NCBI GenBank assembly: GCA_050246315.1
Contig: JBFWWG010000007.1
Location: 128,001 to 192,000, forward strand
Direction of reading: 5' to 3'
From: Nitrospiraceae bacterium
GTDB taxonomy: Bacteria; Nitrospirota; Nitrospiria; Nitrospirales; Nitrospiraceae
Length of the DNA stretch: 64,000 nucleotides
The stretch's first letter is position 1; every line of letters starts with the position of its first letter. A program made the translations under genes and the position numbers. The notes beneath the pieces were generated by a model. That model was not told the origin of the DNA, made no database searches, and saw nothing but the letters and a program-made list of their open reading frames with translations. Below, in pieces: positions 1 through 64,000 of the stretch.

Positions 1-868
1 CAAAAAGACCGCCAACCAGTTCGTGGCGGTCCGGCCGGATGAGATCGGCGTGGTGGTTATGCCGCACGGCTCTATGCAGCCCTGGAACGACGCTGTCGAG
101 CGGATCATCGAGCCGCTGAAAGTCAGGTACCGGATTGAGATGGCCTACGGCATGGGCGATCCGGACATCATCCAAACGGCGGTGACGAAACTGGAACGTC
201 AAGGCATCAAGCGGATCGTGTTCGTCCGCATGTATGAGTTGGTTCACCACATGAAACCCCTCACCGATTACATCCTCGGCCTGGCGGACGCTCCCGGCTT
301 CTCCGGCCATGGCGAGGGACACGGACACGACGTTCCGGCGCAGGTTCGCAGTGCGGCGCTTTTCTCCGCGTTCGGCGGCTATACGGAAAATTTTCCTCCT
401 ATCGCGCAGGTGCTATGCGACCGCATCACAGAGATCAGTAAAGATCCGGCCAAGGAGACGGTGGTGTTTCTGGCCCATGGTTCGAATACGGACGAGGACA
501 ATGACCACTGGCTCTCGGTGATTCGAACCAATATCGACTGGGTCAAGAAGGACTCTCGCTGCGCGTCCTTCAAGGCCATAAAGCCGGCGACGGTGCGAGA
601 AGATTGGCCGGAAAAGCGCGAGAAGGCGGTTGCCGATGTCAGAAAGATGATCGAGGAGGACGCCAAGACCGGGCGCGTGCTGGTGATCGCGAACCGCATG
701 TACGGGTCCGGTCCCTACAAGAAGATGCTCAATGGGCTGGAGTACGTATTGAACGAAAAAGGCTTCGCCAGCTCGGCCCTCACCAAGTGGCTTGAGGAAG
801 GCATCGAGCGAACCGTCACGGCTTTGACGACCCCGACAACCAATACTGACCGCCTCGCCCAGCGGTAG
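1..868 (+). CDS. CbiX/SirB-like class II chelatase-fold protein (5' part outside the window)
   Basis: Frame is open from position 2. Two chelatase-like half-domains (VVMPHGS...WN and VVFLAHGS...W...ATVREDW) flank a His-rich linker GHGEGHGHD. Confidence 0.65.
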   Translation, partial: KKTANQFVAVRPDEIGVVVMPHGSMQPWNDAVERIIEPLKVRYRIEMAYGMGDPDIIQTAVTKLERQGIKRIVFVRMYELVHHMKPLTDYILGLADAPGFSGHGEGHGHDVPAQVRSAALFSAFGGYTENFPPIAQVLCDRITEISKDPAKETVVFLAHGSNTDEDNDHWLSVIRTNIDWVKKDSRCASFKAIKPATVREDWPEKREKAVADVRKMIEEDAKTGRVLVIANRMYGSGPYKKMLNGLEYVLNEKGFASSALTKWLEEGIERTVTALTTPTTNTDRLAQR

Positions 869-1075
869 ATAGCTTCGCACCTGCCCGCGGCGCCTCGCAG
901 GGACAGATATCTCCACATGTCCCGCCCTGGCTTCTGGCTCCCCTCGCCCTCCGGGGAGCCAGAAGATAGGGGCGCCGCCTCCCTCCACAACTTCTTGGTT
1001 GAGACCTGTTCATTCCTTCCGTCACGCCAAGGACCGAACCCAACGGCCCGCACTACATCGAATGAAAGGATCGCG

Positions 1076-3133
1076 ATGCTCACGAAATCGAATGGCATTC
1101 CGTCATACGCCGTGGTAGTCGTCGCCTTGTTGCTGGCTGAGTGCTGGCAGGGAGGCTTCTTCCCCGCGAGAGCCGCTGAAGACGCCACTGTCCAAGAGGA
1201 GCGAGCGGAGACAAAAGCGGAGAAACCGCGCAGCGAACCGCCTCCGTCGGGCAAGGACGTTCACGTGGCGGATGTCGTTATCACCGGCACATGGACGCCC
1301 CACGCCCAGAAGGATTCTCCGGTCGAGACTGAGCGCATTACCGGCGCGATGCTTGAGCAGGCGGGTGCTACGAACGTGCGGCAGGTGCTCCAGGATGTCC
1401 CGGCCATCGACGCGCAACGCGCGCCTAACGGGTTCCAGACCTTCCAGATCCAGGGTCTCTCCAGCATCCACACGCTATTTCTCGTGAACAGCCAGGAGCT
1501 GATCGGGACGATCGAGGGCGCCACCTTTACGAGAGACCTGCTGGCCTCCCCGGAAATCGAGGCCATGGAAATCGTCAAGGGCGCCGCCGCGGTCCAATAC
1601 GGAAGCGATGCGATCGGCGGAGTCATCAACATCCGAACCAGGAGAGGCACGAAGCCGGCCGGCGGGCTGGTCTTTGGTCAATACGGACGATTCAATACCG
1701 TGACGACCTTCGGCGCCCCGGAGTTCCGCACCGCCGACGGGAAGTTCGGCGGCTACGTCTCAGCCGGATACAGCGGTTCCGACGGCTTCGACTTGAACCA
1801 AGCCACCGCCCAGACCGACGGCGAACCTCAGTTTGCCACCAAGACGGCGAGCGGCAATTTCGATTATCGGCTCTCGAACAGGGTCACGCTGTCCTTTTAC
1901 ACCCGCTATTCGGCTGACGACCGGAAGTCCAAGCAGAACGCCCTTCCACCCTCCATCCCCAGCATCCGGCAGGTCCAAGGCAACAACGACCGGTCCCAAA
2001 ATATTTTGCGCTTGGATTGGAATCCCGACGCCGTTTCGACCTTCACGCTGTGGGGGCACTACCAAAACTTTCTAAATGAATCGAGTACGTTCCGATTGGA
2101 CAATAACCAGTTGCTGCGGAGGTCGAGCTTCACGCAGGAGCTCTGGGAGCCGCAATTCCAATACAGCAGACAGATCGGCGGGCGTCACTTGCTTACGCTC
2201 GGCGGAGAAGACGACATTCGCAAACAGCGCGGTCAATCCCTTCGCGGCGGCAAGACCGAGTTAAACGAAGCGGCCGGATGGGGGCAAGATGAAATCGAAG
2301 TGCTGCCTTGGATGGATATCCTCTTGGGCGGCCGCTATACGTCCAACAGCGAGTACGGCGGGTTTTTCTCGCCCCAGACCACGTTGCTCCTCAAGCCCGG
2401 GAACTTCCGCGGCCGCTTCACCTACACCCGCGGGTTCCGCAGTCCCACGTTGACCGATATCTCGGCCTTTTTCGTCGAGGGCGGCGGAGTCGGCGTCGTC
2501 GGCAACCCGAACCTGGAACCTGAGAAATCGACGAGCTATACCACAAACATCGAGTATTACTTCGAGCGAGCCAAGATTGGCGCCAGCGCCTTCCGTCACG
2601 AGGTCAGCAATCTCATCCAATACGTTCCGGGAACCTGCACGGCCGCCGATGCGGCCGCCCTAGGCGTGCCGTCGACCTTCTGCTTCTCGCCCAGCAACGT
2701 CTCCAGCACCAGAAGCCAAGGGTTCGAACTTGAGGCGGGCGTCAGACCGTGGAACTGGCTCTACATCGAAACCGGGTACATGTACCTCGACTCGCGAAAC
2801 CTGGACAACGGCTCGTTTCTCTTCCAACGCTCGCCGAATACGTGGAAAACGCGCATGCGGATCGAGCGGGAACGGTGGAACTTCACAGGCCGGCTCCGCT
2901 ACAACTCCTCGTTCGGATTCTCCGACCTGAATCGAAACAACGTGGTGGACCCCAACGAAAAGGCTCCGTCCAACATCCAGCTCGATCTTCGGTTAGCCAT
3001 CCAGATTAGGAAGGATGTGGAGCTGTACGGGGGCGTGGACAATGTGACCCAATCCCGGATGAACGTCAGTGCCGGCCAGGTCCCGCTTCCGGGAGTAGCT
3101 CTCTACTACGTCGGCATGCGGATGACGCTATAA
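1076..3133 (+). CDS. TonB-dependent outer-membrane receptor
   Basis: ATG 1076 after AAAGGA. Signal-like N-terminus, TonB-box-like DVVITG, plug motif EAMEIVKGAAAVQYGSDAIGGVINIRTR, GNPNLEPEKS, and C-terminal beta-strand YYVGMRMTL. Confidence 0.92.
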   Translation: MLTKSNGIPSYAVVVVALLLAECWQGGFFPARAAEDATVQEERAETKAEKPRSEPPPSGKDVHVADVVITGTWTPHAQKDSPVETERITGAMLEQAGATNVRQVLQDVPAIDAQRAPNGFQTFQIQGLSSIHTLFLVNSQELIGTIEGATFTRDLLASPEIEAMEIVKGAAAVQYGSDAIGGVINIRTRRGTKPAGGLVFGQYGRFNTVTTFGAPEFRTADGKFGGYVSAGYSGSDGFDLNQATAQTDGEPQFATKTASGNFDYRLSNRVTLSFYTRYSADDRKSKQNALPPSIPSIRQVQGNNDRSQNILRLDWNPDAVSTFTLWGHYQNFLNESSTFRLDNNQLLRRSSFTQELWEPQFQYSRQIGGRHLLTLGGEDDIRKQRGQSLRGGKTELNEAAGWGQDEIEVLPWMDILLGGRYTSNSEYGGFFSPQTTLLLKPGNFRGRFTYTRGFRSPTLTDISAFFVEGGGVGVVGNPNLEPEKSTSYTTNIEYYFERAKIGASAFRHEVSNLIQYVPGTCTAADAAALGVPSTFCFSPSNVSSTRSQGFELEAGVRPWNWLYIETGYMYLDSRNLDNGSFLFQRSPNTWKTRMRIERERWNFTGRLRYNSSFGFSDLNRNNVVDPNEKAPSNIQLDLRLAIQIRKDVELYGGVDNVTQSRMNVSAGQVPLPGVALYYVGMRMTL

Positions 3134-3243
3134 GGCGGCGCCGGTGGGACCGGCCTCGCCTCCAGCGACCCTCAGGGACCCGAAAGCGCGCTTCCGGGTC
3201 CCCGGCGCACCTGCCCCTGCTTCCCTCGCGGAGCATGGTCTCC

Positions 3244-3723
3244 TCATGAGCCCTCTTTATGGAGTTGTTCAGCCAAGTAACGCTCAAGTCCGATCTGCTT
3301 GACCGTCTCGAGTTGTGTTTCGAACCAATCGACATGCTCCTCGGAATCAATCACCATATGTTCGAGTAGGTGCCGGGTCGTGAAATCTCCGACCTTGGCA
3401 CAATGGGCAATCGCCTCCCGCAGGAGTTGAACATCGTCCTGCTCGAATTTGAGATCGGCTTTGAACAGGTCCGCGACGGTCGCCCCGGATGTGACATGCT
3501 CCATTCGTTCGACGTTCGGCGTTCCATCAAGATAGATAATGTGATCGATCAAGCCCGAGGCATGACCGACCTCTTCCGTGGCCGTTTCTTTCAAATGGTG
3601 TTCCAACCGCTCGTACCCCCAGTTACCGCACAAGGCCGCATGCAGTAGGTATTGATGAACGGCCGTCAGCTCCGCCGTGAGAATGGTGTTCAGTCGATCA
3701 ATGACGCCTTCTTTCGCTTTCAT
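3244..3723 (-). CDS. bfr: Bacterioferritin subunit lacking the heme-ligand Met52
   Basis: 159-aa Bfr-like protein from ATG 3723. E18, E51, H54 and H130 are present; Met52 is replaced by Val (TEEVGH). Confidence 0.9.
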   Translation of the reverse strand: MKAKEGVIDRLNTILTAELTAVHQYLLHAALCGNWGYERLEHHLKETATEEVGHASGLIDHIIYLDGTPNVERMEHVTSGATVADLFKADLKFEQDDVQLLREAIAHCAKVGDFTTRHLLEHMVIDSEEHVDWFETQLETVKQIGLERYLAEQLHKEGS

Positions 3724-3751
3724 TTCCGGTCCTCCGATCGTGCGGGGTTCG

Positions 3752-4228
3752 TTACCCATCCTTCTTGATTTGTTCGGCCAAATAATTCTCCAGGCCGATC
3801 TGCTTGATGGTCTCCATCTGCGTCTCGATCCAGTCGATGTGGGCATCCACATCTTTGGCCATGTCTTCGAGCATGTGCCTGGTCGTAAAATCGCCGACTT
3901 TGGCGCAATGCACCACGCCGTCGCTCAGTAACTTGAGCATGTCCTGTTCGGCCTTCAAGTCCAGCTTGAACTGCTCGGGGACCCCCTCTCCGACATTGAC
4001 CGTATTCAGACGCTGGACGTTCGGCACCCCTTCTAAATAGAGGATGTGCTCGATCAACTCTTCGGCGTCCTTCATCTCGTCGATGCTCCGCTCGCGCACT
4101 TTATGATGGAGCCGTTCGTATCCCCAGTTCTCACACATCTTGGCATGCACAAAATATTGGTTGATCGCGGTGAGATCCGCCGTCAATACTTTGTTAAGAA
4201 TATCGATCACCCCTTCTTTCGCTTTCAT
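3752..4228 (-). CDS. bfr: Bacterioferritin subunit with heme Met52 and a degenerate ferroxidase site
   Basis: AINQYFVHAKM, SIDEMKD, ILYLEG, HIDWIETQ; AGGAGG RBS. Confidence 0.93.
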   Translation of the reverse strand: MKAKEGVIDILNKVLTADLTAINQYFVHAKMCENWGYERLHHKVRERSIDEMKDAEELIEHILYLEGVPNVQRLNTVNVGEGVPEQFKLDLKAEQDMLKLLSDGVVHCAKVGDFTTRHMLEDMAKDVDAHIDWIETQMETIKQIGLENYLAEQIKKDG

Positions 4229-4341
4229 ATGATCAGCCTCCTTTTTTTATGATGAGAACTGCGACGGGAATCCTGACGCCGCTATTATCGATGGAACGGA
4301 TGGACAGGTCAATAGCAATTGTAGGTAGAACTTACTATAAC

Positions 4342-4356
4342 TGAAAATTGTTCTCA
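4342..4356. promoter_or_regulatory. Putative Fur-box (7-1-7) upstream of the bfr pair
   Basis: TGAAAAT-T-GTTCTCA resembles TGATAAT-N-ATTATCA and lies in an AT-rich patch about 115 bp upstream of the bfr start. Confidence 0.5.
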
Positions 4357-4469
4357 AGATCATGCGATTCGAAATGAGAACACGGGACGCACTCAGGCCG
4401 TCCGTCGAGCGACCCGGCGCGCAAGAAGTATGAGGGTGGACGATGGAAAAGGGAGAGGCTCGGAATGGT

Positions 4470-6803
4470 CTAGCTGGCTTCCTTATACCCGCACTCGGCG
4501 TTGACGCAACGCACGGTGGTGGCGTCCTTGCCGACTTTTTCGACGAGAAAGGGAGCGCTGCAACTCGGACACGCCTTCTGAACCGGACGGTCCCAGAGAG
4601 CGTACTCGCATTTGGGATAGCGCGAGCAGGCGTAGAAGACTCGGCCCTTGCGCGTTCGCTTCTGGACAAAATCGCCGTCGCATCCGGGAGCGGGGCATTT
4701 GACTCCGACCGAAAGCGCCCGCGTGGTCTTGCATCCCGGATAGCCGGAACAGGCCAGGAATTTCCCGAAGCGCCCGCTCTTGATGAGCATCGGGCTACCG
4801 CACTTTTCACATTGCTCGCCGGTGGTGACCTCTTCCTTGGGAACAATCTTAATCGTTCCGTCCGGCAAGCGCTCAAAATTCTGGGTGTTTTTGCAAGGCG
4901 GATCTTCATTGTAACCGGGACAAGCCAGAAACTTCCCATTACGTCCCCATTTGATGATCATCATCCGCCCGCAGCGATCGCACGGAATGTTCGTGGGCGG
5001 CTCGACGATATCTTTGGGACCGGGAATCTGCTCCGCGATCTGCATGTCACGCGTAAATGGATTGTAGAAGTCTCGAACCGCGTCCACCCATCCCTTGTTG
5101 CCTTCCTCGACCTCGTCCAGCTCTTGCTCCATTTGAGACGTGAAATCCACGTTGAGCAGCTCCGGAAAGCCTTTCTCCAGAAAATCATTCACCGTCCGGC
5201 CGGTCTCAGTCGGGATGAATCGTCCTTCCACCTTTTCCACATACTTGCGGTCTTGAATCGTGGAGATGATGGCGGCATAGGTTGAAGGCCGACCGATTCC
5301 CTTCTCTTCAAGCTCACGGATCAGCAGTGCCTCGTTGTACCGCGGAGGCGGCTGGGTGAAATGCTGCTTGGGGAGTACTCCGCTCTCAGCACCGTCGCGG
5401 GACACCAACCTGAGCTGCTCACCCTCCTCCAGCCGAGGGAGGTTGCCGTCCGGCGTGTCCTCCGTTTCTTCGCCGCTCTTTTGATTTTGAGGCGGCGCGT
5501 CCGAATCTCTTCCTTCCAGATACACTGCCGTGTGGCCGGGGAACTTCACGACGGTGCCGGTGGCCCGGAAGATGTAGTCGTCCGACACCTCTACAGGCGC
5601 CGTATCCACGCGGGTGACATCCAAAATTGCGGGTGTCATCTGCGAGGCGACGAATCGATTCCAGATCAGCTTGTAGAGCTGGTAGACGTCCGGCTCCAGG
5701 TACTGCCTGATAGACTCGGGATCGCGAACGGCGGAGGTGGGACGGATGGCTTCGTGAGCTTCCTGCGCGGCCTTTTGCGTCTTATACACGTTCGGCGTCG
5801 CCGGCAAATATTCGGGACCGAACCGCTCCCTGATGAGTTCCCGGGCCGCCTCCAATGCTTCCTGGGCGATCCTCGTCGAATCCGTCCTCATATACGTGAT
5901 CAGCCCGACCGGCCCTTCCGCTCCGATTTCGATACCTTCGTACAGTTGTTGGGCCAGCGCCATGGTCTTCTTCGGCGTGAACCGCAACTTACGGGCCGCT
6001 TCCTGCTGGAGCCGGCTGGTAATGAATGGGGCGACCGGATTCCGCCTCTTCTCCTTTCGTTCGATGGAACGGACGACGAAGGACTTTCCCTGTACCGCGG
6101 CAACCACGCGCTCGGCCTCCGGTGCCGAGGAGATCGACGCCTCCTGTCCGTTGATCGAGTGCAACTTGGCGTCGAACGCCGGAGGATTGGCCCCCTGGAG
6201 CGTCGCCGTGATGGACCAGTATTCTTCCGGTCTGAAGGCTTCCCGCTCCTTCTCCCGATCGCAAATAAGCTTGACCGCGACGGATTGGACCCGCCCCATA
6301 CTGAGCCCACGCCGGACCTTCTTCCACAATAGCTGGCTCCCTTGATACCCCACGATCCGATCAAGCACACGGCGAGCCTGCTGGGCGTTCACCAGCTTCA
6401 TGTCGATCTGTCCGGGTGATTGAAGCGCCCGCTTGATCGCCGACTCCGTGATCTCGTTGAACAGCACACGGAAGATCCGCTCGTTGTTCTTCTTCTTGGA
6501 TTTGCCGCTGATTTCCTGTGCGATATGCCAGGCGATCGCCTCCCCTTCCCGATCGGGGTCCGGTGCCAGATACACCTTGTCCACCTGCTCCGCCTTCTTC
6601 TTGATGTCGGACAGAACCTTCGCCTTGCCCTTAATCGTGACGTAGTGCGGGGCAAACTCACGCTCGATATCCACGCCAAGCTTGCTGGTCGGAAGATCCT
6701 TGACGTGACCGACCGAGGCCATGACTGTATACCCCCGCCCCAGGTATTTGTTGATGGTCTTGGCCTTTGCAGGAGACTCAACGATGATTAATGACTTGGC
6801 CAT
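4470..6803 (-). CDS. topA: DNA topoisomerase I (type IA)
   Basis: IVESPAKAKTI, DPDREGEAIA, ITYMRTDS catalytic Tyr, GIGRPSTYA, C-terminal Cys4 zinc ribbons. Confidence 0.99.
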   Translation of the reverse strand: MAKSLIIVESPAKAKTINKYLGRGYTVMASVGHVKDLPTSKLGVDIEREFAPHYVTIKGKAKVLSDIKKKAEQVDKVYLAPDPDREGEAIAWHIAQEISGKSKKKNNERIFRVLFNEITESAIKRALQSPGQIDMKLVNAQQARRVLDRIVGYQGSQLLWKKVRRGLSMGRVQSVAVKLICDREKEREAFRPEEYWSITATLQGANPPAFDAKLHSINGQEASISSAPEAERVVAAVQGKSFVVRSIERKEKRRNPVAPFITSRLQQEAARKLRFTPKKTMALAQQLYEGIEIGAEGPVGLITYMRTDSTRIAQEALEAARELIRERFGPEYLPATPNVYKTQKAAQEAHEAIRPTSAVRDPESIRQYLEPDVYQLYKLIWNRFVASQMTPAILDVTRVDTAPVEVSDDYIFRATGTVVKFPGHTAVYLEGRDSDAPPQNQKSGEETEDTPDGNLPRLEEGEQLRLVSRDGAESGVLPKQHFTQPPPRYNEALLIRELEEKGIGRPSTYAAIISTIQDRKYVEKVEGRFIPTETGRTVNDFLEKGFPELLNVDFTSQMEQELDEVEEGNKGWVDAVRDFYNPFTRDMQIAEQIPGPKDIVEPPTNIPCDRCGRMMIIKWGRNGKFLACPGYNEDPPCKNTQNFERLPDGTIKIVPKEEVTTGEQCEKCGSPMLIKSGRFGKFLACSGYPGCKTTRALSVGVKCPAPGCDGDFVQKRTRKGRVFYACSRYPKCEYALWDRPVQKACPSCSAPFLVEKVGKDATTVRCVNAECGYKEAS

Positions 6804-6933
6804 GCCTATCCTTCATGATCGGCGACGGGCGCTCCGGCCGTCACGGCGACTCTGTCCTTCTCTTCTACTCCATCTTCCATGGTTCTCTCAACTATTCCAG
6901 TGCCATGGACCGGGCCACCGCACAAGCTGCTGA

Positions 6934-8055
6934 TTATAACCGAAGAATAAATTGTCCGGGTAATTGTTCAACGAGGCCCTTCATCTCGAGGGAGAGGAGC
7001 GCGGCCGAAACCGCGGCCGGACCTAGTTGGATGCGGAGCGTGAGTTCATCAATATGCACCGGGTCCGCGGACAACGCCGCGATCACCCGCGATTCATCCG
7101 CCGACAACGGAGAGACCGCCTTTGCCGGCGCGTCGCGTCGCACGGCGAGCCGCCGGCGCATCTGCTCGTCCAACTGAGGGAGCAACTCCTCGATCACGTC
7201 CTGTGCCGTCTCGACGAGCTTGGCGCCATCCTTGATCAGGCGGTGCGGGCCGCGACTGGTCTCGGCTCGAACCGATCCAGGAAGCGCAAATACCTCGCGG
7301 CCTTGTTCTCCAGCCAACCGTGCCGTGATCAACGAGCCGCTGTCCAGCGCAGCCTCCGTCACGAGGACGCCCAAGGAGAGGCCGCTGATGATACGATTCC
7401 GTCGAGGAAAATGGTAGCTGTGCGGAGGAGCGCCCATCGCCAGCTCCGACAGGACCGCCCCCTGCATTTCGATTTGCCGGCGCAACTTCTCATGCTCGGG
7501 CGGATAGGTGTGGTCGATCCCGCAACCTAACACCGCGATCGTGCGCCCTCCGGCTGCCAGCGCTCCACGATGAGCCGCCGCATCGATTCCACGAGCCAAT
7601 CCGCTGACGATGGTGAATCCTGCTTGCGCCAAGGTACGGCTGAGTTCCTCCGTAACTGCGCGGCCCTGCGGGGTGGACCGTCGCGATCCGACAATAGCCA
7701 CTGCATGAACATCGGAAGGGTCCAACCTCCCGGCAACATAGAGCAACGGAGGAGGGTCAGCGATATGGTTGAGTCGCCCCGGGTACTCCGCCTCAAAACA
7801 GGACACCACTGCGACCTGGCTTTGATGAATCAGGCTGATTTCCTGCTCAATCTGTGCCGAGGTCTTGAGATCCACTCCACGGACAATGGCTTCGGCAAGC
7901 TCCTGGTTGCATCCGCGCCTCCGCAATTCTGCGATCGGAGATCGGAGGACGGCTTCAGGCGAGCCGCAGGCTTCGGCCAGTTTCGCCAAGGTCGCTGGTC
8001 CCACACGCTCGATGGCCCGCAAGGTGAGCCAAGCCCGCAACGACTCATCGTTCAC
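6934..8055 (-). CDS. dprA: DNA-processing protein DprA
   Basis: AIVGSR, VSGLARGIDAAAH, FPRRNRIISGLS, GSLITA, C-terminal winged helix; adjacent to topA. Confidence 0.98.
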   Translation of the reverse strand: MNDESLRAWLTLRAIERVGPATLAKLAEACGSPEAVLRSPIAELRRRGCNQELAEAIVRGVDLKTSAQIEQEISLIHQSQVAVVSCFEAEYPGRLNHIADPPPLLYVAGRLDPSDVHAVAIVGSRRSTPQGRAVTEELSRTLAQAGFTIVSGLARGIDAAAHRGALAAGGRTIAVLGCGIDHTYPPEHEKLRRQIEMQGAVLSELAMGAPPHSYHFPRRNRIISGLSLGVLVTEAALDSGSLITARLAGEQGREVFALPGSVRAETSRGPHRLIKDGAKLVETAQDVIEELLPQLDEQMRRRLAVRRDAPAKAVSPLSADESRVIAALSADPVHIDELTLRIQLGPAAVSAALLSLEMKGLVEQLPGQFILRL

Positions 8056-8129
8056 GGCCGAACCTTCGGAGGAGGCGGTGCGGGAACCTGAGCACCTTTC
8101 CGCCCAGCAAAGCCGCCGTGAGAGGCCCC

Positions 8130-9638
8130 TTAGAGCGTCGCGATGTCGAACTGCTCGATGTGCAGGCTGGCATCAGGAGTGACGATGATTTTGCACGAAG
8201 AGACCCGCTCGACTTCTTCCAACCCTTGCCTCTCTTGATCCTGCAGAACATCGGTGACAGCCGGATTAGCGCCAACGACAATGCGCTGGTGGTCCTGCGA
8301 ACGCCCGAGCTTGCGCATTTCCTTGAAAATCTCATAGGCAACGGAGGTCGGCGACTTTGTATAGCCGCGCCCGTCGCAGTAATGGCAGGGCTCCGACATC
8401 GCGCGCAACAGATCCTCACGGACCCGCTCGCGAGAAATTTCGATCAATCCCAGATCGGAGATCCGGGAAATTCTCGTTCTGGCCTTGTCCGCAGACATCG
8501 CGTCAACCAGCGCGTGATACACCTTGTCTCGATTGCGCTCCCGCTCCATGTCGATGAAATCGACGATGATGATGCCACCGATGCCCCGCAACCGCACCTG
8601 ATACGCGATTTCCTTGGCAGCTTCCAGGTTGTTCCGAAGAATCGTCTCCTCCTGATCCCGCTTGCCGACAAACCGGCCGGTATTGACGTCGATCACGGTC
8701 ATGGCTTCCGTATGGTCGATGACGATATGGCCTCCCGATTTCAGCCACACCTTCCGGCTCAGCGCTCGCGCGATTTCCTGTTCGATGCCGAGGTGTTCAA
8801 ACAGCGGATCCTGTTTCTCGTATGACTGAATCCGGGAGGTCAATTCCGGAAGGAAGCGGGTGACGAAATCCCGGATGGCTTCGTATTCCGTCCGGGCGTC
8901 GATCAACAGGCGATCCACCTTCTTCGAGAACATGTCTCGGACAACCCGAAAACTCAAGGACAGGTCCGAATGTATGATCGCAGGGGTCGGCGACTGATCG
9001 CGTTTAGTCAAAATATCCTGCCACAACACATGAAGAAACTCGACATCGGCCCGCAGGTCGTCTTCCTTCACTCCCTCGCTCACCGTCCGCACGATGTAGC
9101 CGCATCCCGGCTTCCGCAGATGTTTCATCATCTCCTTGAGCCGTACACGCTCCTCGTCCTTGGCGATACGACGCGACACGCCGATGTGCTCCACGTTCGG
9201 CATAAACACCAGATACCTCCCGGGAAGCGACACATACCCGGTGACACGCGGCCCCTTGGTGCCAATGGGGCCCTTTGAAATCTGGACCATGATATCCTGC
9301 CCTTCGTCCAGGAGCTGTTCGATCGGCTTCACTCCCTGTCGCTTGGGACGCGGCACCTCCGGCGCCTGATCGTCATCCTCGCTGTCGAACAGCGTATCTC
9401 CGGGCCCCGCATCGCTGCAGACATCCGAAGCATGCATAAACGCCGATTTGTCCAGCCCGAGGTCGATGAACGCCGCCTGCATCCCCGGCAGCACCTTCGC
9501 GACCCGCCCCTTGTAAATGTTCCCGACAAAATCCTTGTGCTTGGCCCGATCGTTAAAGAGATCAGTCACCACACCGTTATCCAGCACCGCGACGCGCGTT
9601 TCCTCCCGCGCCACATTAATGGCAATCTCCAATCCCAT
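8130..9638 (-). CDS. rng: Rne/Rng family ribonuclease (RNase G)
   Basis: GNIYKGRV...PGMQAAFID S1 domain, TEAMTVIDVNTG, GGIIIVDFIDM, CxxC link; 502 aa. Confidence 0.95.
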   Translation of the reverse strand: MGLEIAINVAREETRVAVLDNGVVTDLFNDRAKHKDFVGNIYKGRVAKVLPGMQAAFIDLGLDKSAFMHASDVCSDAGPGDTLFDSEDDDQAPEVPRPKRQGVKPIEQLLDEGQDIMVQISKGPIGTKGPRVTGYVSLPGRYLVFMPNVEHIGVSRRIAKDEERVRLKEMMKHLRKPGCGYIVRTVSEGVKEDDLRADVEFLHVLWQDILTKRDQSPTPAIIHSDLSLSFRVVRDMFSKKVDRLLIDARTEYEAIRDFVTRFLPELTSRIQSYEKQDPLFEHLGIEQEIARALSRKVWLKSGGHIVIDHTEAMTVIDVNTGRFVGKRDQEETILRNNLEAAKEIAYQVRLRGIGGIIIVDFIDMERERNRDKVYHALVDAMSADKARTRISRISDLGLIEISRERVREDLLRAMSEPCHYCDGRGYTKSPTSVAYEIFKEMRKLGRSQDHQRIVVGANPAVTDVLQDQERQGLEEVERVSSCKIIVTPDASLHIEQFDIATL

Positions 9639-9883
9639 AGGTCACGCTCCTCACTAAAGTTTGATGGGCGTCGAGAACCTGCACCCCAGACGGTGCGCTA
9701 TCGACAGGCCATCGAAACACACAAGTCCTGCCATCGCTTCTCGGCCGCACAAGCCGCTCGAATGGAACTTGGAGGCCGCTGCGGTCCGTTGGAGCCACGC
9801 AGCCTCCATTGTAAAGGCTACCGATGCAAAAAGTCCTAACCCGCATGATTCACGAAGCTTCGTGCGATTCCAACCCATGCGGG

Positions 9884-11005
9884 CTAATAGAACAGCGCCA
9901 GCCGGCGTCGTTTCACGTTCAATAACAAGCCCAACGCCGCTAGCGTGGTCACCGTCGCGCTGCCGCCGTAACTGACCAGTGGAAGCGGAATCCCCACGAT
10001 CGGGAACATGCCTGCGGTCATACCGATATTGACAACCATGCAGAAGCACAGCATGGCGACAACCCCAGCCGCCAGGAGCGAGCCCAACAGATCCTTCGCG
10101 CGGAGCGCGATCTCCACCGACAGCAAAATCAAGATCAAGAACAGCGCAAGCAGGACGACGACCCCCGCGAATCCCCATTCCTCCGCAAAGACTGCAAATA
10201 CGAAATCGGTGTGCCCTTCCGGCAGAAATTTGAGCTGGCTTTGGGTCCCGCCGTACAGACCTTTGCCCAACAGCTCTCCTGACCCAATCGCGATCTTGGA
10301 TTGCAAGGCATGATACCCCTTTCCGCCCGGATCGTAGGCCGGATCGACGAACGTCATGATCCGCTGCCGCTGATAGTCGTGCAACGAATTCCACATCACC
10401 TCCCAGGCGAACGGGAAGAGCATGAGCGAAAACAGCAAAATGATCCCGAGCGCCTTGGAACGCATGCCGACCACGAGGAGCATGGCCGCATAGACGGCGA
10501 GGAAACTCAGCCCGCTTCCCAGATCCGGTTGCTTGAGGATCAGCAAGAGCCCGGGAAGCATGATGGCGCCAGGAATCAGCACCCGCTGCATCCAGCCGCT
10601 GCGGGGCGCTGCGGCATAATAGCTCGCCAGCACTAAAATGAGGACCAGCTTTGCGAACTCCGAGGGCTGAAAGGCGAACGGACCGATCGGAATCCAGCGC
10701 TGCGCCCCCCGGCTGCTTTTGCCCATGAACAGGACCACAACGAGCAAGACCAGCACGATCGCATACAGCACATACGAGAGGCGCGCAATCTTGTGATAAT
10801 CGATCGACAGCATCATCATGAATGCGACGGCCCCGAGCCCGATCCAGATGATTTGTTTGAGATAGATCGGCAAACCAGCCCCAGGCTGGATGTAGGTCAC
10901 GCTGTAGATCGACAACACCCCGATGGCGAGCACGGCACCGATCACGCCGACGAATTGCCAGTCGAAAGGATCGAACCGCCGTTCGTCGATCATGCGGGAT
11001 ATCAT
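9884..11005 (-). CDS. rodA: Rod shape-determining protein RodA
   Basis: GAQRWI, FQPSEFAK, QPDLG, LPEGHTDFVF, PLVSYGGS; ATGA overlap with the mrdA stop at 11002-11005. Confidence 0.97.
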   Translation of the reverse strand: MISRMIDERRFDPFDWQFVGVIGAVLAIGVLSIYSVTYIQPGAGLPIYLKQIIWIGLGAVAFMMMLSIDYHKIARLSYVLYAIVLVLLVVVLFMGKSSRGAQRWIPIGPFAFQPSEFAKLVLILVLASYYAAAPRSGWMQRVLIPGAIMLPGLLLILKQPDLGSGLSFLAVYAAMLLVVGMRSKALGIILLFSLMLFPFAWEVMWNSLHDYQRQRIMTFVDPAYDPGGKGYHALQSKIAIGSGELLGKGLYGGTQSQLKFLPEGHTDFVFAVFAEEWGFAGVVVLLALFLILILLSVEIALRAKDLLGSLLAAGVVAMLCFCMVVNIGMTAGMFPIVGIPLPLVSYGGSATVTTLAALGLLLNVKRRRLALFY

Positions 11006-12891
11006 AAACGAGGCCCCGACGTCTGCGCGCTCCTCTGTTCCTGGGGCGGCACGCCTCCTCCGATCACGACCGGAGCCTTTGGCGCCATGGTGAAGAACGC
11101 TTCGATCAACTCCTTGGCCAGGGGCGCGGCAGCCGAGCCTCCATGGCCCATATGCTCGGCCAGAACCGCGACGGCTATTTTGGGAGACTCCGCCGGCGCA
11201 TAGGACACGAACCAAGCGTGGTCTCGGAATTTCTTGGGAATGTCTTTCTCAGGTCCTGTGCGGAGCGCGGTTGTCTGGGCGGTTCCGGTCTTCCCCGCGA
11301 TGTTCACGAGCGAGGACTTGGCGCGCGTCGCCGTTCCCCGACTGACGACATCGGTCAGGCCCTTCTGAATCGCCTGCAGCGTCTCCGCCTTCACGGCTAA
11401 GGTTTCTTTGGCCGGGGTCGGCATCTCCTGCAATCGCCCAGTGGTCCGATCGAGAACGGCTTGAATCAACCGAGGTCGATACAGAATACCGTTATTGGCG
11501 ACCGCCCCCACCACACTCGCCATCTGAAGAGGGGTGACCGTCACGTATCCCTGCCCGATGGCCACCGAGATCGTTTCGCCGGGATACCAGGGCTCACCCC
11601 TCACCCGCTCCTTCCAGGCGGTAGATGGCACGATTCCGACCCGCTCCGATGGCAGTTCGATGCCGGTTTCCCGCCCCAAGCCGAACATGCGAGCGAACTG
11701 GGCAATGGTGTCAATTCCCATCCGCTGTCCCACCGTATAGAAATACACGTCGCACGAATGCACGATGGCCTCATGCAAATCGACCGATCCATGCCCGCCC
11801 GCTTTCCAATCACGGAAGAGCCGTTTTCCGAACTGGTACCCCCCGTTGCAGAACACGGGCGTGGCAGCCGACACCGTGCGGCTTTCGAGCGCCGCCGCGG
11901 CCATCACAATCTTAAAGGTCGATCCTGGAGGATACTGCCCTTGAATAGCCCGGTTGGTCAGCGGCCGGCGCTCGTTCTGGACGATCTCTTCCCACTGCTT
12001 GGCCGTCAATTCACGCGACATGAGGTTCGGGTCAAACGCCGGACGGCTGGCCAGCGCCAAGACTTCTCCGCTTGTCGGATCGAGCGCCACGATCGCCCCG
12101 TCTTCTTCGCCCAAGAGCTGCTCAGCCAGTTTTTGCAATCGAGCATCGATCGTCAAATAGAGATCATCGCCCGAATGCGGCTTGTCCACAAACACCGTCC
12201 GTTTCGCATGGCCCAGCGCATCGACCTCGACACTCTTTTCGCCAGATCGCCCCCGGAGCAGCCGATCGAATGTTTTTTCGACCCCGTACTGTCCGATCAA
12301 GCTCCCTTGATGCAGATCGTCCGCATCTTCCCGCTCCAACTGTTCCGCCGACACCTCCCCCACATAGCCGATCAAGTGTCCCCCCACGACTCCTTCGGGG
12401 TAGTTCCGCTGTGATTCCACCTGGATCATCACTCCCGGCAGTTGCAGCCGGTGCGATTCGACCAACGTGGCCTCTCTGAGAGTAAGACGATCCTTGACCT
12501 TGCGGGGAAGCAGCTTGGGTCCCTTGACGGACAGCTTCTTTTCAATCACCTGCGGCTCAAGGCCGATCAACAGACTTAATCGCGCGGCCAACTCGACCCG
12601 GTCCTTGACATCCTCAAGCGTGACGTACAGGGTGAAGCTGGGAACGTTATTGGCCAACAGGACTCCGTTGCGGTCATAGATGAGGCCGCGAGCCGGTTCG
12701 AGCAGCACGGTTCGGGTTCGATTGTTCTCTGAGAGGTCGCGGTAATAGACCCCGTCGCGCACTTGGAGATACCACAGGCGGACCCCGAGCAGGACCACGA
12801 CCAACAACAGCCCTATGCGCAGGATCATCAGCCGCCGCTGAATTTCACCCAATTCCGCGTCGGACGTACCGTAACCCATGGTGAGTCCCAT
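11002..12891 (-). CDS. mrdA: Penicillin-binding protein 2
   Basis: N-terminal TM, ARGLIYDRNG, SxxK (PGSTFK), SCDVYFY, KTGTAQ. Confidence 0.98.
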   Translation of the reverse strand: MGLTMGYGTSDAELGEIQRRLMILRIGLLLVVVLLGVRLWYLQVRDGVYYRDLSENNRTRTVLLEPARGLIYDRNGVLLANNVPSFTLYVTLEDVKDRVELAARLSLLIGLEPQVIEKKLSVKGPKLLPRKVKDRLTLREATLVESHRLQLPGVMIQVESQRNYPEGVVGGHLIGYVGEVSAEQLEREDADDLHQGSLIGQYGVEKTFDRLLRGRSGEKSVEVDALGHAKRTVFVDKPHSGDDLYLTIDARLQKLAEQLLGEEDGAIVALDPTSGEVLALASRPAFDPNLMSRELTAKQWEEIVQNERRPLTNRAIQGQYPPGSTFKIVMAAAALESRTVSAATPVFCNGGYQFGKRLFRDWKAGGHGSVDLHEAIVHSCDVYFYTVGQRMGIDTIAQFARMFGLGRETGIELPSERVGIVPSTAWKERVRGEPWYPGETISVAIGQGYVTVTPLQMASVVGAVANNGILYRPRLIQAVLDRTTGRLQEMPTPAKETLAVKAETLQAIQKGLTDVVSRGTATRAKSSLVNIAGKTGTAQTTALRTGPEKDIPKKFRDHAWFVSYAPAESPKIAVAVLAEHMGHGGSAAAPLAKELIEAFFTMAPKAPVVIGGGVPPQEQRSAQTSGPRL

Positions 12892-12918
12892 CTCTGCCGA
12901 GAGTCGGCAGGGGATGCA

Positions 12919-13428
12919 TCAATCCTCTCTGAACACTGAAGAACGGAGTGGGTAATACCGGGCCGCGATCCGCCGAACGCCCCAAAACACCGCGACGGCC
13001 AAGATCGCGTCCAACAAGGCTTGGGGCAACAAGAGCGTCGGCACAGCGAGAAACGCATCCCCGAGCGCATGCCCACGGGCCAAATACAGAAACGCCAGCC
13101 CGCTCAGCGAGGACAGCACCACCACCGCGAGCGCTACGACGATCGATGACACCTGAACCACCTGTTGGCCGATCAAGCCGGCCACAATACCCAGGAGACC
13201 TTTCGTCACGAGATTGGGGAACGCGACGCCCGCTGAAAAGAGATCCTGGATGAATCCAAGGAGGACGCCCATCAACGCCCCTTCGAGCTCATCCGTCAAC
13301 AATCCGATCAGGCAGACCGCCACCAGGATCACATCTGGCTCGACCAATGTCGTACCGGTGCGCCCCAGCGCGGTAGTCTGAAGCGGCACCAGGAGGAAAC
13401 AGAGACAAAGGTACACCCAGAATTTCAT
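12919..13428 (-). CDS. mreD: Rod shape-determining protein MreD
   Basis: Hydrophobic 169-aa protein (PDVIL, GFIQD) between mreC and mrdA. Confidence 0.85.
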   Translation of the reverse strand: MKFWVYLCLCFLLVPLQTTALGRTGTTLVEPDVILVAVCLIGLLTDELEGALMGVLLGFIQDLFSAGVAFPNLVTKGLLGIVAGLIGQQVVQVSSIVVALAVVVLSSLSGLAFLYLARGHALGDAFLAVPTLLLPQALLDAILAVAVFWGVRRIAARYYPLRSSVFRED

Positions 13429-14312
13429 GGAGTCGTCTTAGGCGCTTTCTTGGGAGCAAGTTGGAAGGTGTCGGCCTCCGGTGCATCGGGCAACTTGGTA
13501 ATGACGAGGACTTCCTCCAGTTTCGCGAATTCGGCCGCGGGCTCCACCTCCGCCACCTGGAAGCCCTCACCTTCCTCCTTTTCGATCTTCGTCACCACTC
13601 CGACAGGCAACCCGCGCGGGAATCCTCCGACCAATCCGGAGGTCACAATCCAATCTCCGGTTCGAACGCCCGAGAGCAAGGGGATGTATTTCATTCGTAT
13701 CGAGTGTTGCGACGTGCCTTCGACGATCCCTTCATCCCGCGTCCGCTGCAACAACGCGGCCAACGCGTTGTTGGGGTCTGTCAGCAGCAGCACAACGGCC
13801 GTGGAACCCGTCGTCTTCACCACTCGACCGACGACACCGCCGGGCGTCATCACTCCCATCTCCGGCTGGATACCTTCCGATTCTCCCTTGTCCACCAACA
13901 CCGCTTGATACCAGTTGGTGGCATCCTTCCCGATAACTCGGGCCGCCACGGTGTCGAAGCCGACCCGTTCCTTGAATTCCAGGAGGCTGGCCAGCCGTTG
14001 GCCCGACCCCGCCGCTTCCCGCAATTGATTGTTCTGCTCGCGCAACAGCGCCGTTTCGCGCTCCAATCGACGATTCTCCTCATAGACATACCGGAGCGCC
14101 ACGTAGCCGTCCCAGAGATCCGTCACGGCGGTCGTCAGGGAGGACCAGGCTTCCAGCGGCCAGGCCAACACATGGCCAAGCGGCCCGCCGAATTGCAGCA
14201 AAATCCCTTGGGTCTGGGCCGGGAGCAGAAGGAGAAGGAACAGCAGGAGGGTGACAAGCCCCAGGAGCCAACGCCTGGAACCGTATGTCAGACGCACCAT
14301 TGCCATCCGCAT
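13425..14312 (-). CDS. mreC: Rod shape-determining protein MreC
   Basis: TM plus coiled coil, ARVIG, DKG, GVVGRV, TSGLVGGFPRGLPVG. Confidence 0.96.
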   Translation of the reverse strand: MRMAMVRLTYGSRRWLLGLVTLLLFLLLLLPAQTQGILLQFGGPLGHVLAWPLEAWSSLTTAVTDLWDGYVALRYVYEENRRLERETALLREQNNQLREAAGSGQRLASLLEFKERVGFDTVAARVIGKDATNWYQAVLVDKGESEGIQPEMGVMTPGGVVGRVVKTTGSTAVVLLLTDPNNALAALLQRTRDEGIVEGTSQHSIRMKYIPLLSGVRTGDWIVTSGLVGGFPRGLPVGVVTKIEKEEGEGFQVAEVEPAAEFAKLEEVLVITKLPDAPEADTFQLAPKKAPKTTP

Positions 14313-14326
14313 TCCGGATGGAACCG

Positions 14327-15388
<1,062 letters not shown>

Positions 15389-15717
15389 TTATGTGACGAC
15401 CCTGGTCGGTTGTGATCGGTATATGGCTTCCGCCCAGCCCACAATATTCATGACCGTTCGTGACGAAACCGTCGAGACGCCACACGTTGGACCCATTGCC
15501 TCGACCCCTTGCACACAGGAACGCAAGGGGTACCTCGTCGCAATGGGCACCCCCACGCGGAGCCGCGACGAAAGGGGGCAGACTTGCAACAGTATGTCGA
15601 CCGACCGACTGGCGAGCCTGACCGCTTCAATGCGGGACTCGGAATCCAAGCCTGTCGCAGCGGCGTATCGGTAGTTGCAGTAGAAGCGGTCATGAATTAA
15701 ATGTGAGTTAGCTCGTT

Positions 15718-16197
15718 TCATCGACTGTCAGGCATGTCGAGCTGATCAGCGTCCACAACTTGTGTTTGGGCCAGAATATCTCCGAACCGGAGCCCGCGGT
15801 CGTTTCCGAGGACGAGCAGACCTTCAAAGCTCAGGACGGCGAGTAGGAGCACCCAACCGACATACGAAACCTGATAAAGTAGAAAGGCCAGCGCCACCGG
15901 AAGATTCCGGACGATCGATTCGCCAAACGACACGGCCTCCCGCCGCCGCGGGCTCCACGTCTGAAGGCCCATCAGCCGCTTGCCGAGACTTCGTCCCCCC
16001 GACAACCCATCAGCCGCCAACAGGTAGGCCAGCCCCACCAGAAAGCCAACCGATGGAACCGCTTGGTCGATCGTGGCCGCTATCAAGAGGTCTGCGCTTC
16101 GAGCCAACCCACGGTTGACGACGTGAGCTTTAGGATAGATTTCGGTCAGCAGGTGGCTTCGCGCCCGTTCTTCCTGGAGGACTCCATCACCTTGCAA
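15718..16197 (-). CDS. RDD family membrane protein
   Basis: R..A...D, SLGKRLMGL, SIVRN and RFGDILAQTQVV motifs. Confidence 0.85.
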   Translation of the reverse strand: MQGDGVLQEERARSHLLTEIYPKAHVVNRGLARSADLLIAATIDQAVPSVGFLVGLAYLLAADGLSGGRSLGKRLMGLQTWSPRRREAVSFGESIVRNLPVALAFLLYQVSYVGWVLLLAVLSFEGLLVLGNDRGLRFGDILAQTQVVDADQLDMPDSR

Positions 16198-16377
16198 CTC
16201 GACGGGCAGTATAACAAATCCCCCCGATCATCACAAATGAACGACTGGATTTTTCAGGTCGATTCCCCAGGGGTGGGAACCTTCCCTCCCGAACAACGCA
16301 CTGTCCAGGCACACCTTGCTTGACCGGACGAAGATCAGTAAAATGAAATTTTGGAGCCCATCAGGAGACATGAAGCG

Positions 16378-17073
16378 ATGATCAAACTGCTCCGCGAAGT
16401 AAGTCACGATCACCCCTGGATTCTCAAGACCATCATGGGTGTGCTGGCGGTGGCGTTCATCATCACCATGGGCTGGTGGGGATTCAGCGAGCAGACCTCC
16501 ACCGAGATTGCCATGGTTGGCGACCAGAAGATCCCGATCGACGAATTTCGCAGGGGATACGAAAATGCCTATCGCTTCTACCGCGACAACCTCCAAGGGG
16601 AGGTCAAGGAGGAGACCATCAAACAGATGGTGCTCGACCAACTGATCGACACACGACTATGGCTCCAGGTCGCGCGCGAGTTGAACCTGGCAGTGACGCC
16701 CGATGACTTGCGCGACTATATCATCAACCGGACTGATTTCCAGCGGGAAGGAAAGTTTGATCCCGACCTATACCGGAGAATCTTGGCCGCCAATCGGTTG
16801 ACTCCTGCGATTTTTGAAACGATGCAGACCACTGAACTGCTGGCCAATAAGGCCCGCGCGTTGGTCCGAGACTCCGTGGCGCTCACACCGGAAGAAATCA
16901 GCGAGGCCCGGTCTTTAGCCGCCAGACAACCTCAGAGCGAGGCCGGCAAAGGGTCCAACAAGGACACCATCTTCCAGGATTTCCTCTTTCAGAAGCAGCA
17001 GCGTGCCATGGTTGCGTACGGGCAGGCATTGAAGACGAGAATTCCGGTGAAGATTCACAAAGAACTGCTCTAG
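16378..17073 (+). CDS. SurA/PpiD N-terminal domain protein
   Basis: MIKLLRE, N-terminal TM, VGDQKI, LDQLID, FQREGKFD; ATG 16378 after AGGAG. Confidence 0.85.
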   Translation: MIKLLREVSHDHPWILKTIMGVLAVAFIITMGWWGFSEQTSTEIAMVGDQKIPIDEFRRGYENAYRFYRDNLQGEVKEETIKQMVLDQLIDTRLWLQVARELNLAVTPDDLRDYIINRTDFQREGKFDPDLYRRILAANRLTPAIFETMQTTELLANKARALVRDSVALTPEEISEARSLAARQPQSEAGKGSNKDTIFQDFLFQKQQRAMVAYGQALKTRIPVKIHKELL

Positions 17074-17090
17074 CTCACCCTTCCCCCCTG

Positions 17091-18134
17091 TCACAAGAGC
17101 AACATCGCGTCGCCATAGCTATAGAATCGATACCGCTCCTCAACCGCCACCCGATAGGCTCGGCGGAGATCGTCGAACCCGCAGAAGGCCGCGACAAGCA
17201 TCAACAACGTGGTACGGGGCAGGTGAAAGTTTGTCAGGAGTGCATCGACTACCCGGAAGCGATATCCCGGGGTGATGAAGAGGTTGGTGCTTCCTGAGAT
17301 CGAAGCCAGCGTCCCCTCCTCATTCGCCGCCGATTCGAGGGTCCGGATCACTGTTGTCCCGACAGCCACCACCCGCCCACCACGGCGTTTTGTGTCGCTA
17401 ACGGACTGGACTGTCTGTTCGGGAACGAAGTAGGCCTCGGCCTCCATCGTATGACCTTCAATGTGTTCGGCGCTGACGGGCGTGAAGGTTCCGAGCCCGA
17501 CGTGCAGCGTCACCGTTGCCCAGCCGATTCCGGCCGCCCTCAGGCGGTCGATCAGCTCTTCGGTAAAGTGTAGGCCAGCGGTCGGAGCCGCGATCGCACC
17601 CTCTGCTTGAGCGAACACGGTTTGATACCAACGGCGATCATCGGTACAGGGAGGACGCTTGATATACGGCGGCAACGGAACCTCGCCGGAGGTCTCGAGG
17701 AGGCGTGCCGGCGGCACTGGTGAAGCTACCTCAATCACGGCGCGCTCGTCGCGCCGCTCGGCAACGACCGCTCGCATTCCTCCGGTCAATTCAAGAACCT
17801 GCCCGACTCTGACCCGGCCCTTTAACAGCACCTCCCACCGGGAGGGTCCGATTGGGCGCACGTACAGCAGTTCCACACGACCACCGGTCTCGAGTTTTCG
17901 CCCATGGAGACGGGCCGGCAACACCTTGGTATCATTCGCCACGACCAGATCGCCGGCTCGCAAGAGAGCGGGGAGATCCGACACTTGACGGTGCGCGAGT
18001 TCCGATCGGTCCTTCGATCCGCAACCGACCCCTGCGCGTCGGAGCACCAGGAGACGCGCATCGTGCCTTGGTTCGACCGGCTGGGACGCGATCAGCAGTG
18101 GATCAAACGGTACATCAAACTCGGAGAGCAGCAT
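17091..18134 (-). CDS. queA: S-adenosylmethionine:tRNA ribosyltransferase-isomerase
   Basis: PLPPYIKR, YQTVFA, AAPTAGLHFT, TNFHLP, YRFYSYGDAML. Confidence 0.99.
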   Translation of the reverse strand: MLLSEFDVPFDPLLIASQPVEPRHDARLLVLRRAGVGCGSKDRSELAHRQVSDLPALLRAGDLVVANDTKVLPARLHGRKLETGGRVELLYVRPIGPSRWEVLLKGRVRVGQVLELTGGMRAVVAERRDERAVIEVASPVPPARLLETSGEVPLPPYIKRPPCTDDRRWYQTVFAQAEGAIAAPTAGLHFTEELIDRLRAAGIGWATVTLHVGLGTFTPVSAEHIEGHTMEAEAYFVPEQTVQSVSDTKRRGGRVVAVGTTVIRTLESAANEEGTLASISGSTNLFITPGYRFRVVDALLTNFHLPRTTLLMLVAAFCGFDDLRRAYRVAVEERYRFYSYGDAMLLL

Positions 18135-19366
18135 TACGATGGGCGCTGTGGAGATAGGTCAACCTGGTCAATTCGCAGGAGGCTCGTGCCGGGATAATAA
18201 TAAGATAGGATCGTGCCGAATGAATATCCGAGTTCGGCCATTTCCTTGGCGCCCCATTGGCACAGGCCGACGCCATGCCCGGCCCCGAATCCATTAAAGA
18301 CCACATCGGATCCGACCGATTCGATCTCGAATCGAGCGCTGGGCAGGATCGAATAGCCCACGATCTTCCGGAGATCTTCTCCCCGGAGCAGCAGCTCTCC
18401 TCCTGAATGGAGGATCCTAATACGAGTCACCCGTCCTGCCCGGCTGAAGCCGAAAGGCGTCACCGTCGCGACAACGCCGACTCCGATCCCTTGTTGCCGA
18501 AGCGCCCGTTCGAGCTTGTCGATTGGAACGGCAACGCGCCAGCGGTAATAGGGAGACTTCAGATCAAATGGGCAGTCGACTCCCCTTAGATAGGGAAGAT
18601 CGATCGCCCATACGTTCAGCGCATCTTCCGTAGGTCCAGCGGCGGTCGAGGAGAAGGCCGCATAGATCGGCCTCCCCTGAAATCCGATCACGAGCCCCTT
18701 GGTCTCTTCTACCGCACGCAGTATCCGCTCATCGACTCCCTGCCGGCCTTGATACACCTGATCTTGGACCCCTGCGACCACATCGTAGTCTCGGCCCGCG
18801 CTCATGGTCCGCTGGTAGAGCGCGTAGGTCCTGGCCGCCACCGCCTGGGCCTTCAGGACTTCAGGGTGCCATCCGGCACTGACCTCGCCGGGCACCACTC
18901 CCTTCGTATAGTCTTCTAAATCCACCTCGTTGACGACCATCAACTGACGACCATGTTGAATGACCTGAAGACCGCCAGACAGGGTCCACTTCGTGAGGGT
19001 CCCGACCCCGGCATTACCGTCCAGAGACGGCTTCCCAGCGCCGGCCGTCGTTTGGACCAGCCCGATGACAAGCCCGGTGCGTCCGCCATGCATCGTCAGC
19101 CGATCCGACGACGATGCGGCTCCGGACAGCAGCAGACCCGCACTCCCTGGAGTGACGATCAGAGGAGACGGCAGGTGTCGCTCCCGGCCGTCGGTACCCG
19201 AGACCAGGACGGTTCCGTCGGTTTGTACCTCAACCTGATTGGCCTCAGCCGCCAACAAGACCCGGATGGCGACCCCCGTACCGGCCTCTGCGGTCGGCGG
19301 CATCCCGGCCGCCATAATGGCAAGTAGCCAGACACCCAGGAGCATTCTGGAGATGAGGGGCTTCAT
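18134..19366 (-). CDS. SpoIID/LytB domain protein (lytic transglycosylase-like)
   Basis: Signal peptide from ATG 19366, NEVDLEDY, LKAQAVAARTYA, GHGVGLCQWGA, ILSYYYPG. Confidence 0.92.
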   Translation of the reverse strand: MKPLISRMLLGVWLLAIMAAGMPPTAEAGTGVAIRVLLAAEANQVEVQTDGTVLVSGTDGRERHLPSPLIVTPGSAGLLLSGAASSSDRLTMHGGRTGLVIGLVQTTAGAGKPSLDGNAGVGTLTKWTLSGGLQVIQHGRQLMVVNEVDLEDYTKGVVPGEVSAGWHPEVLKAQAVAARTYALYQRTMSAGRDYDVVAGVQDQVYQGRQGVDERILRAVEETKGLVIGFQGRPIYAAFSSTAAGPTEDALNVWAIDLPYLRGVDCPFDLKSPYYRWRVAVPIDKLERALRQQGIGVGVVATVTPFGFSRAGRVTRIRILHSGGELLLRGEDLRKIVGYSILPSARFEIESVGSDVVFNGFGAGHGVGLCQWGAKEMAELGYSFGTILSYYYPGTSLLRIDQVDLSPQRPS

Positions 19367-19617
19367 CGCTTGAACAGGGTGGAGAGGACAAACCATAAGA
19401 GACTCAGGACCACGCTGACGAGCAGGCCGGTTGTGAGCGGAGCGTAGAACGTGAAGGTCTCTCGCTTGATATAAAGATCGCCCGGCAGCCTTCCGAACCA
19501 TCCGCCCGAGTCGCCGAGACCCGGCAGTTTCCCGACCAGCACAAGCAGGCCGCCCAAGGCAGCCAGCAGCATGCCCGCGACCATGAGCATCCTTCCCACC
19601 CAGCCGAACTCATCCAT
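19363..19617 (-). CDS. DUF2905 family small membrane protein
   Basis: GRLPGD...FYAPLTT...SVVLS motif, upstream of SpoIID-queA. Confidence 0.88.
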   Translation of the reverse strand: MDEFGWVGRMLMVAGMLLAALGGLLVLVGKLPGLGDSGGWFGRLPGDLYIKRETFTFYAPLTTGLLVSVVLSLLWFVLSTLFKR

Positions 19618-19621
19618 GGTG

Positions 19622-20635
19622 TTACCGGATCAGCAATTCCGCAATCTGAACGGCGTTAAGCGCGGCACCCTTTCTCAAATTATCCGCCACCACCCACAGA
19701 TTGAGCCCATGCGCCGTCGATTCGTCTTCTCGGATGCGGCCGACATAGACGTCGTCCTTGCCCGCCACATCGAGTGGCATCGGATAAAGTTTATGGGTGG
19801 GATCATCATAGACTTGAATACCTGGCGCCGATGCCAGCAGCGCCCGCGCGTCGTTGGCGGTCAGTTTCCGCTCGGTCTCGATATTCACGGACTCCGAATG
19901 CCCAACGTAGACCGGTACACGCACTGTGGTCGCCGTAACCCGGATCGCCTGGTCCCTCATAATTTTTCTGGTCTCGTGCACCATCTTCATCTCTTCCTTC
20001 GTGTATCCGGTCGGCAGAAAATCATCGATCTGCGGCAGGCAGTTGAACGCGATCTGGTACGGATACACCTTCGGCTCCGGCTCCTTGAAACTGAGCAACG
20101 CCTTGCATTCCGCCAGCAACTCGTCCATAGCGTCCTTCCCGGTACCCGAGACGGACTGAAACGTGGTCACCACGATGCGCGTGATCTTTGCCGCGTCATG
20201 CAGCGGTTTCAGGGCGACCACCATTTGGATCGTCGAGCAGTTCGGGTTGGCGATGATGCCCTGGTGGCGAGCGGCGTCCGCCGAATTCACTTCCGGCACG
20301 ACCAGCGGAACCGTCGACTCCATGCGCCAAGCCGCACTGTTGTCGATCACCAGGGCTCCAGCTTTGACCGCGATCGGAGCGTACTCGCGGCTCACGTCAC
20401 TGCCAGCGGAAAAGAGGGCGATATCCACCCCGGCAAACGACGCCTTCGTGAGTTCCTGCACCGGCACATCCGTTCCGCAGAATCCGACTGTCCCTCCGGC
20501 AGAGCGGCTTGAAGCCAACGGCACGAGCCGCTCCACCGGGAATGCGCGTTCTTCGAGGATTTCGATCATTTCCGCACCGACCGCGCCGGTGGCACCGACG
20601 ACTGCGACGGTATAGGCGGGTTTAGTTTTCAACAT
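19622..20635 (-). CDS. asd: Aspartate-semialdehyde dehydrogenase
   Basis: VGATGAVG, DNSAAWRM, ANPNCST, DNLRKGAALNAVQIAE. Confidence 0.99.
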   Translation of the reverse strand: MLKTKPAYTVAVVGATGAVGAEMIEILEERAFPVERLVPLASSRSAGGTVGFCGTDVPVQELTKASFAGVDIALFSAGSDVSREYAPIAVKAGALVIDNSAAWRMESTVPLVVPEVNSADAARHQGIIANPNCSTIQMVVALKPLHDAAKITRIVVTTFQSVSGTGKDAMDELLAECKALLSFKEPEPKVYPYQIAFNCLPQIDDFLPTGYTKEEMKMVHETRKIMRDQAIRVTATTVRVPVYVGHSESVNIETERKLTANDARALLASAPGIQVYDDPTHKLYPMPLDVAGKDDVYVGRIREDESTAHGLNLWVVADNLRKGAALNAVQIAELLIR

Positions 20636-20675
20636 GGTCTCGTCCTTCCTGAGCGGGATCGGTGAACGCCTGCCG

Positions 20676-21896
20676 CTACGCACTCACCTTGCGTATTCGA
20701 TGGTTGAACGTATCCGCAATATAGACCTGGCCCGCTCGGTCGACGGCAACCCCAAAGGGATAATTCAAGCTGGCATCGGAGGCCGCTCCTCCGTCCCCGC
20801 CGAATTGTGCCCGTCCTGTTCCGACAACGCGGGTGATGATCTTCTTACGCCGGTCCCAGCGACGCAGCAGATGACTATCCGAATCGGTAATCAGTAGGTG
20901 CCCTTCCCGGTCCAAGGCAATCCCGTACGGCCGCGAGAGACTCGTAGACCACTCGTGGGGCACTCCTTGGTAGCGATACTCGCTGCCGTCGCCGGCGACC
21001 GTGCGAATCATGCCGGTCGCAGAGTCCACTGCCCTGATGCGGCCATTGAACGTATCGGCCACATAGAGTGTCCCATCATCGCCCCAGGCGAGTCCACTGG
21101 GCCCGGCCAGCCCCGCCTCAACCGCCGGCATGCCGTCGCCGGTATAGCCGGCCTCTCCGGTCCCGGCCACCGTGACGATGATACCCGTGGCCAGATCGAT
21201 CCGGCGGACGCGATTGTTGCTCTGATCCGCGACATACAACCCGCCGCAGCCGTCGAGCGCCAGAGCGGCCGGCTCGTTCAAGGCCGCCTTGGCTGCGAGG
21301 CCACCCTCGCCGGAAAATCGACGTTGGCCGGTTCCCGCGATCGTGGTGATGATCCCGGTTTTCGGATCGACGCGCCGCACCCGATGGTTCATAGTATCCG
21401 CAACAAACAACGTCCCATCCGCATCGACCGCCACCGCGGAGGGGAAGTTCAGGCGCGCCTTCATAGCCGGGCCTCCGTCCCCGGCGAAATGTGCGCTGCC
21501 GTCCTGAGCCTTGCCGACTACGAATCGGACGGTACCTCCGAGATCCGCCAATTGCGCGAAGCGTCCCTCGGTTTGCGGCGCCGGATCGGCCAGGAGGTCC
21601 TCCGCGCCGCCGTCCATCGCCTCCGAGACGTGATCGGTTCCGGCAGGCGAGCCTGGCTCATCGGACTCCAAGTGTCCGGCCACGGTGGTGATGACGCCGG
21701 TCGCGGCATCGACTTTCCGAATGAGGTGATTTTCCGCGTCTGCAATATAGAGGTGTCCGCGATCATCGACGGCCACCTGTTTGGGCTCATTGAGGCGTGC
21801 GAGCACCGCAGGACCGCCATCCCCCGAACAGCCAGGTTCCCCTATGCCTGCAATGGTAGTGATGATGCCTGATTCAAGAGAGACTGAGCTGCTCAT
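20676..21896 (-). CDS. NHL-repeat beta-propeller protein
   Basis: Repeated IITTIAG-G...GDGG.A..A.LN.P..VAVD..G.LYIAD..N.RIR units; no signal peptide. Confidence 0.92.
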   Translation of the reverse strand: MSSSVSLESGIITTIAGIGEPGCSGDGGPAVLARLNEPKQVAVDDRGHLYIADAENHLIRKVDAATGVITTVAGHLESDEPGSPAGTDHVSEAMDGGAEDLLADPAPQTEGRFAQLADLGGTVRFVVGKAQDGSAHFAGDGGPAMKARLNFPSAVAVDADGTLFVADTMNHRVRRVDPKTGIITTIAGTGQRRFSGEGGLAAKAALNEPAALALDGCGGLYVADQSNNRVRRIDLATGIIVTVAGTGEAGYTGDGMPAVEAGLAGPSGLAWGDDGTLYVADTFNGRIRAVDSATGMIRTVAGDGSEYRYQGVPHEWSTSLSRPYGIALDREGHLLITDSDSHLLRRWDRRKKIITRVVGTGRAQFGGDGGAASDASLNYPFGVAVDRAGQVYIADTFNHRIRKVSA

Positions 21897-21986
21897 CGCC
21901 TCACCGATAACCTCTACATATCGGGCTATTGAAACACCGTGTTGGATTCACGAAAACCCACCATCGTAGATGACATCCGAAAGGCC

Positions 21987-22113
21987 GCAGGATGGTCAAA
22001 AAGACCGTCCAGCGCGGCCGCAGCGAGCGAAGAGGAGAGGCCGTACGTTTTTCGGTACGTCGAGCCTCTGAGCGTCGCGAGAACAATGCTGGCGGCCTTT
22101 TTCAACATCCTGC
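21987..22113. mobile_element. MITE-like repeat, copy 1 (127 bp)
   Basis: Terminal inverted repeats GCAGGATGGTCAAAAAG / CTTTTTCAACATCCTGC (15/17 match), followed by TAG; homologous to copies at 27110 and 44210. Confidence 0.8.
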
Positions 22114-23178
22114 TAGATTGCGGATGATCGCGTCGGTCATCTCCCCGGTCCCCACCAGCCGAGTTCCCGAACTGTGGATGTCCTTGGTCCGGTAGCCAAG
22201 GTCCAGCGTCCGCACGATGGCTGTTTCGATGGCGGCGCCTTCCTTCTCCAATTGGAGGCTGTAAGACAGCAGCATGGCCGCGGAAGCAATGGTCGCGATG
22301 GGATTGGCCACGCCTTTCCCAGCGATATCCGGGGCGCTCCCGTGAATCGGCTCGTACAGCCCCACCTGGGCTCCGATGCTCGCGGACGGCAACATGCCGA
22401 TCGAGCCGGTGAGCATCGCCGCCTCATCGCTGAGGATATCCCCGAACATATTGTTGCAGAGCAGCACGTCGAACTGTTTGGGGTTTCGCACCAACTGCAT
22501 GGCACAGTTATCCACGTAGATGTGATTCAACTCGACGTCCGGATAGCTCTTGTGGAGCTCGGTCACGACACGACGCCACAACTCCGACGATTCCAACACA
22601 TTGGCTTTATCCACAGAGGTTACTTTGCGCCGGCGTTTGCGCGCCGCTTCGAAGGCCACCTTGGCAATCCGTCTGATCTCCTCGGAGGTATATACTTCCG
22701 TGTTCACGCCTCGTTCGACCCCTCCGATCTTTTCGATGCCCTTCGGCTTTCCGAAATAGATGCCCCCGATGAGTTCGCGAACCACCAGGATATCGATCCC
22801 TTCGATGATCTCTCTCTTGAGCGTCGAGGCATCCGCCAGGGCCGCGTAAAGTTTGGCCGGCCTCAGGTTGGCGTACAGGCCCAGCGCTTCTCTCAACCCA
22901 AGCAAGGCCCGCTCCGGCCGCAGGCTGTAATCCAGGCCCTCCCACTTCGGCCCGCCGACCGCCCCCAACAGCACCGCATCGCTCTGCTTGGCGAGATTGA
23001 GGGTGTCCTGCGGCAACGGAACACCGATCTTATCAATGGCCTGCCCACCGACATCGGCCGAAACAAAATCAAAGGTATGACCATGTCGTTCGGCCACCAC
23101 CTTGAGCACCCTGACCGCTTCGGGAACCACCTCCCGACCCACGCCGTCACCAGCCAACACAGCAATTTTTGCCTTCAT
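22102..23178 (-). CDS. leuB: 3-isopropylmalate dehydrogenase
   Basis: [47 protein letters not shown]. Confidence 0.99.
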
Positions 23179-23243
23179 GCGAGACTCCTGCCGTCCTCAC
23201 ACCCTGTTGCCCTACGCTCCTCCGCCTGACCGCACCCGAACCA

Positions 23244-23606
23244 TTACTCGCAGATTTCCTCATCCTCCGGCTTCCAAGCCGGATCCACCAGACAGAGGAA
23301 CTCAATGTCTTCAGTTCCCGTATTTGACAGGCTTTGCGTCGCCTGCGGCGGGACATACACAATGCTCCCCTCGCACACCGGCTGATTCTCCCGGTCGATC
23401 GAAAACTCACCTCTCCCGGCCAGGAAATAGTAGACCTCCGAGGATGCCAGCCGGTGCCACTTCGATCGCTTTCCAGGGGCGAGACGTCCGTGCGCCAGGC
23501 TGTACCCGAGCTTCAGGTCCTGCTTGCCGGGATGGATCAGTTCCCGAAGTCTCGTGTGGTCTCCGGCCAAAAATTCCAGACAGTCCGAAAGCTGAACGGT
23601 CACCAT
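23244..23606 (-). CDS. Cupin domain protein
   Basis: H....EVYY...G.G, VYVPP...Q...N.G, FLCLVDPAW. Confidence 0.85.
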   Translation of the reverse strand: MVTVQLSDCLEFLAGDHTRLRELIHPGKQDLKLGYSLAHGRLAPGKRSKWHRLASSEVYYFLAGRGEFSIDRENQPVCEGSIVYVPPQATQSLSNTGTEDIEFLCLVDPAWKPEDEEICE

Positions 23607-23651
23607 GCCGACACCCTTAAAATGAGAATCACTCTACCTGTCGCTTCTTCA

Positions 23652-25205
23652 TCAAATCAAGCTGACCCGCTGCAGGCCGGCCGCGTCCTTGCTGGCCCAA
23701 TAGGCCAGTTTATTGAGCGCATTGAGATAGGCGCGGCCGGACGCCACAATGATATCCGTATCCGACCCATGGCCGGAAACCACACGTCCGCTCTCTTCCA
23801 AACGAACCGACACTTCCCCCAGCGCATCGGTGCCGCCGGTAATCGCCTTGACCGCATACATCAACAGCTTGGCCTTGGTCCCGGTCATGGCCGCCATCGT
23901 CCGGAAGACCGCATCCACCGGCCCATCGCCATGGCCCGTCTGCCGGACCATCTGCCCGTCGAGATTCAGCTCGATCGTCGCCGTCGGCTTGTGACTCGTG
24001 CCGCTCTCCACATGCAACGATTGGAGCGTCACCCGCTCGGCGATTTTGCCTAGCTCGTCGGAGACGATGCTCTCCAGATCTTCCTCATAGATGTCCTTTT
24101 TCTGATCAGCCAGTTGTTTGAACCGTTCGAACGCCTGATTGAGCTCCTCGTCGGACAGCCGATAGCCCAATTCTTCGAGCCGTTGTCGGAAGGCATGCCG
24201 GCCGGAGAGTTTCCCCATGACCATCTTGCTGTCCACCAGTCCAACCGATTCCGGCCTCATGATCTCGTAGGTCGTCTTCTCCTTCAGCAGTCCGTCCTGG
24301 TGAATGCCGGAGGCATGGGCGAAGGCGTTGGCGCCGACGATCGCCTTATTGGGCTGGACAACCATACCGGTAATCTTGCTGACCAACCGACTGGCCTTCA
24401 GAATTTCCTCGGTGTTGACCTTGGTATCGGCGCCGTAGAACGCCCGTCTCGTGCGCAACCCCATCGCGATCTCTTCGAGTGACGTATTGCCGGCCCGCTC
24501 GCCGATGCCGTTGATGGTGCACTCGACCTGGCCCGCCCCTTCCAGGATCGCCGCCAACGAATTCGCCACCGCTAACCCGAGGTCGTTATGGCAATGGACG
24601 GAGATCACGGCCCGACCACTGTTCGACACCTTCTCGCGAATCCCACGGATGAGCGCGCCGAACTCCCACGGAACCGCATAGCCTACCGTGTCGGGGATAT
24701 TGACCGTGCCTGCGCCGGCGGCGATGACGGCCTCAATCACTTCATACAGATAATCGGGGTCCGACCGGCTCGCGTCCATCGGCGAAAACTCCACATCCTC
24801 CACGTATCCTCTCGCGCGCTGAACCATCTCGACCGCCCGTTTCTTGGCCTCCTCGCGGGTCATTCGGAACTGATGCTTGAGATGGATGTCGGAGGTGGAG
24901 AGAAACGTGTGAATCCTCACCTTGTGAGCCCCCTTCAAGGCTTCCCAGGCACGATCGATGTCTTCCGGACGGGCCCGAGCCAGGCTGCAAATGGTCGGAC
25001 CTTCCACCTCGTTGGCGATTCGGCGGATCGCCTCGAAATCCCCGGGAGAACTGTAGGCGAATCCCGCCTCGATCACATCCACGCCCAGACGGGCCAGTTG
25101 CTTGGCGACCATGACCTTCTCTTCGACGTTCATGCTTGCGCCGGGCGACTGTTCGCCGTCCCGCAACGTGGTATCAAAAATCCGGATCATCCGCAGGCTG
25201 TCCAT
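23652..25205 (-). CDS. leuA: 2-isopropylmalate synthase
   Basis: [38 protein letters not shown]-terminal regulatory domain GDGPVDA. Confidence 0.99.
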
Positions 25206-25321
25206 GGCGCACCCTCCATTCCTCGCTTGTCGTGAGCCGCCGGCGATTCAGGCGCAGCCTCTCTTCATTGGCGCCGGCGGAGAAACACCTCAAGGAGTTC
25301 TTCCCAATTGAGCCTCCAAAA

Positions 25322-25572
25322 CAAAAAAGCCTTCATCCCCTATCCAGGGACGAAGGCTTTCGCGCTCCGTGGTACCACCCTGATTCGATGTCGAGCCGGC
25401 TGATCCCGGCCCTTCATCCTTCATTGTCGCCCGTGTCGTGGGCCACCCGGAATCTGCTACTGGGCTTCACAGATTCGGCTCAGAGGCGAGTTCTGCGCGC
25501 GACCGGCTGGTTTGCACCGTCCACCAGCTCTCTCGGTTCGGCCGCTATCGCGTACTACTCCTCGTCAACGCC
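25322..25572 (-). ncRNA. T-box riboswitch (Leu, specifier CUC) upstream of leuA, with intrinsic terminator
   Basis: Minus strand shows AGTA, AGAGA and GGTG boxes in stem I, specifier GAA-CTC (25488-25490), stem II GAATCTG..GAA..AGTA..CAGATTC, T-box AGGGTGGTACCACGG, antiterminator partner CGTCCC, and terminator AAGCCTTCGTCCC...GGGATGAAGGCTTTTTT. Confidence 0.93.
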
Positions 25573-25573
25573 G

Positions 25574-26374
25574 TTACTCTTTATTTTCCAACACAGGCGT
25601 CTCAACCCTCGTTCCCCGCTTGCTCGCTGTTTTCGTCAGCAAGGCCACCATGCGGGCCAACGGACCTGAGATGGCATATCCGGCGAACGTAACAAATAGC
25701 ATAACCTGAGGCCAGGCCACGATCAACATCAGTGCGAGAATGCCCCACACGAGATAGGTGAAGTGCTGCCCTCGTCGGAACTTGAGATCCTTGAAGCTTC
25801 GATACTTGAGCGTACTGACCATCAACGAGGCGAGGCCGAGCGTGATGATCATGATCAAGACCGGCTTGACCTCGGACCCCATCTTCGTGATGTGCAGATC
25901 GAAAATGACCAGCGACGCGATGACGCCCGCCGCAGCCGGAATCGCCAACCCCGTAAAGTACTTGCTGTCCGCGGCGGCGACCGTGGCATTGAACCTGGCC
26001 AGCCGCACGGCCCCCATCGCCACGTATGCAAACATGACCGCGACGCCGAACATCCCGTGATCGCTCAAGGCGAAGGAATAGATCAACAGGCCAGGCGCCA
26101 CCCCGAACGACACGACATCGGACAGCGAATCGAACTCGACGCCGAACTGTCCGGTGCTGTTCGTCAGCCTGGCCAGCTTGCCGTCCAGCATATCGAAAAT
26201 CATGGCGACGAGGATCGCGATCGCCGCGGCCAAATGGTTGCCTTTGAAGACCGAGAGGATGGCGAACACGCCGCAGAACAAATTGCCGGTCGTACACAGG
26301 TTGGGAATAAGATACATGGCCTGTCGTTTTCGATTGCCCTTGGCAAAGGCGCCGCGCATACCATTCGGTTTCAT
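25574..26374 (-). CDS. pssA: CDP-diacylglycerol--serine O-phosphatidyltransferase
   Basis: PNLCT.GN, DMLDGKLAR...FG.EFDSLSD..SFGVAP, RLARFN. Confidence 0.97.
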   Translation of the reverse strand: MKPNGMRGAFAKGNRKRQAMYLIPNLCTTGNLFCGVFAILSVFKGNHLAAAIAILVAMIFDMLDGKLARLTNSTGQFGVEFDSLSDVVSFGVAPGLLIYSFALSDHGMFGVAVMFAYVAMGAVRLARFNATVAAADSKYFTGLAIPAAAGVIASLVIFDLHITKMGSEVKPVLIMIITLGLASLMVSTLKYRSFKDLKFRRGQHFTYLVWGILALMLIVAWPQVMLFVTFAGYAISGPLARMVALLTKTASKRGTRVETPVLENKE

Positions 26375-27021
26375 CGGAGTTCCCCCACGATCGTTTCACC
26401 GCCCTTCACGCGATCCCCGATGGACACCCGGATCGTGCTCGTCTCCGGCAGATAGAGATCCATACGCGATCCGAACCGGATCAACCCGTATCGCTCCCCC
26501 GTCGCGACCTGCACGCCTGACGTGAGCCAGCAGACAATCCGCCGCGCAATCAGTCCGGCCACCTGGACGCATAGGACCTTGACACCCTCGGCCGTCTTGA
26601 GACAGAGGGCATTCTGCTCATTTTGGATGGTCGCTTCCGGTTTATTGGCGGCCACAAACTTGCCTGGTTGATATACCACGTCTTCAACCACGCCGGCGCA
26701 GGGAATCCGGTTCACATGCACGTCGAACACGTTCAAAAAGATGCTCACCCGTGTGCTGGAGTCCTTGAGATAGCGCGGCTCGAACTCCCGGTCGATCGCG
26801 ATCACCTTCCCGTCGCCCGGCGCCACCACGATCCCGCCCTGCATCGGGACCCGTCTGGCCGGATTCCTGAAGAACCAAGCTGTAAAGAGCGTGAGGATGC
26901 CAAAGAGACATGTCGGGATTGTCCAACCGGCCACCCAGGCCCCGCCCGTCAGGACCGCCGCTCCGGCCACAAACGGCATCCCCTCCCGGACGATTGGTAT
27001 TCCGACCGCGCGATCAGCCAT
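26371..27021 (-). CDS. psd: Phosphatidylserine decarboxylase
   Basis: FFRNP.R, APGDG, IFLNVFDVHVNRIP, AGLIARRI, IRFGSR self-cleavage motif. Confidence 0.97.
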   Translation of the reverse strand: MADRAVGIPIVREGMPFVAGAAVLTGGAWVAGWTIPTCLFGILTLFTAWFFRNPARRVPMQGGIVVAPGDGKVIAIDREFEPRYLKDSSTRVSIFLNVFDVHVNRIPCAGVVEDVVYQPGKFVAANKPEATIQNEQNALCLKTAEGVKVLCVQVAGLIARRIVCWLTSGVQVATGERYGLIRFGSRMDLYLPETSTIRVSIGDRVKGGETIVGELR

Positions 27022-27109
27022 ACTGCGCCTGCTAGTCCGTTAAATGCCCTTATTGGACTCTCGAAACCACAGAACCCTACCCTATCGCAGATGGAATCGA
27101 AATAGGCCT

Positions 27110-27294
27110 CAGGACGTTCAAAAAGGCCGACATTCTCACCCCCCCAACCCCGGTGCGCCGGGACGCACCTTCTCTGGGGCAAAGCCACAGTGACTGAAGG
27201 GGCGAGGCGTACTCTGTCCTGTACGCTGAGCCCCTAAGCGACACGATAACCCGCCAGGCGGGTACCCCGGCTGGCGGACATTTTGAACATCCTG
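27110..27294. mobile_element. MITE-like repeat, copy 2 (about 185 bp)
   Basis: CAGGACGTTCAAAAAG...TTTTGAACATCCTG then CTAG (ilvC stop). The internal GAGGCGTAC...GTACG.TGAGCC.CT.AGCG core is shared with copy 1. Confidence 0.75.
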
Positions 27295-28913
<1,619 letters not shown>

Positions 28914-28920
28914 ATTCTAT

Positions 28921-29004
28921 AGTGCTGAGTGCTAAGTGCTCAGTCCCGACTCCTGAGTCTGAGGATCGTTGCGCCTCAGCACCGAGCACTCATCGCTCAG
29001 CACT
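28921..29004. repeat. Inverted heptamer tandem array between ilvB and ilvN
   Basis: AGTGCTG AGTGCTA AGTGCTC ... CTCAGCA CCGAGCA CTCATCG CTCAGCA CT; the two arms are complementary. Confidence 0.75.
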
Positions 29005-29008
29005 TCCT

Positions 29009-30784
29009 TTACGCGGTCAGCACCGTATCCTTGTCTTCCGGCAGAGCCTTCCCCGCCGCTTCCTGCTTCTGCTTGAGCTCGGGCGAATCGCTCAAGAGCA
29101 TTTCGTGGTTGCATCCGCCCGCGGGAATCATCGGGTAACAATTCTCGAACGGATAGGTCGGCACGTCCAGGATCACCGGCTTATCAATGTCGATCGCCTC
29201 GCGGATCGCCCCGTCCAACTCGGAGACCTTCGCGGCCCGAAGCCCCACGGCCCCATAGGCTTCAGCCAACTTCACGAAGTCCGGCGAAGTGCCGAGATCA
29301 CTACAGGCATACCGCCCTTCGTAGAAGAGGTCCTGCCACTGCCGGACCATCCCATGAAATCCATTGTTGATGACGACGATCTTGACCGGCAGCTTATGCG
29401 CTACCGCCGTGGCCAACTCTTGGGTATTCATCTGGACACTGCCGTCTCCGGCCACGCAGAGCACCAGCCGGTCTCGAAAGGCCGCTTGCGCGCCCATCGC
29501 CGCCGGGAATCCGAAACCCATCGTACCCAAGCCACCGGAGGTCAGCCACCGATTGGGGTTCGCCAACTTGAAGTATTGGGCGGTCCACATCTGATGTTGC
29601 CCTACGTCCGTCGAGACGATCGGATCTCGATCCTTGGTCAGCTCATAGAGCCGCTTGATCACATGCTGCGGCTTGATCTTCCCGTTTTGGTCCTGCTCAT
29701 AGGTCAAGGGATGCGCCTGCTGCCATTCCTTGATCTGATCCCACCAGGGCTTGCGCAGGTCCTTTTGCTCGCCGTTGACCGTCGCCCGAAGGATCTGATT
29801 GAGTTCCTGCAGCACGCGCTTACAGTCGCCCACGATCGGAATATCGACGTGAATGTTCTTGCGAATCGAGGTCGGATCGATATCGATATGAATGATCTTG
29901 GCGAAGGGACAGAATTCCGACACCTTGCCCGTGACCCGATCGTCAAACCGAGCGCCCACGGCGATGACGAGATCGGAATAGTGCATGGCCATGTTGGCCC
30001 AGTAGGTGCCATGCATGCCCAACATGCCCATCGAAAGAGGATGCTCTCCCGGAAACACGCCGAGCCCCATCAAGGTCATATCGACCGGAATCTGCGTCAG
30101 CTCCGCCAGTTCGAGCAACTCTTTGGAGGCTCCCGAATAGGTTGCGCCGCCGCCGACGTACAGAACCGGCTTTTTGGCCTTCATGATAGCGTCGGCTGCC
30201 TGCTTGATCTGCCACTTGTTGCCGTCATAGGTCGGGTTATAACCGCGGATCGCCACGGACGACGGGTAGTGGAATTCGGCCTTGTTCATGGACACGTCTT
30301 TGGGAATGTCCACGAGCACAGGGCCTGGCCTACCGGTCGTGGCAATATAAAACGCTTCCTTAATCGTCACGGCCAAATCGTTCACGTCCTTCACGAGAAA
30401 ATTGTACTTGGTACAGGGCCGGCTGAGCCCCACATTGTCGGCTTCTTGGAAGGCATCGTTACCGATCAAACTGGTCGGCACCTGCCCACTGAAACAAACC
30501 AAGGGCACCGAATCCATGTAGGCATCCGCCAGGGCCGTGATCACGTTCGTCATGCCTGGCCCGGATGTCACGAGCGCCACGCCTGCCCGCCCGGTCGCCT
30601 TGGCATAGCCCTCGGCCATGTGTCCAGCTCCCTGCTCGTGCCGAGTCAAGATGACCTCAACGTCCTTCTGCTGGTGCAGCATGTCGAAAATCTTCAGTAC
30701 GACGCCGCCGGGAAGGGCAAAGATGGTCTTCACCCCCTCGCGCTTGAGTGATTCGATGAAAATCTCCGCTCCTGTGAGCTTCAT
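29009..30784 (-). CDS. ilvB: Acetolactate synthase large subunit (biosynthetic)
   Basis: RHEQGAGHMA, TSGPG, GARFDDRVTG, DVGQHQMW, GDGS...NN ThDP motif. Confidence 0.99.
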   Translation of the reverse strand: MKLTGAEIFIESLKREGVKTIFALPGGVVLKIFDMLHQQKDVEVILTRHEQGAGHMAEGYAKATGRAGVALVTSGPGMTNVITALADAYMDSVPLVCFSGQVPTSLIGNDAFQEADNVGLSRPCTKYNFLVKDVNDLAVTIKEAFYIATTGRPGPVLVDIPKDVSMNKAEFHYPSSVAIRGYNPTYDGNKWQIKQAADAIMKAKKPVLYVGGGATYSGASKELLELAELTQIPVDMTLMGLGVFPGEHPLSMGMLGMHGTYWANMAMHYSDLVIAVGARFDDRVTGKVSEFCPFAKIIHIDIDPTSIRKNIHVDIPIVGDCKRVLQELNQILRATVNGEQKDLRKPWWDQIKEWQQAHPLTYEQDQNGKIKPQHVIKRLYELTKDRDPIVSTDVGQHQMWTAQYFKLANPNRWLTSGGLGTMGFGFPAAMGAQAAFRDRLVLCVAGDGSVQMNTQELATAVAHKLPVKIVVINNGFHGMVRQWQDLFYEGRYACSDLGTSPDFVKLAEAYGAVGLRAAKVSELDGAIREAIDIDKPVILDVPTYPFENCYPMIPAGGCNHEMLLSDSPELKQKQEAAGKALPEDKDTVLTA

Positions 30785-30896
30785 GTATAAATCCTCCCCC
30801 TCAAGTGAAACAGCCGGGATAGAGCTTCACGGCTCTCCCACAAGTGAGTGACAGACTGTCGAATTCTTATTGGAAAATAGGAGTTTAAGGGGTGGG

Positions 30897-30926
30897 ATCT
30901 TATCACTCGTTCAGGACCCTGGTCAA
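30897..30926 (-). promoter_or_regulatory. Putative sigma70 promoter of the ilvB operon
   Basis: TTGACC-18 bp-TAAGAT, with TG at the extended -10 position. Confidence 0.5.
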
Positions 30927-31000
30927 TACCAGGACCTTCGCCCTCCCCTGAGCCGACTTCCTTCCTCCCGGTACAGCGTCATGGTACAGTGCATTCCGCC

Positions 31001-31324
31001 ATGGCCTCCGAAAAGAAAGAACTGCTGATCTTCAGCCGCACGGGATGTCACCTCTGCGACGTGGTGGAAAAGATGGCTCGTCGTTTACAGAATGACCTTC
31101 ACCTGGAGATCTCCAAGCGCAATGTCGAGGAAGATGCCGCCCTCCTTCGGCGCTATGGCGACCGGATTCCGGTGGTGGTGCTGGATCGGGTTGAAGTTTG
31201 TAGTGGACCGATCACTCAACCGGCGCTGCGAGCAGCCATCGCGCAGGCCGGGAAGAAGGCGCGTTGGAGAAAGCCTATAAGCCGGATTCTGTCCCGCCTG
31301 AGTGAAGCACTCAGCCGGGGATGA
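31001..31324 (+). CDS. Glutaredoxin-like protein (DUF836-like)
   Basis: FSRTGCHLCD CxxC and RYGDRIPVV cis-Pro motif; the 3' end overlaps rnpB antisense. Confidence 0.85.
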   Translation: MASEKKELLIFSRTGCHLCDVVEKMARRLQNDLHLEISKRNVEEDAALLRRYGDRIPVVVLDRVEVCSGPITQPALRAAIAQAGKKARWRKPISRILSRLSEALSRG

Positions 31325-31669
31325 TCATTTCTCTGGGATGCGGGTTGCCCCGCACCTCAAGCGACCTACCCGAGGACCTCGGCCGGGCCAGCCTTGCGGC
31401 ACTCAAGGTGCCTCGTCCCCCTATTTGGCCTTGCTCCGGGCGACGCTTACCGTGCCGTTGATGTCGCCACCAACGCGGTGAGCTCTTACCTCACCGTTTC
31501 ACCCTTACCTGATCTGTACGAACGATCGCACAGCCATCGGCGGTTTGATTTCTGTGGCGCCGGTGTCGGATCGCTCCGCCTGGGTGTTACCCAGCGCCCT
31601 GCCCCTGGAGTCCGGACTTTCCTCCGGTGAGCTTGCGCTCCCCAGCGATCACCCGGCTTTCTTCAACGC
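31261..31669 (-). ncRNA. rnpB: RNase P RNA (type A)
   Basis: Minus strand has GAGGAAAGTCCGGACTCC, GGGTGAAACGGTGAGGTAAGAGCTCACC and ACAGAATCCGGCTTATAG; the P1 ends GCGTTGAAGAAAGCC / GGCTTTCTCCAACGC pair. Confidence 0.98.
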
Positions 31670-31676
31670 GTGGCAT

Positions 31677-31706
31677 AGTATACGAGTGATGAAGGAGACG
31701 CTGCAA
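31677..31706 (-). promoter_or_regulatory. Putative rnpB promoter
   Basis: TTGCAG-18 bp-TATACT, ending about 8 nt before the rnpB 5' end. Confidence 0.55.
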
Positions 31707-31737
31707 ACAACGGCGGCCCGAGACCGCCGGCGTCTAT

Positions 31738-34700
31738 TTAGAATCGCGGCAACTTGAAAAATGACGCTTCGGCCTTATTCTGGATCTCGTTCAGCTCCTC
31801 CTCTGGAAGCCTCGCCAAGACCGGTGCCAGTCGTTTGAGTTCTTCGACCGTCATGGTGCAGGCCTCACATCGCCCCATATAGACCGTACCATCATCGCTG
31901 GCCGAGAGGATCCATTTGCCGTCGGGACTGAACTCCACGGAGTTTACCCCTTCACTGTGCCGACGCAACACAGCAAGCTGTTTGGTTGTCGTCGCATCCC
32001 AGACACGAAGCGTGTTATCCACACCACCCGTCACTACCCAGTTGCCATCCCTACTGAATGAGGCGGCGGCCAACCCGGCGCTATGGCCTCCACCAAGTAC
32101 CTTCGACGGACCAGCCCGTTCCAATGGCCAAATCCTTGCCGTCTTATCGGCGCTCGCTGTCAACAACCATTTACTGTCAGGGCTGAACTCGAGAGATTTG
32201 ATCTGGCCGTTATGCCCCTGAAGGTCCCTTATGCGAACACGCAGGTTGGTCCTTTCAAAGAGCTCCACGTTTTTGTTTTTTTCATTGAGCGCGGCGATCC
32301 ACTTTCCATCCGGGCTGATCGCAGCCAGCCAGCGTCCAGATTCCTCCTCAGACGCAAGCCGGGGTTGAAGAGGACCCTCGACCCTCAAGGTTTTCGTCTC
32401 CCAGATAGAAATCTGTCCGCTTCGGCTGACGGTGACGAGCTCGTCACTTCCTGAACTGAACGCCGCCGTCAGCATGGAGGTGAGCCACCCTGGAGTGATC
32501 GTTCGATTCGATGTGACGTCCCACAGAATGGGTTTCGTCCTCGGATCGAGGCCCCCGTCAGCCCCGACACCAAGAAGATATTTTCCATCTCTGCTCCACG
32601 ACAAAGACCACAATTGGTCCCTATCGACACCATGCAGCTCCCGTGATTCGGCCGCTTTTTCATCGCCGACATTCGTCAATCCAACCATGACGGCTCTCCC
32701 CTGTTCCTCACCAACGGCCACGCGCGTTCCATGGGGATCGAATCTAGCGTGAAGCGCCCATCGCTCTGAAGCCTCAAGCAGGCTGGGCGCACGGAAATGC
32801 CAAATACGCACCATCCCATCCGCTCCAGCGCTCACGACATGCCGTCCGTCCGGACTGAATACGGCATGAGTGACTGCGTCTTGATGCCCGCGCAACACGG
32901 CAATCGAGGTCCCAGATCTGGTCGACCAGATCCGTGCCGTATTGTCGTTACTCGCCGTCACGAGCCATTTTCCGTCAGTCGAGGCATTGGCATCGTTTAC
33001 CCAATCATCATGTGCCCGCCGCTGTTTCGGATTCATGGTGGCATCTACCCATAGTTGGGTAACCTTTCCCGAGACCGTAATCAGCGGGCGGCTCTCGCCT
33101 GAATCGGGAGCAAACTTGGCAGCAATGACAGGATGCTTGTGCTTGAGAGGCCACCTGTTCGGCACAGGCTTCGCGAGTTGTCGGCGCTCTAAATCCAACT
33201 GCCACACAATGGCCTGGCTATCGTCCCCTGCCGTCACCAATAAGCCCGCATCTGCCCGATGAAATTCGATATCACGGATGGAGTAGTATCGTTCATGCGT
33301 AATTGGCGAATCGTTTCCCTTTGGGCTTTCTCTGGCAATCCAAACACCGGGATGACCCAGCTTCCAGATATTCACGGTCCCGATGGCATCACCGCTCGCC
33401 AAGTACGTACTATCGTGTGAGAATGCCAGCGCGGTCACCGTCACAGGTTTCGTCACTTTGTGCGTGTAGGCATCCGGTTTCGAGGACGGGTCGCTTAGGT
33501 CCCACACCAAGACTTCTCCGTCGTAGCAGCCGATGGCGACGTACTTATCATCCGGACTGACCCCAATCGTATAGACTCGGTTGTGTTCGCCCTCGCAAGT
33601 CATCAGACGGACGGATGGATCGTCGATCCGCTGGACTTGTGCTTGACCATCTTCCGTCTGTGTGACGAGAGTCCTATTCTTCTCGATCAACCAGGCGCGC
33701 TGGATTGCTTCCTTTCTTTGGATAGGCACCCGTCGTGGGCTATAGGTACTGGAATCGTAAACTGCGAGGTTTTTCCCGCTCGCGATCAGCAGAAGGGTTC
33801 CATCAGAACTGTAGCGCACATCCGCAATCGGCTCCCCAATCTGGAGAATTCTTTCCGTGTGGGCGGTTTCAAGCATCGCGACTGACTGCCGTAGCGCATT
33901 CACGCCAAGCTCATTGCTGGGATCAACCGCCAACGCCGCCATGGCAAGATGAGCACTCCGGGCTGGATCCTGATCAATTGCCTGAATGGCTTCGGATGCG
34001 AGGGCACGCGATTGCGCCATACTGGTTCGACTGTTCGAGAAGACTATCCACGCAATTCCCGCTACTCCCACGATTCCAATCAGGAGACCGAATATTCCCA
34101 ACTGTCGACGAACTCGGCGCGCTCTGTGCCGTTCCTCACCCGCCTTGCTGATGACCGGCACGAGTCGATCATGGATCAGTTCGATCCGGGCCGTATCGGA
34201 ATGTTGCACCACCCGGAGGAGTCGATGGGTATCTGTCAGAACCTTGATCTGACGCTCAGTCAGAAGCCCGTTTTGCAAGGCTCCCTCCACTGGATAGTCG
34301 CCTCGAAAACGATCGCCTTGGATCAGATTGTCCTCGATAAAGGTCGCCACATCCGGCGGGCCATTGATCGCGGGATCATTCAACGCCGTTTGATAAAACG
34401 TCTCCAGGATGTCCTGTCCGACCGTTTCCACCAACTCACGATCGATTTTAGAATCCGGAGCACGGCGACGGTTGAGTTCGGAGCAACACAGGCTCAGCAG
34501 CACGGGCTCGATGGTCAGGTTCTCCGTGCCGCGAGCACAGAAGTCGTCATCCTGCCTCCCGACCAAGTCCACGATGCGCGCGGCCACTCCCGCTTCCAAC
34601 ACTACCGCCCCAGCACGTTCCACAGCCTGTATCGCCGTGCCAGGCGTCATGGCCTGGAGGTGAAGACAGTGGCGGAGAAGGGACGGCACCTGATGCTCCC

Positions 34701-35397
34701 AATCCTTCATCTGCGGCAGAAAATCCTCTCGGAAGGACAGGATGACCCGATAGCGATGCGACATGAGATCGAGCAAGCCGCGCTTGGTGCCGTCCGACTC
34801 GTCGAGCGACTTCGGGATGGTGTTTGCCACCAGGTCCGCAAGATCTTGGAAGGTCTCCTGTGTGCGACCCGGACCGCCGGCCCCCTTCGAGAACAATTCC
34901 TCGAATTGATCGAACACGAAGACAGGGCTCATGAGGAAATTGTCTGCTCCCCAAAACTCCAAATCACGTCGATGGAGGTATTCCCAGAGTGTTTCATCCA
35001 TGGGCATTGGCGGAAACTCTGCTCCCGCCCTTTCCAGCTCGGCTTGCAGAATCGCCTTGACCTGGTTGAGCACCGGCTCCGCTCCCGTGCTCAACAACGT
35101 CAATCGGACGTAGATGGGCAAGAAGCGTTCACTGCGAGGCAAGACAAGTTCCCTCCGTAGCAGGGGAAACAATCCGGCCTTGAGCAGTGAGGTCTTTCCC
35201 AGCCCGGATTTGCCATAGAGAACCGTCAGCGGTGATTGACACACCAACCGCAGAAGCGTGGCGGATTCCTCCTGGCGTCCACAAAAGTATTCTTGAGATG
35301 TTTCGTCGTAGGCTGCCAAGCCAGGCCACGGCTGTTGCGGATTCAGCATCGAGGCAGCCGGTAAGGTCTCGATGGGAGGGCTGCATTGAACGCTCAC
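31738..35397 (-). CDS. nSTAND1-type NTPase - transmembrane helix - WD40 repeat protein
   Basis: PWPGL..Y......FCGR..E, Walker A GKSGLGKTS, Walker B FVFDQFEELF, SFREDF, ELIHD, TM LGIFGLLIGIVGVAGIAWIVF, then many GH...FSPDG...TAS.D.TARIW repeats. The GTG start overlaps the upstream stop (GTGA) after GGAGG. Confidence 0.92.
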   Translation of the reverse strand: MSVQCSPPIETLPAASMLNPQQPWPGLAAYDETSQEYFCGRQEESATLLRLVCQSPLTVLYGKSGLGKTSLLKAGLFPLLRRELVLPRSERFLPIYVRLTLLSTGAEPVLNQVKAILQAELERAGAEFPPMPMDETLWEYLHRRDLEFWGADNFLMSPVFVFDQFEELFSKGAGGPGRTQETFQDLADLVANTIPKSLDESDGTKRGLLDLMSHRYRVILSFREDFLPQMKDWEHQVPSLLRHCLHLQAMTPGTAIQAVERAGAVVLEAGVAARIVDLVGRQDDDFCARGTENLTIEPVLLSLCCSELNRRRAPDSKIDRELVETVGQDILETFYQTALNDPAINGPPDVATFIEDNLIQGDRFRGDYPVEGALQNGLLTERQIKVLTDTHRLLRVVQHSDTARIELIHDRLVPVISKAGEERHRARRVRRQLGIFGLLIGIVGVAGIAWIVFSNSRTSMAQSRALASEAIQAIDQDPARSAHLAMAALAVDPSNELGVNALRQSVAMLETAHTERILQIGEPIADVRYSSDGTLLLIASGKNLAVYDSSTYSPRRVPIQRKEAIQRAWLIEKNRTLVTQTEDGQAQVQRIDDPSVRLMTCEGEHNRVYTIGVSPDDKYVAIGCYDGEVLVWDLSDPSSKPDAYTHKVTKPVTVTALAFSHDSTYLASGDAIGTVNIWKLGHPGVWIARESPKGNDSPITHERYYSIRDIEFHRADAGLLVTAGDDSQAIVWQLDLERRQLAKPVPNRWPLKHKHPVIAAKFAPDSGESRPLITVSGKVTQLWVDATMNPKQRRAHDDWVNDANASTDGKWLVTASNDNTARIWSTRSGTSIAVLRGHQDAVTHAVFSPDGRHVVSAGADGMVRIWHFRAPSLLEASERWALHARFDPHGTRVAVGEEQGRAVMVGLTNVGDEKAAESRELHGVDRDQLWSLSWSRDGKYLLGVGADGGLDPRTKPILWDVTSNRTITPGWLTSMLTAAFSSGSDELVTVSRSGQISIWETKTLRVEGPLQPRLASEEESGRWLAAISPDGKWIAALNEKNKNVELFERTNLRVRIRDLQGHNGQIKSLEFSPDSKWLLTASADKTARIWPLERAGPSKVLGGGHSAGLAAASFSRDGNWVVTGGVDNTLRVWDATTTKQLAVLRRHSEGVNSVEFSPDGKWILSASDDGTVYMGRCEACTMTVEELKRLAPVLARLPEEELNEIQNKAEASFFKLPRF

Positions 35398-36794
35398 AGC
35401 ATCGCCTCCTTCCGACGAGCCGCTCGGATGAGTATCTGCAACCGTGCGATCGTACGAGCATCGGGTTGGCCGTCCGGAGCGTGCCCGAAATCCAGGCGTT
35501 CCTTCCACACACGGACGGGCCAGTCAGGCGCCTGGCTGACACAGTAGCGCTCAGGGCTGTACTCCTGATCCACAATCATCGGCACAACGAATTCTCGGTT
35601 CATATCCTTGAACCGCTCGTTCGCCCTACGCCATTCCCTGAATACAAACGCCTCCTCTCGGTTTCCTGCGGAGGATGAGAGCAATGGCATGAAATAGCGA
35701 CAACCTTGGATTCCATCCAAGATACGTTGCTGGTAGTCTTGCGCCGGCTCGATGCTATCTCGGTCGAACCACACCTCTTCCTTCGACACGCCCAACTTCT
35801 GCAACGCGTTGACGACCGCTTCTGCTCGCGGCAGATCGGTTCGACGAGAGTAGCTGACGAAGAACATGGTACGTGGCGGAGGACCATTCCTCTCGGATGC
35901 TCCAGAAGCCGCGGGTGACGCCCCGTGTTCCGCTCTCCACCGCTGGTTCAATTCCTCCACAAAGGCGCCCGGCTCCATTTGAGATAGCACCTCGGTATCT
36001 CGGCTATAGCTCGCCAAGAACAGCGTCAGGCTCTCTCCGGGCTGCAACTGCTCGATCAGCCACTCCCGCTTGCTCCGCTCCCGCGACAGACGGTCTTTGT
36101 TGGTAATGCGGAGGAAGAAGCGACTCAGCCAATCCGGGAAGCGACAGCCAACAAACAGAAGATTGCGAGCCTGGAGTTCACCCAAGAAGGCCATAGGCAC
36201 ATTGCTGCCGCGGGCGATCATATTGTGGGCGTACTCGAGAACATCCTCTTCATGAATCGCGAACACAGGCAGACGTTGGCATTTTCCGAAGAGGTAGAGG
36301 AGGTAGGTCTCGCCTACACGCGTCTGCCAATCAGAGGGAAGGTCATTCACCCCGCTACGCACTCCAAGATTGGGGGAATGGATAATCTCCTGAACAGAAC
36401 AACGCTTTCTTAAACAGCGGGCCAGCATGCCGTCGGGCGTGGCGGTCACCAGTAAGCGAAAACTGGAAATTTCAGCGAGTTGTTGAATGGGCTTGGGGAT
36501 CGATGCCTCGTCTCGAGTCAGCTCATCGACGACCTCATTGACCATTTCGTATAGCTCCTGTAGCCGGATCTGTGGGTCCCGAATGAGGTGATTCACCAAA
36601 CCACTGAGCCCCAGCCCTGCACGGCAGAGCGCCGCGCCATTTTCGACCCCACATCTGCTGCCTACCATCTCAGCAAACCTGGCCTGCAAGTCGCCTCCCG
36701 TAATCGGGTCAATCAGCAACTGCGATCCGAGGACTGGAACGACCACACCGTCATTGATTTGACCGAGCAATCGTTTCCACTTTAGGTCATCCAT
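35394..36794 (-). CDS. SIR2-like (degenerate) + C-terminal TIR domain protein
   Basis: N-terminal SIR2_2-like pattern (VVPVLG, LVTATPD, YLFG, LLFVGC.FPDWL.R). C-terminal TIR_2 pattern FFVSYSR, VWFDR..IEP..D, I.GCRYFMPLLS, FREW..A. Confidence 0.85.
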   Translation of the reverse strand: MDDLKWKRLLGQINDGVVVPVLGSQLLIDPITGGDLQARFAEMVGSRCGVENGAALCRAGLGLSGLVNHLIRDPQIRLQELYEMVNEVVDELTRDEASIPKPIQQLAEISSFRLLVTATPDGMLARCLRKRCSVQEIIHSPNLGVRSGVNDLPSDWQTRVGETYLLYLFGKCQRLPVFAIHEEDVLEYAHNMIARGSNVPMAFLGELQARNLLFVGCRFPDWLSRFFLRITNKDRLSRERSKREWLIEQLQPGESLTLFLASYSRDTEVLSQMEPGAFVEELNQRWRAEHGASPAASGASERNGPPPRTMFFVSYSRRTDLPRAEAVVNALQKLGVSKEEVWFDRDSIEPAQDYQQRILDGIQGCRYFMPLLSSSAGNREEAFVFREWRRANERFKDMNREFVVPMIVDQEYSPERYCVSQAPDWPVRVWKERLDFGHAPDGQPDARTIARLQILIRAARRKEAML

Positions 36795-37627
36795 GGCACG
36801 CCCCTTCAACTCAGTCCAGCCCTCAGTGGCCCGTCATCCTTCCAGTATTGAACCTGACGTTTACCGCGTCGCCGATCTTCTCGAACCGAAGACTGGCGGT
36901 ACCCAGAGGTTCTGCGCCAGCCCCGGACAAGAGGGTGCATCGCGACTGCTGATCATGTCTTCTCGAGCATTCTCCAACTCACTTCCACCTTCTGTCTCAA
37001 TAGCTGTCGATGAGATAGCCTTCTTTAAGCTGAGCGACGGTAGCTCTATCTGCCGATGAGCTTGCCTCTCTCTCCTCCCGTCAGGGTTGCCACCAGTCTT
37101 GGAAAGGTAACGTAAGGTTGGCACGGACTCACGATGGAGATACGGAGCCCGGAGCCACATGCCGTCGAGAATCATCTCCGTCATACAAGCACCTGATGGG
37201 GACAGGAATCGGTCAAATGGCGTTTGATCTTCCATGAATAAAATGACGGCCTACGAGCAGATGAAGTACGCAGCGGGACTCGGATGCGGTCACAGGAACA
37301 GTGAGCCAAAGAGGCAAAGGGCTTGCCGCTCACTTCCAACGGGAGGACCCTACGCTTTTCGCGGAGATGGCACAATCCTCCCGGCGCGGGAGAGTGGTGA
37401 TGTATCTGATTAGATACGTTCTTGATCGGAAACGATACAGAGGCCGGTGCACTGCGGGAAATGACTCTCGGGATCAATCGGGGACAATGCGTGAAGGCGT
37501 ACAGCTTACGTGACCCTCTTACCGTGGCGTAGGTAAAAGCTCAGGTCGAACGGTCGCGAACCGCCGGGATCGAGCCATTGAGCAGCTCGATGGTTGGGTG
37601 GACTGAAGGTGATCTTGCGGAAAAGAA

Positions 37628-38503
37628 TTACCGGTGGACGATCGGCGGCAGCTCCGCGCCTGCACGACAACCCTGGGCTGGGCACAAGGGCAACGCTTCG
37701 GGCAGCCATTCTTGCAACTGTTTGATGCGGGTTTCGTGAGCGGGGTGGGTGGACAAGTATTCCGATGGCGCCTCACCCGAAAGCTGCGCCATACGTTCCC
37801 AGACTCGCACGGCTTCGCGGGGATCGTAGCCGGCCTGCGCGGCGAGCAGCATGCCGATATAGTCCGCTTCGGATTCATGCTTGCGGCTGAACGGCAACAG
37901 GACACCGAGCTTTGTCCCGGCCCCCAACGCCGCCATAGCGCCCGTTCCGAGAATCGGATCGACTCCGAACACCGCCAGTCCGACATTCGCGACCGTCAGC
38001 GCCCCCTGCGCCACCACATTTTGGCTCATTCGCTCGCCGCCGTGCCGGGCCAGGGCATGCACCACTTCATGCCCCATCACGGCGGCCAGTCCAGCCTCAT
38101 TCTTCGACACGGTGAAGATCCCCGTATAGACGGCAATCTTTCCCCCGGGTAAGGCGAATGCATTCAAGGTTTGATCATCCTTAATGACGCTGACCTCCCA
38201 CTGAAACTGATCGGCCAAGTCCGCATACTTGGATTTCTTGGCCGCTTCGATCACGCGGTCCGCGACCCGCCTGACCGGCTCGACCTCACGAGGATCGGTT
38301 GCCATCTTCACCTCGGGATCTTGGAGTACCTGCTGATAGGCTTTCTCGCCCAACTGCATTTCCTGACCGGAGGACACCATCATGAGCTGCCAGCGATCGG
38401 TGTACGGATTCGTCACGCAGCCGGCCTCCCCCACCCAGATGACCAGTAACAGCGCTGCCAACCCAGTCATTCCGCAGCGAGCCTGTGTGGGATCATCCTT
38501 CAT
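37628..38503 (-). CDS. M48 family zinc metallopeptidase lipoprotein
   Basis: Lipobox EAGC, NAFALPGG, HEVVH, ESEAD, STHP...RI. Confidence 0.95.
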   Translation of the reverse strand: MKDDPTQARCGMTGLAALLLVIWVGEAGCVTNPYTDRWQLMMVSSGQEMQLGEKAYQQVLQDPEVKMATDPREVEPVRRVADRVIEAAKKSKYADLADQFQWEVSVIKDDQTLNAFALPGGKIAVYTGIFTVSKNEAGLAAVMGHEVVHALARHGGERMSQNVVAQGALTVANVGLAVFGVDPILGTGAMAALGAGTKLGVLLPFSRKHESEADYIGMLLAAQAGYDPREAVRVWERMAQLSGEAPSEYLSTHPAHETRIKQLQEWLPEALPLCPAQGCRAGAELPPIVHR

Positions 38504-38628
38504 CTGCCGTCACCTCGCTCCCGGTACAATGCGCCGACGCCTGTCGATTGACCCTTGTCTGGGCCTTTGATAGAGTACGCAACCGTCACGCGCCCTGCAA
38601 GCAGGCCCACCAAGCGGACCTCCCTCTC

Positions 38629-39315
38629 ATGCTCGGGTTTCAATCGATCCCTCGCATCGGTATCGACGAATCGGGGAAAGGCGACTATTTCGGCCCTCTG
38701 GTGATCGCCTCCGCCTTCGTGTCGCCGGATCGGGAACCCGATCTGAAACTGCTCCAGGTGAGAGACAGCAAGCGGATCTCCGACGGCCGCATCTTGGAGA
38801 TGGCCGGCGATATCCGTGTGATCTGCCCCCATCGCATCGTCTCCATTGGACCGGAGCGGTACAACACTCTCTATGCCAAGATCAAGAACCTCAACCGCCT
38901 GCTGGCTTGGGGCCATGCCAGAGCCTTGGAGAACCTCCTCGAACAGGTTCCCTGCGAACTGGCGATCGCGGATCAATTCGGAGATGAACGGTACGTCCAA
39001 CGGGCGCTCATGGAGCAGGGAAAGACCGTCCGGCTGGTGCAACAACCCAAAGCCGAGGCCGATCTGGCAGTGGCCGCCGCGTCAATCTTGGCGCGGGCTG
39101 AGTTTCTCACCAGATTACGCCGCCTGTCGGAGGAGGTCGGCGCCACCCTTCCGAAAGGGGCGTCGAATGCGGTGGAGCTGGCGGCGAAGATGATCGTTAA
39201 GAAGCACGGCGAAGCGGGGCTGGGCCGGGTGGCCAAACTTCATTTCCGAACGACTCAGACAATCCTCCGCGATTTCCCGCAGAGTCACAAGGACTCGCCG
39301 GCTTCGTCGTCGTGA
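38629..39315 (+). CDS. rnhC: Ribonuclease HIII (catalytic domain only)
   Basis: IGIDESGKGDYFGPLV, VRDSK, NLNRLLAWGHA, DQF, VAAASILAR, KLHF.T. Confidence 0.88.
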   Translation: MLGFQSIPRIGIDESGKGDYFGPLVIASAFVSPDREPDLKLLQVRDSKRISDGRILEMAGDIRVICPHRIVSIGPERYNTLYAKIKNLNRLLAWGHARALENLLEQVPCELAIADQFGDERYVQRALMEQGKTVRLVQQPKAEADLAVAAASILARAEFLTRLRRLSEEVGATLPKGASNAVELAAKMIVKKHGEAGLGRVAKLHFRTTQTILRDFPQSHKDSPASSS

Positions 39316-40061
39316 TCGTGAGGAGAGCCAGCCGTCGCTGGAGCCTCCACGGGCAGCTCGCCTTCCCAATAGAGGATCCGATGGCAATAGTCACAGACCT
39401 GCAACTCGTCTGAACGCTTGACCTCTGCGATCAATTGCGGCGGGAGTTGCAATCGGCAGCCCTGGCATGTTCCGTCCCGGACAGCCGCAAGCGCATGGTC
39501 CTTCCGTTGCGCCTTGAGCTTTTCGTATCGATCGAGCAGATCGCGCGGTACCGCCGTCGCCGCTTGGCGCTGCTGCTGATCCAACTCGACTAATTCCTTG
39601 CTCAAGCCGGCATCCGATTCAGCCAAAAGTCGTTGCTCGCGTTCGTACGCCGCCTCCGCCTCCCGCACCCTGGCCTGCGCCGCGGCCATCTCGTGCTGAA
39701 GTCGTTCGATCGATTCCATCAGGCCCAGGATCTTTTCTTCGACCTCACCCTTCTTCTTGTTCGCCATCTCGATCTCGAACAGATGGGCCTGATATTCCTT
39801 GTTCGTCTTGATCTCGGCGGTCCGGGCTTTCATCTTCTCGATGTGTGATTCCTGTGTATCCAATTCCCGCTCACAGGTTCGACGCTCTTTTGTCAGGGTC
39901 TCGACCGAGTCGGCGGTCTGCTTCGTAGCCTCCGCGGCCGAGCGCAAGGGGGCGTGGGCGGCGGCGAGACGATCAGGAATCAAGCGGCGCTGGTGCTTGA
40001 TCTCCGCAATCCGGAGGTCGATGGCCTGCAGTTCGATCAGACGAGGGAGATGAGAGTTCAA
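39285..40061 (-). CDS. Coiled-coil C4-type zinc-ribbon protein (DUF164-like)
   Basis: L..LQ.ID, coiled coil, NKEY.A...EI, CQGC...CDYCHRILY; TTG start after AGGAGA. Confidence 0.9.
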   Translation of the reverse strand: MNSHLPRLIELQAIDLRIAEIKHQRRLIPDRLAAAHAPLRSAAEATKQTADSVETLTKERRTCERELDTQESHIEKMKARTAEIKTNKEYQAHLFEIEMANKKKGEVEEKILGLMESIERLQHEMAAAQARVREAEAAYEREQRLLAESDAGLSKELVELDQQQRQAATAVPRDLLDRYEKLKAQRKDHALAAVRDGTCQGCRLQLPPQLIAEVKRSDELQVCDYCHRILYWEGELPVEAPATAGSPHDHDDEAGESL

Positions 40062-40120
40062 CGGTCTCCTGCGGAAATCGTTACGGCATCCGGCCGACGC
40101 CCCTTCGGCCTCGGCTCCGG

Positions 40121-40197
40121 TGGTGGGCCCACTAGGACTTGAACCTAGGACCAACTGATTATGAGTCAGCCGCTCTAACCACCTGAGCTATGGGCCC
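40121..40197 (-). tRNA. tRNA-Ile2 (CAU anticodon, lysidine type)
   Basis: GGGCCCATAGCTCAGGTGGTTAGAGCGGCTGACTCATAATCAGTTGGTCCTAGGTTCAAGTCCTAGTGGGCCCACCA. The CTCATAA loop and position downstream of rpoD resemble E. coli ileX; elongator Met is not fully excluded. Confidence 0.9.
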
Positions 40198-40228
40198 AGT
40201 CTGTTGCATCGCCGGACACAACCGTAGT

Positions 40229-42037
40229 TTACAGGCTTTCGACGAAGCTGCGCAATTTTTTACTGCGACTGGGGTGCCGCAGCTTGCGCAACGCCTTGGC
40301 CTCGATTTGTCTGATGCGCTCGCGAGTCACCTCGAAATCCTGCCCGACCTCTTCCAAGGTATGGTCGGTCGCTTCGCCGATACCGAACCGCTTGCGCAGG
40401 ACTTTCTCTTCACGCGGCGTCAACGTTTCCAGCGCGCTGTTGATCTGCCGCTGCAAATCGTAGCGGATGGCCGCCTCCAGCGGGGAGACGGCCTTCTTGT
40501 CCTCGATAAAATCGCCCAGATGGCTGTCCTCTTCTTCTCCGATGGGCGTTTCCAGCGAAATGGGCTCGCGCGCGATTTTGAGGATCTTGCGCACCTTGTC
40601 CAACGGCATATCCATGCGCTCGGCGATTTCCTCGGGCATCGGCTCGCGTCCCAGCTTCTGGACCAAATGCCGCGAGGTGCGGATGAGCTTGTTGATCGTT
40701 TCGATCATGTGCACGGGAATGCGGATCGTGCGCGCCTGGTCCGCAATCGCTCGGGTGATGGCCTGTCGAATCCACCAGGTGGCATAGGTGCTGAACTTGT
40801 AGCCGCGCCGATACTCGAACTTGTCTACGGCCTTCATGAGGCCGATGTTGCCCTCCTGGATGAGATCCAAGAACTGAAGCCCTCGGTTGGTATATTTTTT
40901 AGCGATACTGACGACCAGCCGCAGGTTCGCCTCGACCAATTCCGCCTTGCCTCGCTTGACCTTCTCGTCAGCCTGGTCTAAATGCTTGACGGCGTCCTTG
41001 ATTTCTTCCGCGGACACCAAGGCTTCCTCGGTTTCAATTTGGCGGATCCGCGCCTTGGCCGCTTGAAACACCTTCTTGATATCGAGGAGGGTCTCTTCAG
41101 AGATCCCGGTCTTCCGTTTGACTGCAAGGAAGTCCTGCCGCGTCCGCCCGAGCCGCCGAAGGGCTTCCTGACCCGCCTCCCCGCTGATGCCAGTCCGCCG
41201 CTGGCAATGTCCAATTTCCCGCTCGGCCGCCCGGATCTGATGAGCGACATCCCGCACACGCTGGACCATCCGGTCTTTTAGGACCGCATGCAGGTTGACC
41301 GCCTCGATCTTTTCGACCAACTGCCCGCGTACGGTTTCGATATGTTTTTTGACCTTTTTCTGCTCCGATTGGTCACTCGCGATTTGCTTGACCTTGGCAC
41401 ACAGGCCCCGATAGGCCGTCGAGACCTTCCGAACCTCATTAAGAGCCTCCAGGGTCCGCACGCGCAACTCGGTGTCGTCGCGCTCGCCTCCCTCTTCTTC
41501 CTCCTCGAACTCTTCCTCGGAGATCGGAACGATCTCCCGCACCTTGACCTTGTCCAGCTTCAATTGCTCACGGAGGGCCAGGATATATTCGATCGTCATC
41601 GGAAGGCCGTAGACGATCGAGGCAATCTCCATCTTGCCCTCTTCGATGCGTTTGGCGATCTCAATTTCGCCTTCGCGGCTGAGGAGAGCCACACTCCCCA
41701 TTTCCTTGAGATACAGGCGGACCGGGTCGTCCGTGCGGCTGAGCGCGCCCGGGGTCAGGTCGATTTCCCGTTCGTTTTCTTCGCCCGCCTCGCCTTCGTC
41801 TTCTTCCTCTGCTTCGCGGGATTCGGCCGCCTTCGGCTGGCGCTGAGCCTCCGCCGATTCCACGATATCGATATCCATCTCGCCGAACATGGTCACCAGC
41901 GTATTGAGCTGATCCGGCGACACGACATCGGGGGGCAAGGTGCTGTTCAGCTCCTCGTAGGTGAGGAAGCCCTTCTCCTTCCCGATCGAGATCAGCTTCT
42001 TGACTTCATTCATGAATTCCTGTTTCGGCATACCCAC
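40229..42037 (-). CDS. rpoD: RNA polymerase primary sigma factor
   Basis: Region 1.1, [50 protein letters not shown]. Confidence 0.99.
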
Positions 42038-42166
42038 TCCTCAACGTCCGATCGCCTGTTCACGACCCCGCACTATTCACGATGACCTCGACTGCAACCG
42101 CCGTACGACCCGATACCGCCCAAGAGCAGCCGGTGATACGTCACGAACTCTTGCGAAGCGTGCGGG

Positions 42167-43975
42167 CTAGCGATACGCGGCCTTTTGTATCCGCAACTCG
42201 TTCACTCGCTCGTTCAACGTCCGCACCTCCTCCGTCCTGCCGGCTTGGCTCGCCTCCTTGAGTTGCGCGACCAGTTCCGCGAGCAGCCGCTCGTGGCGCC
42301 TCCGATCCAACGTCGCGAGACAGCCCCGCATGGACGCCGGCGCATCCTCGTCATGGCGTTCCTGCACCGACAACTCCGCCGTCAGCACGCGCGCCGACTC
42401 ATTCGTGAGCAGTTCGTCCAGCAACGGCCGGAGCAGCAGGCGTCCGTCCGCTCCACGGTGCCGGAGCGCCGCCTCGACGATCGAGCGCGCGGCCGGGTCG
42501 ACAAACGAATCGGATCGCAAGCCGGTAAGATCCTTCGCTGAACAGTGGCCGTGCAGGAGCAGGTGGACGAATTCCCGCTCTTCCGGGTTGATCGTCGCGT
42601 TCGGCTTGGGCGCAGCCGCACCGGATGAGGAGGCACGGTTCCCTCTGGCGCCTTTCTGGATGGACACATAGCGTTCGGCAAGCCGCTGCTCGCTGATCCC
42701 CAGTCGTTCCGCCGCCTGCCTCAGCCGCTCGGCCTTCTCGACGGGATGACTGATTTTTTGAATGATCTCCACCACGGCGTCCGACGCTCGCACCTTTTCT
42801 TCGATCCGGCCGGAGGCCGCTTGTCGCAGGCTCTGATCAAGCGCGAAATCCCAGAGACTGGGCGATCGCTCGAGCAAGCGAGCGAAACCTTCCGGTCCAT
42901 GAGATCGCACAAACGTATCGGGATCATGTCCGTCAGGCAGACTGACCACGTTGACCGCCAACCCGGTGTCCACAAACAGGTTTAACGTACGCAAAGCCGC
43001 GCGCACACCGGCTGCATCCGGGTCGAACAACAGGACCACCCGGTTTGCGTAGCGACGCACCGTGCGCACATGCTCGGGGGTCAACGCCGTCCCCAATGTC
43101 GCCACCGCCGTCCGGATACCGGCCTGGTGGAGCGCGATCACGTCGAAGTACCCTTCGACGATAATCAGGGTCCGTTCGCGGCTGGCCGCCTCATAGGCCA
43201 CATCGAGCGCATAGAGGGTCTGGCCCTTCTTGAAAAGCGGCGTATCTCTGGAGTTGAGGTACTTGGGTTCGCCCGGCCCTACCACCCTTCCGCCGAACCC
43301 GACCACTCGCCGGCGGAGGTCGGTGATCGGGAAAATTACACGGCCCCGAAACTGGTCGTAACAGCCGCCACCCGCAGCCGCGGTGCGCGTCCCGCTGTTG
43401 CGGGGAACCGCCAGACCGGCCTCGCAGATCTCCGCCTCGGAGAAGCCGTCCTTCATCAGGGAGCGAACCAACCGTTCCCAATCCGGCATGGCATAGCCGA
43501 GGCCGAACTGATCTGCAGCAGCCTGACCGATGCCACGAGTTTCCAAATAGTCGCGCCCCGGCTGACCGATGGCCGGCTCGCTCAAGGTACGCCGGAAATG
43601 CCCCGCGGCAGCCTGGTTGACCGACTCCAACCGCCTCCGTCGTTGTGCATCCTGGTCGGTTTCGGTCGCCGAGACCTCGGGGACCTGTATCCCAACACGA
43701 CGCCCGAGCTCTCGCATGGCCTCAGGAAAGGTGAGGCCGGACACCTTCATAAAAAAGGCGATGGCGTCACCGCTCTCCCCGCATCCGAAGCAATGAAACA
43801 GTTGCTTCCCGGGGCTCACCGTGAAAGAGGGGGTGCGATCATCGTGGAAGGGACAACAGGCTTTGAAGTTCTGCCCCGTGCGCGTCAGGGTCATGTGACT
43901 CGACACCACGTCCATGATGTCGAGCCGTTCCTTAATCTGGGCCAGAATGGCGTCTGAAATCGGCCCTCGACTCAC
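42167..43975 (-). CDS. dnaG: DNA primase
   Basis: CPFH...HCFGC zinc finger, FGGR, KYLNS, VEGYFDV, FDPDAAG, DPD. Confidence 0.98.
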   Translation of the reverse strand: MSRGPISDAILAQIKERLDIMDVVSSHMTLTRTGQNFKACCPFHDDRTPSFTVSPGKQLFHCFGCGESGDAIAFFMKVSGLTFPEAMRELGRRVGIQVPEVSATETDQDAQRRRRLESVNQAAAGHFRRTLSEPAIGQPGRDYLETRGIGQAAADQFGLGYAMPDWERLVRSLMKDGFSEAEICEAGLAVPRNSGTRTAAAGGGCYDQFRGRVIFPITDLRRRVVGFGGRVVGPGEPKYLNSRDTPLFKKGQTLYALDVAYEAASRERTLIIVEGYFDVIALHQAGIRTAVATLGTALTPEHVRTVRRYANRVVLLFDPDAAGVRAALRTLNLFVDTGLAVNVVSLPDGHDPDTFVRSHGPEGFARLLERSPSLWDFALDQSLRQAASGRIEEKVRASDAVVEIIQKISHPVEKAERLRQAAERLGISEQRLAERYVSIQKGARGNRASSSGAAAPKPNATINPEEREFVHLLLHGHCSAKDLTGLRSDSFVDPAARSIVEAALRHRGADGRLLLRPLLDELLTNESARVLTAELSVQERHDEDAPASMRGCLATLDRRRHERLLAELVAQLKEASQAGRTEEVRTLNERVNELRIQKAAYR

Positions 43976-44209
43976 CGTGAGCGAACCTTCCGAGCTGTGC
44001 AAGCCCGGAGCCAGCCAACAATCTTCAGCGGCTCACCCCGGTCCAAGTGAAAGAGAGGCAAGAATTGACCGTTCAGGCTAACAAACGAGTGGGAGGACTG
44101 TCAATGAGAGGATGGTCTTGCTGGGGAGGGAGTGACGCATGATTCCCAACGACCAGCCAGCACGGCATACATCGAGAAGTTATCGCTCCTGATGCAGATG
44201 ACGCTCTAG

Positions 44210-44284
44210 CGGGCGCCGAAAAATCTTTTCGACCCCTGAAATCGTCAGGGACATCCGCCGCTGGCGGTCTTTTTCACCATCCTG
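44210..44284. mobile_element. Short MITE-like repeat, copy 3, flanked by CTAG on both sides
   Basis: CTAG (44206-44209), then CGGGCGCCGAAAAA...GCTGGCGGTCTTTTTCACCATCCTG, then CTAG (44285-44288). Confidence 0.65.
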
Positions 44285-44629
44285 CTAGCCCGGCGGCCAG
44301 GTCATGGCCCGTCCGCCGAGGATATGGAAGTGAAGATGAAACACGGTCTGGCCACCGTCTCGGCCGCTATTCGCCACGATGCGATAGCCATGCTCCGATA
44401 AACCCTTTTGACGGGCTACCACGGCGCAAGTCAGCAACAGATGGCCTAGCAGGCTCTGGTTTTCGTCGCCACATTCACGGAGGGAACTGACATGCTTCCT
44501 GGGAATGATGAGGATATGCGTGGGAGCCTGAGGGTGGAGGTCCTCAAAGGCGACGCATTGTGGGTCCTGATGGACGATCTTGGAGGGAAGACTTCCCGCA
44601 GCAATCCGACAAAACAGACAGTCACTCAC
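44285..44629 (-). CDS. hinT: Histidine triad (HIT) nucleotide-binding protein
   Basis: DCLFCRI, PQAPTHILIIP, QTVFHLHFHILGGR, WPPG. Confidence 0.95.
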   Translation of the reverse strand: MSDCLFCRIAAGSLPSKIVHQDPQCVAFEDLHPQAPTHILIIPRKHVSSLRECGDENQSLLGHLLLTCAVVARQKGLSEHGYRIVANSGRDGGQTVFHLHFHILGGRAMTWPPG

Positions 44630-45347
44630 TCGTACCTCCTTCCCGAGGTGGAGTCGGACGAAGACCCGACTTGCCATGGCGGGCAGCCAGTTCCCGATAG
44701 ACGTCGTGGATGGGGATCCCATTGGCCTCCAGCACGATCAGGGTGTGGAAGAGCAGATCGGCAACCTCGTAAACAATCTCCTCTCGCTTGGCGTTCTTGC
44801 CGGCCAGCAGGACCTCACCGGCCTCCTCGATCACCTTCTTGAGAAACCGATCCGGTCCCCCTTCCAGAAGCCTGGATACATAGGAGTCAGCGCGTGGATT
44901 CGCGCGCCGCTCTCGTACCGTCTCCGTAATCCGTTCCAAGATTCCGCCCAACGCGGCGGAGGTGTTCCGGTCCTGTCCCTGACTCCCCTCCAGTTCGGTG
45001 AAAAAGCAGCTCCGCTCGCCCGTGTGGCAGGTCGGACCGACCGGTTCGGCCTTCACGAGAATCGTATCCTGATCGCAATCGACGAAGAGATCCCTCACGA
45101 TCAACCGATGGCCCGATGTTTCACCCTTTTCCCACAGCCGCTGCCGGGAGCGACTCCAGAAATGGACGGAGCGGGTGGACCTGGTCCGATCCAACGCCTC
45201 CCGGTTCATATAGCCCAGCATCAACACGGACCCGTCCCGCCAATCCTGAATGATGGCCGGGATGAGCCCGCGATCGTCGAACTGTAACTTTCGCTCGTCC
45301 TTCCCCATCAGACTTCCGAACGCTCCGATTCCGACCCGTTCTCGCAA
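44622..45347 (-). CDS. hisIE: Bifunctional phosphoribosyl-AMP cyclohydrolase / phosphoribosyl-ATP pyrophosphatase
   Basis: SRSRQRLWEKGETSG, DCDQD, CHTGERSCF, KVIEEAGE, EVADLLFH. Confidence 0.98.
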   Translation of the reverse strand: MRERVGIGAFGSLMGKDERKLQFDDRGLIPAIIQDWRDGSVLMLGYMNREALDRTRSTRSVHFWSRSRQRLWEKGETSGHRLIVRDLFVDCDQDTILVKAEPVGPTCHTGERSCFFTELEGSQGQDRNTSAALGGILERITETVRERRANPRADSYVSRLLEGGPDRFLKKVIEEAGEVLLAGKNAKREEIVYEVADLLFHTLIVLEANGIPIHDVYRELAARHGKSGLRPTPPREGGTSE

Positions 45348-45354
45348 CCGGTTA

Positions 45355-46149
45355 TCATAGACCTACCGGCTTGGCCTCTGCGACCAGACGCACCGGCACC
45401 CCGCGCTCAGCCAAGTAGGCCTTGGCCTCTGGGATCGTATAGGTTCGATAGTGAAAAATGGAAGCCGCCAAAACCGCATCGGCCATCCCATCGGTCAGGC
45501 CCTGGTAGAGATGCTCCAAGGTGCCGACCCCGCCGGACGCAATGACCGGAACCGAGACAGCCCGGGACACGGTCCGAGTCAAATCAAGGTCATACCCAGC
45601 CTGAGTGCCGTCTCGATCCATACTCGTCAGCAGAATCTCACCGGCCCCGTAGCCCTCCATCCGCTTGGCCCACTCGACGACATCTAGACCGGTAGGACGG
45701 CGCCCCCCGTGGGTATAGACCTCCCACGAGTCCGGATTGCGGGAACCAGCACGTTTGGCATCGATCGCAACCACGATACATTGCGTGCCGAATCGGCCCG
45801 CCGCGGCCTGGACGAAATCCGGTGACGCAACGGCCGCGGTATTGATACTGACCTTGTCGGCTCCGGCCGTCAGCAACGCACGAATGTCGTCCAGGCTGCG
45901 GATGCCTCCGCCGACCGTCAAGGGCATGAAGACCTGCTCGGCCGTGCTCGCCACCACATCCAAGATGATGGCGCGGGCCTCATGAGACGCGGTGATGTCC
46001 AGAAAGCACAGTTCGTCGGCACCTTCTCGATCGTAGAGCTTGGCGATCTCGACAGGGTCTCCCGCATCGCGCAGATTAACGAAGCTCACGCCCTTGACGA
46101 CTCTGCCGCCCTTGACGTCCAAACAGGGAATGATGCGTTTGGTGAGCAT
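45355..46149 (-). CDS. hisF: Imidazole glycerol phosphate synthase cyclase subunit
   Basis: [40 protein letters not shown]. Confidence 0.99.
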
Positions 46150-46171
46150 GGGTAAGCGCCTGTGCAAGATC

Positions 46172-46894
46172 CTACGAACGCATCGCGCGGAGCGCCTCGG
46201 CAAAATCGAGTTTGCCGTCATAGAGCGCCTTGCCGACAATGGCCGCCTCGATCCGAGCACCGAGGGCTTGAACGGCCAAGAGATCCTCTATGCGTGTGAT
46301 GCCGCCCGATGCGATGACCGGACAGGGCGCATGACTCGCAACCTCTTTCAAGGCCTCGAGATTCGGACCTGCGAGCATGCCATCTCGTGCAATATCCGTA
46401 TAAACCACGCCCGCCAGCTTCAGTCCTTCCAACCGCCGGACGAGATCAACCGCGGAAGTCTCAGAGACACTGGTCCATCCGTTCACCGCCACCATGCCGT
46501 TGCGGGCATCCACCCCCACGAGGACCCGGCCAGGGAACTCACGAGCGGCCTCTTCGAGAAAAGACCGGTCCCTCAGCGCCGCGGTGCCGAGCACCACCCT
46601 CACCACTCCGATCTGGAAATAACGCCGCACAGTCTCGATCGAGCGAACGCCCCCGCCGACCTGCACGGAGAGCCCGACAGCCTTGACGATCCCTTCAATC
46701 TGCATGTCGTTACTCGGCTTCCCATCGACGGCCCCATTCAGATCGACCACGTGGAGCCGCGTCGCGCCCTTTTGTTGCCAGCCACGCGCCACCGAAACGA
46801 GGTCATCGGAGTAAACGGTCTCCGCAGCCATGTCGCCCTGTCGCAACCTGACGCAACGGCCATCCTTGATGTCAATCGCGGGAATCACCTGCAT
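46172..46894 (-). CDS. hisA: ProFAR isomerase
   Basis: [36 protein letters not shown]. Confidence 0.99.
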
Positions 46895-46915
46895 GGACCA
46901 TCACTCCCGGTTCGC

Positions 46916-47674
46916 TTACTCATGCCCGCCGTATGGAAATTCCTTGAGCACCTTGTCCACTCCATAGGTCGCCAGCTCCTTCGCGGTCACAAACGCGCCT
47001 TTCCGTTCGATAAACCCCCACAGGTCTTCGTTCATCGGCCTCTGCTTTTCGAAATAATTGCCCACCCAGAGGGTCACGCCGTCTGAACCAACCAAGCGCA
47101 GCTCAAATCCCACCGCGGCCGGATCGGCGCCCAGCTTGCTACCGACTCGTTCGCGATACACCAACACCTTTCCGACTACGACGGCATCCACACCCAATTG
47201 CTTTGCGATTGTAGGCGCCAGAGACTGCGGTTGATCGTCCTTCGGTTGGGCTGCGCTCTCCTCCCATGCCCGTTCGCCCTCCTGAAGCGACCGAAGGGTC
47301 AACCCAGGCCGCTGGCTGAGGCGATCCCAAACCAATCGAGTGACAATTTCGCCGGCCGATGGTGGCACGACGGTGGTGGCCTGCTTGGTCGGCCGGGCAT
47401 CGGACGGGATTCCAACCGTGATGTTGGACCGCCGAGCGCTGGTAGGGACCGAGAGTTCATTGATTCGATCATCCACGACCTGGGGAGTCTCCAATGTCTG
47501 GAACGGCAGTATCGCGACCGCCTTTATGTCATAGCGCTCGGCATGGGGTGAGGTTTCTGCTCTGACCTTGGTCGGTCCGCATCCACTTGCGATCGAGACA
47601 AGTCCCCCAACGGCCACAGCAAGTGCGAGTCGAAATGTCCACGGGATGATGGCGCCGTCGAATTTCCGCCTCAT
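46916..47674 (-). CDS. Hypothetical lipoprotein (LpoB/CsgG/TolB-N-like pattern)
   Basis: Lipobox IASGC, VAILPF, A.QLGVDAVVVGKV, .LRLV...G..LW. Confidence 0.7.
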   Translation of the reverse strand: MRRKFDGAIIPWTFRLALAVAVGGLVSIASGCGPTKVRAETSPHAERYDIKAVAILPFQTLETPQVVDDRINELSVPTSARRSNITVGIPSDARPTKQATTVVPPSAGEIVTRLVWDRLSQRPGLTLRSLQEGERAWEESAAQPKDDQPQSLAPTIAKQLGVDAVVVGKVLVYRERVGSKLGADPAAVGFELRLVGSDGVTLWVGNYFEKQRPMNEDLWGFIERKGAFVTAKELATYGVDKVLKEFPYGGHE

Positions 47675-48315
47675 TGCCAGGCTCCGAAATTCTTCACAAT
47701 CCGTAACCCCACCGACTGACTTTTCTCCGGATGGAACTGACAGGCGACAATATTGTCTCGCCAGATGCTTGACGCAAACGACAACCCGTACGTGGTCGTA
47801 GTCGCGATCACCGATGGTTCGGCCGGGACGACGTAGTAGGAATGCACGAAGTATAGGCTGGCCTCGTTTGCGAGATCAGCAAACGGAGGCGCTCGGCGTT
47901 CGATCGTGATCTGATTCCATCCCATGTGCGGCACTTTCAATGCGGCAACCCCGCCGCGCGGACTGCCGCATGACGACTCGGAGGTCCAGGGAAATCGGAG
48001 GACGCGGCCGGACAGAACATCCAATCCTTTGTGCACCCCGAACTCTTCGCTTTCCGAAAAGAGCACCTGGAATCCCAGACAAATGCCGAGAAAGGGTTTG
48101 CCGCTTTGGATCGCGGCGCGGATCGGCTGGATCAACCCAAACTGCTCAAGATTGCTCATGCAGTCTGCGAAGGCGCCCACGCCCGGCAGCACGACATGGC
48201 TCGCGTCGCGAAGGACCTGAGGCGAGCGAGTGACCACCGCCGGACAGCCGACGGTCTCGAAGGCCTTCTGCACGCTGCGCAGATTGCCCATTCCATAGTC
48301 GATGATGGCGATCAT
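47671..48315 (-). CDS. hisH: Imidazole glycerol phosphate synthase glutaminase subunit
   Basis: IDYGMGNLRSV, LPGVG, GICLG, PHMGWN, QFHPEKS. Confidence 0.99.
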   Translation of the reverse strand: MIAIIDYGMGNLRSVQKAFETVGCPAVVTRSPQVLRDASHVVLPGVGAFADCMSNLEQFGLIQPIRAAIQSGKPFLGICLGFQVLFSESEEFGVHKGLDVLSGRVLRFPWTSESSCGSPRGGVAALKVPHMGWNQITIERRAPPFADLANEASLYFVHSYYVVPAEPSVIATTTTYGLSFASSIWRDNIVACQFHPEKSQSVGLRIVKNFGAWQ

Positions 48316-48409
48316 GGCCTGTTTTCACATCCAGTGAAAGGTCAACAATACCCCAACCAGAGGCGTCCTGCCACTGGCAAACTTCCGCGACTCCCCGCCA
48401 TGAAATGAA

Positions 48410-48610
48410 ACAGGAAGGCCCGTGACCTGAGACCAATATCCCATGATAAGCAAGACCCTTTGAGATTCTCGGAACTGGCTGATCGAAGGACGCACCGGCC
48501 TCCCGAACCGTACGAGGAGCTCGCCACTCGCCGAAGCCCAGTGGCCTTCGGCGAGCACGGATGATTGCTCAGCCTCGTCATGAAAGATCTGAGGGCGCGT
48601 CTCTCTGAGC
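48410..48610 (+). pseudogene. Decayed Phd/YefM-like antitoxin remnant
   Basis: Fragments in shifting frames (RP..DLR; YEELA/LAEAQ/VAFGE; VMKDLRARLS) with internal stops, directly upstream of a RelE/ParE-like gene. Confidence 0.4.
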
Positions 48611-48921
48611 AGAGACAGGTATGCCCTTCGACTACTCTCAATGGACGATCAGCACTTTCCGACATTGTCGAGCAACTCGCGTCCGAATATCTCTCCGCCG
48701 CGCACACCCTTACGGATCAGATCGAAGAGAAATTACAGACCTTCTCCAGCTACCCGTTTCTGGGGAAACTGCCGTCCAATGCCAAGCTGGCGAGAATGGG
48801 TTACAGAGGGCTGGTTGTAGGGGACTATCTGGCTTTCTACAAAGTGCGCCGGAAGACGGTGTTGGTGTACCGCAACATCCACGGGGCACGAGACATTCTG
48901 CCGCTTCTCAACCAACTCTAG
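48605..48921 (+). pseudogene. RelE/ParE family toxin, apparently frameshifted
   Basis: C-terminal part LSDIVE...SYPFLG...GYRGLVVGDYLAFYKV...VYRNIHGARD. The family-like N-terminal strand RYALRLLS is in another frame, with no ATG in that frame before it. Confidence 0.7.
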
Positions 48922-49191
48922 CCAGCGTAGTCGGAAGCAAGACGAGAGGAAAGGATTATTTGAGGCCGGGGCTAGTTTCGTCCAGGAGTCAGAGTTGTGG
49001 GATCTAGTCTTGACTTTGCCGAATGAAAAGAAAACGCACCGAGAGCCTTTTCAGTCTTCCTAGCGCGGGCGACCTGTGCCCCGTACTCACGTGCAGTCCA
49101 TTTGAGCTTTCTCCAGTCGACTTCCTCGATATCCCCGGCAATCTCGAAATGCACAAGCCCATTTCAGGGTTCAGCGTTTGGCCATCTCGGA

Positions 49192-49797
49192 CTACAGCAT
49201 CCCCTTCGTCGAGAGCACTTTGCCGACCAGCCGTTCCTCCGGCATCGTCGCCTGATCCAGTGCCTTGGCCGTCGCCTTGAAAATCGCCTCCATGATGTGG
49301 TGGGGATTGCGGCCGTACATGAGATTCACATGCAGGTTCAGCCCGCCGTGCGTGACGAAGGCCTGGAAGAAGTCTTCAAAGAGGCCCAGGTCGAACGACT
49401 TGATCTTCCGATCCGGCAGGCTCACATTGTAGACGAGATAGGGCCGGCCGCTGAGATCCACCGTCACCTGCGCCAAGGTTTCATCGAGCGGCGCCGACGC
49501 AAACCCGAAGCGCTTGATTCCCGCCTTCTCCCCCAGGGCTTGGTGCAGAGCCTTTCCCATGACGATGCCGACGTCTTCGACGGTATGGTGCTCGTCGATG
49601 TCGAGATCGCCCTTGGCCTGGACGGTGAGGTCGAAGAACCCATGTTTCGCCAGCAATTCGAGCATGTGATCGAAAAAGCGGATGCCCGTGTCGATCTTGC
49701 CCTCACCGGCGCCATCCAACGTCCATTCAACGCGAATGTCCGTCTCCTTCGTGGCACGATGAAGGGCGGCCTGCCGCGGCGCTCCGTTCTTCTTCAT
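49192..49797 (-). CDS. hisB: Imidazoleglycerol-phosphate dehydratase
   Basis: [31 protein letters not shown]. Confidence 0.99.
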
Positions 49798-51077
49798 GCG
49801 AACCTGCTTTCTGCCGACTTGGCGTGCGCGTCAAACCCTTCGATGTGGGCCAGCCTGACGAGAGGCTCCTTGACCTGTCGCAGCTCTTCTTTGGTGAAGG
49901 ACACGATGTTGCTGATCTTCACATAGTCGTTCACCGAGAGGGCGGAAAAGAACCGGGCCGTCCCGCCAGTGGGCAACACATGGTTGGGCCCTGCAATATA
50001 GTCCGCCACAGACGGCGGCGTGTAGCGTCCCAAAAACAAGGCGCCGGCATGGCGGATGCGCTCCAGATAATCGAAGGGGCGCTCCGTCGCAACCGACAAG
50101 TGCTCCGCGGCGATTTCGTTGGCCACGTCGATGGCCTGTTCCATCGACTCGGTGACAAATGCCACGGCATGCCGGGTGATCGCCTTGCCGGCGATGGCGG
50201 TTCGCGACAACTGCTTCACCTGGGTCTGCACGGCTCGCGCCACATCCTCCGCTATCTTGCGGGACGGCGTCACCAGATAGACCTTGGCATGTTCGTCGTG
50301 CTCGGCTTCACAGAGCAGATCTGCCGCCACATAGGCGGGGTTGGCCGACTCATCGGCGAGCACCAACAGCTCGCTCGGACCCGCCATCATGTCGATGCCG
50401 ACCACACCATACAAGAGCTTCTTCGCCGTGGCGACGTAGATATTCCCCGGTCCGACGATCTTGTCTACCTTGCCGATCGTCCTGGTGCCGTAGGCCATCG
50501 CAGCTACGGCCTGCACACCCCCGACCCGGTAGATCTCATCGACCCCGGCAATGTCCGCCGCCACCAACAGGTACGGGTTGATCCCTGCCTGCCCGGACGG
50601 TGTGCACATCGTCACCCGTCGCACTCCTGCGACCTTAGCGGGGATGGCGGCCATCAGCACCGTGGAGGGATAGACGGCCTTTCCGCCCGGCACGTAGAGC
50701 CCGACGGCATCCAAAGGCAGCACGGCCTGCCCCAATGTCGCCCCCTGTTCCTGATACATCCAGGTCTTGCTCCGTTGCCTCTCGTGAAACATCCCGATCC
50801 GTTGTGCGGCGAGCCGGAGCGCATCGCCGTCCTCCTTACGAATCTTGTAATAGGCCTCCTTGATTTCTGCCGGCGTGACGCGCATTAAATCCGGCTTGAG
50901 GCTCACCCGGTCGAATTTTTTTGCATAGCGCAAGACCGCTCGGTCGCCACCTCGCTCGACCGCCTTGAGGATCGTCCGCACGGCCGGTTCTACCGCCCCT
51001 GTGTCCTGCCGCCCTCGCTGCACGACCTTCTGGAGCGCGGCCTTGAAGCCGCGGTCGGAATAGGCCATCACCTTCAT
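49794..51077 (-). CDS. hisD: Histidinol dehydrogenase
   Basis: [33 protein letters not shown]. Confidence 0.99.
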
Positions 51078-51802
51078 GCAAGACTCCGATCTCGGCCGGC
51101 AAGAGCTCCGCGCTTCGCCGATCTAGGCCGTTTCCCGCTGTGGGCAACAGCGGCCGCTTTGCCATCTCCGGGCCGATTCCTCCGCAACGCCTCAAGCAAC
51201 GCCGTCACAGCCTGGTGCTTCAGCTTCAAACTGGCCCGATTGACGATGAGGCGTGCGGTCGAGCGGGCAATCACGTCGATTTCCACCAAATTGTGCGCTT
51301 TCAGCGTATTGCCCGTTTCCACCAGATCCACGATACGATCGGCCAGACCCAATACGGGGGCCAGTTCAATCGATCCGTACAGCTTGATGATTTCGACCGG
51401 AATCCCCTTCTGGTTGAAGTACCGCTCCGTAATCGTGGGATATTTCGTGGCGACCCGGACCTTGGACGATAAGCGGCTCCGCGACTCCCGACCCCGTAGA
51501 GCCGCCACGGAGAGCCGGCATGCACCAATTTTCAGATCGACTGGTTCATACACGTCCGGGTTCTGCTCCAACAGCACGTCCTTGCCGACGACGCCGATGT
51601 CCGCCGCCCCATGCTCGACATAGGCCGGCACATCGCTCGGTCTGACGATCAAATACGTGATGCCCCGATCCGCATAGGTGAACACCAGCTTGCGGCTGTT
51701 CTCGGTCAGGTCCTTTGTGGGATACCCGGCCTCGACGAACAGCGGCAAAGTTTGCCCCAGCAGCTTTCCTTTGGATAAGGCAATGGTCAACATGTCGTTC
51801 AT
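51074..51802 (-). CDS. hisG: ATP phosphoribosyltransferase (short form)
   Basis: IALSKG, DVPAYVEHG, ATKYP, GSIELAP, DLVETG.TL..N.L; no ACT-like C-terminal domain. Confidence 0.97.
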   Translation of the reverse strand: MNDMLTIALSKGKLLGQTLPLFVEAGYPTKDLTENSRKLVFTYADRGITYLIVRPSDVPAYVEHGAADIGVVGKDVLLEQNPDVYEPVDLKIGACRLSVAALRGRESRSRLSSKVRVATKYPTITERYFNQKGIPVEIIKLYGSIELAPVLGLADRIVDLVETGNTLKAHNLVEIDVIARSTARLIVNRASLKLKHQAVTALLEALRRNRPGDGKAAAVAHSGKRPRSAKRGALAGRDRSLA

Positions 51803-51813
51803 ACGCCGGTTCG

Positions 51814-53088
51814 CTACGTGATCTTTGCGCTCGGAGCGCTCTTCTGCCGCTGGATGATGCCGCCGAGCGCGCCGAGCTTCTCTTCGAGCCGTTCGTACCC
51901 TCGGTCCAGGTGATAAATGCGGGACACCTCGGTCATCCCGTCCGCGGCCAGGCCAGCCAGGACCAAGCCGGCGCTCGCGCGAAGATCTGATGCCATCACC
52001 GGCGCGCCGGTCAATCCCTTGCAGCCGGTCACGACGGCATGGTTGCCCTCGATCCTGATGTCGGCGCCCATCCGTTGTAATTCCTGGATGTGCATGTACC
52101 GCCCTTCAAAAATCGTTTCCGTCACCACGCTGGTCCCGCTCGAGATCGCCAGCAACGCCACCATCTGCGCCTGCATGTCGGTCGGAAAGGCCGGATAGGC
52201 CCCGGTTTTGATATCCGTGGCGACCGACCGTTGATCGCACCTGACGCGGAGCGTTTCTTTTCCTTCCTCGACCGTCACCCCGCAGGCCCGGAGCTTGAGC
52301 GTCAGGGCTTCCAAATGGTCAGGACGGCAGGACTCCACGCAGACATCCCCTCGCGTCATGGCACCCGCCACCAGATAGGTTCCGGTCTCGATCCGGTCGG
52401 GAATGACTTCATGGTCCGCCCCATGGAGCTGCGCGACCCCCTCGACCGTGATGACGTCGGTCCCGGCCCCTTCAATACGGGCTCCGCGTTTGACGAGGAA
52501 GCTCGCCAGATCGGTGACCTCCGGCTCCTTGGCCGCGTTTTCGATCACGGTCACGCCATTCGCCAGGCAAGCCGCCATCATGAGATTCTCGGTACCCGTG
52601 ACGGTCGAGACATCGCAATAGATGCGGGCTCCCGTGAGGCGCGATGCCCTGGCTCGGATGTAGCCATGATCGATCGAGACCTCGGCCCCGAGCTTGGTCA
52701 ATCCGGCAAGGTGGAAATTGACCGGTCGAGAGCCGATCGCGCAACCGCCCGGCAGCGACACAGTCGCTTCGCCCCATCGCGCGACCAAGGGGCCAAGGAC
52801 CAAGATCGACGCGCGCATGGTCCGAACCAGATCATACGGAGCTTCGCTCGATCGGAGATGATCGCACTTGGCGACAACCCGATCTCCCTCCGTTGTGATC
52901 GAACAACCCAGCATGTTCAATAGCTTGATCATCGTCACCACGTCCACAACCTGGGGCACATTGGACAGTTCACACTCTCCCGCACCCAGGATGGTTGAGG
53001 CCAGGATCGGCAAAGCTGCATTCTTGGCTCCGCTGGCCTTAATGGTGCCGCGCAACCTGGCTCCTCCGCTGATGACGAGACGGTCCAT
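51814..53088 (-). CDS. murA: UDP-N-acetylglucosamine 1-carboxyvinyltransferase
   Basis: [41 protein letters not shown]. Confidence 0.99.
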
Positions 53089-53174
53089 GCCTAGATGTAT
53101 CTATCGTTGATGGTTTTTAGCATGAGATGATTGACTTTGCTTTTTATCGGCGTGGATTGGCCGCCATTCTACGA

Positions 53175-54071
53175 TCAGGAATGTCGTTCCGCCCACACGA
53201 TCCGTTCGATCCCCTGCTGATCTCGGATGGTGCGAATGTTCCGATATTCGCACTGCGCCCTCACCAGATCGACACAGGTCGGTGCCGCCCCCGCTCCCAC
53301 CTCCATAGCCAAGATCCCTCCGGGAGCCAGGTATCGGACAGCCTGCGATACCAGTCGCCGATGGATTGCCAATCCGTCCGGGCCACCCGCCAGTGCCAGG
53401 CGAGGTTCGAACAGCCCCACTTCGGGCTGGAGTCTAGCTAATTCGTCCTCTGGAATATAGGGGGGATTGGAGAGGATGGCCGTCAATCGCCCTTGCATCG
53501 AACAGGCCCCCAGAGGGGCCAATAGATCCCCTTCAAGCAGCCTCACACGGTCAGCAACCCCATGCCGCACCAAGTTTTTGCGGGCTACTTGGAGCGCAGC
53601 CGACGAACAATCGATCCCGTAAATGTTCGCCTGCGGCAAGGCCAAGGCGAGGCTCACCGCGATACAGCCGGAGCCGGTTCCCACATCTGCGATCAGGAGA
53701 TTGGTCATCGTCGCCATCCAGCGCACGCCTTCCTCCACCAGCAATTCCGTTTCTGGGCGAGGGATCAAGACGGCCGGCGTGACGGTGAAGGCACGGCCGC
53801 AAAACTCTTGGCTGCCCAGCAGATACTGAAGCGGCTCCCGTGCAGCCCGCCGGCGCAGCAGAGCTTCCGCCCGCTCACGCTGAACGGCCGGGACCGCCTG
53901 GTCTCTGTCGAATTGGAGCCGGAGGTGATTCCGCTCCAGCGCCGCTTCGAGGATCCAGATCGCCTCCCGTTCCGCGGACTCGATGCCGGCCTGCTGGAGC
54001 TGTTTGATGCTCCGGCGCAGCAGTTCCTTGACGGTCATGCAGCCCGCTTCCGCTGCCAGCCATTCGGCCAT
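53175..54071 (-). CDS. prmC: Release factor glutamine methyltransferase
   Basis: EPLQY, LIPRPETE, DVGTGSG, SNPPY. Confidence 0.98.
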   Translation of the reverse strand: MAEWLAAEAGCMTVKELLRRSIKQLQQAGIESAEREAIWILEAALERNHLRLQFDRDQAVPAVQRERAEALLRRRAAREPLQYLLGSQEFCGRAFTVTPAVLIPRPETELLVEEGVRWMATMTNLLIADVGTGSGCIAVSLALALPQANIYGIDCSSAALQVARKNLVRHGVADRVRLLEGDLLAPLGACSMQGRLTAILSNPPYIPEDELARLQPEVGLFEPRLALAGGPDGLAIHRRLVSQAVRYLAPGGILAMEVGAGAAPTCVDLVRAQCEYRNIRTIRDQQGIERIVWAERHS

Positions 54072-54074
54072 CGG

Positions 54075-55217
54075 TCACGCCTCTTGCGGCGAGTTCGTTT
54101 GGGCCTGCGTCTGAGCCTGCGCCGAGCGAAGCCCTTCCACAATTTCGTCGAGGTCTCCCTCCAGCACCTGATCCAGACGATGGAGGGTTAGGCCGATTCG
54201 ATGGTCGGTCACCCGATTTTGCGGAAAGTTATAGGTCCTGATCTTCTCGCTCCGGTCGCCACTCCCAACCTGAGACTTGCGATGCTGAGCAATCTCCGCC
54301 TCCTGCTTTTCCCGTTCAGCTTCAACGATACGGGCGCGCAGGGTTCGCATGGCCTTGTTGCGATTCTTGAGTTGGGAACGTTCGTCCTGACAACTCACCA
54401 CGACTCCGGTGGGAATGTGCGTGATCCGCACCGCGGAATAGGTGGTATTGACGCTCTGACCGCCGGCACCGGACGAGCAGAAGGTGTCGATGCGAAGATC
54501 CTTCGGATCAATGCGCACCTCCACCTCATCGACCTCCGGCATCACCGCCACGGTGACAGCGGAGGTGTGGATGCGCCCACTGGCCTCCGTGACCGGCACG
54601 CGCTGCACCCGATGCACGCCGCTCTCATACTTCAGATGGCCGAATGCGCCCTTGCCCTCGACCAGCACGATGATTTCTTTATAGCCGCCGATCCCGGTCT
54701 GGGAGGCATCGACCAACTCGGTTCTCAGTCCCTTGCGCTCCGCATACTTCATATACATGCGGAGCAGATCGCCCGCGAACAGGGCGGCTTCCTCGCCTCC
54801 CGTGCCGGCACGTATCTCCAGGAAGACGCTTTTCTCGTCTCTCGGATCTTTGGGCACGAGCAACTCGAACGCGCGCTGTTCAAGTTCTCGGCGACGAGCT
54901 TCGAGCTGTTGCGCCTCTTCCCGGGCAAGACTGCGCAGGTCGGCATCGGCGGCCCCGTCGCCCAGCAACTGCAGGACCTCCTCCTGTTGGCGGAGGAGGT
55001 CCTGCCTGACATCAAACAGTTGCGCGAGCTCCTCGAGCTCTAGCCGTTCTTTGTTGAGCTTGCGAATGAGGGGCGGCTGAGTAAGGACGGCCTCGTCATG
55101 AAGTTGGCGGACCAATTCATCGTGGCGAGCCTTGGCCGTGTCCCACTTGGAGAGCAGAGCGGTTTCCTTGATATCCGACACTGGTCCGTTGGCCACGGGA
55201 TGGCCTCTCGTTTCCAT
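54075..55217 (-). CDS. prfA: Peptide chain release factor 1
   Basis: [14 protein letters not shown] motif, GGQ, RTYNFPQ. The start is uncertain (ATG 55217 or GTG near 55196). Confidence 0.98.
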
Positions 55218-55257
55218 GTTGGCAGGTGACGTGAGACATGACGCACCGGCTGCGAAC

Positions 55258-55464
55258 TTATGTGGCTTTCTTGGCGTATTTCTTCTTGAACCGCTCGACC
55301 CGCCCTTCCGTATCAACGATCTTCTGCATGCCCGTGAAGAACGGATGGCAGCTCGAACAGATATCGACCTTCAGATCACCGACCGTCGTGCGTGTGCTGA
55401 ACCGGGCACCGCAGGCGCAACTGATCCAGGCTGTCCGGTACCCGGGGTGAATGCTCTTCTTCAT
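55258..55464 (-). CDS. rpmE: 50S ribosomal protein L31 (Zn-binding type)
   Basis: [27 protein letters not shown]. Confidence 0.98.
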
Positions 55465-55491
55465 GTATGTGTCCTCTCAAACTCCGCCCTG

Positions 55492-56739
55492 TTAGCGATT
55501 CATCGACAGCAAAAACTCTTGATTCCCCTTTGTTCCCTGCATCTTGTCCATCAAAAACTCCATCGCCTCGACTGTCCCCAGTGGACTCAGCACCTTCCGC
55601 AGGATCCACATCTTGTTGAGGCGATCCTTCTCCACGAGCAGTTCTTCTTTTCGCGTGCCGGACTGGGCAATGTCAATAGCCGGGAAGATCCGCTTGTCCG
55701 CCAATCGGCGATCGAGATGAACTTCCATGTTGCCGGTCCCCTTGAACTCCTCGAAAATCACGTCGTCCATGCGGCTTCCCGTATCGACCAGCGCAGTGGC
55801 CATGATCGTCAGACTCCCACCGTTCTCAATGTTGCGGGCGGCGCCGAAGAATCGCTTCGGGCGCTGCAATGCGTTGGAATCCAACCCGCCGGACAGAACC
55901 TTGCCGCTCGGCGGCGCGATCGTATTATAGGCCCGCGCCAGACGAGTGACGCTATCCAGGAGAACGACCACGTCCCGCTTGTGCTCGACGAGCCGCTTGG
56001 CCTTTTCCAGGACCATTTCCGCAACCTGGGCATGCCGCTGCGCCGGTTCGTCGAACGTCGAACTGATCACCTCCGCGCGGACCTGCCGCTGCCAATCGGT
56101 GACCTCCTCCGGACGTTCGTCGATCAGCAACACGATCAAAACGACTTCCGGATGGTTCTTGATGATTGCCCTCGCAATCGCCTGCAAGAGCATGGTCTTG
56201 CCGGTCCGCGGAGCGGCCACGATCAATCCGCGTTGTCCCTTGCCGATCGGTGTGGTCAGGTCCATGACCCGCGTGCAATACTCCTCCGGATCGTATTCGA
56301 GCTTGATCCGTTCTTCGGGATAGAGCGGCGTGAGGTTGTCGAACAGGATCTTATCCCGCGCCACTTCTGGGTCCTCGAAATTGACCTTCTCCACCTTCAA
56401 GAGCGCGAAATACCGTTCGCTCTCTTTGGGCGGCCGAATCTGGCCCGACACAATGTCACCTGTCCGAAGGTTGAACCGCCGAATCTGGGAGGGAGAGATA
56501 TAAATATCATCAGGTCCTGGCAGATAATTTGAATCGGGGGCCCTCAAGAAACCGAATCCATCCGGAAGGGTTTCCAACACGCCCTCCCCAAATACCACGC
56601 CGTTCTTCTCGGTTTGAGCCTGCAGGATGGCAAAGATCAGCTCCTGCTTGCGCAAGTTGGCCGCATTCTCGATTTTCAGGTCGCGGGCCACTTCGTTCAG
56701 ATCGGCGATCGACTTTTGCTTCAATTCAGCCAAATGCAT
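55492..56739 (-). CDS. rho: Transcription termination factor Rho
   Basis: [36 protein letters not shown]. Confidence 0.99.
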
Positions 56740-57183
56740 ACATTCCCCCTTGGCAGGTCACACTACCCCGCTCGTGCTGCTGCACGTAATAGGACGTGGA
56801 TAATATGAAAAGGTAACAACAATAACGACTGATCTCACACGACCGGATTGCTATCGGTATTGTCCAACAAACACTCAATACAATTGACAATTTCAGAAGT
56901 TTAGGTGGTTCGCCTCGGCTAGAGTTTGAGTTTATGTATGGCCTGGCTAGGGTTGAGAGGTATTTGATTGGGAATTGAATAACAAGCGGCCGGTTGCCTG
57001 CACAAGCCCATGACACTTACAGTCGTTTGCTCACTGAGGGCAGTCGCGGATGGCACTGCACGAACCCTCATACCTCAGGAGCCTTCCGGCTTCCCCGAAT
57101 TGCTGATCGCGAAATCGACTCCGAAGAGTTGGCTTAAGTAAGACGGTTGGGGTAATCAGTGTCCGGTAAGTACGATCAGTTTC

Positions 57184-57212
57184 ATGCTAACGCTGAGATA
57201 CTGCAATGTCAA
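57184..57212 (-). promoter_or_regulatory. Putative sigma70 promoter of rho
   Basis: TTGACA-17 bp-TAGCAT, about 445 bp upstream of the rho ATG. Confidence 0.6.
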
Positions 57213-57351
57213 GTAGCGGACCGAAAAAACTGTCCGCAGGGTGTCGCCTCGCTGGAATATTCTGAAATAGGGACATACCGATTTCCCGCTTGTGAGACCT
57301 GTTGCACCACATTCAGGGCTTGTGCTAAACAGCCCTTGCAGCAAGAATCCT

Positions 57352-57765
57352 ATGGATGACGCGCCTCTCAGTCCGCCGGAACGAACCTTCTCTGTTGAGG
57401 AAGCCAACGTTCTCATCCCTCACCTGAGGACGCTATTCTTGCGCATCAAGACGGCCCGCTCGGTTCTGATCAGGATCGGGGGGGAGATCCGGAAGGCCGC
57501 TGCAAAGATGGATATCGGAGGTGGGAGTCCGTATGGAAGCCTCTACCTCCAAACATTGGAGGACGTCTCAAGCAGCATCCAGGCACTCCAGGAAACCGGA
57601 GTGCTGATTAAGGACCTGGATAGTGGGTTGTGTGATTTCCCGCATAGTTCGGATGGCCGGATCGTTTACCTCTGCTGGCAGATGGGGGAGGAGGAAATAA
57701 GCTGGTGGCATGAAGTCGCCAGCGGTTTTCAAGGTCGCCAGCCTCTGGAATCGCTGGCCACATAA
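57352..57765 (+). CDS. DUF2203 family protein
   Basis: FSVEEAN.LIP, G..IKDLD.GL.DFP...GR.VYLCW..GE..I..WH....GF.GR. Confidence 0.88.
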   Translation: MDDAPLSPPERTFSVEEANVLIPHLRTLFLRIKTARSVLIRIGGEIRKAAAKMDIGGGSPYGSLYLQTLEDVSSSIQALQETGVLIKDLDSGLCDFPHSSDGRIVYLCWQMGEEEISWWHEVASGFQGRQPLESLAT

Positions 57766-57842
57766 AGACTTGGCTGCTTTTTGCATCGGCCCCCCCATAC
57801 CTCCAGCAAAACAATCATGAAATAGAACGATTCGCATACACG

Positions 57843-58130
57843 ATGAAATTTGTCATTCTTGGTTTTGACGGTCCCGATGGGGAGGCTGGAAGGAAAATCC
57901 ATCGGCCGACGCACCTCGCAAGGTTGGAGCCGCTCGACGCACAAGGGCGGGTCGTGCTCGCTGGACCCTTTACGGACAAGGCAGGAAGCCTGATCATTAT
58001 CGAAGCTGAATCTCTCGAGGAAGCTGAAGCGTTCGCGCAGAGCGACCCCTATGTCCAATTTGGGATCTTCGAACGAGTGGAAATCCACCCTTTTATGCAG
58101 GTTTTCCCGAAAGCAGCCCTTCCAAAGTAA
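57843..58130 (+). CDS. YciI family protein
   Basis: R..HRP.HL, AGP, GSLIIIEAES...A....DPY. Confidence 0.92.
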   Translation: MKFVILGFDGPDGEAGRKIHRPTHLARLEPLDAQGRVVLAGPFTDKAGSLIIIEAESLEEAEAFAQSDPYVQFGIFERVEIHPFMQVFPKAALPK

Positions 58131-58325
58131 CTCAATAAACTTGTTTGCGCTTCTGACCCATCAGACAGATGAGCCGCCCTCGCTCTGCCGCGTATTCGAT
58201 CGACTCTCGCCGCTGTAGGACCGCACATCTCCGCTGGAGATACCCTCCTTCCGCCTGCGGCGGTTTGCCCGAAGCAGGGGTGGGCGGTAAGCTTTCAGGA
58301 CAGCCTCCTTACCAACGATTGCCTC

Positions 58326-59576
58326 ATGCAGATTCAATTCCTGCCCTTCGCCCTACTCTTGACGATCGTTTTCACAATATCCCGCTTAGCCCTCGCGGAT
58401 GATCCTCGAACCGTTATTAGTGAGGCGGTCTATGTCATGGCAGACCGAGATACGCTCGTGTCGGCAAGAGAAGCCGCATTGCTCCGTGCCAAACAGAAGG
58501 CCATCGAGCAGGCTGGAGTGTACTTGGAGAGCTGGTTCACCGACGTATCACATGAGACGGCAACCGAAGCTCACCATACCAGTTCATTGGTGATCCGTAC
58601 GATTGCTGCCGCCGTCACCGAGACGGAAATCCTCGACCAGGAAAGTTCTATCACCGAGGGTCGGCCGTCGTTTTATGTCAAGATCCGAGCCGTCGTGGAT
58701 CGCGTGCATCTGGCCGACGCTGTCCGGCGTCTCCAACTCGAGGACCGCTTCGCCAGCCATCTGCAGCAACTCAAGAGCGAAAATTCCACCCTGAAAGCCG
58801 AGCTCTCGAAGCTGACTCATGAACTGGAGGCCTATCGCGACAATCGGAGCCCAGTCCGGATCGAAACGCCTGATGAATTAGTCCAGCGGGCCTTCAAGAC
58901 TTCTCGCCTATCCGAGAAGGTTCTCTTGGCGACCCAAGCCATCCAACTGAACCCGCAACTCGCGGATCCCTACGTCGTACGAGGTCAGACGTACTTGAAG
59001 GCAGCCACCGAAACGAAGGTTCGCATGGGCCCCGGCGCAGACTTCGACCTTTTCATTCGATTGGCTTCCGAGGACTTTTCCCGTGCTCTATCCATCGACT
59101 CCCACCAGACATGGGCCTATCTGGGCCGCGCGGATCTGCATAGCCTACAAGGAAACTCCACCGAAGCCCTGAAGGATTATCGGCAACTTCTGGATATTGA
59201 CCCTCTGTGTGACCTGGCCCGGCAGCGAATGACCGTGCTTGCGATCCAGACTGCCAAGAAGCAGATTCGCGCGCGCGACTGGCAGGACGCTTCCATGACC
59301 CTGGACAGCCTGTTGGGCAGTGATCCGTCTTCGTCATGGGTTTCCTATCAGGCGGAAGCCTACCTCCTTCGTAGCAGAGTCCGCAGAGCCCTTGGCCGTC
59401 GGGAGGATGCGCTCGAAGATCTCAACACACTGTTGACAGCCCTTCCCCATCACGCAGAAGGCTTGCGTCATCGCGGGCAATTGCACGAAGCTCTGGGCAT
59501 GACCTCTGAGGCAATCTCGGACTTGCAGCATGCCTGCACCCTGGGCCTGAAAGCCGCTTGTCCGTCGTCATCCTAG
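58326..59576 (+). CDS. Exported tetratricopeptide-repeat protein
   Basis: Signal peptide, A...AK.KAIE..G domain, coiled coil, several TPRs (AY..R...A..D), ending AC.LG...AC. Confidence 0.8.
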   Translation: MQIQFLPFALLLTIVFTISRLALADDPRTVISEAVYVMADRDTLVSAREAALLRAKQKAIEQAGVYLESWFTDVSHETATEAHHTSSLVIRTIAAAVTETEILDQESSITEGRPSFYVKIRAVVDRVHLADAVRRLQLEDRFASHLQQLKSENSTLKAELSKLTHELEAYRDNRSPVRIETPDELVQRAFKTSRLSEKVLLATQAIQLNPQLADPYVVRGQTYLKAATETKVRMGPGADFDLFIRLASEDFSRALSIDSHQTWAYLGRADLHSLQGNSTEALKDYRQLLDIDPLCDLARQRMTVLAIQTAKKQIRARDWQDASMTLDSLLGSDPSSSWVSYQAEAYLLRSRVRRALGRREDALEDLNTLLTALPHHAEGLRHRGQLHEALGMTSEAISDLQHACTLGLKAACPSSS

Positions 59577-59591
59577 TCCCTGACTCGCGCG

Positions 59592-59621
59592 TTGACACCG
59601 TTCAGAATCGCTCGTTATAGT
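59592..59621 (+). promoter_or_regulatory. Putative sigma70 promoter of the oxidoreductase operon
   Basis: TTGACA-18 bp-TATAGT. Confidence 0.65.
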
Positions 59622-59826
59622 ACGCGGTTAGGTCCCTTGATCGGTCCAAAATATCGAGAGTGCACGCTTAGCCCGAAAGGCCTAATCGTGCATCGAACGA
59701 GGGTCCGAAATTTCGCCACGGTGGGCCTTCTGTGAACTTGCACAACTCGCTGAGAAAGCATAAAGTGTGGGCCAGCTTCCGCCCGGTGTCCGTCATCTTA
59801 TTTCTAACGTCGGAGCTCGATAAACG

Positions 59827-60462
59827 ATGAGTCAATATCGCGTGCTACCAGGTCCAGAGCATTTTTTGCCTCCCGCCGCCGCGTCAATGGGAATCGTGCT
59901 CCCAAATCCAGGAGAAGGCCACATTAACGGAGAGATCGTTCCTGAAGAAAAGGCCATGGAAGAGGCGGCGCGGCAATTTCTCATGGCTCGCGTTCCGACG
60001 ATCTTCCCAGGTCCGTTGGTGTTGTGGGCTTGGAACGAAAAAGCGGCGAAGAAAGCGGCGGCCGTTCGACATCTGTACGAAACCATCAAGGAGTGTGTCA
60101 CTCCTGAACAAAAGGCGATGCTCATTCCCATGCCGGACTATCGCCCCAAGTACCCCAAAATCAATCCCGAAGTCGAGATCAACCCGAACCACCCGAATCT
60201 GACAATCTGGCACAACAAGATCGATGCCTGCATGTTCGTAGGCGTGCATTGCCATCAGGCGAACTTGTCGCTCAAAATCATCCGCGGCGGCACATCCTGC
60301 TATACGATCGCCATGTGTGCCCAAGCTGGTCACGAGGATGCGATGCTCTCGTTCCGCGATGCGTCGGTCGAAAAAATTCATCGCCTCGCGGAGTGGGTCA
60401 AGAGGTTGAAAGGCTCGGTCACGGTGCGGAAAGCGGCCGGGCGTAGTTCGGCATCAAATTAA
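59827..60462 (+). CDS. porD: Five-subunit 2-oxoacid:ferredoxin oxidoreductase, delta subunit
   Basis: PTIFPGP, PMPDYRPKYPKI, INPNHPNLTI, GVHCH; first gene of the D-A-B-G-E cluster. POR versus OGOR (for) is not certain. Confidence 0.8.
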   Translation: MSQYRVLPGPEHFLPPAAASMGIVLPNPGEGHINGEIVPEEKAMEEAARQFLMARVPTIFPGPLVLWAWNEKAAKKAAAVRHLYETIKECVTPEQKAMLIPMPDYRPKYPKINPEVEINPNHPNLTIWHNKIDACMFVGVHCHQANLSLKIIRGGTSCYTIAMCAQAGHEDAMLSFRDASVEKIHRLAEWVKRLKGSVTVRKAAGRSSASN

Positions 60463-60519
60463 ACCCATCGACCTAATTCCGGAAGGCCGAATGGGCTGAC
60501 TGATAAGGAGGCTCGATCC

Positions 60520-61731
60520 ATGGCTGACGTCAAATCCCTGATCGGGACACAAAATAAAAAGGGCCAAACCTACATGGACCCGTGGAAGATGATGTACGAG
60601 GCGCCTCGTACCCCATCGTTTTACACGGGCAGCGAGGTGATCAAGGAGGCCATTCGTCGCGCCAGTTGCGACGTGATGATCGCCTATCCCATCACGCCGC
60701 AGTCGGAAGCGGCCGCCCTGATCGGGGAATTGTTCGCTGAGGGCTATATCGGCGATTACTTCCGCGGCGAGAGCGAATTTGCCGTCATGTCGCAATGTGC
60801 CGGCGCCGCCTTCGGCGGAGCCCGGGTCTTCACGACCACGGCCGGCCCCGGTACCATGCGCGCGATGGAAAACTTCCCCATGTGGGCCGGAGCGCGGCTG
60901 CCGATCCAGATGATCGTCACCTGTCGAGGCATTAACTCCCCCTTGTCGATCCAGCCCGACACGCTTGAGATTTCTTATCTGCTCAACACCGGCATGCTCG
61001 TCTGGCATGCCGAGACCGCGCAGGACTTCTTCGATTGGATCTTAAAAGGATACATGGTCTCCGAAGAGCCGGACGTGCATCTGCCACTGGCACTCTGCTG
61101 CGACGGCTTCTTCGTCACACATACAAAGGACGTGGTGCAACTGACTCCGGCCGATATGTGTTTGCCTCCCTATGATCCCTATCGCTCACCGGTCCCCTGC
61201 ATGGACATGGAGTGTCCACCGGTTCGGATGATGCGCGATCCCTTCATAATGAAAAGTAATTACATCAGCTACGCCACCCATGCCAGTTGGCAGCAAGAAG
61301 TTTGGGCGGCCGTGGAGCGGTCGCGCAAGCACACGAGCCACTGGATCGACGGCCTCATCGACGCCGAGAACACCGATGCCGACGTGATGATCGTGGCCTC
61401 CGGCACGGCGGTCTCTCAGGGACGCGAAGCGATCCGCTTACTGGAGGACGAAGGTGTCCGTTGCGGCCTCATCAAGGTCAAGTCCTTACGCCCCTGGCCC
61501 GGCGAGGAAATCCGCAAAGCCACCCAGCACGCGAAGCATATTTTCGTGCCCGAGTTTAACGTGACCGGTTGGCTGGCAAAAGAGATTCGGGCAACGATTC
61601 CGAACAGCGACCGCGTCCATGCCGGTCCGCACGTCTGCGGCGGAATGACCATGCCACCGGAGATCATCGTGTCGGAAATCAAGACCGCGCTCGGGATGAA
61701 GACTTTCTCCCTCGCCGGACGCGGCAGTTGA
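60520..61731 (+). CDS. porA: 2-oxoacid:ferredoxin oxidoreductase alpha subunit
   Basis: AYPITPQSE, ESE, TTAGPG, DGFFVTH, LRPWP, GG. Confidence 0.9.
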   Translation: MADVKSLIGTQNKKGQTYMDPWKMMYEAPRTPSFYTGSEVIKEAIRRASCDVMIAYPITPQSEAAALIGELFAEGYIGDYFRGESEFAVMSQCAGAAFGGARVFTTTAGPGTMRAMENFPMWAGARLPIQMIVTCRGINSPLSIQPDTLEISYLLNTGMLVWHAETAQDFFDWILKGYMVSEEPDVHLPLALCCDGFFVTHTKDVVQLTPADMCLPPYDPYRSPVPCMDMECPPVRMMRDPFIMKSNYISYATHASWQQEVWAAVERSRKHTSHWIDGLIDAENTDADVMIVASGTAVSQGREAIRLLEDEGVRCGLIKVKSLRPWPGEEIRKATQHAKHIFVPEFNVTGWLAKEIRATIPNSDRVHAGPHVCGGMTMPPEIIVSEIKTALGMKTFSLAGRGS

Positions 61732-61813
61732 GACGCAGAACGGTCGGAGGTTCACAAGAATTAGCCAACAGAGGTCGCCATATCGATAGACTGACGCCGT
61801 AGAGGAGGCCCCA

Positions 61814-62719
61814 ATGAGCAAAGAGCGGATTAAGATCGCACCCGAACTCTTCGATATCATGCCCCCGGAGTATAAGGATCTCGTCCAGCGATCCACCTAT
61901 GGAAAAGACGACCGCGGGTGGAAGGACATCGGCAATTCAAAGGAGCTGATCGAGCAACATTCCTTGTGCGCCGGCTGTCCGGAATCCATGGCCTTCCGAT
62001 ATATTCTCGCCTCTTTGCCGGCTCCTGAGGATACGGTCATGGTCGGGTCCACCGGTTGTACGAGCCTCGTGTTCCCCATGGTGGCCGTCCACAACATCCA
62101 TTCGTTGTTCGGCAACCAAAACGCGGTCGCTTCCGGCTTGAAGCGAGCGCTCACGGTCCGCTTTCCGGGCAAGATCAAGGATGTGGTGGTGCTGGCCGGC
62201 GACGGCGCCACAGTCGATATCGGACTGGACATGACGCTGCAGGCATGGTTCCGCCAAGAAAAGTTCACTACGATCTGCTTTGACAACGAGTTATACGCCA
62301 ACACCGGCGGCCAGGAGAGCGGGCTGATGCAGAAGGGGTTTGTTGCCAAGATGGCGCCGGTGGGCAAGCTGTTCGACAAAGTCCGGCTGCCGGAAATCGC
62401 CCGCGAATCGGGCTGCCATTACGTGGTGAATTGCACCGTGAGCAAACCTTCCGTCGTCGAGAAAGTCGTCCGCAACGCGGTCATGATCGCCAGAGAAATC
62501 GGACCGACCTATCTGCAACTCTATACGCCCTGCATTCTGGAGATCGGCAAGAACAGCATGGAAGGGCTCCAGGAAATGCGGGATTCGGAGAAGCCGACCG
62601 AGCGCTTTGCCTACAAGGAATACATCAGCGAACCGGCCAAGCAGCTTCTGGCCGAAATGGCCGCCAAGGACAAGGAAAAGAAAGCCGCCGCGAAGCAATT
62701 GGCCGGGCAACAGGCCTAA
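61814..62719 (+). CDS. porB: 2-oxoacid:ferredoxin oxidoreductase beta subunit
   Basis: CAGC, TGC, GDG...DNE.Y.NTGGQ ThDP motif, PC. Confidence 0.9.
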   Translation: MSKERIKIAPELFDIMPPEYKDLVQRSTYGKDDRGWKDIGNSKELIEQHSLCAGCPESMAFRYILASLPAPEDTVMVGSTGCTSLVFPMVAVHNIHSLFGNQNAVASGLKRALTVRFPGKIKDVVVLAGDGATVDIGLDMTLQAWFRQEKFTTICFDNELYANTGGQESGLMQKGFVAKMAPVGKLFDKVRLPEIARESGCHYVVNCTVSKPSVVEKVVRNAVMIAREIGPTYLQLYTPCILEIGKNSMEGLQEMRDSEKPTERFAYKEYISEPAKQLLAEMAAKDKEKKAAAKQLAGQQA

Positions 62720-62741
62720 GCCGCCTACAAGAGGATCGACC

Positions 62742-63449
62742 ATGATTAAGAAAAGACTGAATATCCGAATGTCTGGTTTGGGCGGGCAAGGCGCCGTCAC
62801 GGCCGCGCACGTCATGGCGATGGCGGCCAACCGGGACGGAAAATTTTCGATCTCCAATCCGTTCTTCGGCGCGGAGAAGCGAATGGCGCCGGCGGAAAGT
62901 TATTGCCGCATCGGCATCGAGCGGATTTTCGACCGTGGCGAGTTGGTCTTCCCCGATGTCATCGAGGTGTTTCATCCTCAGGTCATTACGATGGGGAAGA
63001 GCTATACCATGCCCTTCTATTCAGGTATCAAGGAAGGTGGCGTGGTGATCATCAATTCCGATATCCCTCTGTTGTCCGAGGAGGACATGGACCGGCTCAA
63101 GGATTTGAATGTTGCCACTCTGTATATCCCCGGCACTCAAATCGCGTTGGAAATCGCCGGCACGGAGCTCTCCACAAACATGACCATGATCGGCTCGGTG
63201 GCCGGGATCACTCAGTGCGTGACGATGGAAGCGCTCGACGGGGCGCTCCAGGAACGGTTCGGCAAGAAATTCGTCGCCTCGGGTGGAACGGCCTCCTTGG
63301 ACGAAGCCATCAAGAAGAAATTCGCAAAGAAAGAAATGCTGCTCCAGAAGAATCTGGCCACCGTTCGGCGGGCCTATGAACTCGGAGCGGAGTGGGCCGA
63401 GAAAAACAAGGTGGAACTGCGGGTCGGAAATCCGGCGGTCGCGGCGTAA
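62742..63449 (+). CDS. porC: 2-oxoacid:ferredoxin oxidoreductase gamma subunit
   Basis: IRMSGLGGQGAVTA, PFFGAEKR, IINS, NM.M.G. Confidence 0.9.
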   Translation: MIKKRLNIRMSGLGGQGAVTAAHVMAMAANRDGKFSISNPFFGAEKRMAPAESYCRIGIERIFDRGELVFPDVIEVFHPQVITMGKSYTMPFYSGIKEGGVVIINSDIPLLSEEDMDRLKDLNVATLYIPGTQIALEIAGTELSTNMTMIGSVAGITQCVTMEALDGALQERFGKKFVASGGTASLDEAIKKKFAKKEMLLQKNLATVRRAYELGAEWAEKNKVELRVGNPAVAA

Positions 63450-63471
63450 TCGAGAGAAGGATACAGAACGC

Positions 63472-63750
63472 ATGTATAACGTGGCACAAGTAATCGACGA
63501 AAAATGCACGGCCAAGAAGGGGTGCCGGCTGTGCATCATGTATTGCCCGGAGGCCAACTGTTTGGATCTCAACGTCGGTAAAATGGTCGCAGAGGTCACC
63601 ATCGAGCGGTGCAAAGGCTGCGAGCTGTGTGTGGTGGTCTGTAACGCAGCCAAGCACGAGGCAATCGAGATGGTGGCGGTGAGCGCCGACGGCACGCTGT
63701 TGTCCAAGAAGGGGGAATCCGCCGCCTTGGGTCAAGCCTACCAAGGGTGA
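63472..63750 (+). CDS. porE: Ferredoxin-like epsilon subunit (2x[4Fe-4S]-type)
   Basis: CTAKKGCRLCIMYCP and CKGCELCVVVC. Confidence 0.88.
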   Translation: MYNVAQVIDEKCTAKKGCRLCIMYCPEANCLDLNVGKMVAEVTIERCKGCELCVVVCNAAKHEAIEMVAVSADGTLLSKKGESAALGQAYQG

Positions 63751-63773
63751 GCCGTTCGTCGCGGTAGCTCGAG

Positions 63774-63807
63774 AAACCCCATGGCGTTCGTGCCGTGGGG
63801 TTTTTTT
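63774..63807 (+). terminator. Rho-independent terminator
   Basis: AAACCCCATGGC-GTTCGT-GCCGTGGGGTTT followed by a T run. Confidence 0.85.
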
Positions 63808-63838
63808 ATTCGATCCGATCATGCAGGAGTACAAGACG

Positions 63839-64000
63839 ATGGACCGGGAAGATAATACCGTCACCGCGTTACTCATGGACATCGCCGGGTTGCTCAGGGA
63901 GTTTCCCCAGGCGCTGGAGCAGCGGGCAGCCGAGATCCAGGTCACCGGCAAGGATCCGGAGCTGGCCAGCAAATTGATCAAGGGCGCGGATGCCATGCGG
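63839..64000 (+). CDS. Hypothetical protein (truncated by window end)
   Basis: ATG 63839 after AGGAG; open frame MDREDNTVTALLMDIAGLLREFPQALEQRAAEIQ... runs to the end. Confidence 0.6.
   Translation, partial: MDREDNTVTALLMDIAGLLREFPQALEQRAAEIQVTGKDPELASKLIKGADAMR

Follow-up and report, generated by a model that had tools for sequence, protein, structure and literature searches.

Within the 64,000-nucleotide stretch of Nitrospiraceae DNA analysed here, referred to below as the window, we identified two adjacent minus-strand genes that form a conserved, co-inherited and probably translationally coupled unit. On balance, we favour the view that this pair was acquired horizontally and works as an NLR-like module of conflict or immunity that would span the inner membrane, with a TIR domain as its output and a degenerate SIR2-like (pseudo-SIR2) domain acting as an adaptor or regulatory module. 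According to ORF translation and Pfam, gene 1 (36794..35394) encodes a cytoplasmic protein of 466 aa from its ATG that joins a SIR2-fold domain to a TIR domain, and gene 2 (35397..31738) encodes a protein of 1219 aa from its GTG that comprises an nSTAND1 NTPase, one transmembrane helix and WD40 repeats. A TTG at 36809 is an unlikely start for gene 1, whose homologues begin at the ATG, and gene 2 has an alternative start at an ATG 17 codons in (35346).

A preliminary description of the window had reported that the two genes are co-oriented and joined by a GTGA overlap, with a GGAGG ribosome-binding site, and direct reading of the minus strand confirmed each of these points. Within positions 35394..35397, the start codon of gene 2 (GTG, 35397-35395) shares bases with the stop codon of gene 1 (TGA, 35396-35394), and the GGAGG motif (35405..35409) lies 7 nt before this GTG. 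A candidate start codon is found in the same 4-nt overlap in 30 of the related loci that we compared, and in a further 14 it lies 3 nt past the stop, giving 44 of 80 loci in which candidate starts overlap or abut the upstream stop. These 80 loci were retained from 238 confirmed relatives among 250 pattern matches. The pairing of the two genes is not due to chance, because a STAND homologue lies directly downstream of the gene-1 homologue, on the same strand, at all 80 loci, and because the protein distances of gene 1 and gene 2 correlate across 71 pairs (r = 0.884, a value reached by 0 of 999 permutations). The conserved pairing that the preliminary description had put forward for checking in homologue neighbourhoods was therefore borne out. 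Contigs from RNA libraries (four runs in three studies) match both genes with 0-2 differences; the depth of the pair in these libraries is ~2-11, compared with ~1e5 for rnpB, and DNA carry-over is possible.

The N-terminal domain of gene 1 (35910..36794, minus strand; residues 1-295) was assigned to the SIR2 fold using Foldseek and hhalign. Its best fold matches are ThsA, KomC, Avs5 and DSR2, and hhalign aligned it with canonical SIR2_2 proteins at 94.3% probability; titles among the Foldseek structures include the His mutants DSR2 H171A and KomBC H146N. Over 235 residues the domain also shares 21% identity (E = 3e-7) with the SIR2 protein of a second pair in the same genome, described below. 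Of the four profiles proposed for checking at the outset, nSTAND1, TIR_2 and WD40 match the pair, with SIR2_2 (PF13289) the exception: residues 149-248 score 21.8 bits, below the cut-off of 24.5, and a six-frame search scored exactly 24.5, the cut-off itself. In the hhalign alignment, Thr119 and Phe169 occupy the SIR2 Asn and His positions, which we take to be the catalytic residues, and Gln or Arg replaces the second Gly of GAG. Across 71 members of the family, the first position holds Thr in 67, Ser in 2 and Met in 2 (Asn in 0 of 71), and the second holds Phe in 70 and Leu in 1 (His in 0 of 71). The domain thus lacks the Asn/His pair and GAG motif of the defence SIR2 NADases of the ThsA, DSR and Avs5 type. 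Because the catalytic Asn and His are missing in 71 of 71 members, the sequences indicate that the SIR2-like domain is not an NADase and not an enzyme of the Thoeris or DSR type. Many of its polar residues are nonetheless invariant among the 71 members, given which it may have a ligand-binding or other catalytic role.

The C-terminal part of gene 1 is a TIR domain (35460..35879, minus strand; residues ~306-445) according to Pfam and a profile search of solved structures. Residues 311-414 score 53.9 bits against Pfam TIR_2 (PF13676), above the cut-off of 28, which places the domain in this family, and the profile search matched TIR-APAZ and bacterial TIR proteins. Glu387 is conserved in all 71 members and corresponds in the alignment to Glu77 of TIR-APAZ, presumably the catalytic glutamate. 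As judged from these residues, the TIR domain is the only intact enzyme domain of gene 1 and a predicted NADase. The SIR2-like plus TIR composition first proposed for gene 1 hence holds for the fold, the TIR domain and Glu387, and fails for SIR2 as an enzyme. These data also bear on a reading in which both domains would consume NAD+ as active effectors and be provided in trans to a sensor in the cytoplasm. The presence of a SIR2 fold and a TIR domain in one protein would fit such a scheme, as would the second pair of this genome, in which an intact SIR2 is coupled to a different nSTAND1; given the replacement of Asn and His in all 71 members, the lost glycine and a score under the SIR2_2 gathering threshold for the window protein, we consider it highly improbable.

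Gene 2 has the effector-less nSTAND1-TM-WD40 architecture that had been read from the window initially. Only ~20 residues precede the NTPase, leaving no N-terminal effector. The nSTAND1 module (34102..35346, minus strand; residues 18-432) was delimited by PF20703 and its motifs: residues 23-282 score 92.3 bits against this profile (cut-off 27.1), which also matched 18 of the 18 gene-2 homologues scanned. PWPGL (position 23), Walker A GKSGLGKTS (62), Walker B DQFEE (163) and ELIHD (406), the last of which we take to be an MHD-type motif, show little or no variation among 25 aligned homologues, and the module therefore has the Walker A, Walker B and conserved His in the C-terminal helical/winged-helix part that characterise nSTAND1. 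Following this module is a single transmembrane helix (34039..34101, minus strand; residues 433-453) with a mean Kyte-Doolittle hydropathy of 2.6 and an Arg-rich stretch before it. The remainder is dominated by a WD40 beta-propeller region (31843..33660, minus strand; residues ~580-1185) that scores 230.7 bits against Pfam WD40, matches many other Pfam beta-propeller families as well, and is predicted to be a periplasmic sensor.

This prediction was based on the Kyte-Doolittle hydropathy rule and the charges flanking the helix. A hydrophobic segment (at least 1.6) is found at the place of the helix in 69 of 78 gene-2 homologues, and the mean net charge around it is +3.3 before and +0.7 after. 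Behind the helix, the constant STAND-TM core carries at least eight classes of C-terminal part, of which the WD40 class accounts for 50 of 78 family members; variants include a LytR_C-like domain (a Pfam match in L019), trypsin and a small domain that has conserved Cys residues close to its two ends. A tree of the constant parts shows at least eight class changes, and even sister Nitrospira loci differ in this respect, with TPR in L020 and WD40 in L028. The layout of gene 2 recurs in neighbouring TIR-TM-WD40 proteins of L048 and L060. Because the helix is conserved, a basic stretch precedes it and domains of extracytoplasmic type are swapped behind it, the WD40 sensor probably faces the periplasm, unlike the sensors of Avs or bNACHT. 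The preliminary description had correctly noted the helix and missed this implication.

Alternatively, the pair could be a cytoplasmic NLR-like defence system that is tethered to the membrane, where the helix anchors or dimerises the protein and the WD40 part senses a phage protein in the cytoplasm as in Avs and bNACHT. The WD40 and TPR sensors of STAND proteins covered in the consulted part of PMC13581612 are described as cytoplasmic, and some family members do without the helix (L010, with TPR; L032; L078, with TIR). In L044 the sole hydrophobic segments sit further downstream than usual. A neighbouring gene in L003 encodes a fused TIR-nSTAND1-WD40 protein. Against tethering, a lone helix preceded by basic residues puts the two ends of the protein on opposite sides of the membrane, and the NTPase needs cytoplasmic nucleotide; the LytR_C-like, Cys-pair and trypsin domains that follow the helix in the variants likewise speak for an external face, and periplasmic sensors are predicted for some STAND targets in the portion of Doré et al. 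(2024) available to us. We accordingly judge the tethered cytoplasmic arrangement to be rather unlikely.

The pair sits among core genes beside rnpB (31262-31664, minus strand; 286 bits), as initially described, with ilvB/N/C, psd, pssA and leuA on one side and genes for an M48 peptidase and RNase HII, rpoD and dnaG on the other. It is carried by an inserted segment of ~5.67 kb (31733..37414, no strand assigned), which we delimited by junction alignment with a same-genus genome (G002) in which the flanks are joined. This genome has the exact empty site, as positions 1-2741 and 8411-10401 of the query map adjacently in it, and the insertion has an imperfect direct repeat of 10 nt at each end, TCTATTTAGA (31733-31742) and TCTGATTAGA (37405-37414). 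The segment also contains a 124-aa ORF (36861..37235, minus strand) whose sole match is a 24-residue one to RoxA-like cytochrome c and which has no homologue in the 80 related loci; it is probably a gene fragment outside the module. Gene 1 was found in 0 of 40 relatives, and the pair crosses phyla at least five times on the tree. A search recovered 460 gene-1 homologues, the best 120 of which share 51-100% identity with the query (at most 77% outside the window's own cluster); of these 120, all but one cover at least 94% of the query. At E <= 1e-30, a profile of the SIR2-like domain retrieved 667 representatives of 50%-identity clusters.

The enrichment in defence islands that the preliminary description had proposed to look for was not found. 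PADLOC returned 8 matches, all generic, among 129 ORFs in the flanks of 23 related loci; the pair is an isolated insertion whose defence context is weak, with no recognisable defence island in the flanks of related loci. Relatives of the pair were absent from viral contigs, and 1 was found in 72,556 plasmid records. These observations would suit a device that aggregate-forming bacteria use for signalling or regulated cell death and that is not directed at phage. From the periplasm, it would instead detect stress on the envelope, contact with kin or non-kin, or attack by competitors, and respond through NAD+ metabolism. Hosts of the related loci include Nitrosomonas, Nitrospira, Accumulibacter, methanotrophs and Acidobacteriota, the runs that contain the stretch are labelled as wastewater, sludge and bioreactor metagenomes, and such systems are linked to a multicellular lifestyle in the consulted parts of Kaur et al. 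(2020/2021). However, a patchy horizontal distribution and fast sensor swapping are typical of conflict genes, and TIR together with patatin or CHAT partners are death effectors. The mechanism of such a device overlaps that of the module we favour, from which it differs in its trigger alone, and we regard it as unlikely.

Genes for TPR-S effectors (patatin, CHAT) lie within 7 kb of the pair at 18 of the 80 related loci and are absent from the other 62. The TPR-S proteins beside the pair are fused or adjacent to patatin or CHAT, and L019, L020 and L028 have four-gene rows in the order TPR-S, gene 1, gene 2, patatin. No TPR-S gene is found in the window's insertion, which consists of the two genes and the fragment; the host genome has a TPR-S operon on another contig, with its own TIR and patatin genes alongside. 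The same genome also contains a second GTGA-coupled pair, in which an intact SIR2 gene is followed by nSTAND1-TM-FGE-sulfatase and then by a reverse transcriptase.

From these features we infer the topology, the binding of the two proteins to each other, the enzymatic output and the biological role of the inner-membrane module as follows. Gene 2 would be switch and sensor in one, with its nSTAND1 part in the cytoplasm, one helix through the membrane and its WD40 propellers in the periplasm, and gene 1 would be the cytoplasmic output. An envelope ligand, such as a component of a phage, a toxin from a competitor or damage to the envelope, would bind the propellers, whereupon the STAND module would swap its nucleotide and oligomerise in the plane of the membrane. 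The oligomer would then recruit the TIR protein through the pseudo-SIR2 domain, and the clustered TIR domains would build active sites that cleave NAD+, leading either to its depletion or to an ADP-ribose-derived signal. Where TPR-S effectors (patatin, CHAT) are linked, they may be switched on by the TIR signal or by the complex; in the host genome, where the module stands alone, NAD+ loss or an unlinked effector may suffice.

Comparison with known systems helps to place the pair. TIR/TPR-S systems were reportedly treated by Burroughs and Aravind in J Bacteriol in 2020. They are also the subject of the BcTir/Tpr preprint (10.1101/2023.05.26.542521), the consulted part of which we cite here; the pair lies between TPR-S and patatin genes in the three loci named above and resembles these systems at the 18 loci, although the window's insertion lacks the same-operon TPR-S gene. 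Like gene 2, Avs and bNACHT proteins have a STAND NTPase followed by a C-terminal repeat sensor whose ligand is expected to induce oligomerisation and activate an effector, and Avs5, with its SIR2 effector, is among the fold matches of gene 1. The window differs in that its effector is a separate protein, its SIR2-like part is degenerate and a transmembrane helix separates NTPase and sensor; it has no fused N-terminal effector, and PADLOC 2.0 returned no system model for the pair, the only hits being PDC-S68 (E = 0.004) and a repeat-driven HEAT-ARM_XIII. ThsA of Thoeris (ThsA SIR2-SLOG with ThsB TIR) is the best whole-length fold match of gene 1, and the gene 1 TIR domain is closest in sequence to TIR-APAZ of SPARTA (TIR-APAZ with short pAgo). 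By analogy, all three would share a logic in which assembly switches on TIR-based NAD+ chemistry. In the window, however, SIR2 fold and TIR form one chain that lacks the Asn/His pair, SLOG and Argonaute are both missing, and a STAND NTPase would serve as activator; neither an active ThsA SIR2 or TM effector with SLOG nor a separate ThsB TIR is found, and PADLOC returned no Ths model.

The pair had initially been described as not recognised among experimentally characterised systems. This stands insofar as no PADLOC model matches it and our literature search found no experimental work on the pairing; it is, however, probably already catalogued in the source data of Kaur et al. (eLife 2021, PMC8195603; Kaur, Iyer, Burroughs and Aravind), a paper that treats nSTAND1 (PF20703) as part of counter-invader conflict systems. 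In Figure 2-source data 1, rows of the form 'TIR+DrHyd -> nSTAND1+TM+BetaPropeller' appear, with 'nSTAND1+TM' occurring 461 times and 'TIR+DrHyd' 103 times; in the parts of the paper covered, these rows are absent from the main text and accompanied by no experiment. Such operons share with the window the NTPase clade, the nSTAND1+TM+beta-propeller layout and a co-oriented, two-domain TIR-containing gene immediately upstream. The upstream gene is labelled TIR+DrHyd there and is SIR2-like+TIR in the window, and DUF4062, which judging by the source-data rows is the DrHyd of Kaur et al., has no Pfam match in gene 1. The row for Thauera sp. 2A1 gives 1225 aa, which is unequal to the 1237 or 1240 aa of the ORF in our same-named record (L024). 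Searched by terms, the paper does not discuss SIR2 catalytic loss or topology.

Tentatively, and at less than even confidence, the receptor may be taken further as a combination of Toll-like-receptor topology with an NLR switch. Its periplasmic propellers, or at least seven other swappable ectodomains, would sense a threat before or during envelope crossing, a STAND oligomer in the inner membrane would dock TIR through an adaptor that was once a SIR2 effector and is now catalytically dead, and the TIR product would fire TPR-S-coupled effectors of phospholipase or caspase-like type. What is presumed to be the ancestral arrangement would survive in the same genome, where an active SIR2 would be coupled to nSTAND1-TM-lectin and accompanied by a diversity-generating reverse transcriptase. 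Toll-like receptors have an outside sensor, one transmembrane helix and inside TIR signalling, and in APAF-1 a switch of the WD40-STAND type recruits an effector that is a separate protein. The likeness would be an analogy of layout alone, as the window has no LRR ectodomain and no CARD-type adaptor, and carries its TIR on a second protein.

The gene-1 family is large, and its members are frequent among the nitrifiers, methanotrophs and polyphosphate-accumulating organisms of wastewater systems. Its dead SIR2 domain would represent a clear case of an effector turned adaptor, and the link to TPR-S and patatin genes suggests a testable route of TIR signalling. So far, the bacterial NLR-like proteins that have been studied detect phage proteins within the cell. 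If our reading is true, a STAND switch with a membrane helix between it and its sensor would carry the logic of NLR-like immunity to the envelope, and the pair would offer a tractable two-gene model of trans-membrane signalling through STAND oligomerisation.

Gene 1, which encodes the SIR2-like and TIR-containing protein, lies on the minus strand at 36794-35394 and specifies 466 aa. Pfam assigns residues 311-414 to TIR_2 at 53.9 bits (cut-off 28), and residues 149-248 match SIR2_2 weakly, at 21.8 bits, which is short of the cut-off of 24.5. Gene 2, on the same strand at 35397-31738, encodes 1219 aa from a GTG start, and its product comprises an nSTAND1 NTPase that starts about 20 residues into the protein (92.3 bits, cut-off 27.1), a single strong hydrophobic helix at residues 433-453 as judged by hydropathy, and WD40 repeats that Pfam places from about residue 580 to 1185. 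The motifs PWPGL, GKSGLGKTS, DQFEE and ELIHD are all present. At 35394-35397 the TGA of gene 1 is overlapped by the GTG of gene 2, with GGAGG 7 nt upstream, and rnpB (31262-31664) lies just downstream of the pair in surroundings that otherwise consist of core genes. The preliminary description had set out both genes, their domains, the overlap, the ribosome binding site and the setting from the sequence, and each was confirmed by ORF calls, Pfam searches and direct reading. A search of NCBIfam for the module returned FxsC_Nterm and hydrazine_beta alone, both sub-threshold, and no PADLOC 2.0 model fits the pair.

The gene 1 family is large: of 8000 candidates scored, 460 proteins reached E <= 0.001. 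Among the top 120 of these, identity with the query is 51-100%, at most 77% outside the window's own cluster, and coverage is at least 94% of the query in all cases except one. Using one genome per species, we identified 238 relatives among 250 pattern matches and retained the best 80 loci. The preliminary description had suggested surveying homologues for conserved pairing, and this is what was seen: a homologue of the gene 2 STAND module is found directly downstream of gene 1 and on the same strand in 80/80 of these best 80 of the 238, two of which (L009 and L047) are broken copies. As far as candidate starts go, 30 of the 80 loci have a start codon in the identical 4-nt overlap, and 14 more have one 3 nt past the stop. 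Across the 71 pairs with full coverage, gene 1 and STAND-module distances are correlated (r = 0.884), with none of 999 permutations as high. These comparisons show that the two genes are co-inherited, which by itself is no proof of binding. Complex prediction for the STAND module (alignment A4) and gene 1 (alignment A1) scored 0.52, 0.48 and 0.52, and one control scored 0.39; the prediction gave no verdict, and so bears neither for nor against binding, nor on the overall assessment of the system.

The AlphaFold model of gene 1 (mean pLDDT 72) was compared with solved structures. Its N-terminal part matched ThsA, KomC, Avs5 and DSR2 best, and its C-terminal part matched bacterial TIR and TIR-APAZ proteins. 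When the TIR domain was aligned with TIR-APAZ by family profile, Glu387 fell on Glu77, which we take to be the catalytic residue of TIR-APAZ, and Glu387 is kept in 71/71 members of the gene 1 family. A profile search of solved structures with the SIR2-like domain alone yielded nothing beyond parvalbumin noise at E >= 0.1. Since sequence thus provided no solved structure for this domain, canonical SIR2_2 proteins from the window genome and its relatives were used as the reference instead, and were compared profile-to-profile with hhalign. The match has 94.3% probability over 222 columns, and in it the canonical TTNYD corresponds to VTxTPD in the gene 1 family, with Asn replaced by Thr119, LHG corresponds to LFG, with His replaced by Phe169, and GAG corresponds to G-x-Q/R. 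These replacements run throughout the 71 members, where the Asn position is occupied by Thr (67), Ser (2) or Met (2), and the His position by Phe (70) or Leu (1). The domain is nevertheless strongly conserved, for example at HEEDVLEYAHN and GCxFPDW, and so would have a function, though not that of a SIR2 NADase. Judged by its residues, gene 1 would therefore combine one live enzyme, the TIR domain, with one dead one, the SIR2-like domain. The proposal that gene 1 unites SIR2 and TIR activities in one protein is supported for a TIR domain bearing Glu387 and, by the structure and profile comparisons though not by Pfam score, for the SIR2 fold; it is not supported for SIR2 catalysis.

In gene 2, the STAND module shows 42-58% identity across 24 loci aligned with that of the window, with invariant Walker motifs. 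In 69 of 78 homologues, a 19-residue segment with a hydropathy of at least 1.6 occurs within 130 residues after ELIHD, and the mean net charge is +3.3 in the 15 residues before this segment and +0.7 after it. Given this bias, the positive-inside rule predicts an NTPase in the cytoplasm and a tail outside. The tail itself falls into at least eight classes among the 78 proteins, three further loci being fragmentary: WD40 repeats in 50, the window included, a small LytR_C-like domain in 9, a small domain that has conserved Cys close to either end in 9, another short domain in 5, TPR in 2, and a kinase plus seven hydrophobic segments, a trypsin domain and a TIR domain in one each. On a FastTree phylogeny of the concatenated constant parts, tail class shifts at least eight times and phylum label at least five times; even sister Nitrospira loci differ, with a TPR tail in L020 and a WD40 tail in L028. 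The kinase variant (L044:8395-11910, plus strand) has a STAND module followed by a Ser/Thr kinase and seven hydrophobic segments that replace the helix and sensor. In two methanotroph loci where gene 2 is of the short LytR_C-like form, a protein with an N-terminal TIR domain, one hydrophobic helix and 13 WD40 repeats is encoded directly upstream of the pair (L048:4303-6954 and L060:3230-6010, both plus strand). These proteins have the same inside/outside layout, without STAND.

The window genome contains five nSTAND1 ORFs above the cut-off, and one of them belongs to a second GTGA-coupled pair, in which SIR2_2 precedes nSTAND1 (L105, contig C3:243500-252500, minus strand 5787..1432). Its SIR2_2 protein (295 aa, 89.2 bits) is canonical and retains both TSNYD and KMHG. 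In the second protein, of 639 aa, nSTAND1 occupies residues 9-367, a hydrophobic helix residues 380-398 and an FGE-sulfatase domain residues 420-634, and a reverse transcriptase gene comes next. Kaur et al. 2021 and Doré et al. 2024 describe STAND-lectin systems of this type, diversified by a retroelement; in L105 the SIR2 is provided in trans. The N-terminal domain of gene 1 shares 21% identity with the L105 SIR2 over 235 residues (E = 3e-7), and the two STAND modules share 23% identity (E = 5e-9). This likeness supports the view that the SIR2 fold may be a cognate partner of membrane nSTAND1 proteins, and the gene 1 family can be read as one in which SIR2 catalysis was lost and TIR added. 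Large ORFs (about 1280-1296 aa) whose N-terminal domain is a canonical SIR2_2 are also conserved between the window genome (L090, contig C2) and a same-order relative (L082).

TPR-S (PF20308) proteins were identified by ORF clustering, Pfam and a local HMM within 7 kb of the pair in 18/80 loci, and are mostly co-oriented with it. In L019, L020 and L028 the gene order is TPR-S protein, gene 1, gene 2 and patatin; in L049, L052, L056 and L060 a TPR-S-patatin fusion lies just downstream; and L018, L034 and L056 encode giant CHAT-hydrolase-TPR-S proteins. Burroughs and Aravind reportedly defined the TIR-containing TPR-S systems in 2020. The window genome has a TPR-S operon on another contig (L104, C11:129000-148000, minus strand ~12557..6200), which encodes a DUF4062-TPR protein (631 aa), a TPR-S protein (664 aa), a patatin (373 aa) and a TIR_2 protein (294 aa). 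Full-length comparison of this TPR-S protein with its counterpart next to the pair in Nitrospira locus L020 gives 34% identity. The L104 protein was considered as a missing effector of the pair and set aside, as it already belongs to a separate TIR/patatin operon; because that operon has its own TIR, cross-talk with the pair in trans is speculative. For a Bacillus TIR/TPR pair, phage defence is reported in a preprint (10.1101/2023.05.26.542521).

A search for gene 1 in 40 relatives of the window genome, three same-genus genomes included, gave no hits (0/40). In one of the latter (G002) the sequences that flank window 31741-37409 are contiguous, and imperfect direct repeats of 10 nt lie at the junctions; together these identify the pair as a 5.67-kb insertion beside rnpB. 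The interval that separates rnpB from the M48 peptidase gene (window 31733-37414) varies within the genus, being empty in G002 (L095), occupied by the 5.67-kb insert in the window, and filled in G001 (L096, L099) and G003 (L097, L100) by another insert, of 2.67 kb, that contains two paralogous ORFs (390 and 465 aa). Between the gene 2 stop and rnpB (31711-31729), a GC-rich inverted repeat precedes a T-rich stretch; it lies within sequence also present at the empty site of G002 and is thus older than the insertion. The insertion also contains a 124-aa ORF (36861-37235, minus strand) with a 24-residue match to a RoxA-like cytochrome c. It was rejected as a third component, having no homologue in the 80 related loci, and is probably a gene remnant brought in with the insertion.

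Viral contigs gave 42 pattern matches and no relatives, and among 72,556 plasmid records there was one relative, on a 2.5-Mb replicon. Defence-island enrichment, a further check suggested in the preliminary description, was not seen: in the flanks of 23 diverse loci (26 selected, minus L050, L063 and L066 with 22 ORFs), 8/129 ORFs had PADLOC matches, all of them generic (kinase, sigma-54 activator, DinG-like helicase, exonuclease, HTH, ankyrin and trypsin). RNA-library contigs from four runs in three studies, labelled sludge or metagenome, match the greater part of both genes and differ from them at 0-2 positions, at a depth of ~2-11 compared with ~1e5 for rnpB, and DNA carry-over is possible; none of those listed qualifies as spanning the junction of the two genes by the rule applied, record 29 of X18 having only 21 letters on one side. 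These contigs are weak evidence that the pair is transcribed at a low level.

The nSTAND1 domain was named by Kaur et al. 2021 (PMC8195603). In Figure 2-source data 1 of that paper 'nSTAND1+TM' appears 461 times and 'TIR+DrHyd' 103 times, and many rows read 'TIR+DrHyd -> nSTAND1+TM+BetaPropeller'. The latter rows come from Bacteroidetes, Verrucomicrobia, Planctomycetes, Acidobacteria and Proteobacteria, and 'SIR2' occurs eight times in those source data, never arranged this way. Such rows very probably represent the same operon type, and their upstream gene may belong to the gene 1 family; the length given in the Thauera sp. 2A1 row does not agree with that of L024, one of our related loci. 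Some STAND-type sensors were predicted by Doré et al. 2024 to face the periplasm, and a 2026 survey of STAND clades (PMC13581612) mentions WD40 sensors, with the pair not found in its main text. The nSTAND1 literature, as far as covered, holds no description of the pair, and literature searches found nothing for 'SIR2-TIR' with STAND, or for 'TPR-S' with either TIR/effector or SLOG. If the module is catalogued in print at all, it is as an unnamed row type. The interpretation of the pair as a split NLR-like SIR2/TIR and STAND system is partly supported, the underlying observation having been confirmed. The description that fits the module best is an nSTAND1 switch, predicted to span the membrane, whose output would be the pseudo-SIR2-TIR protein.
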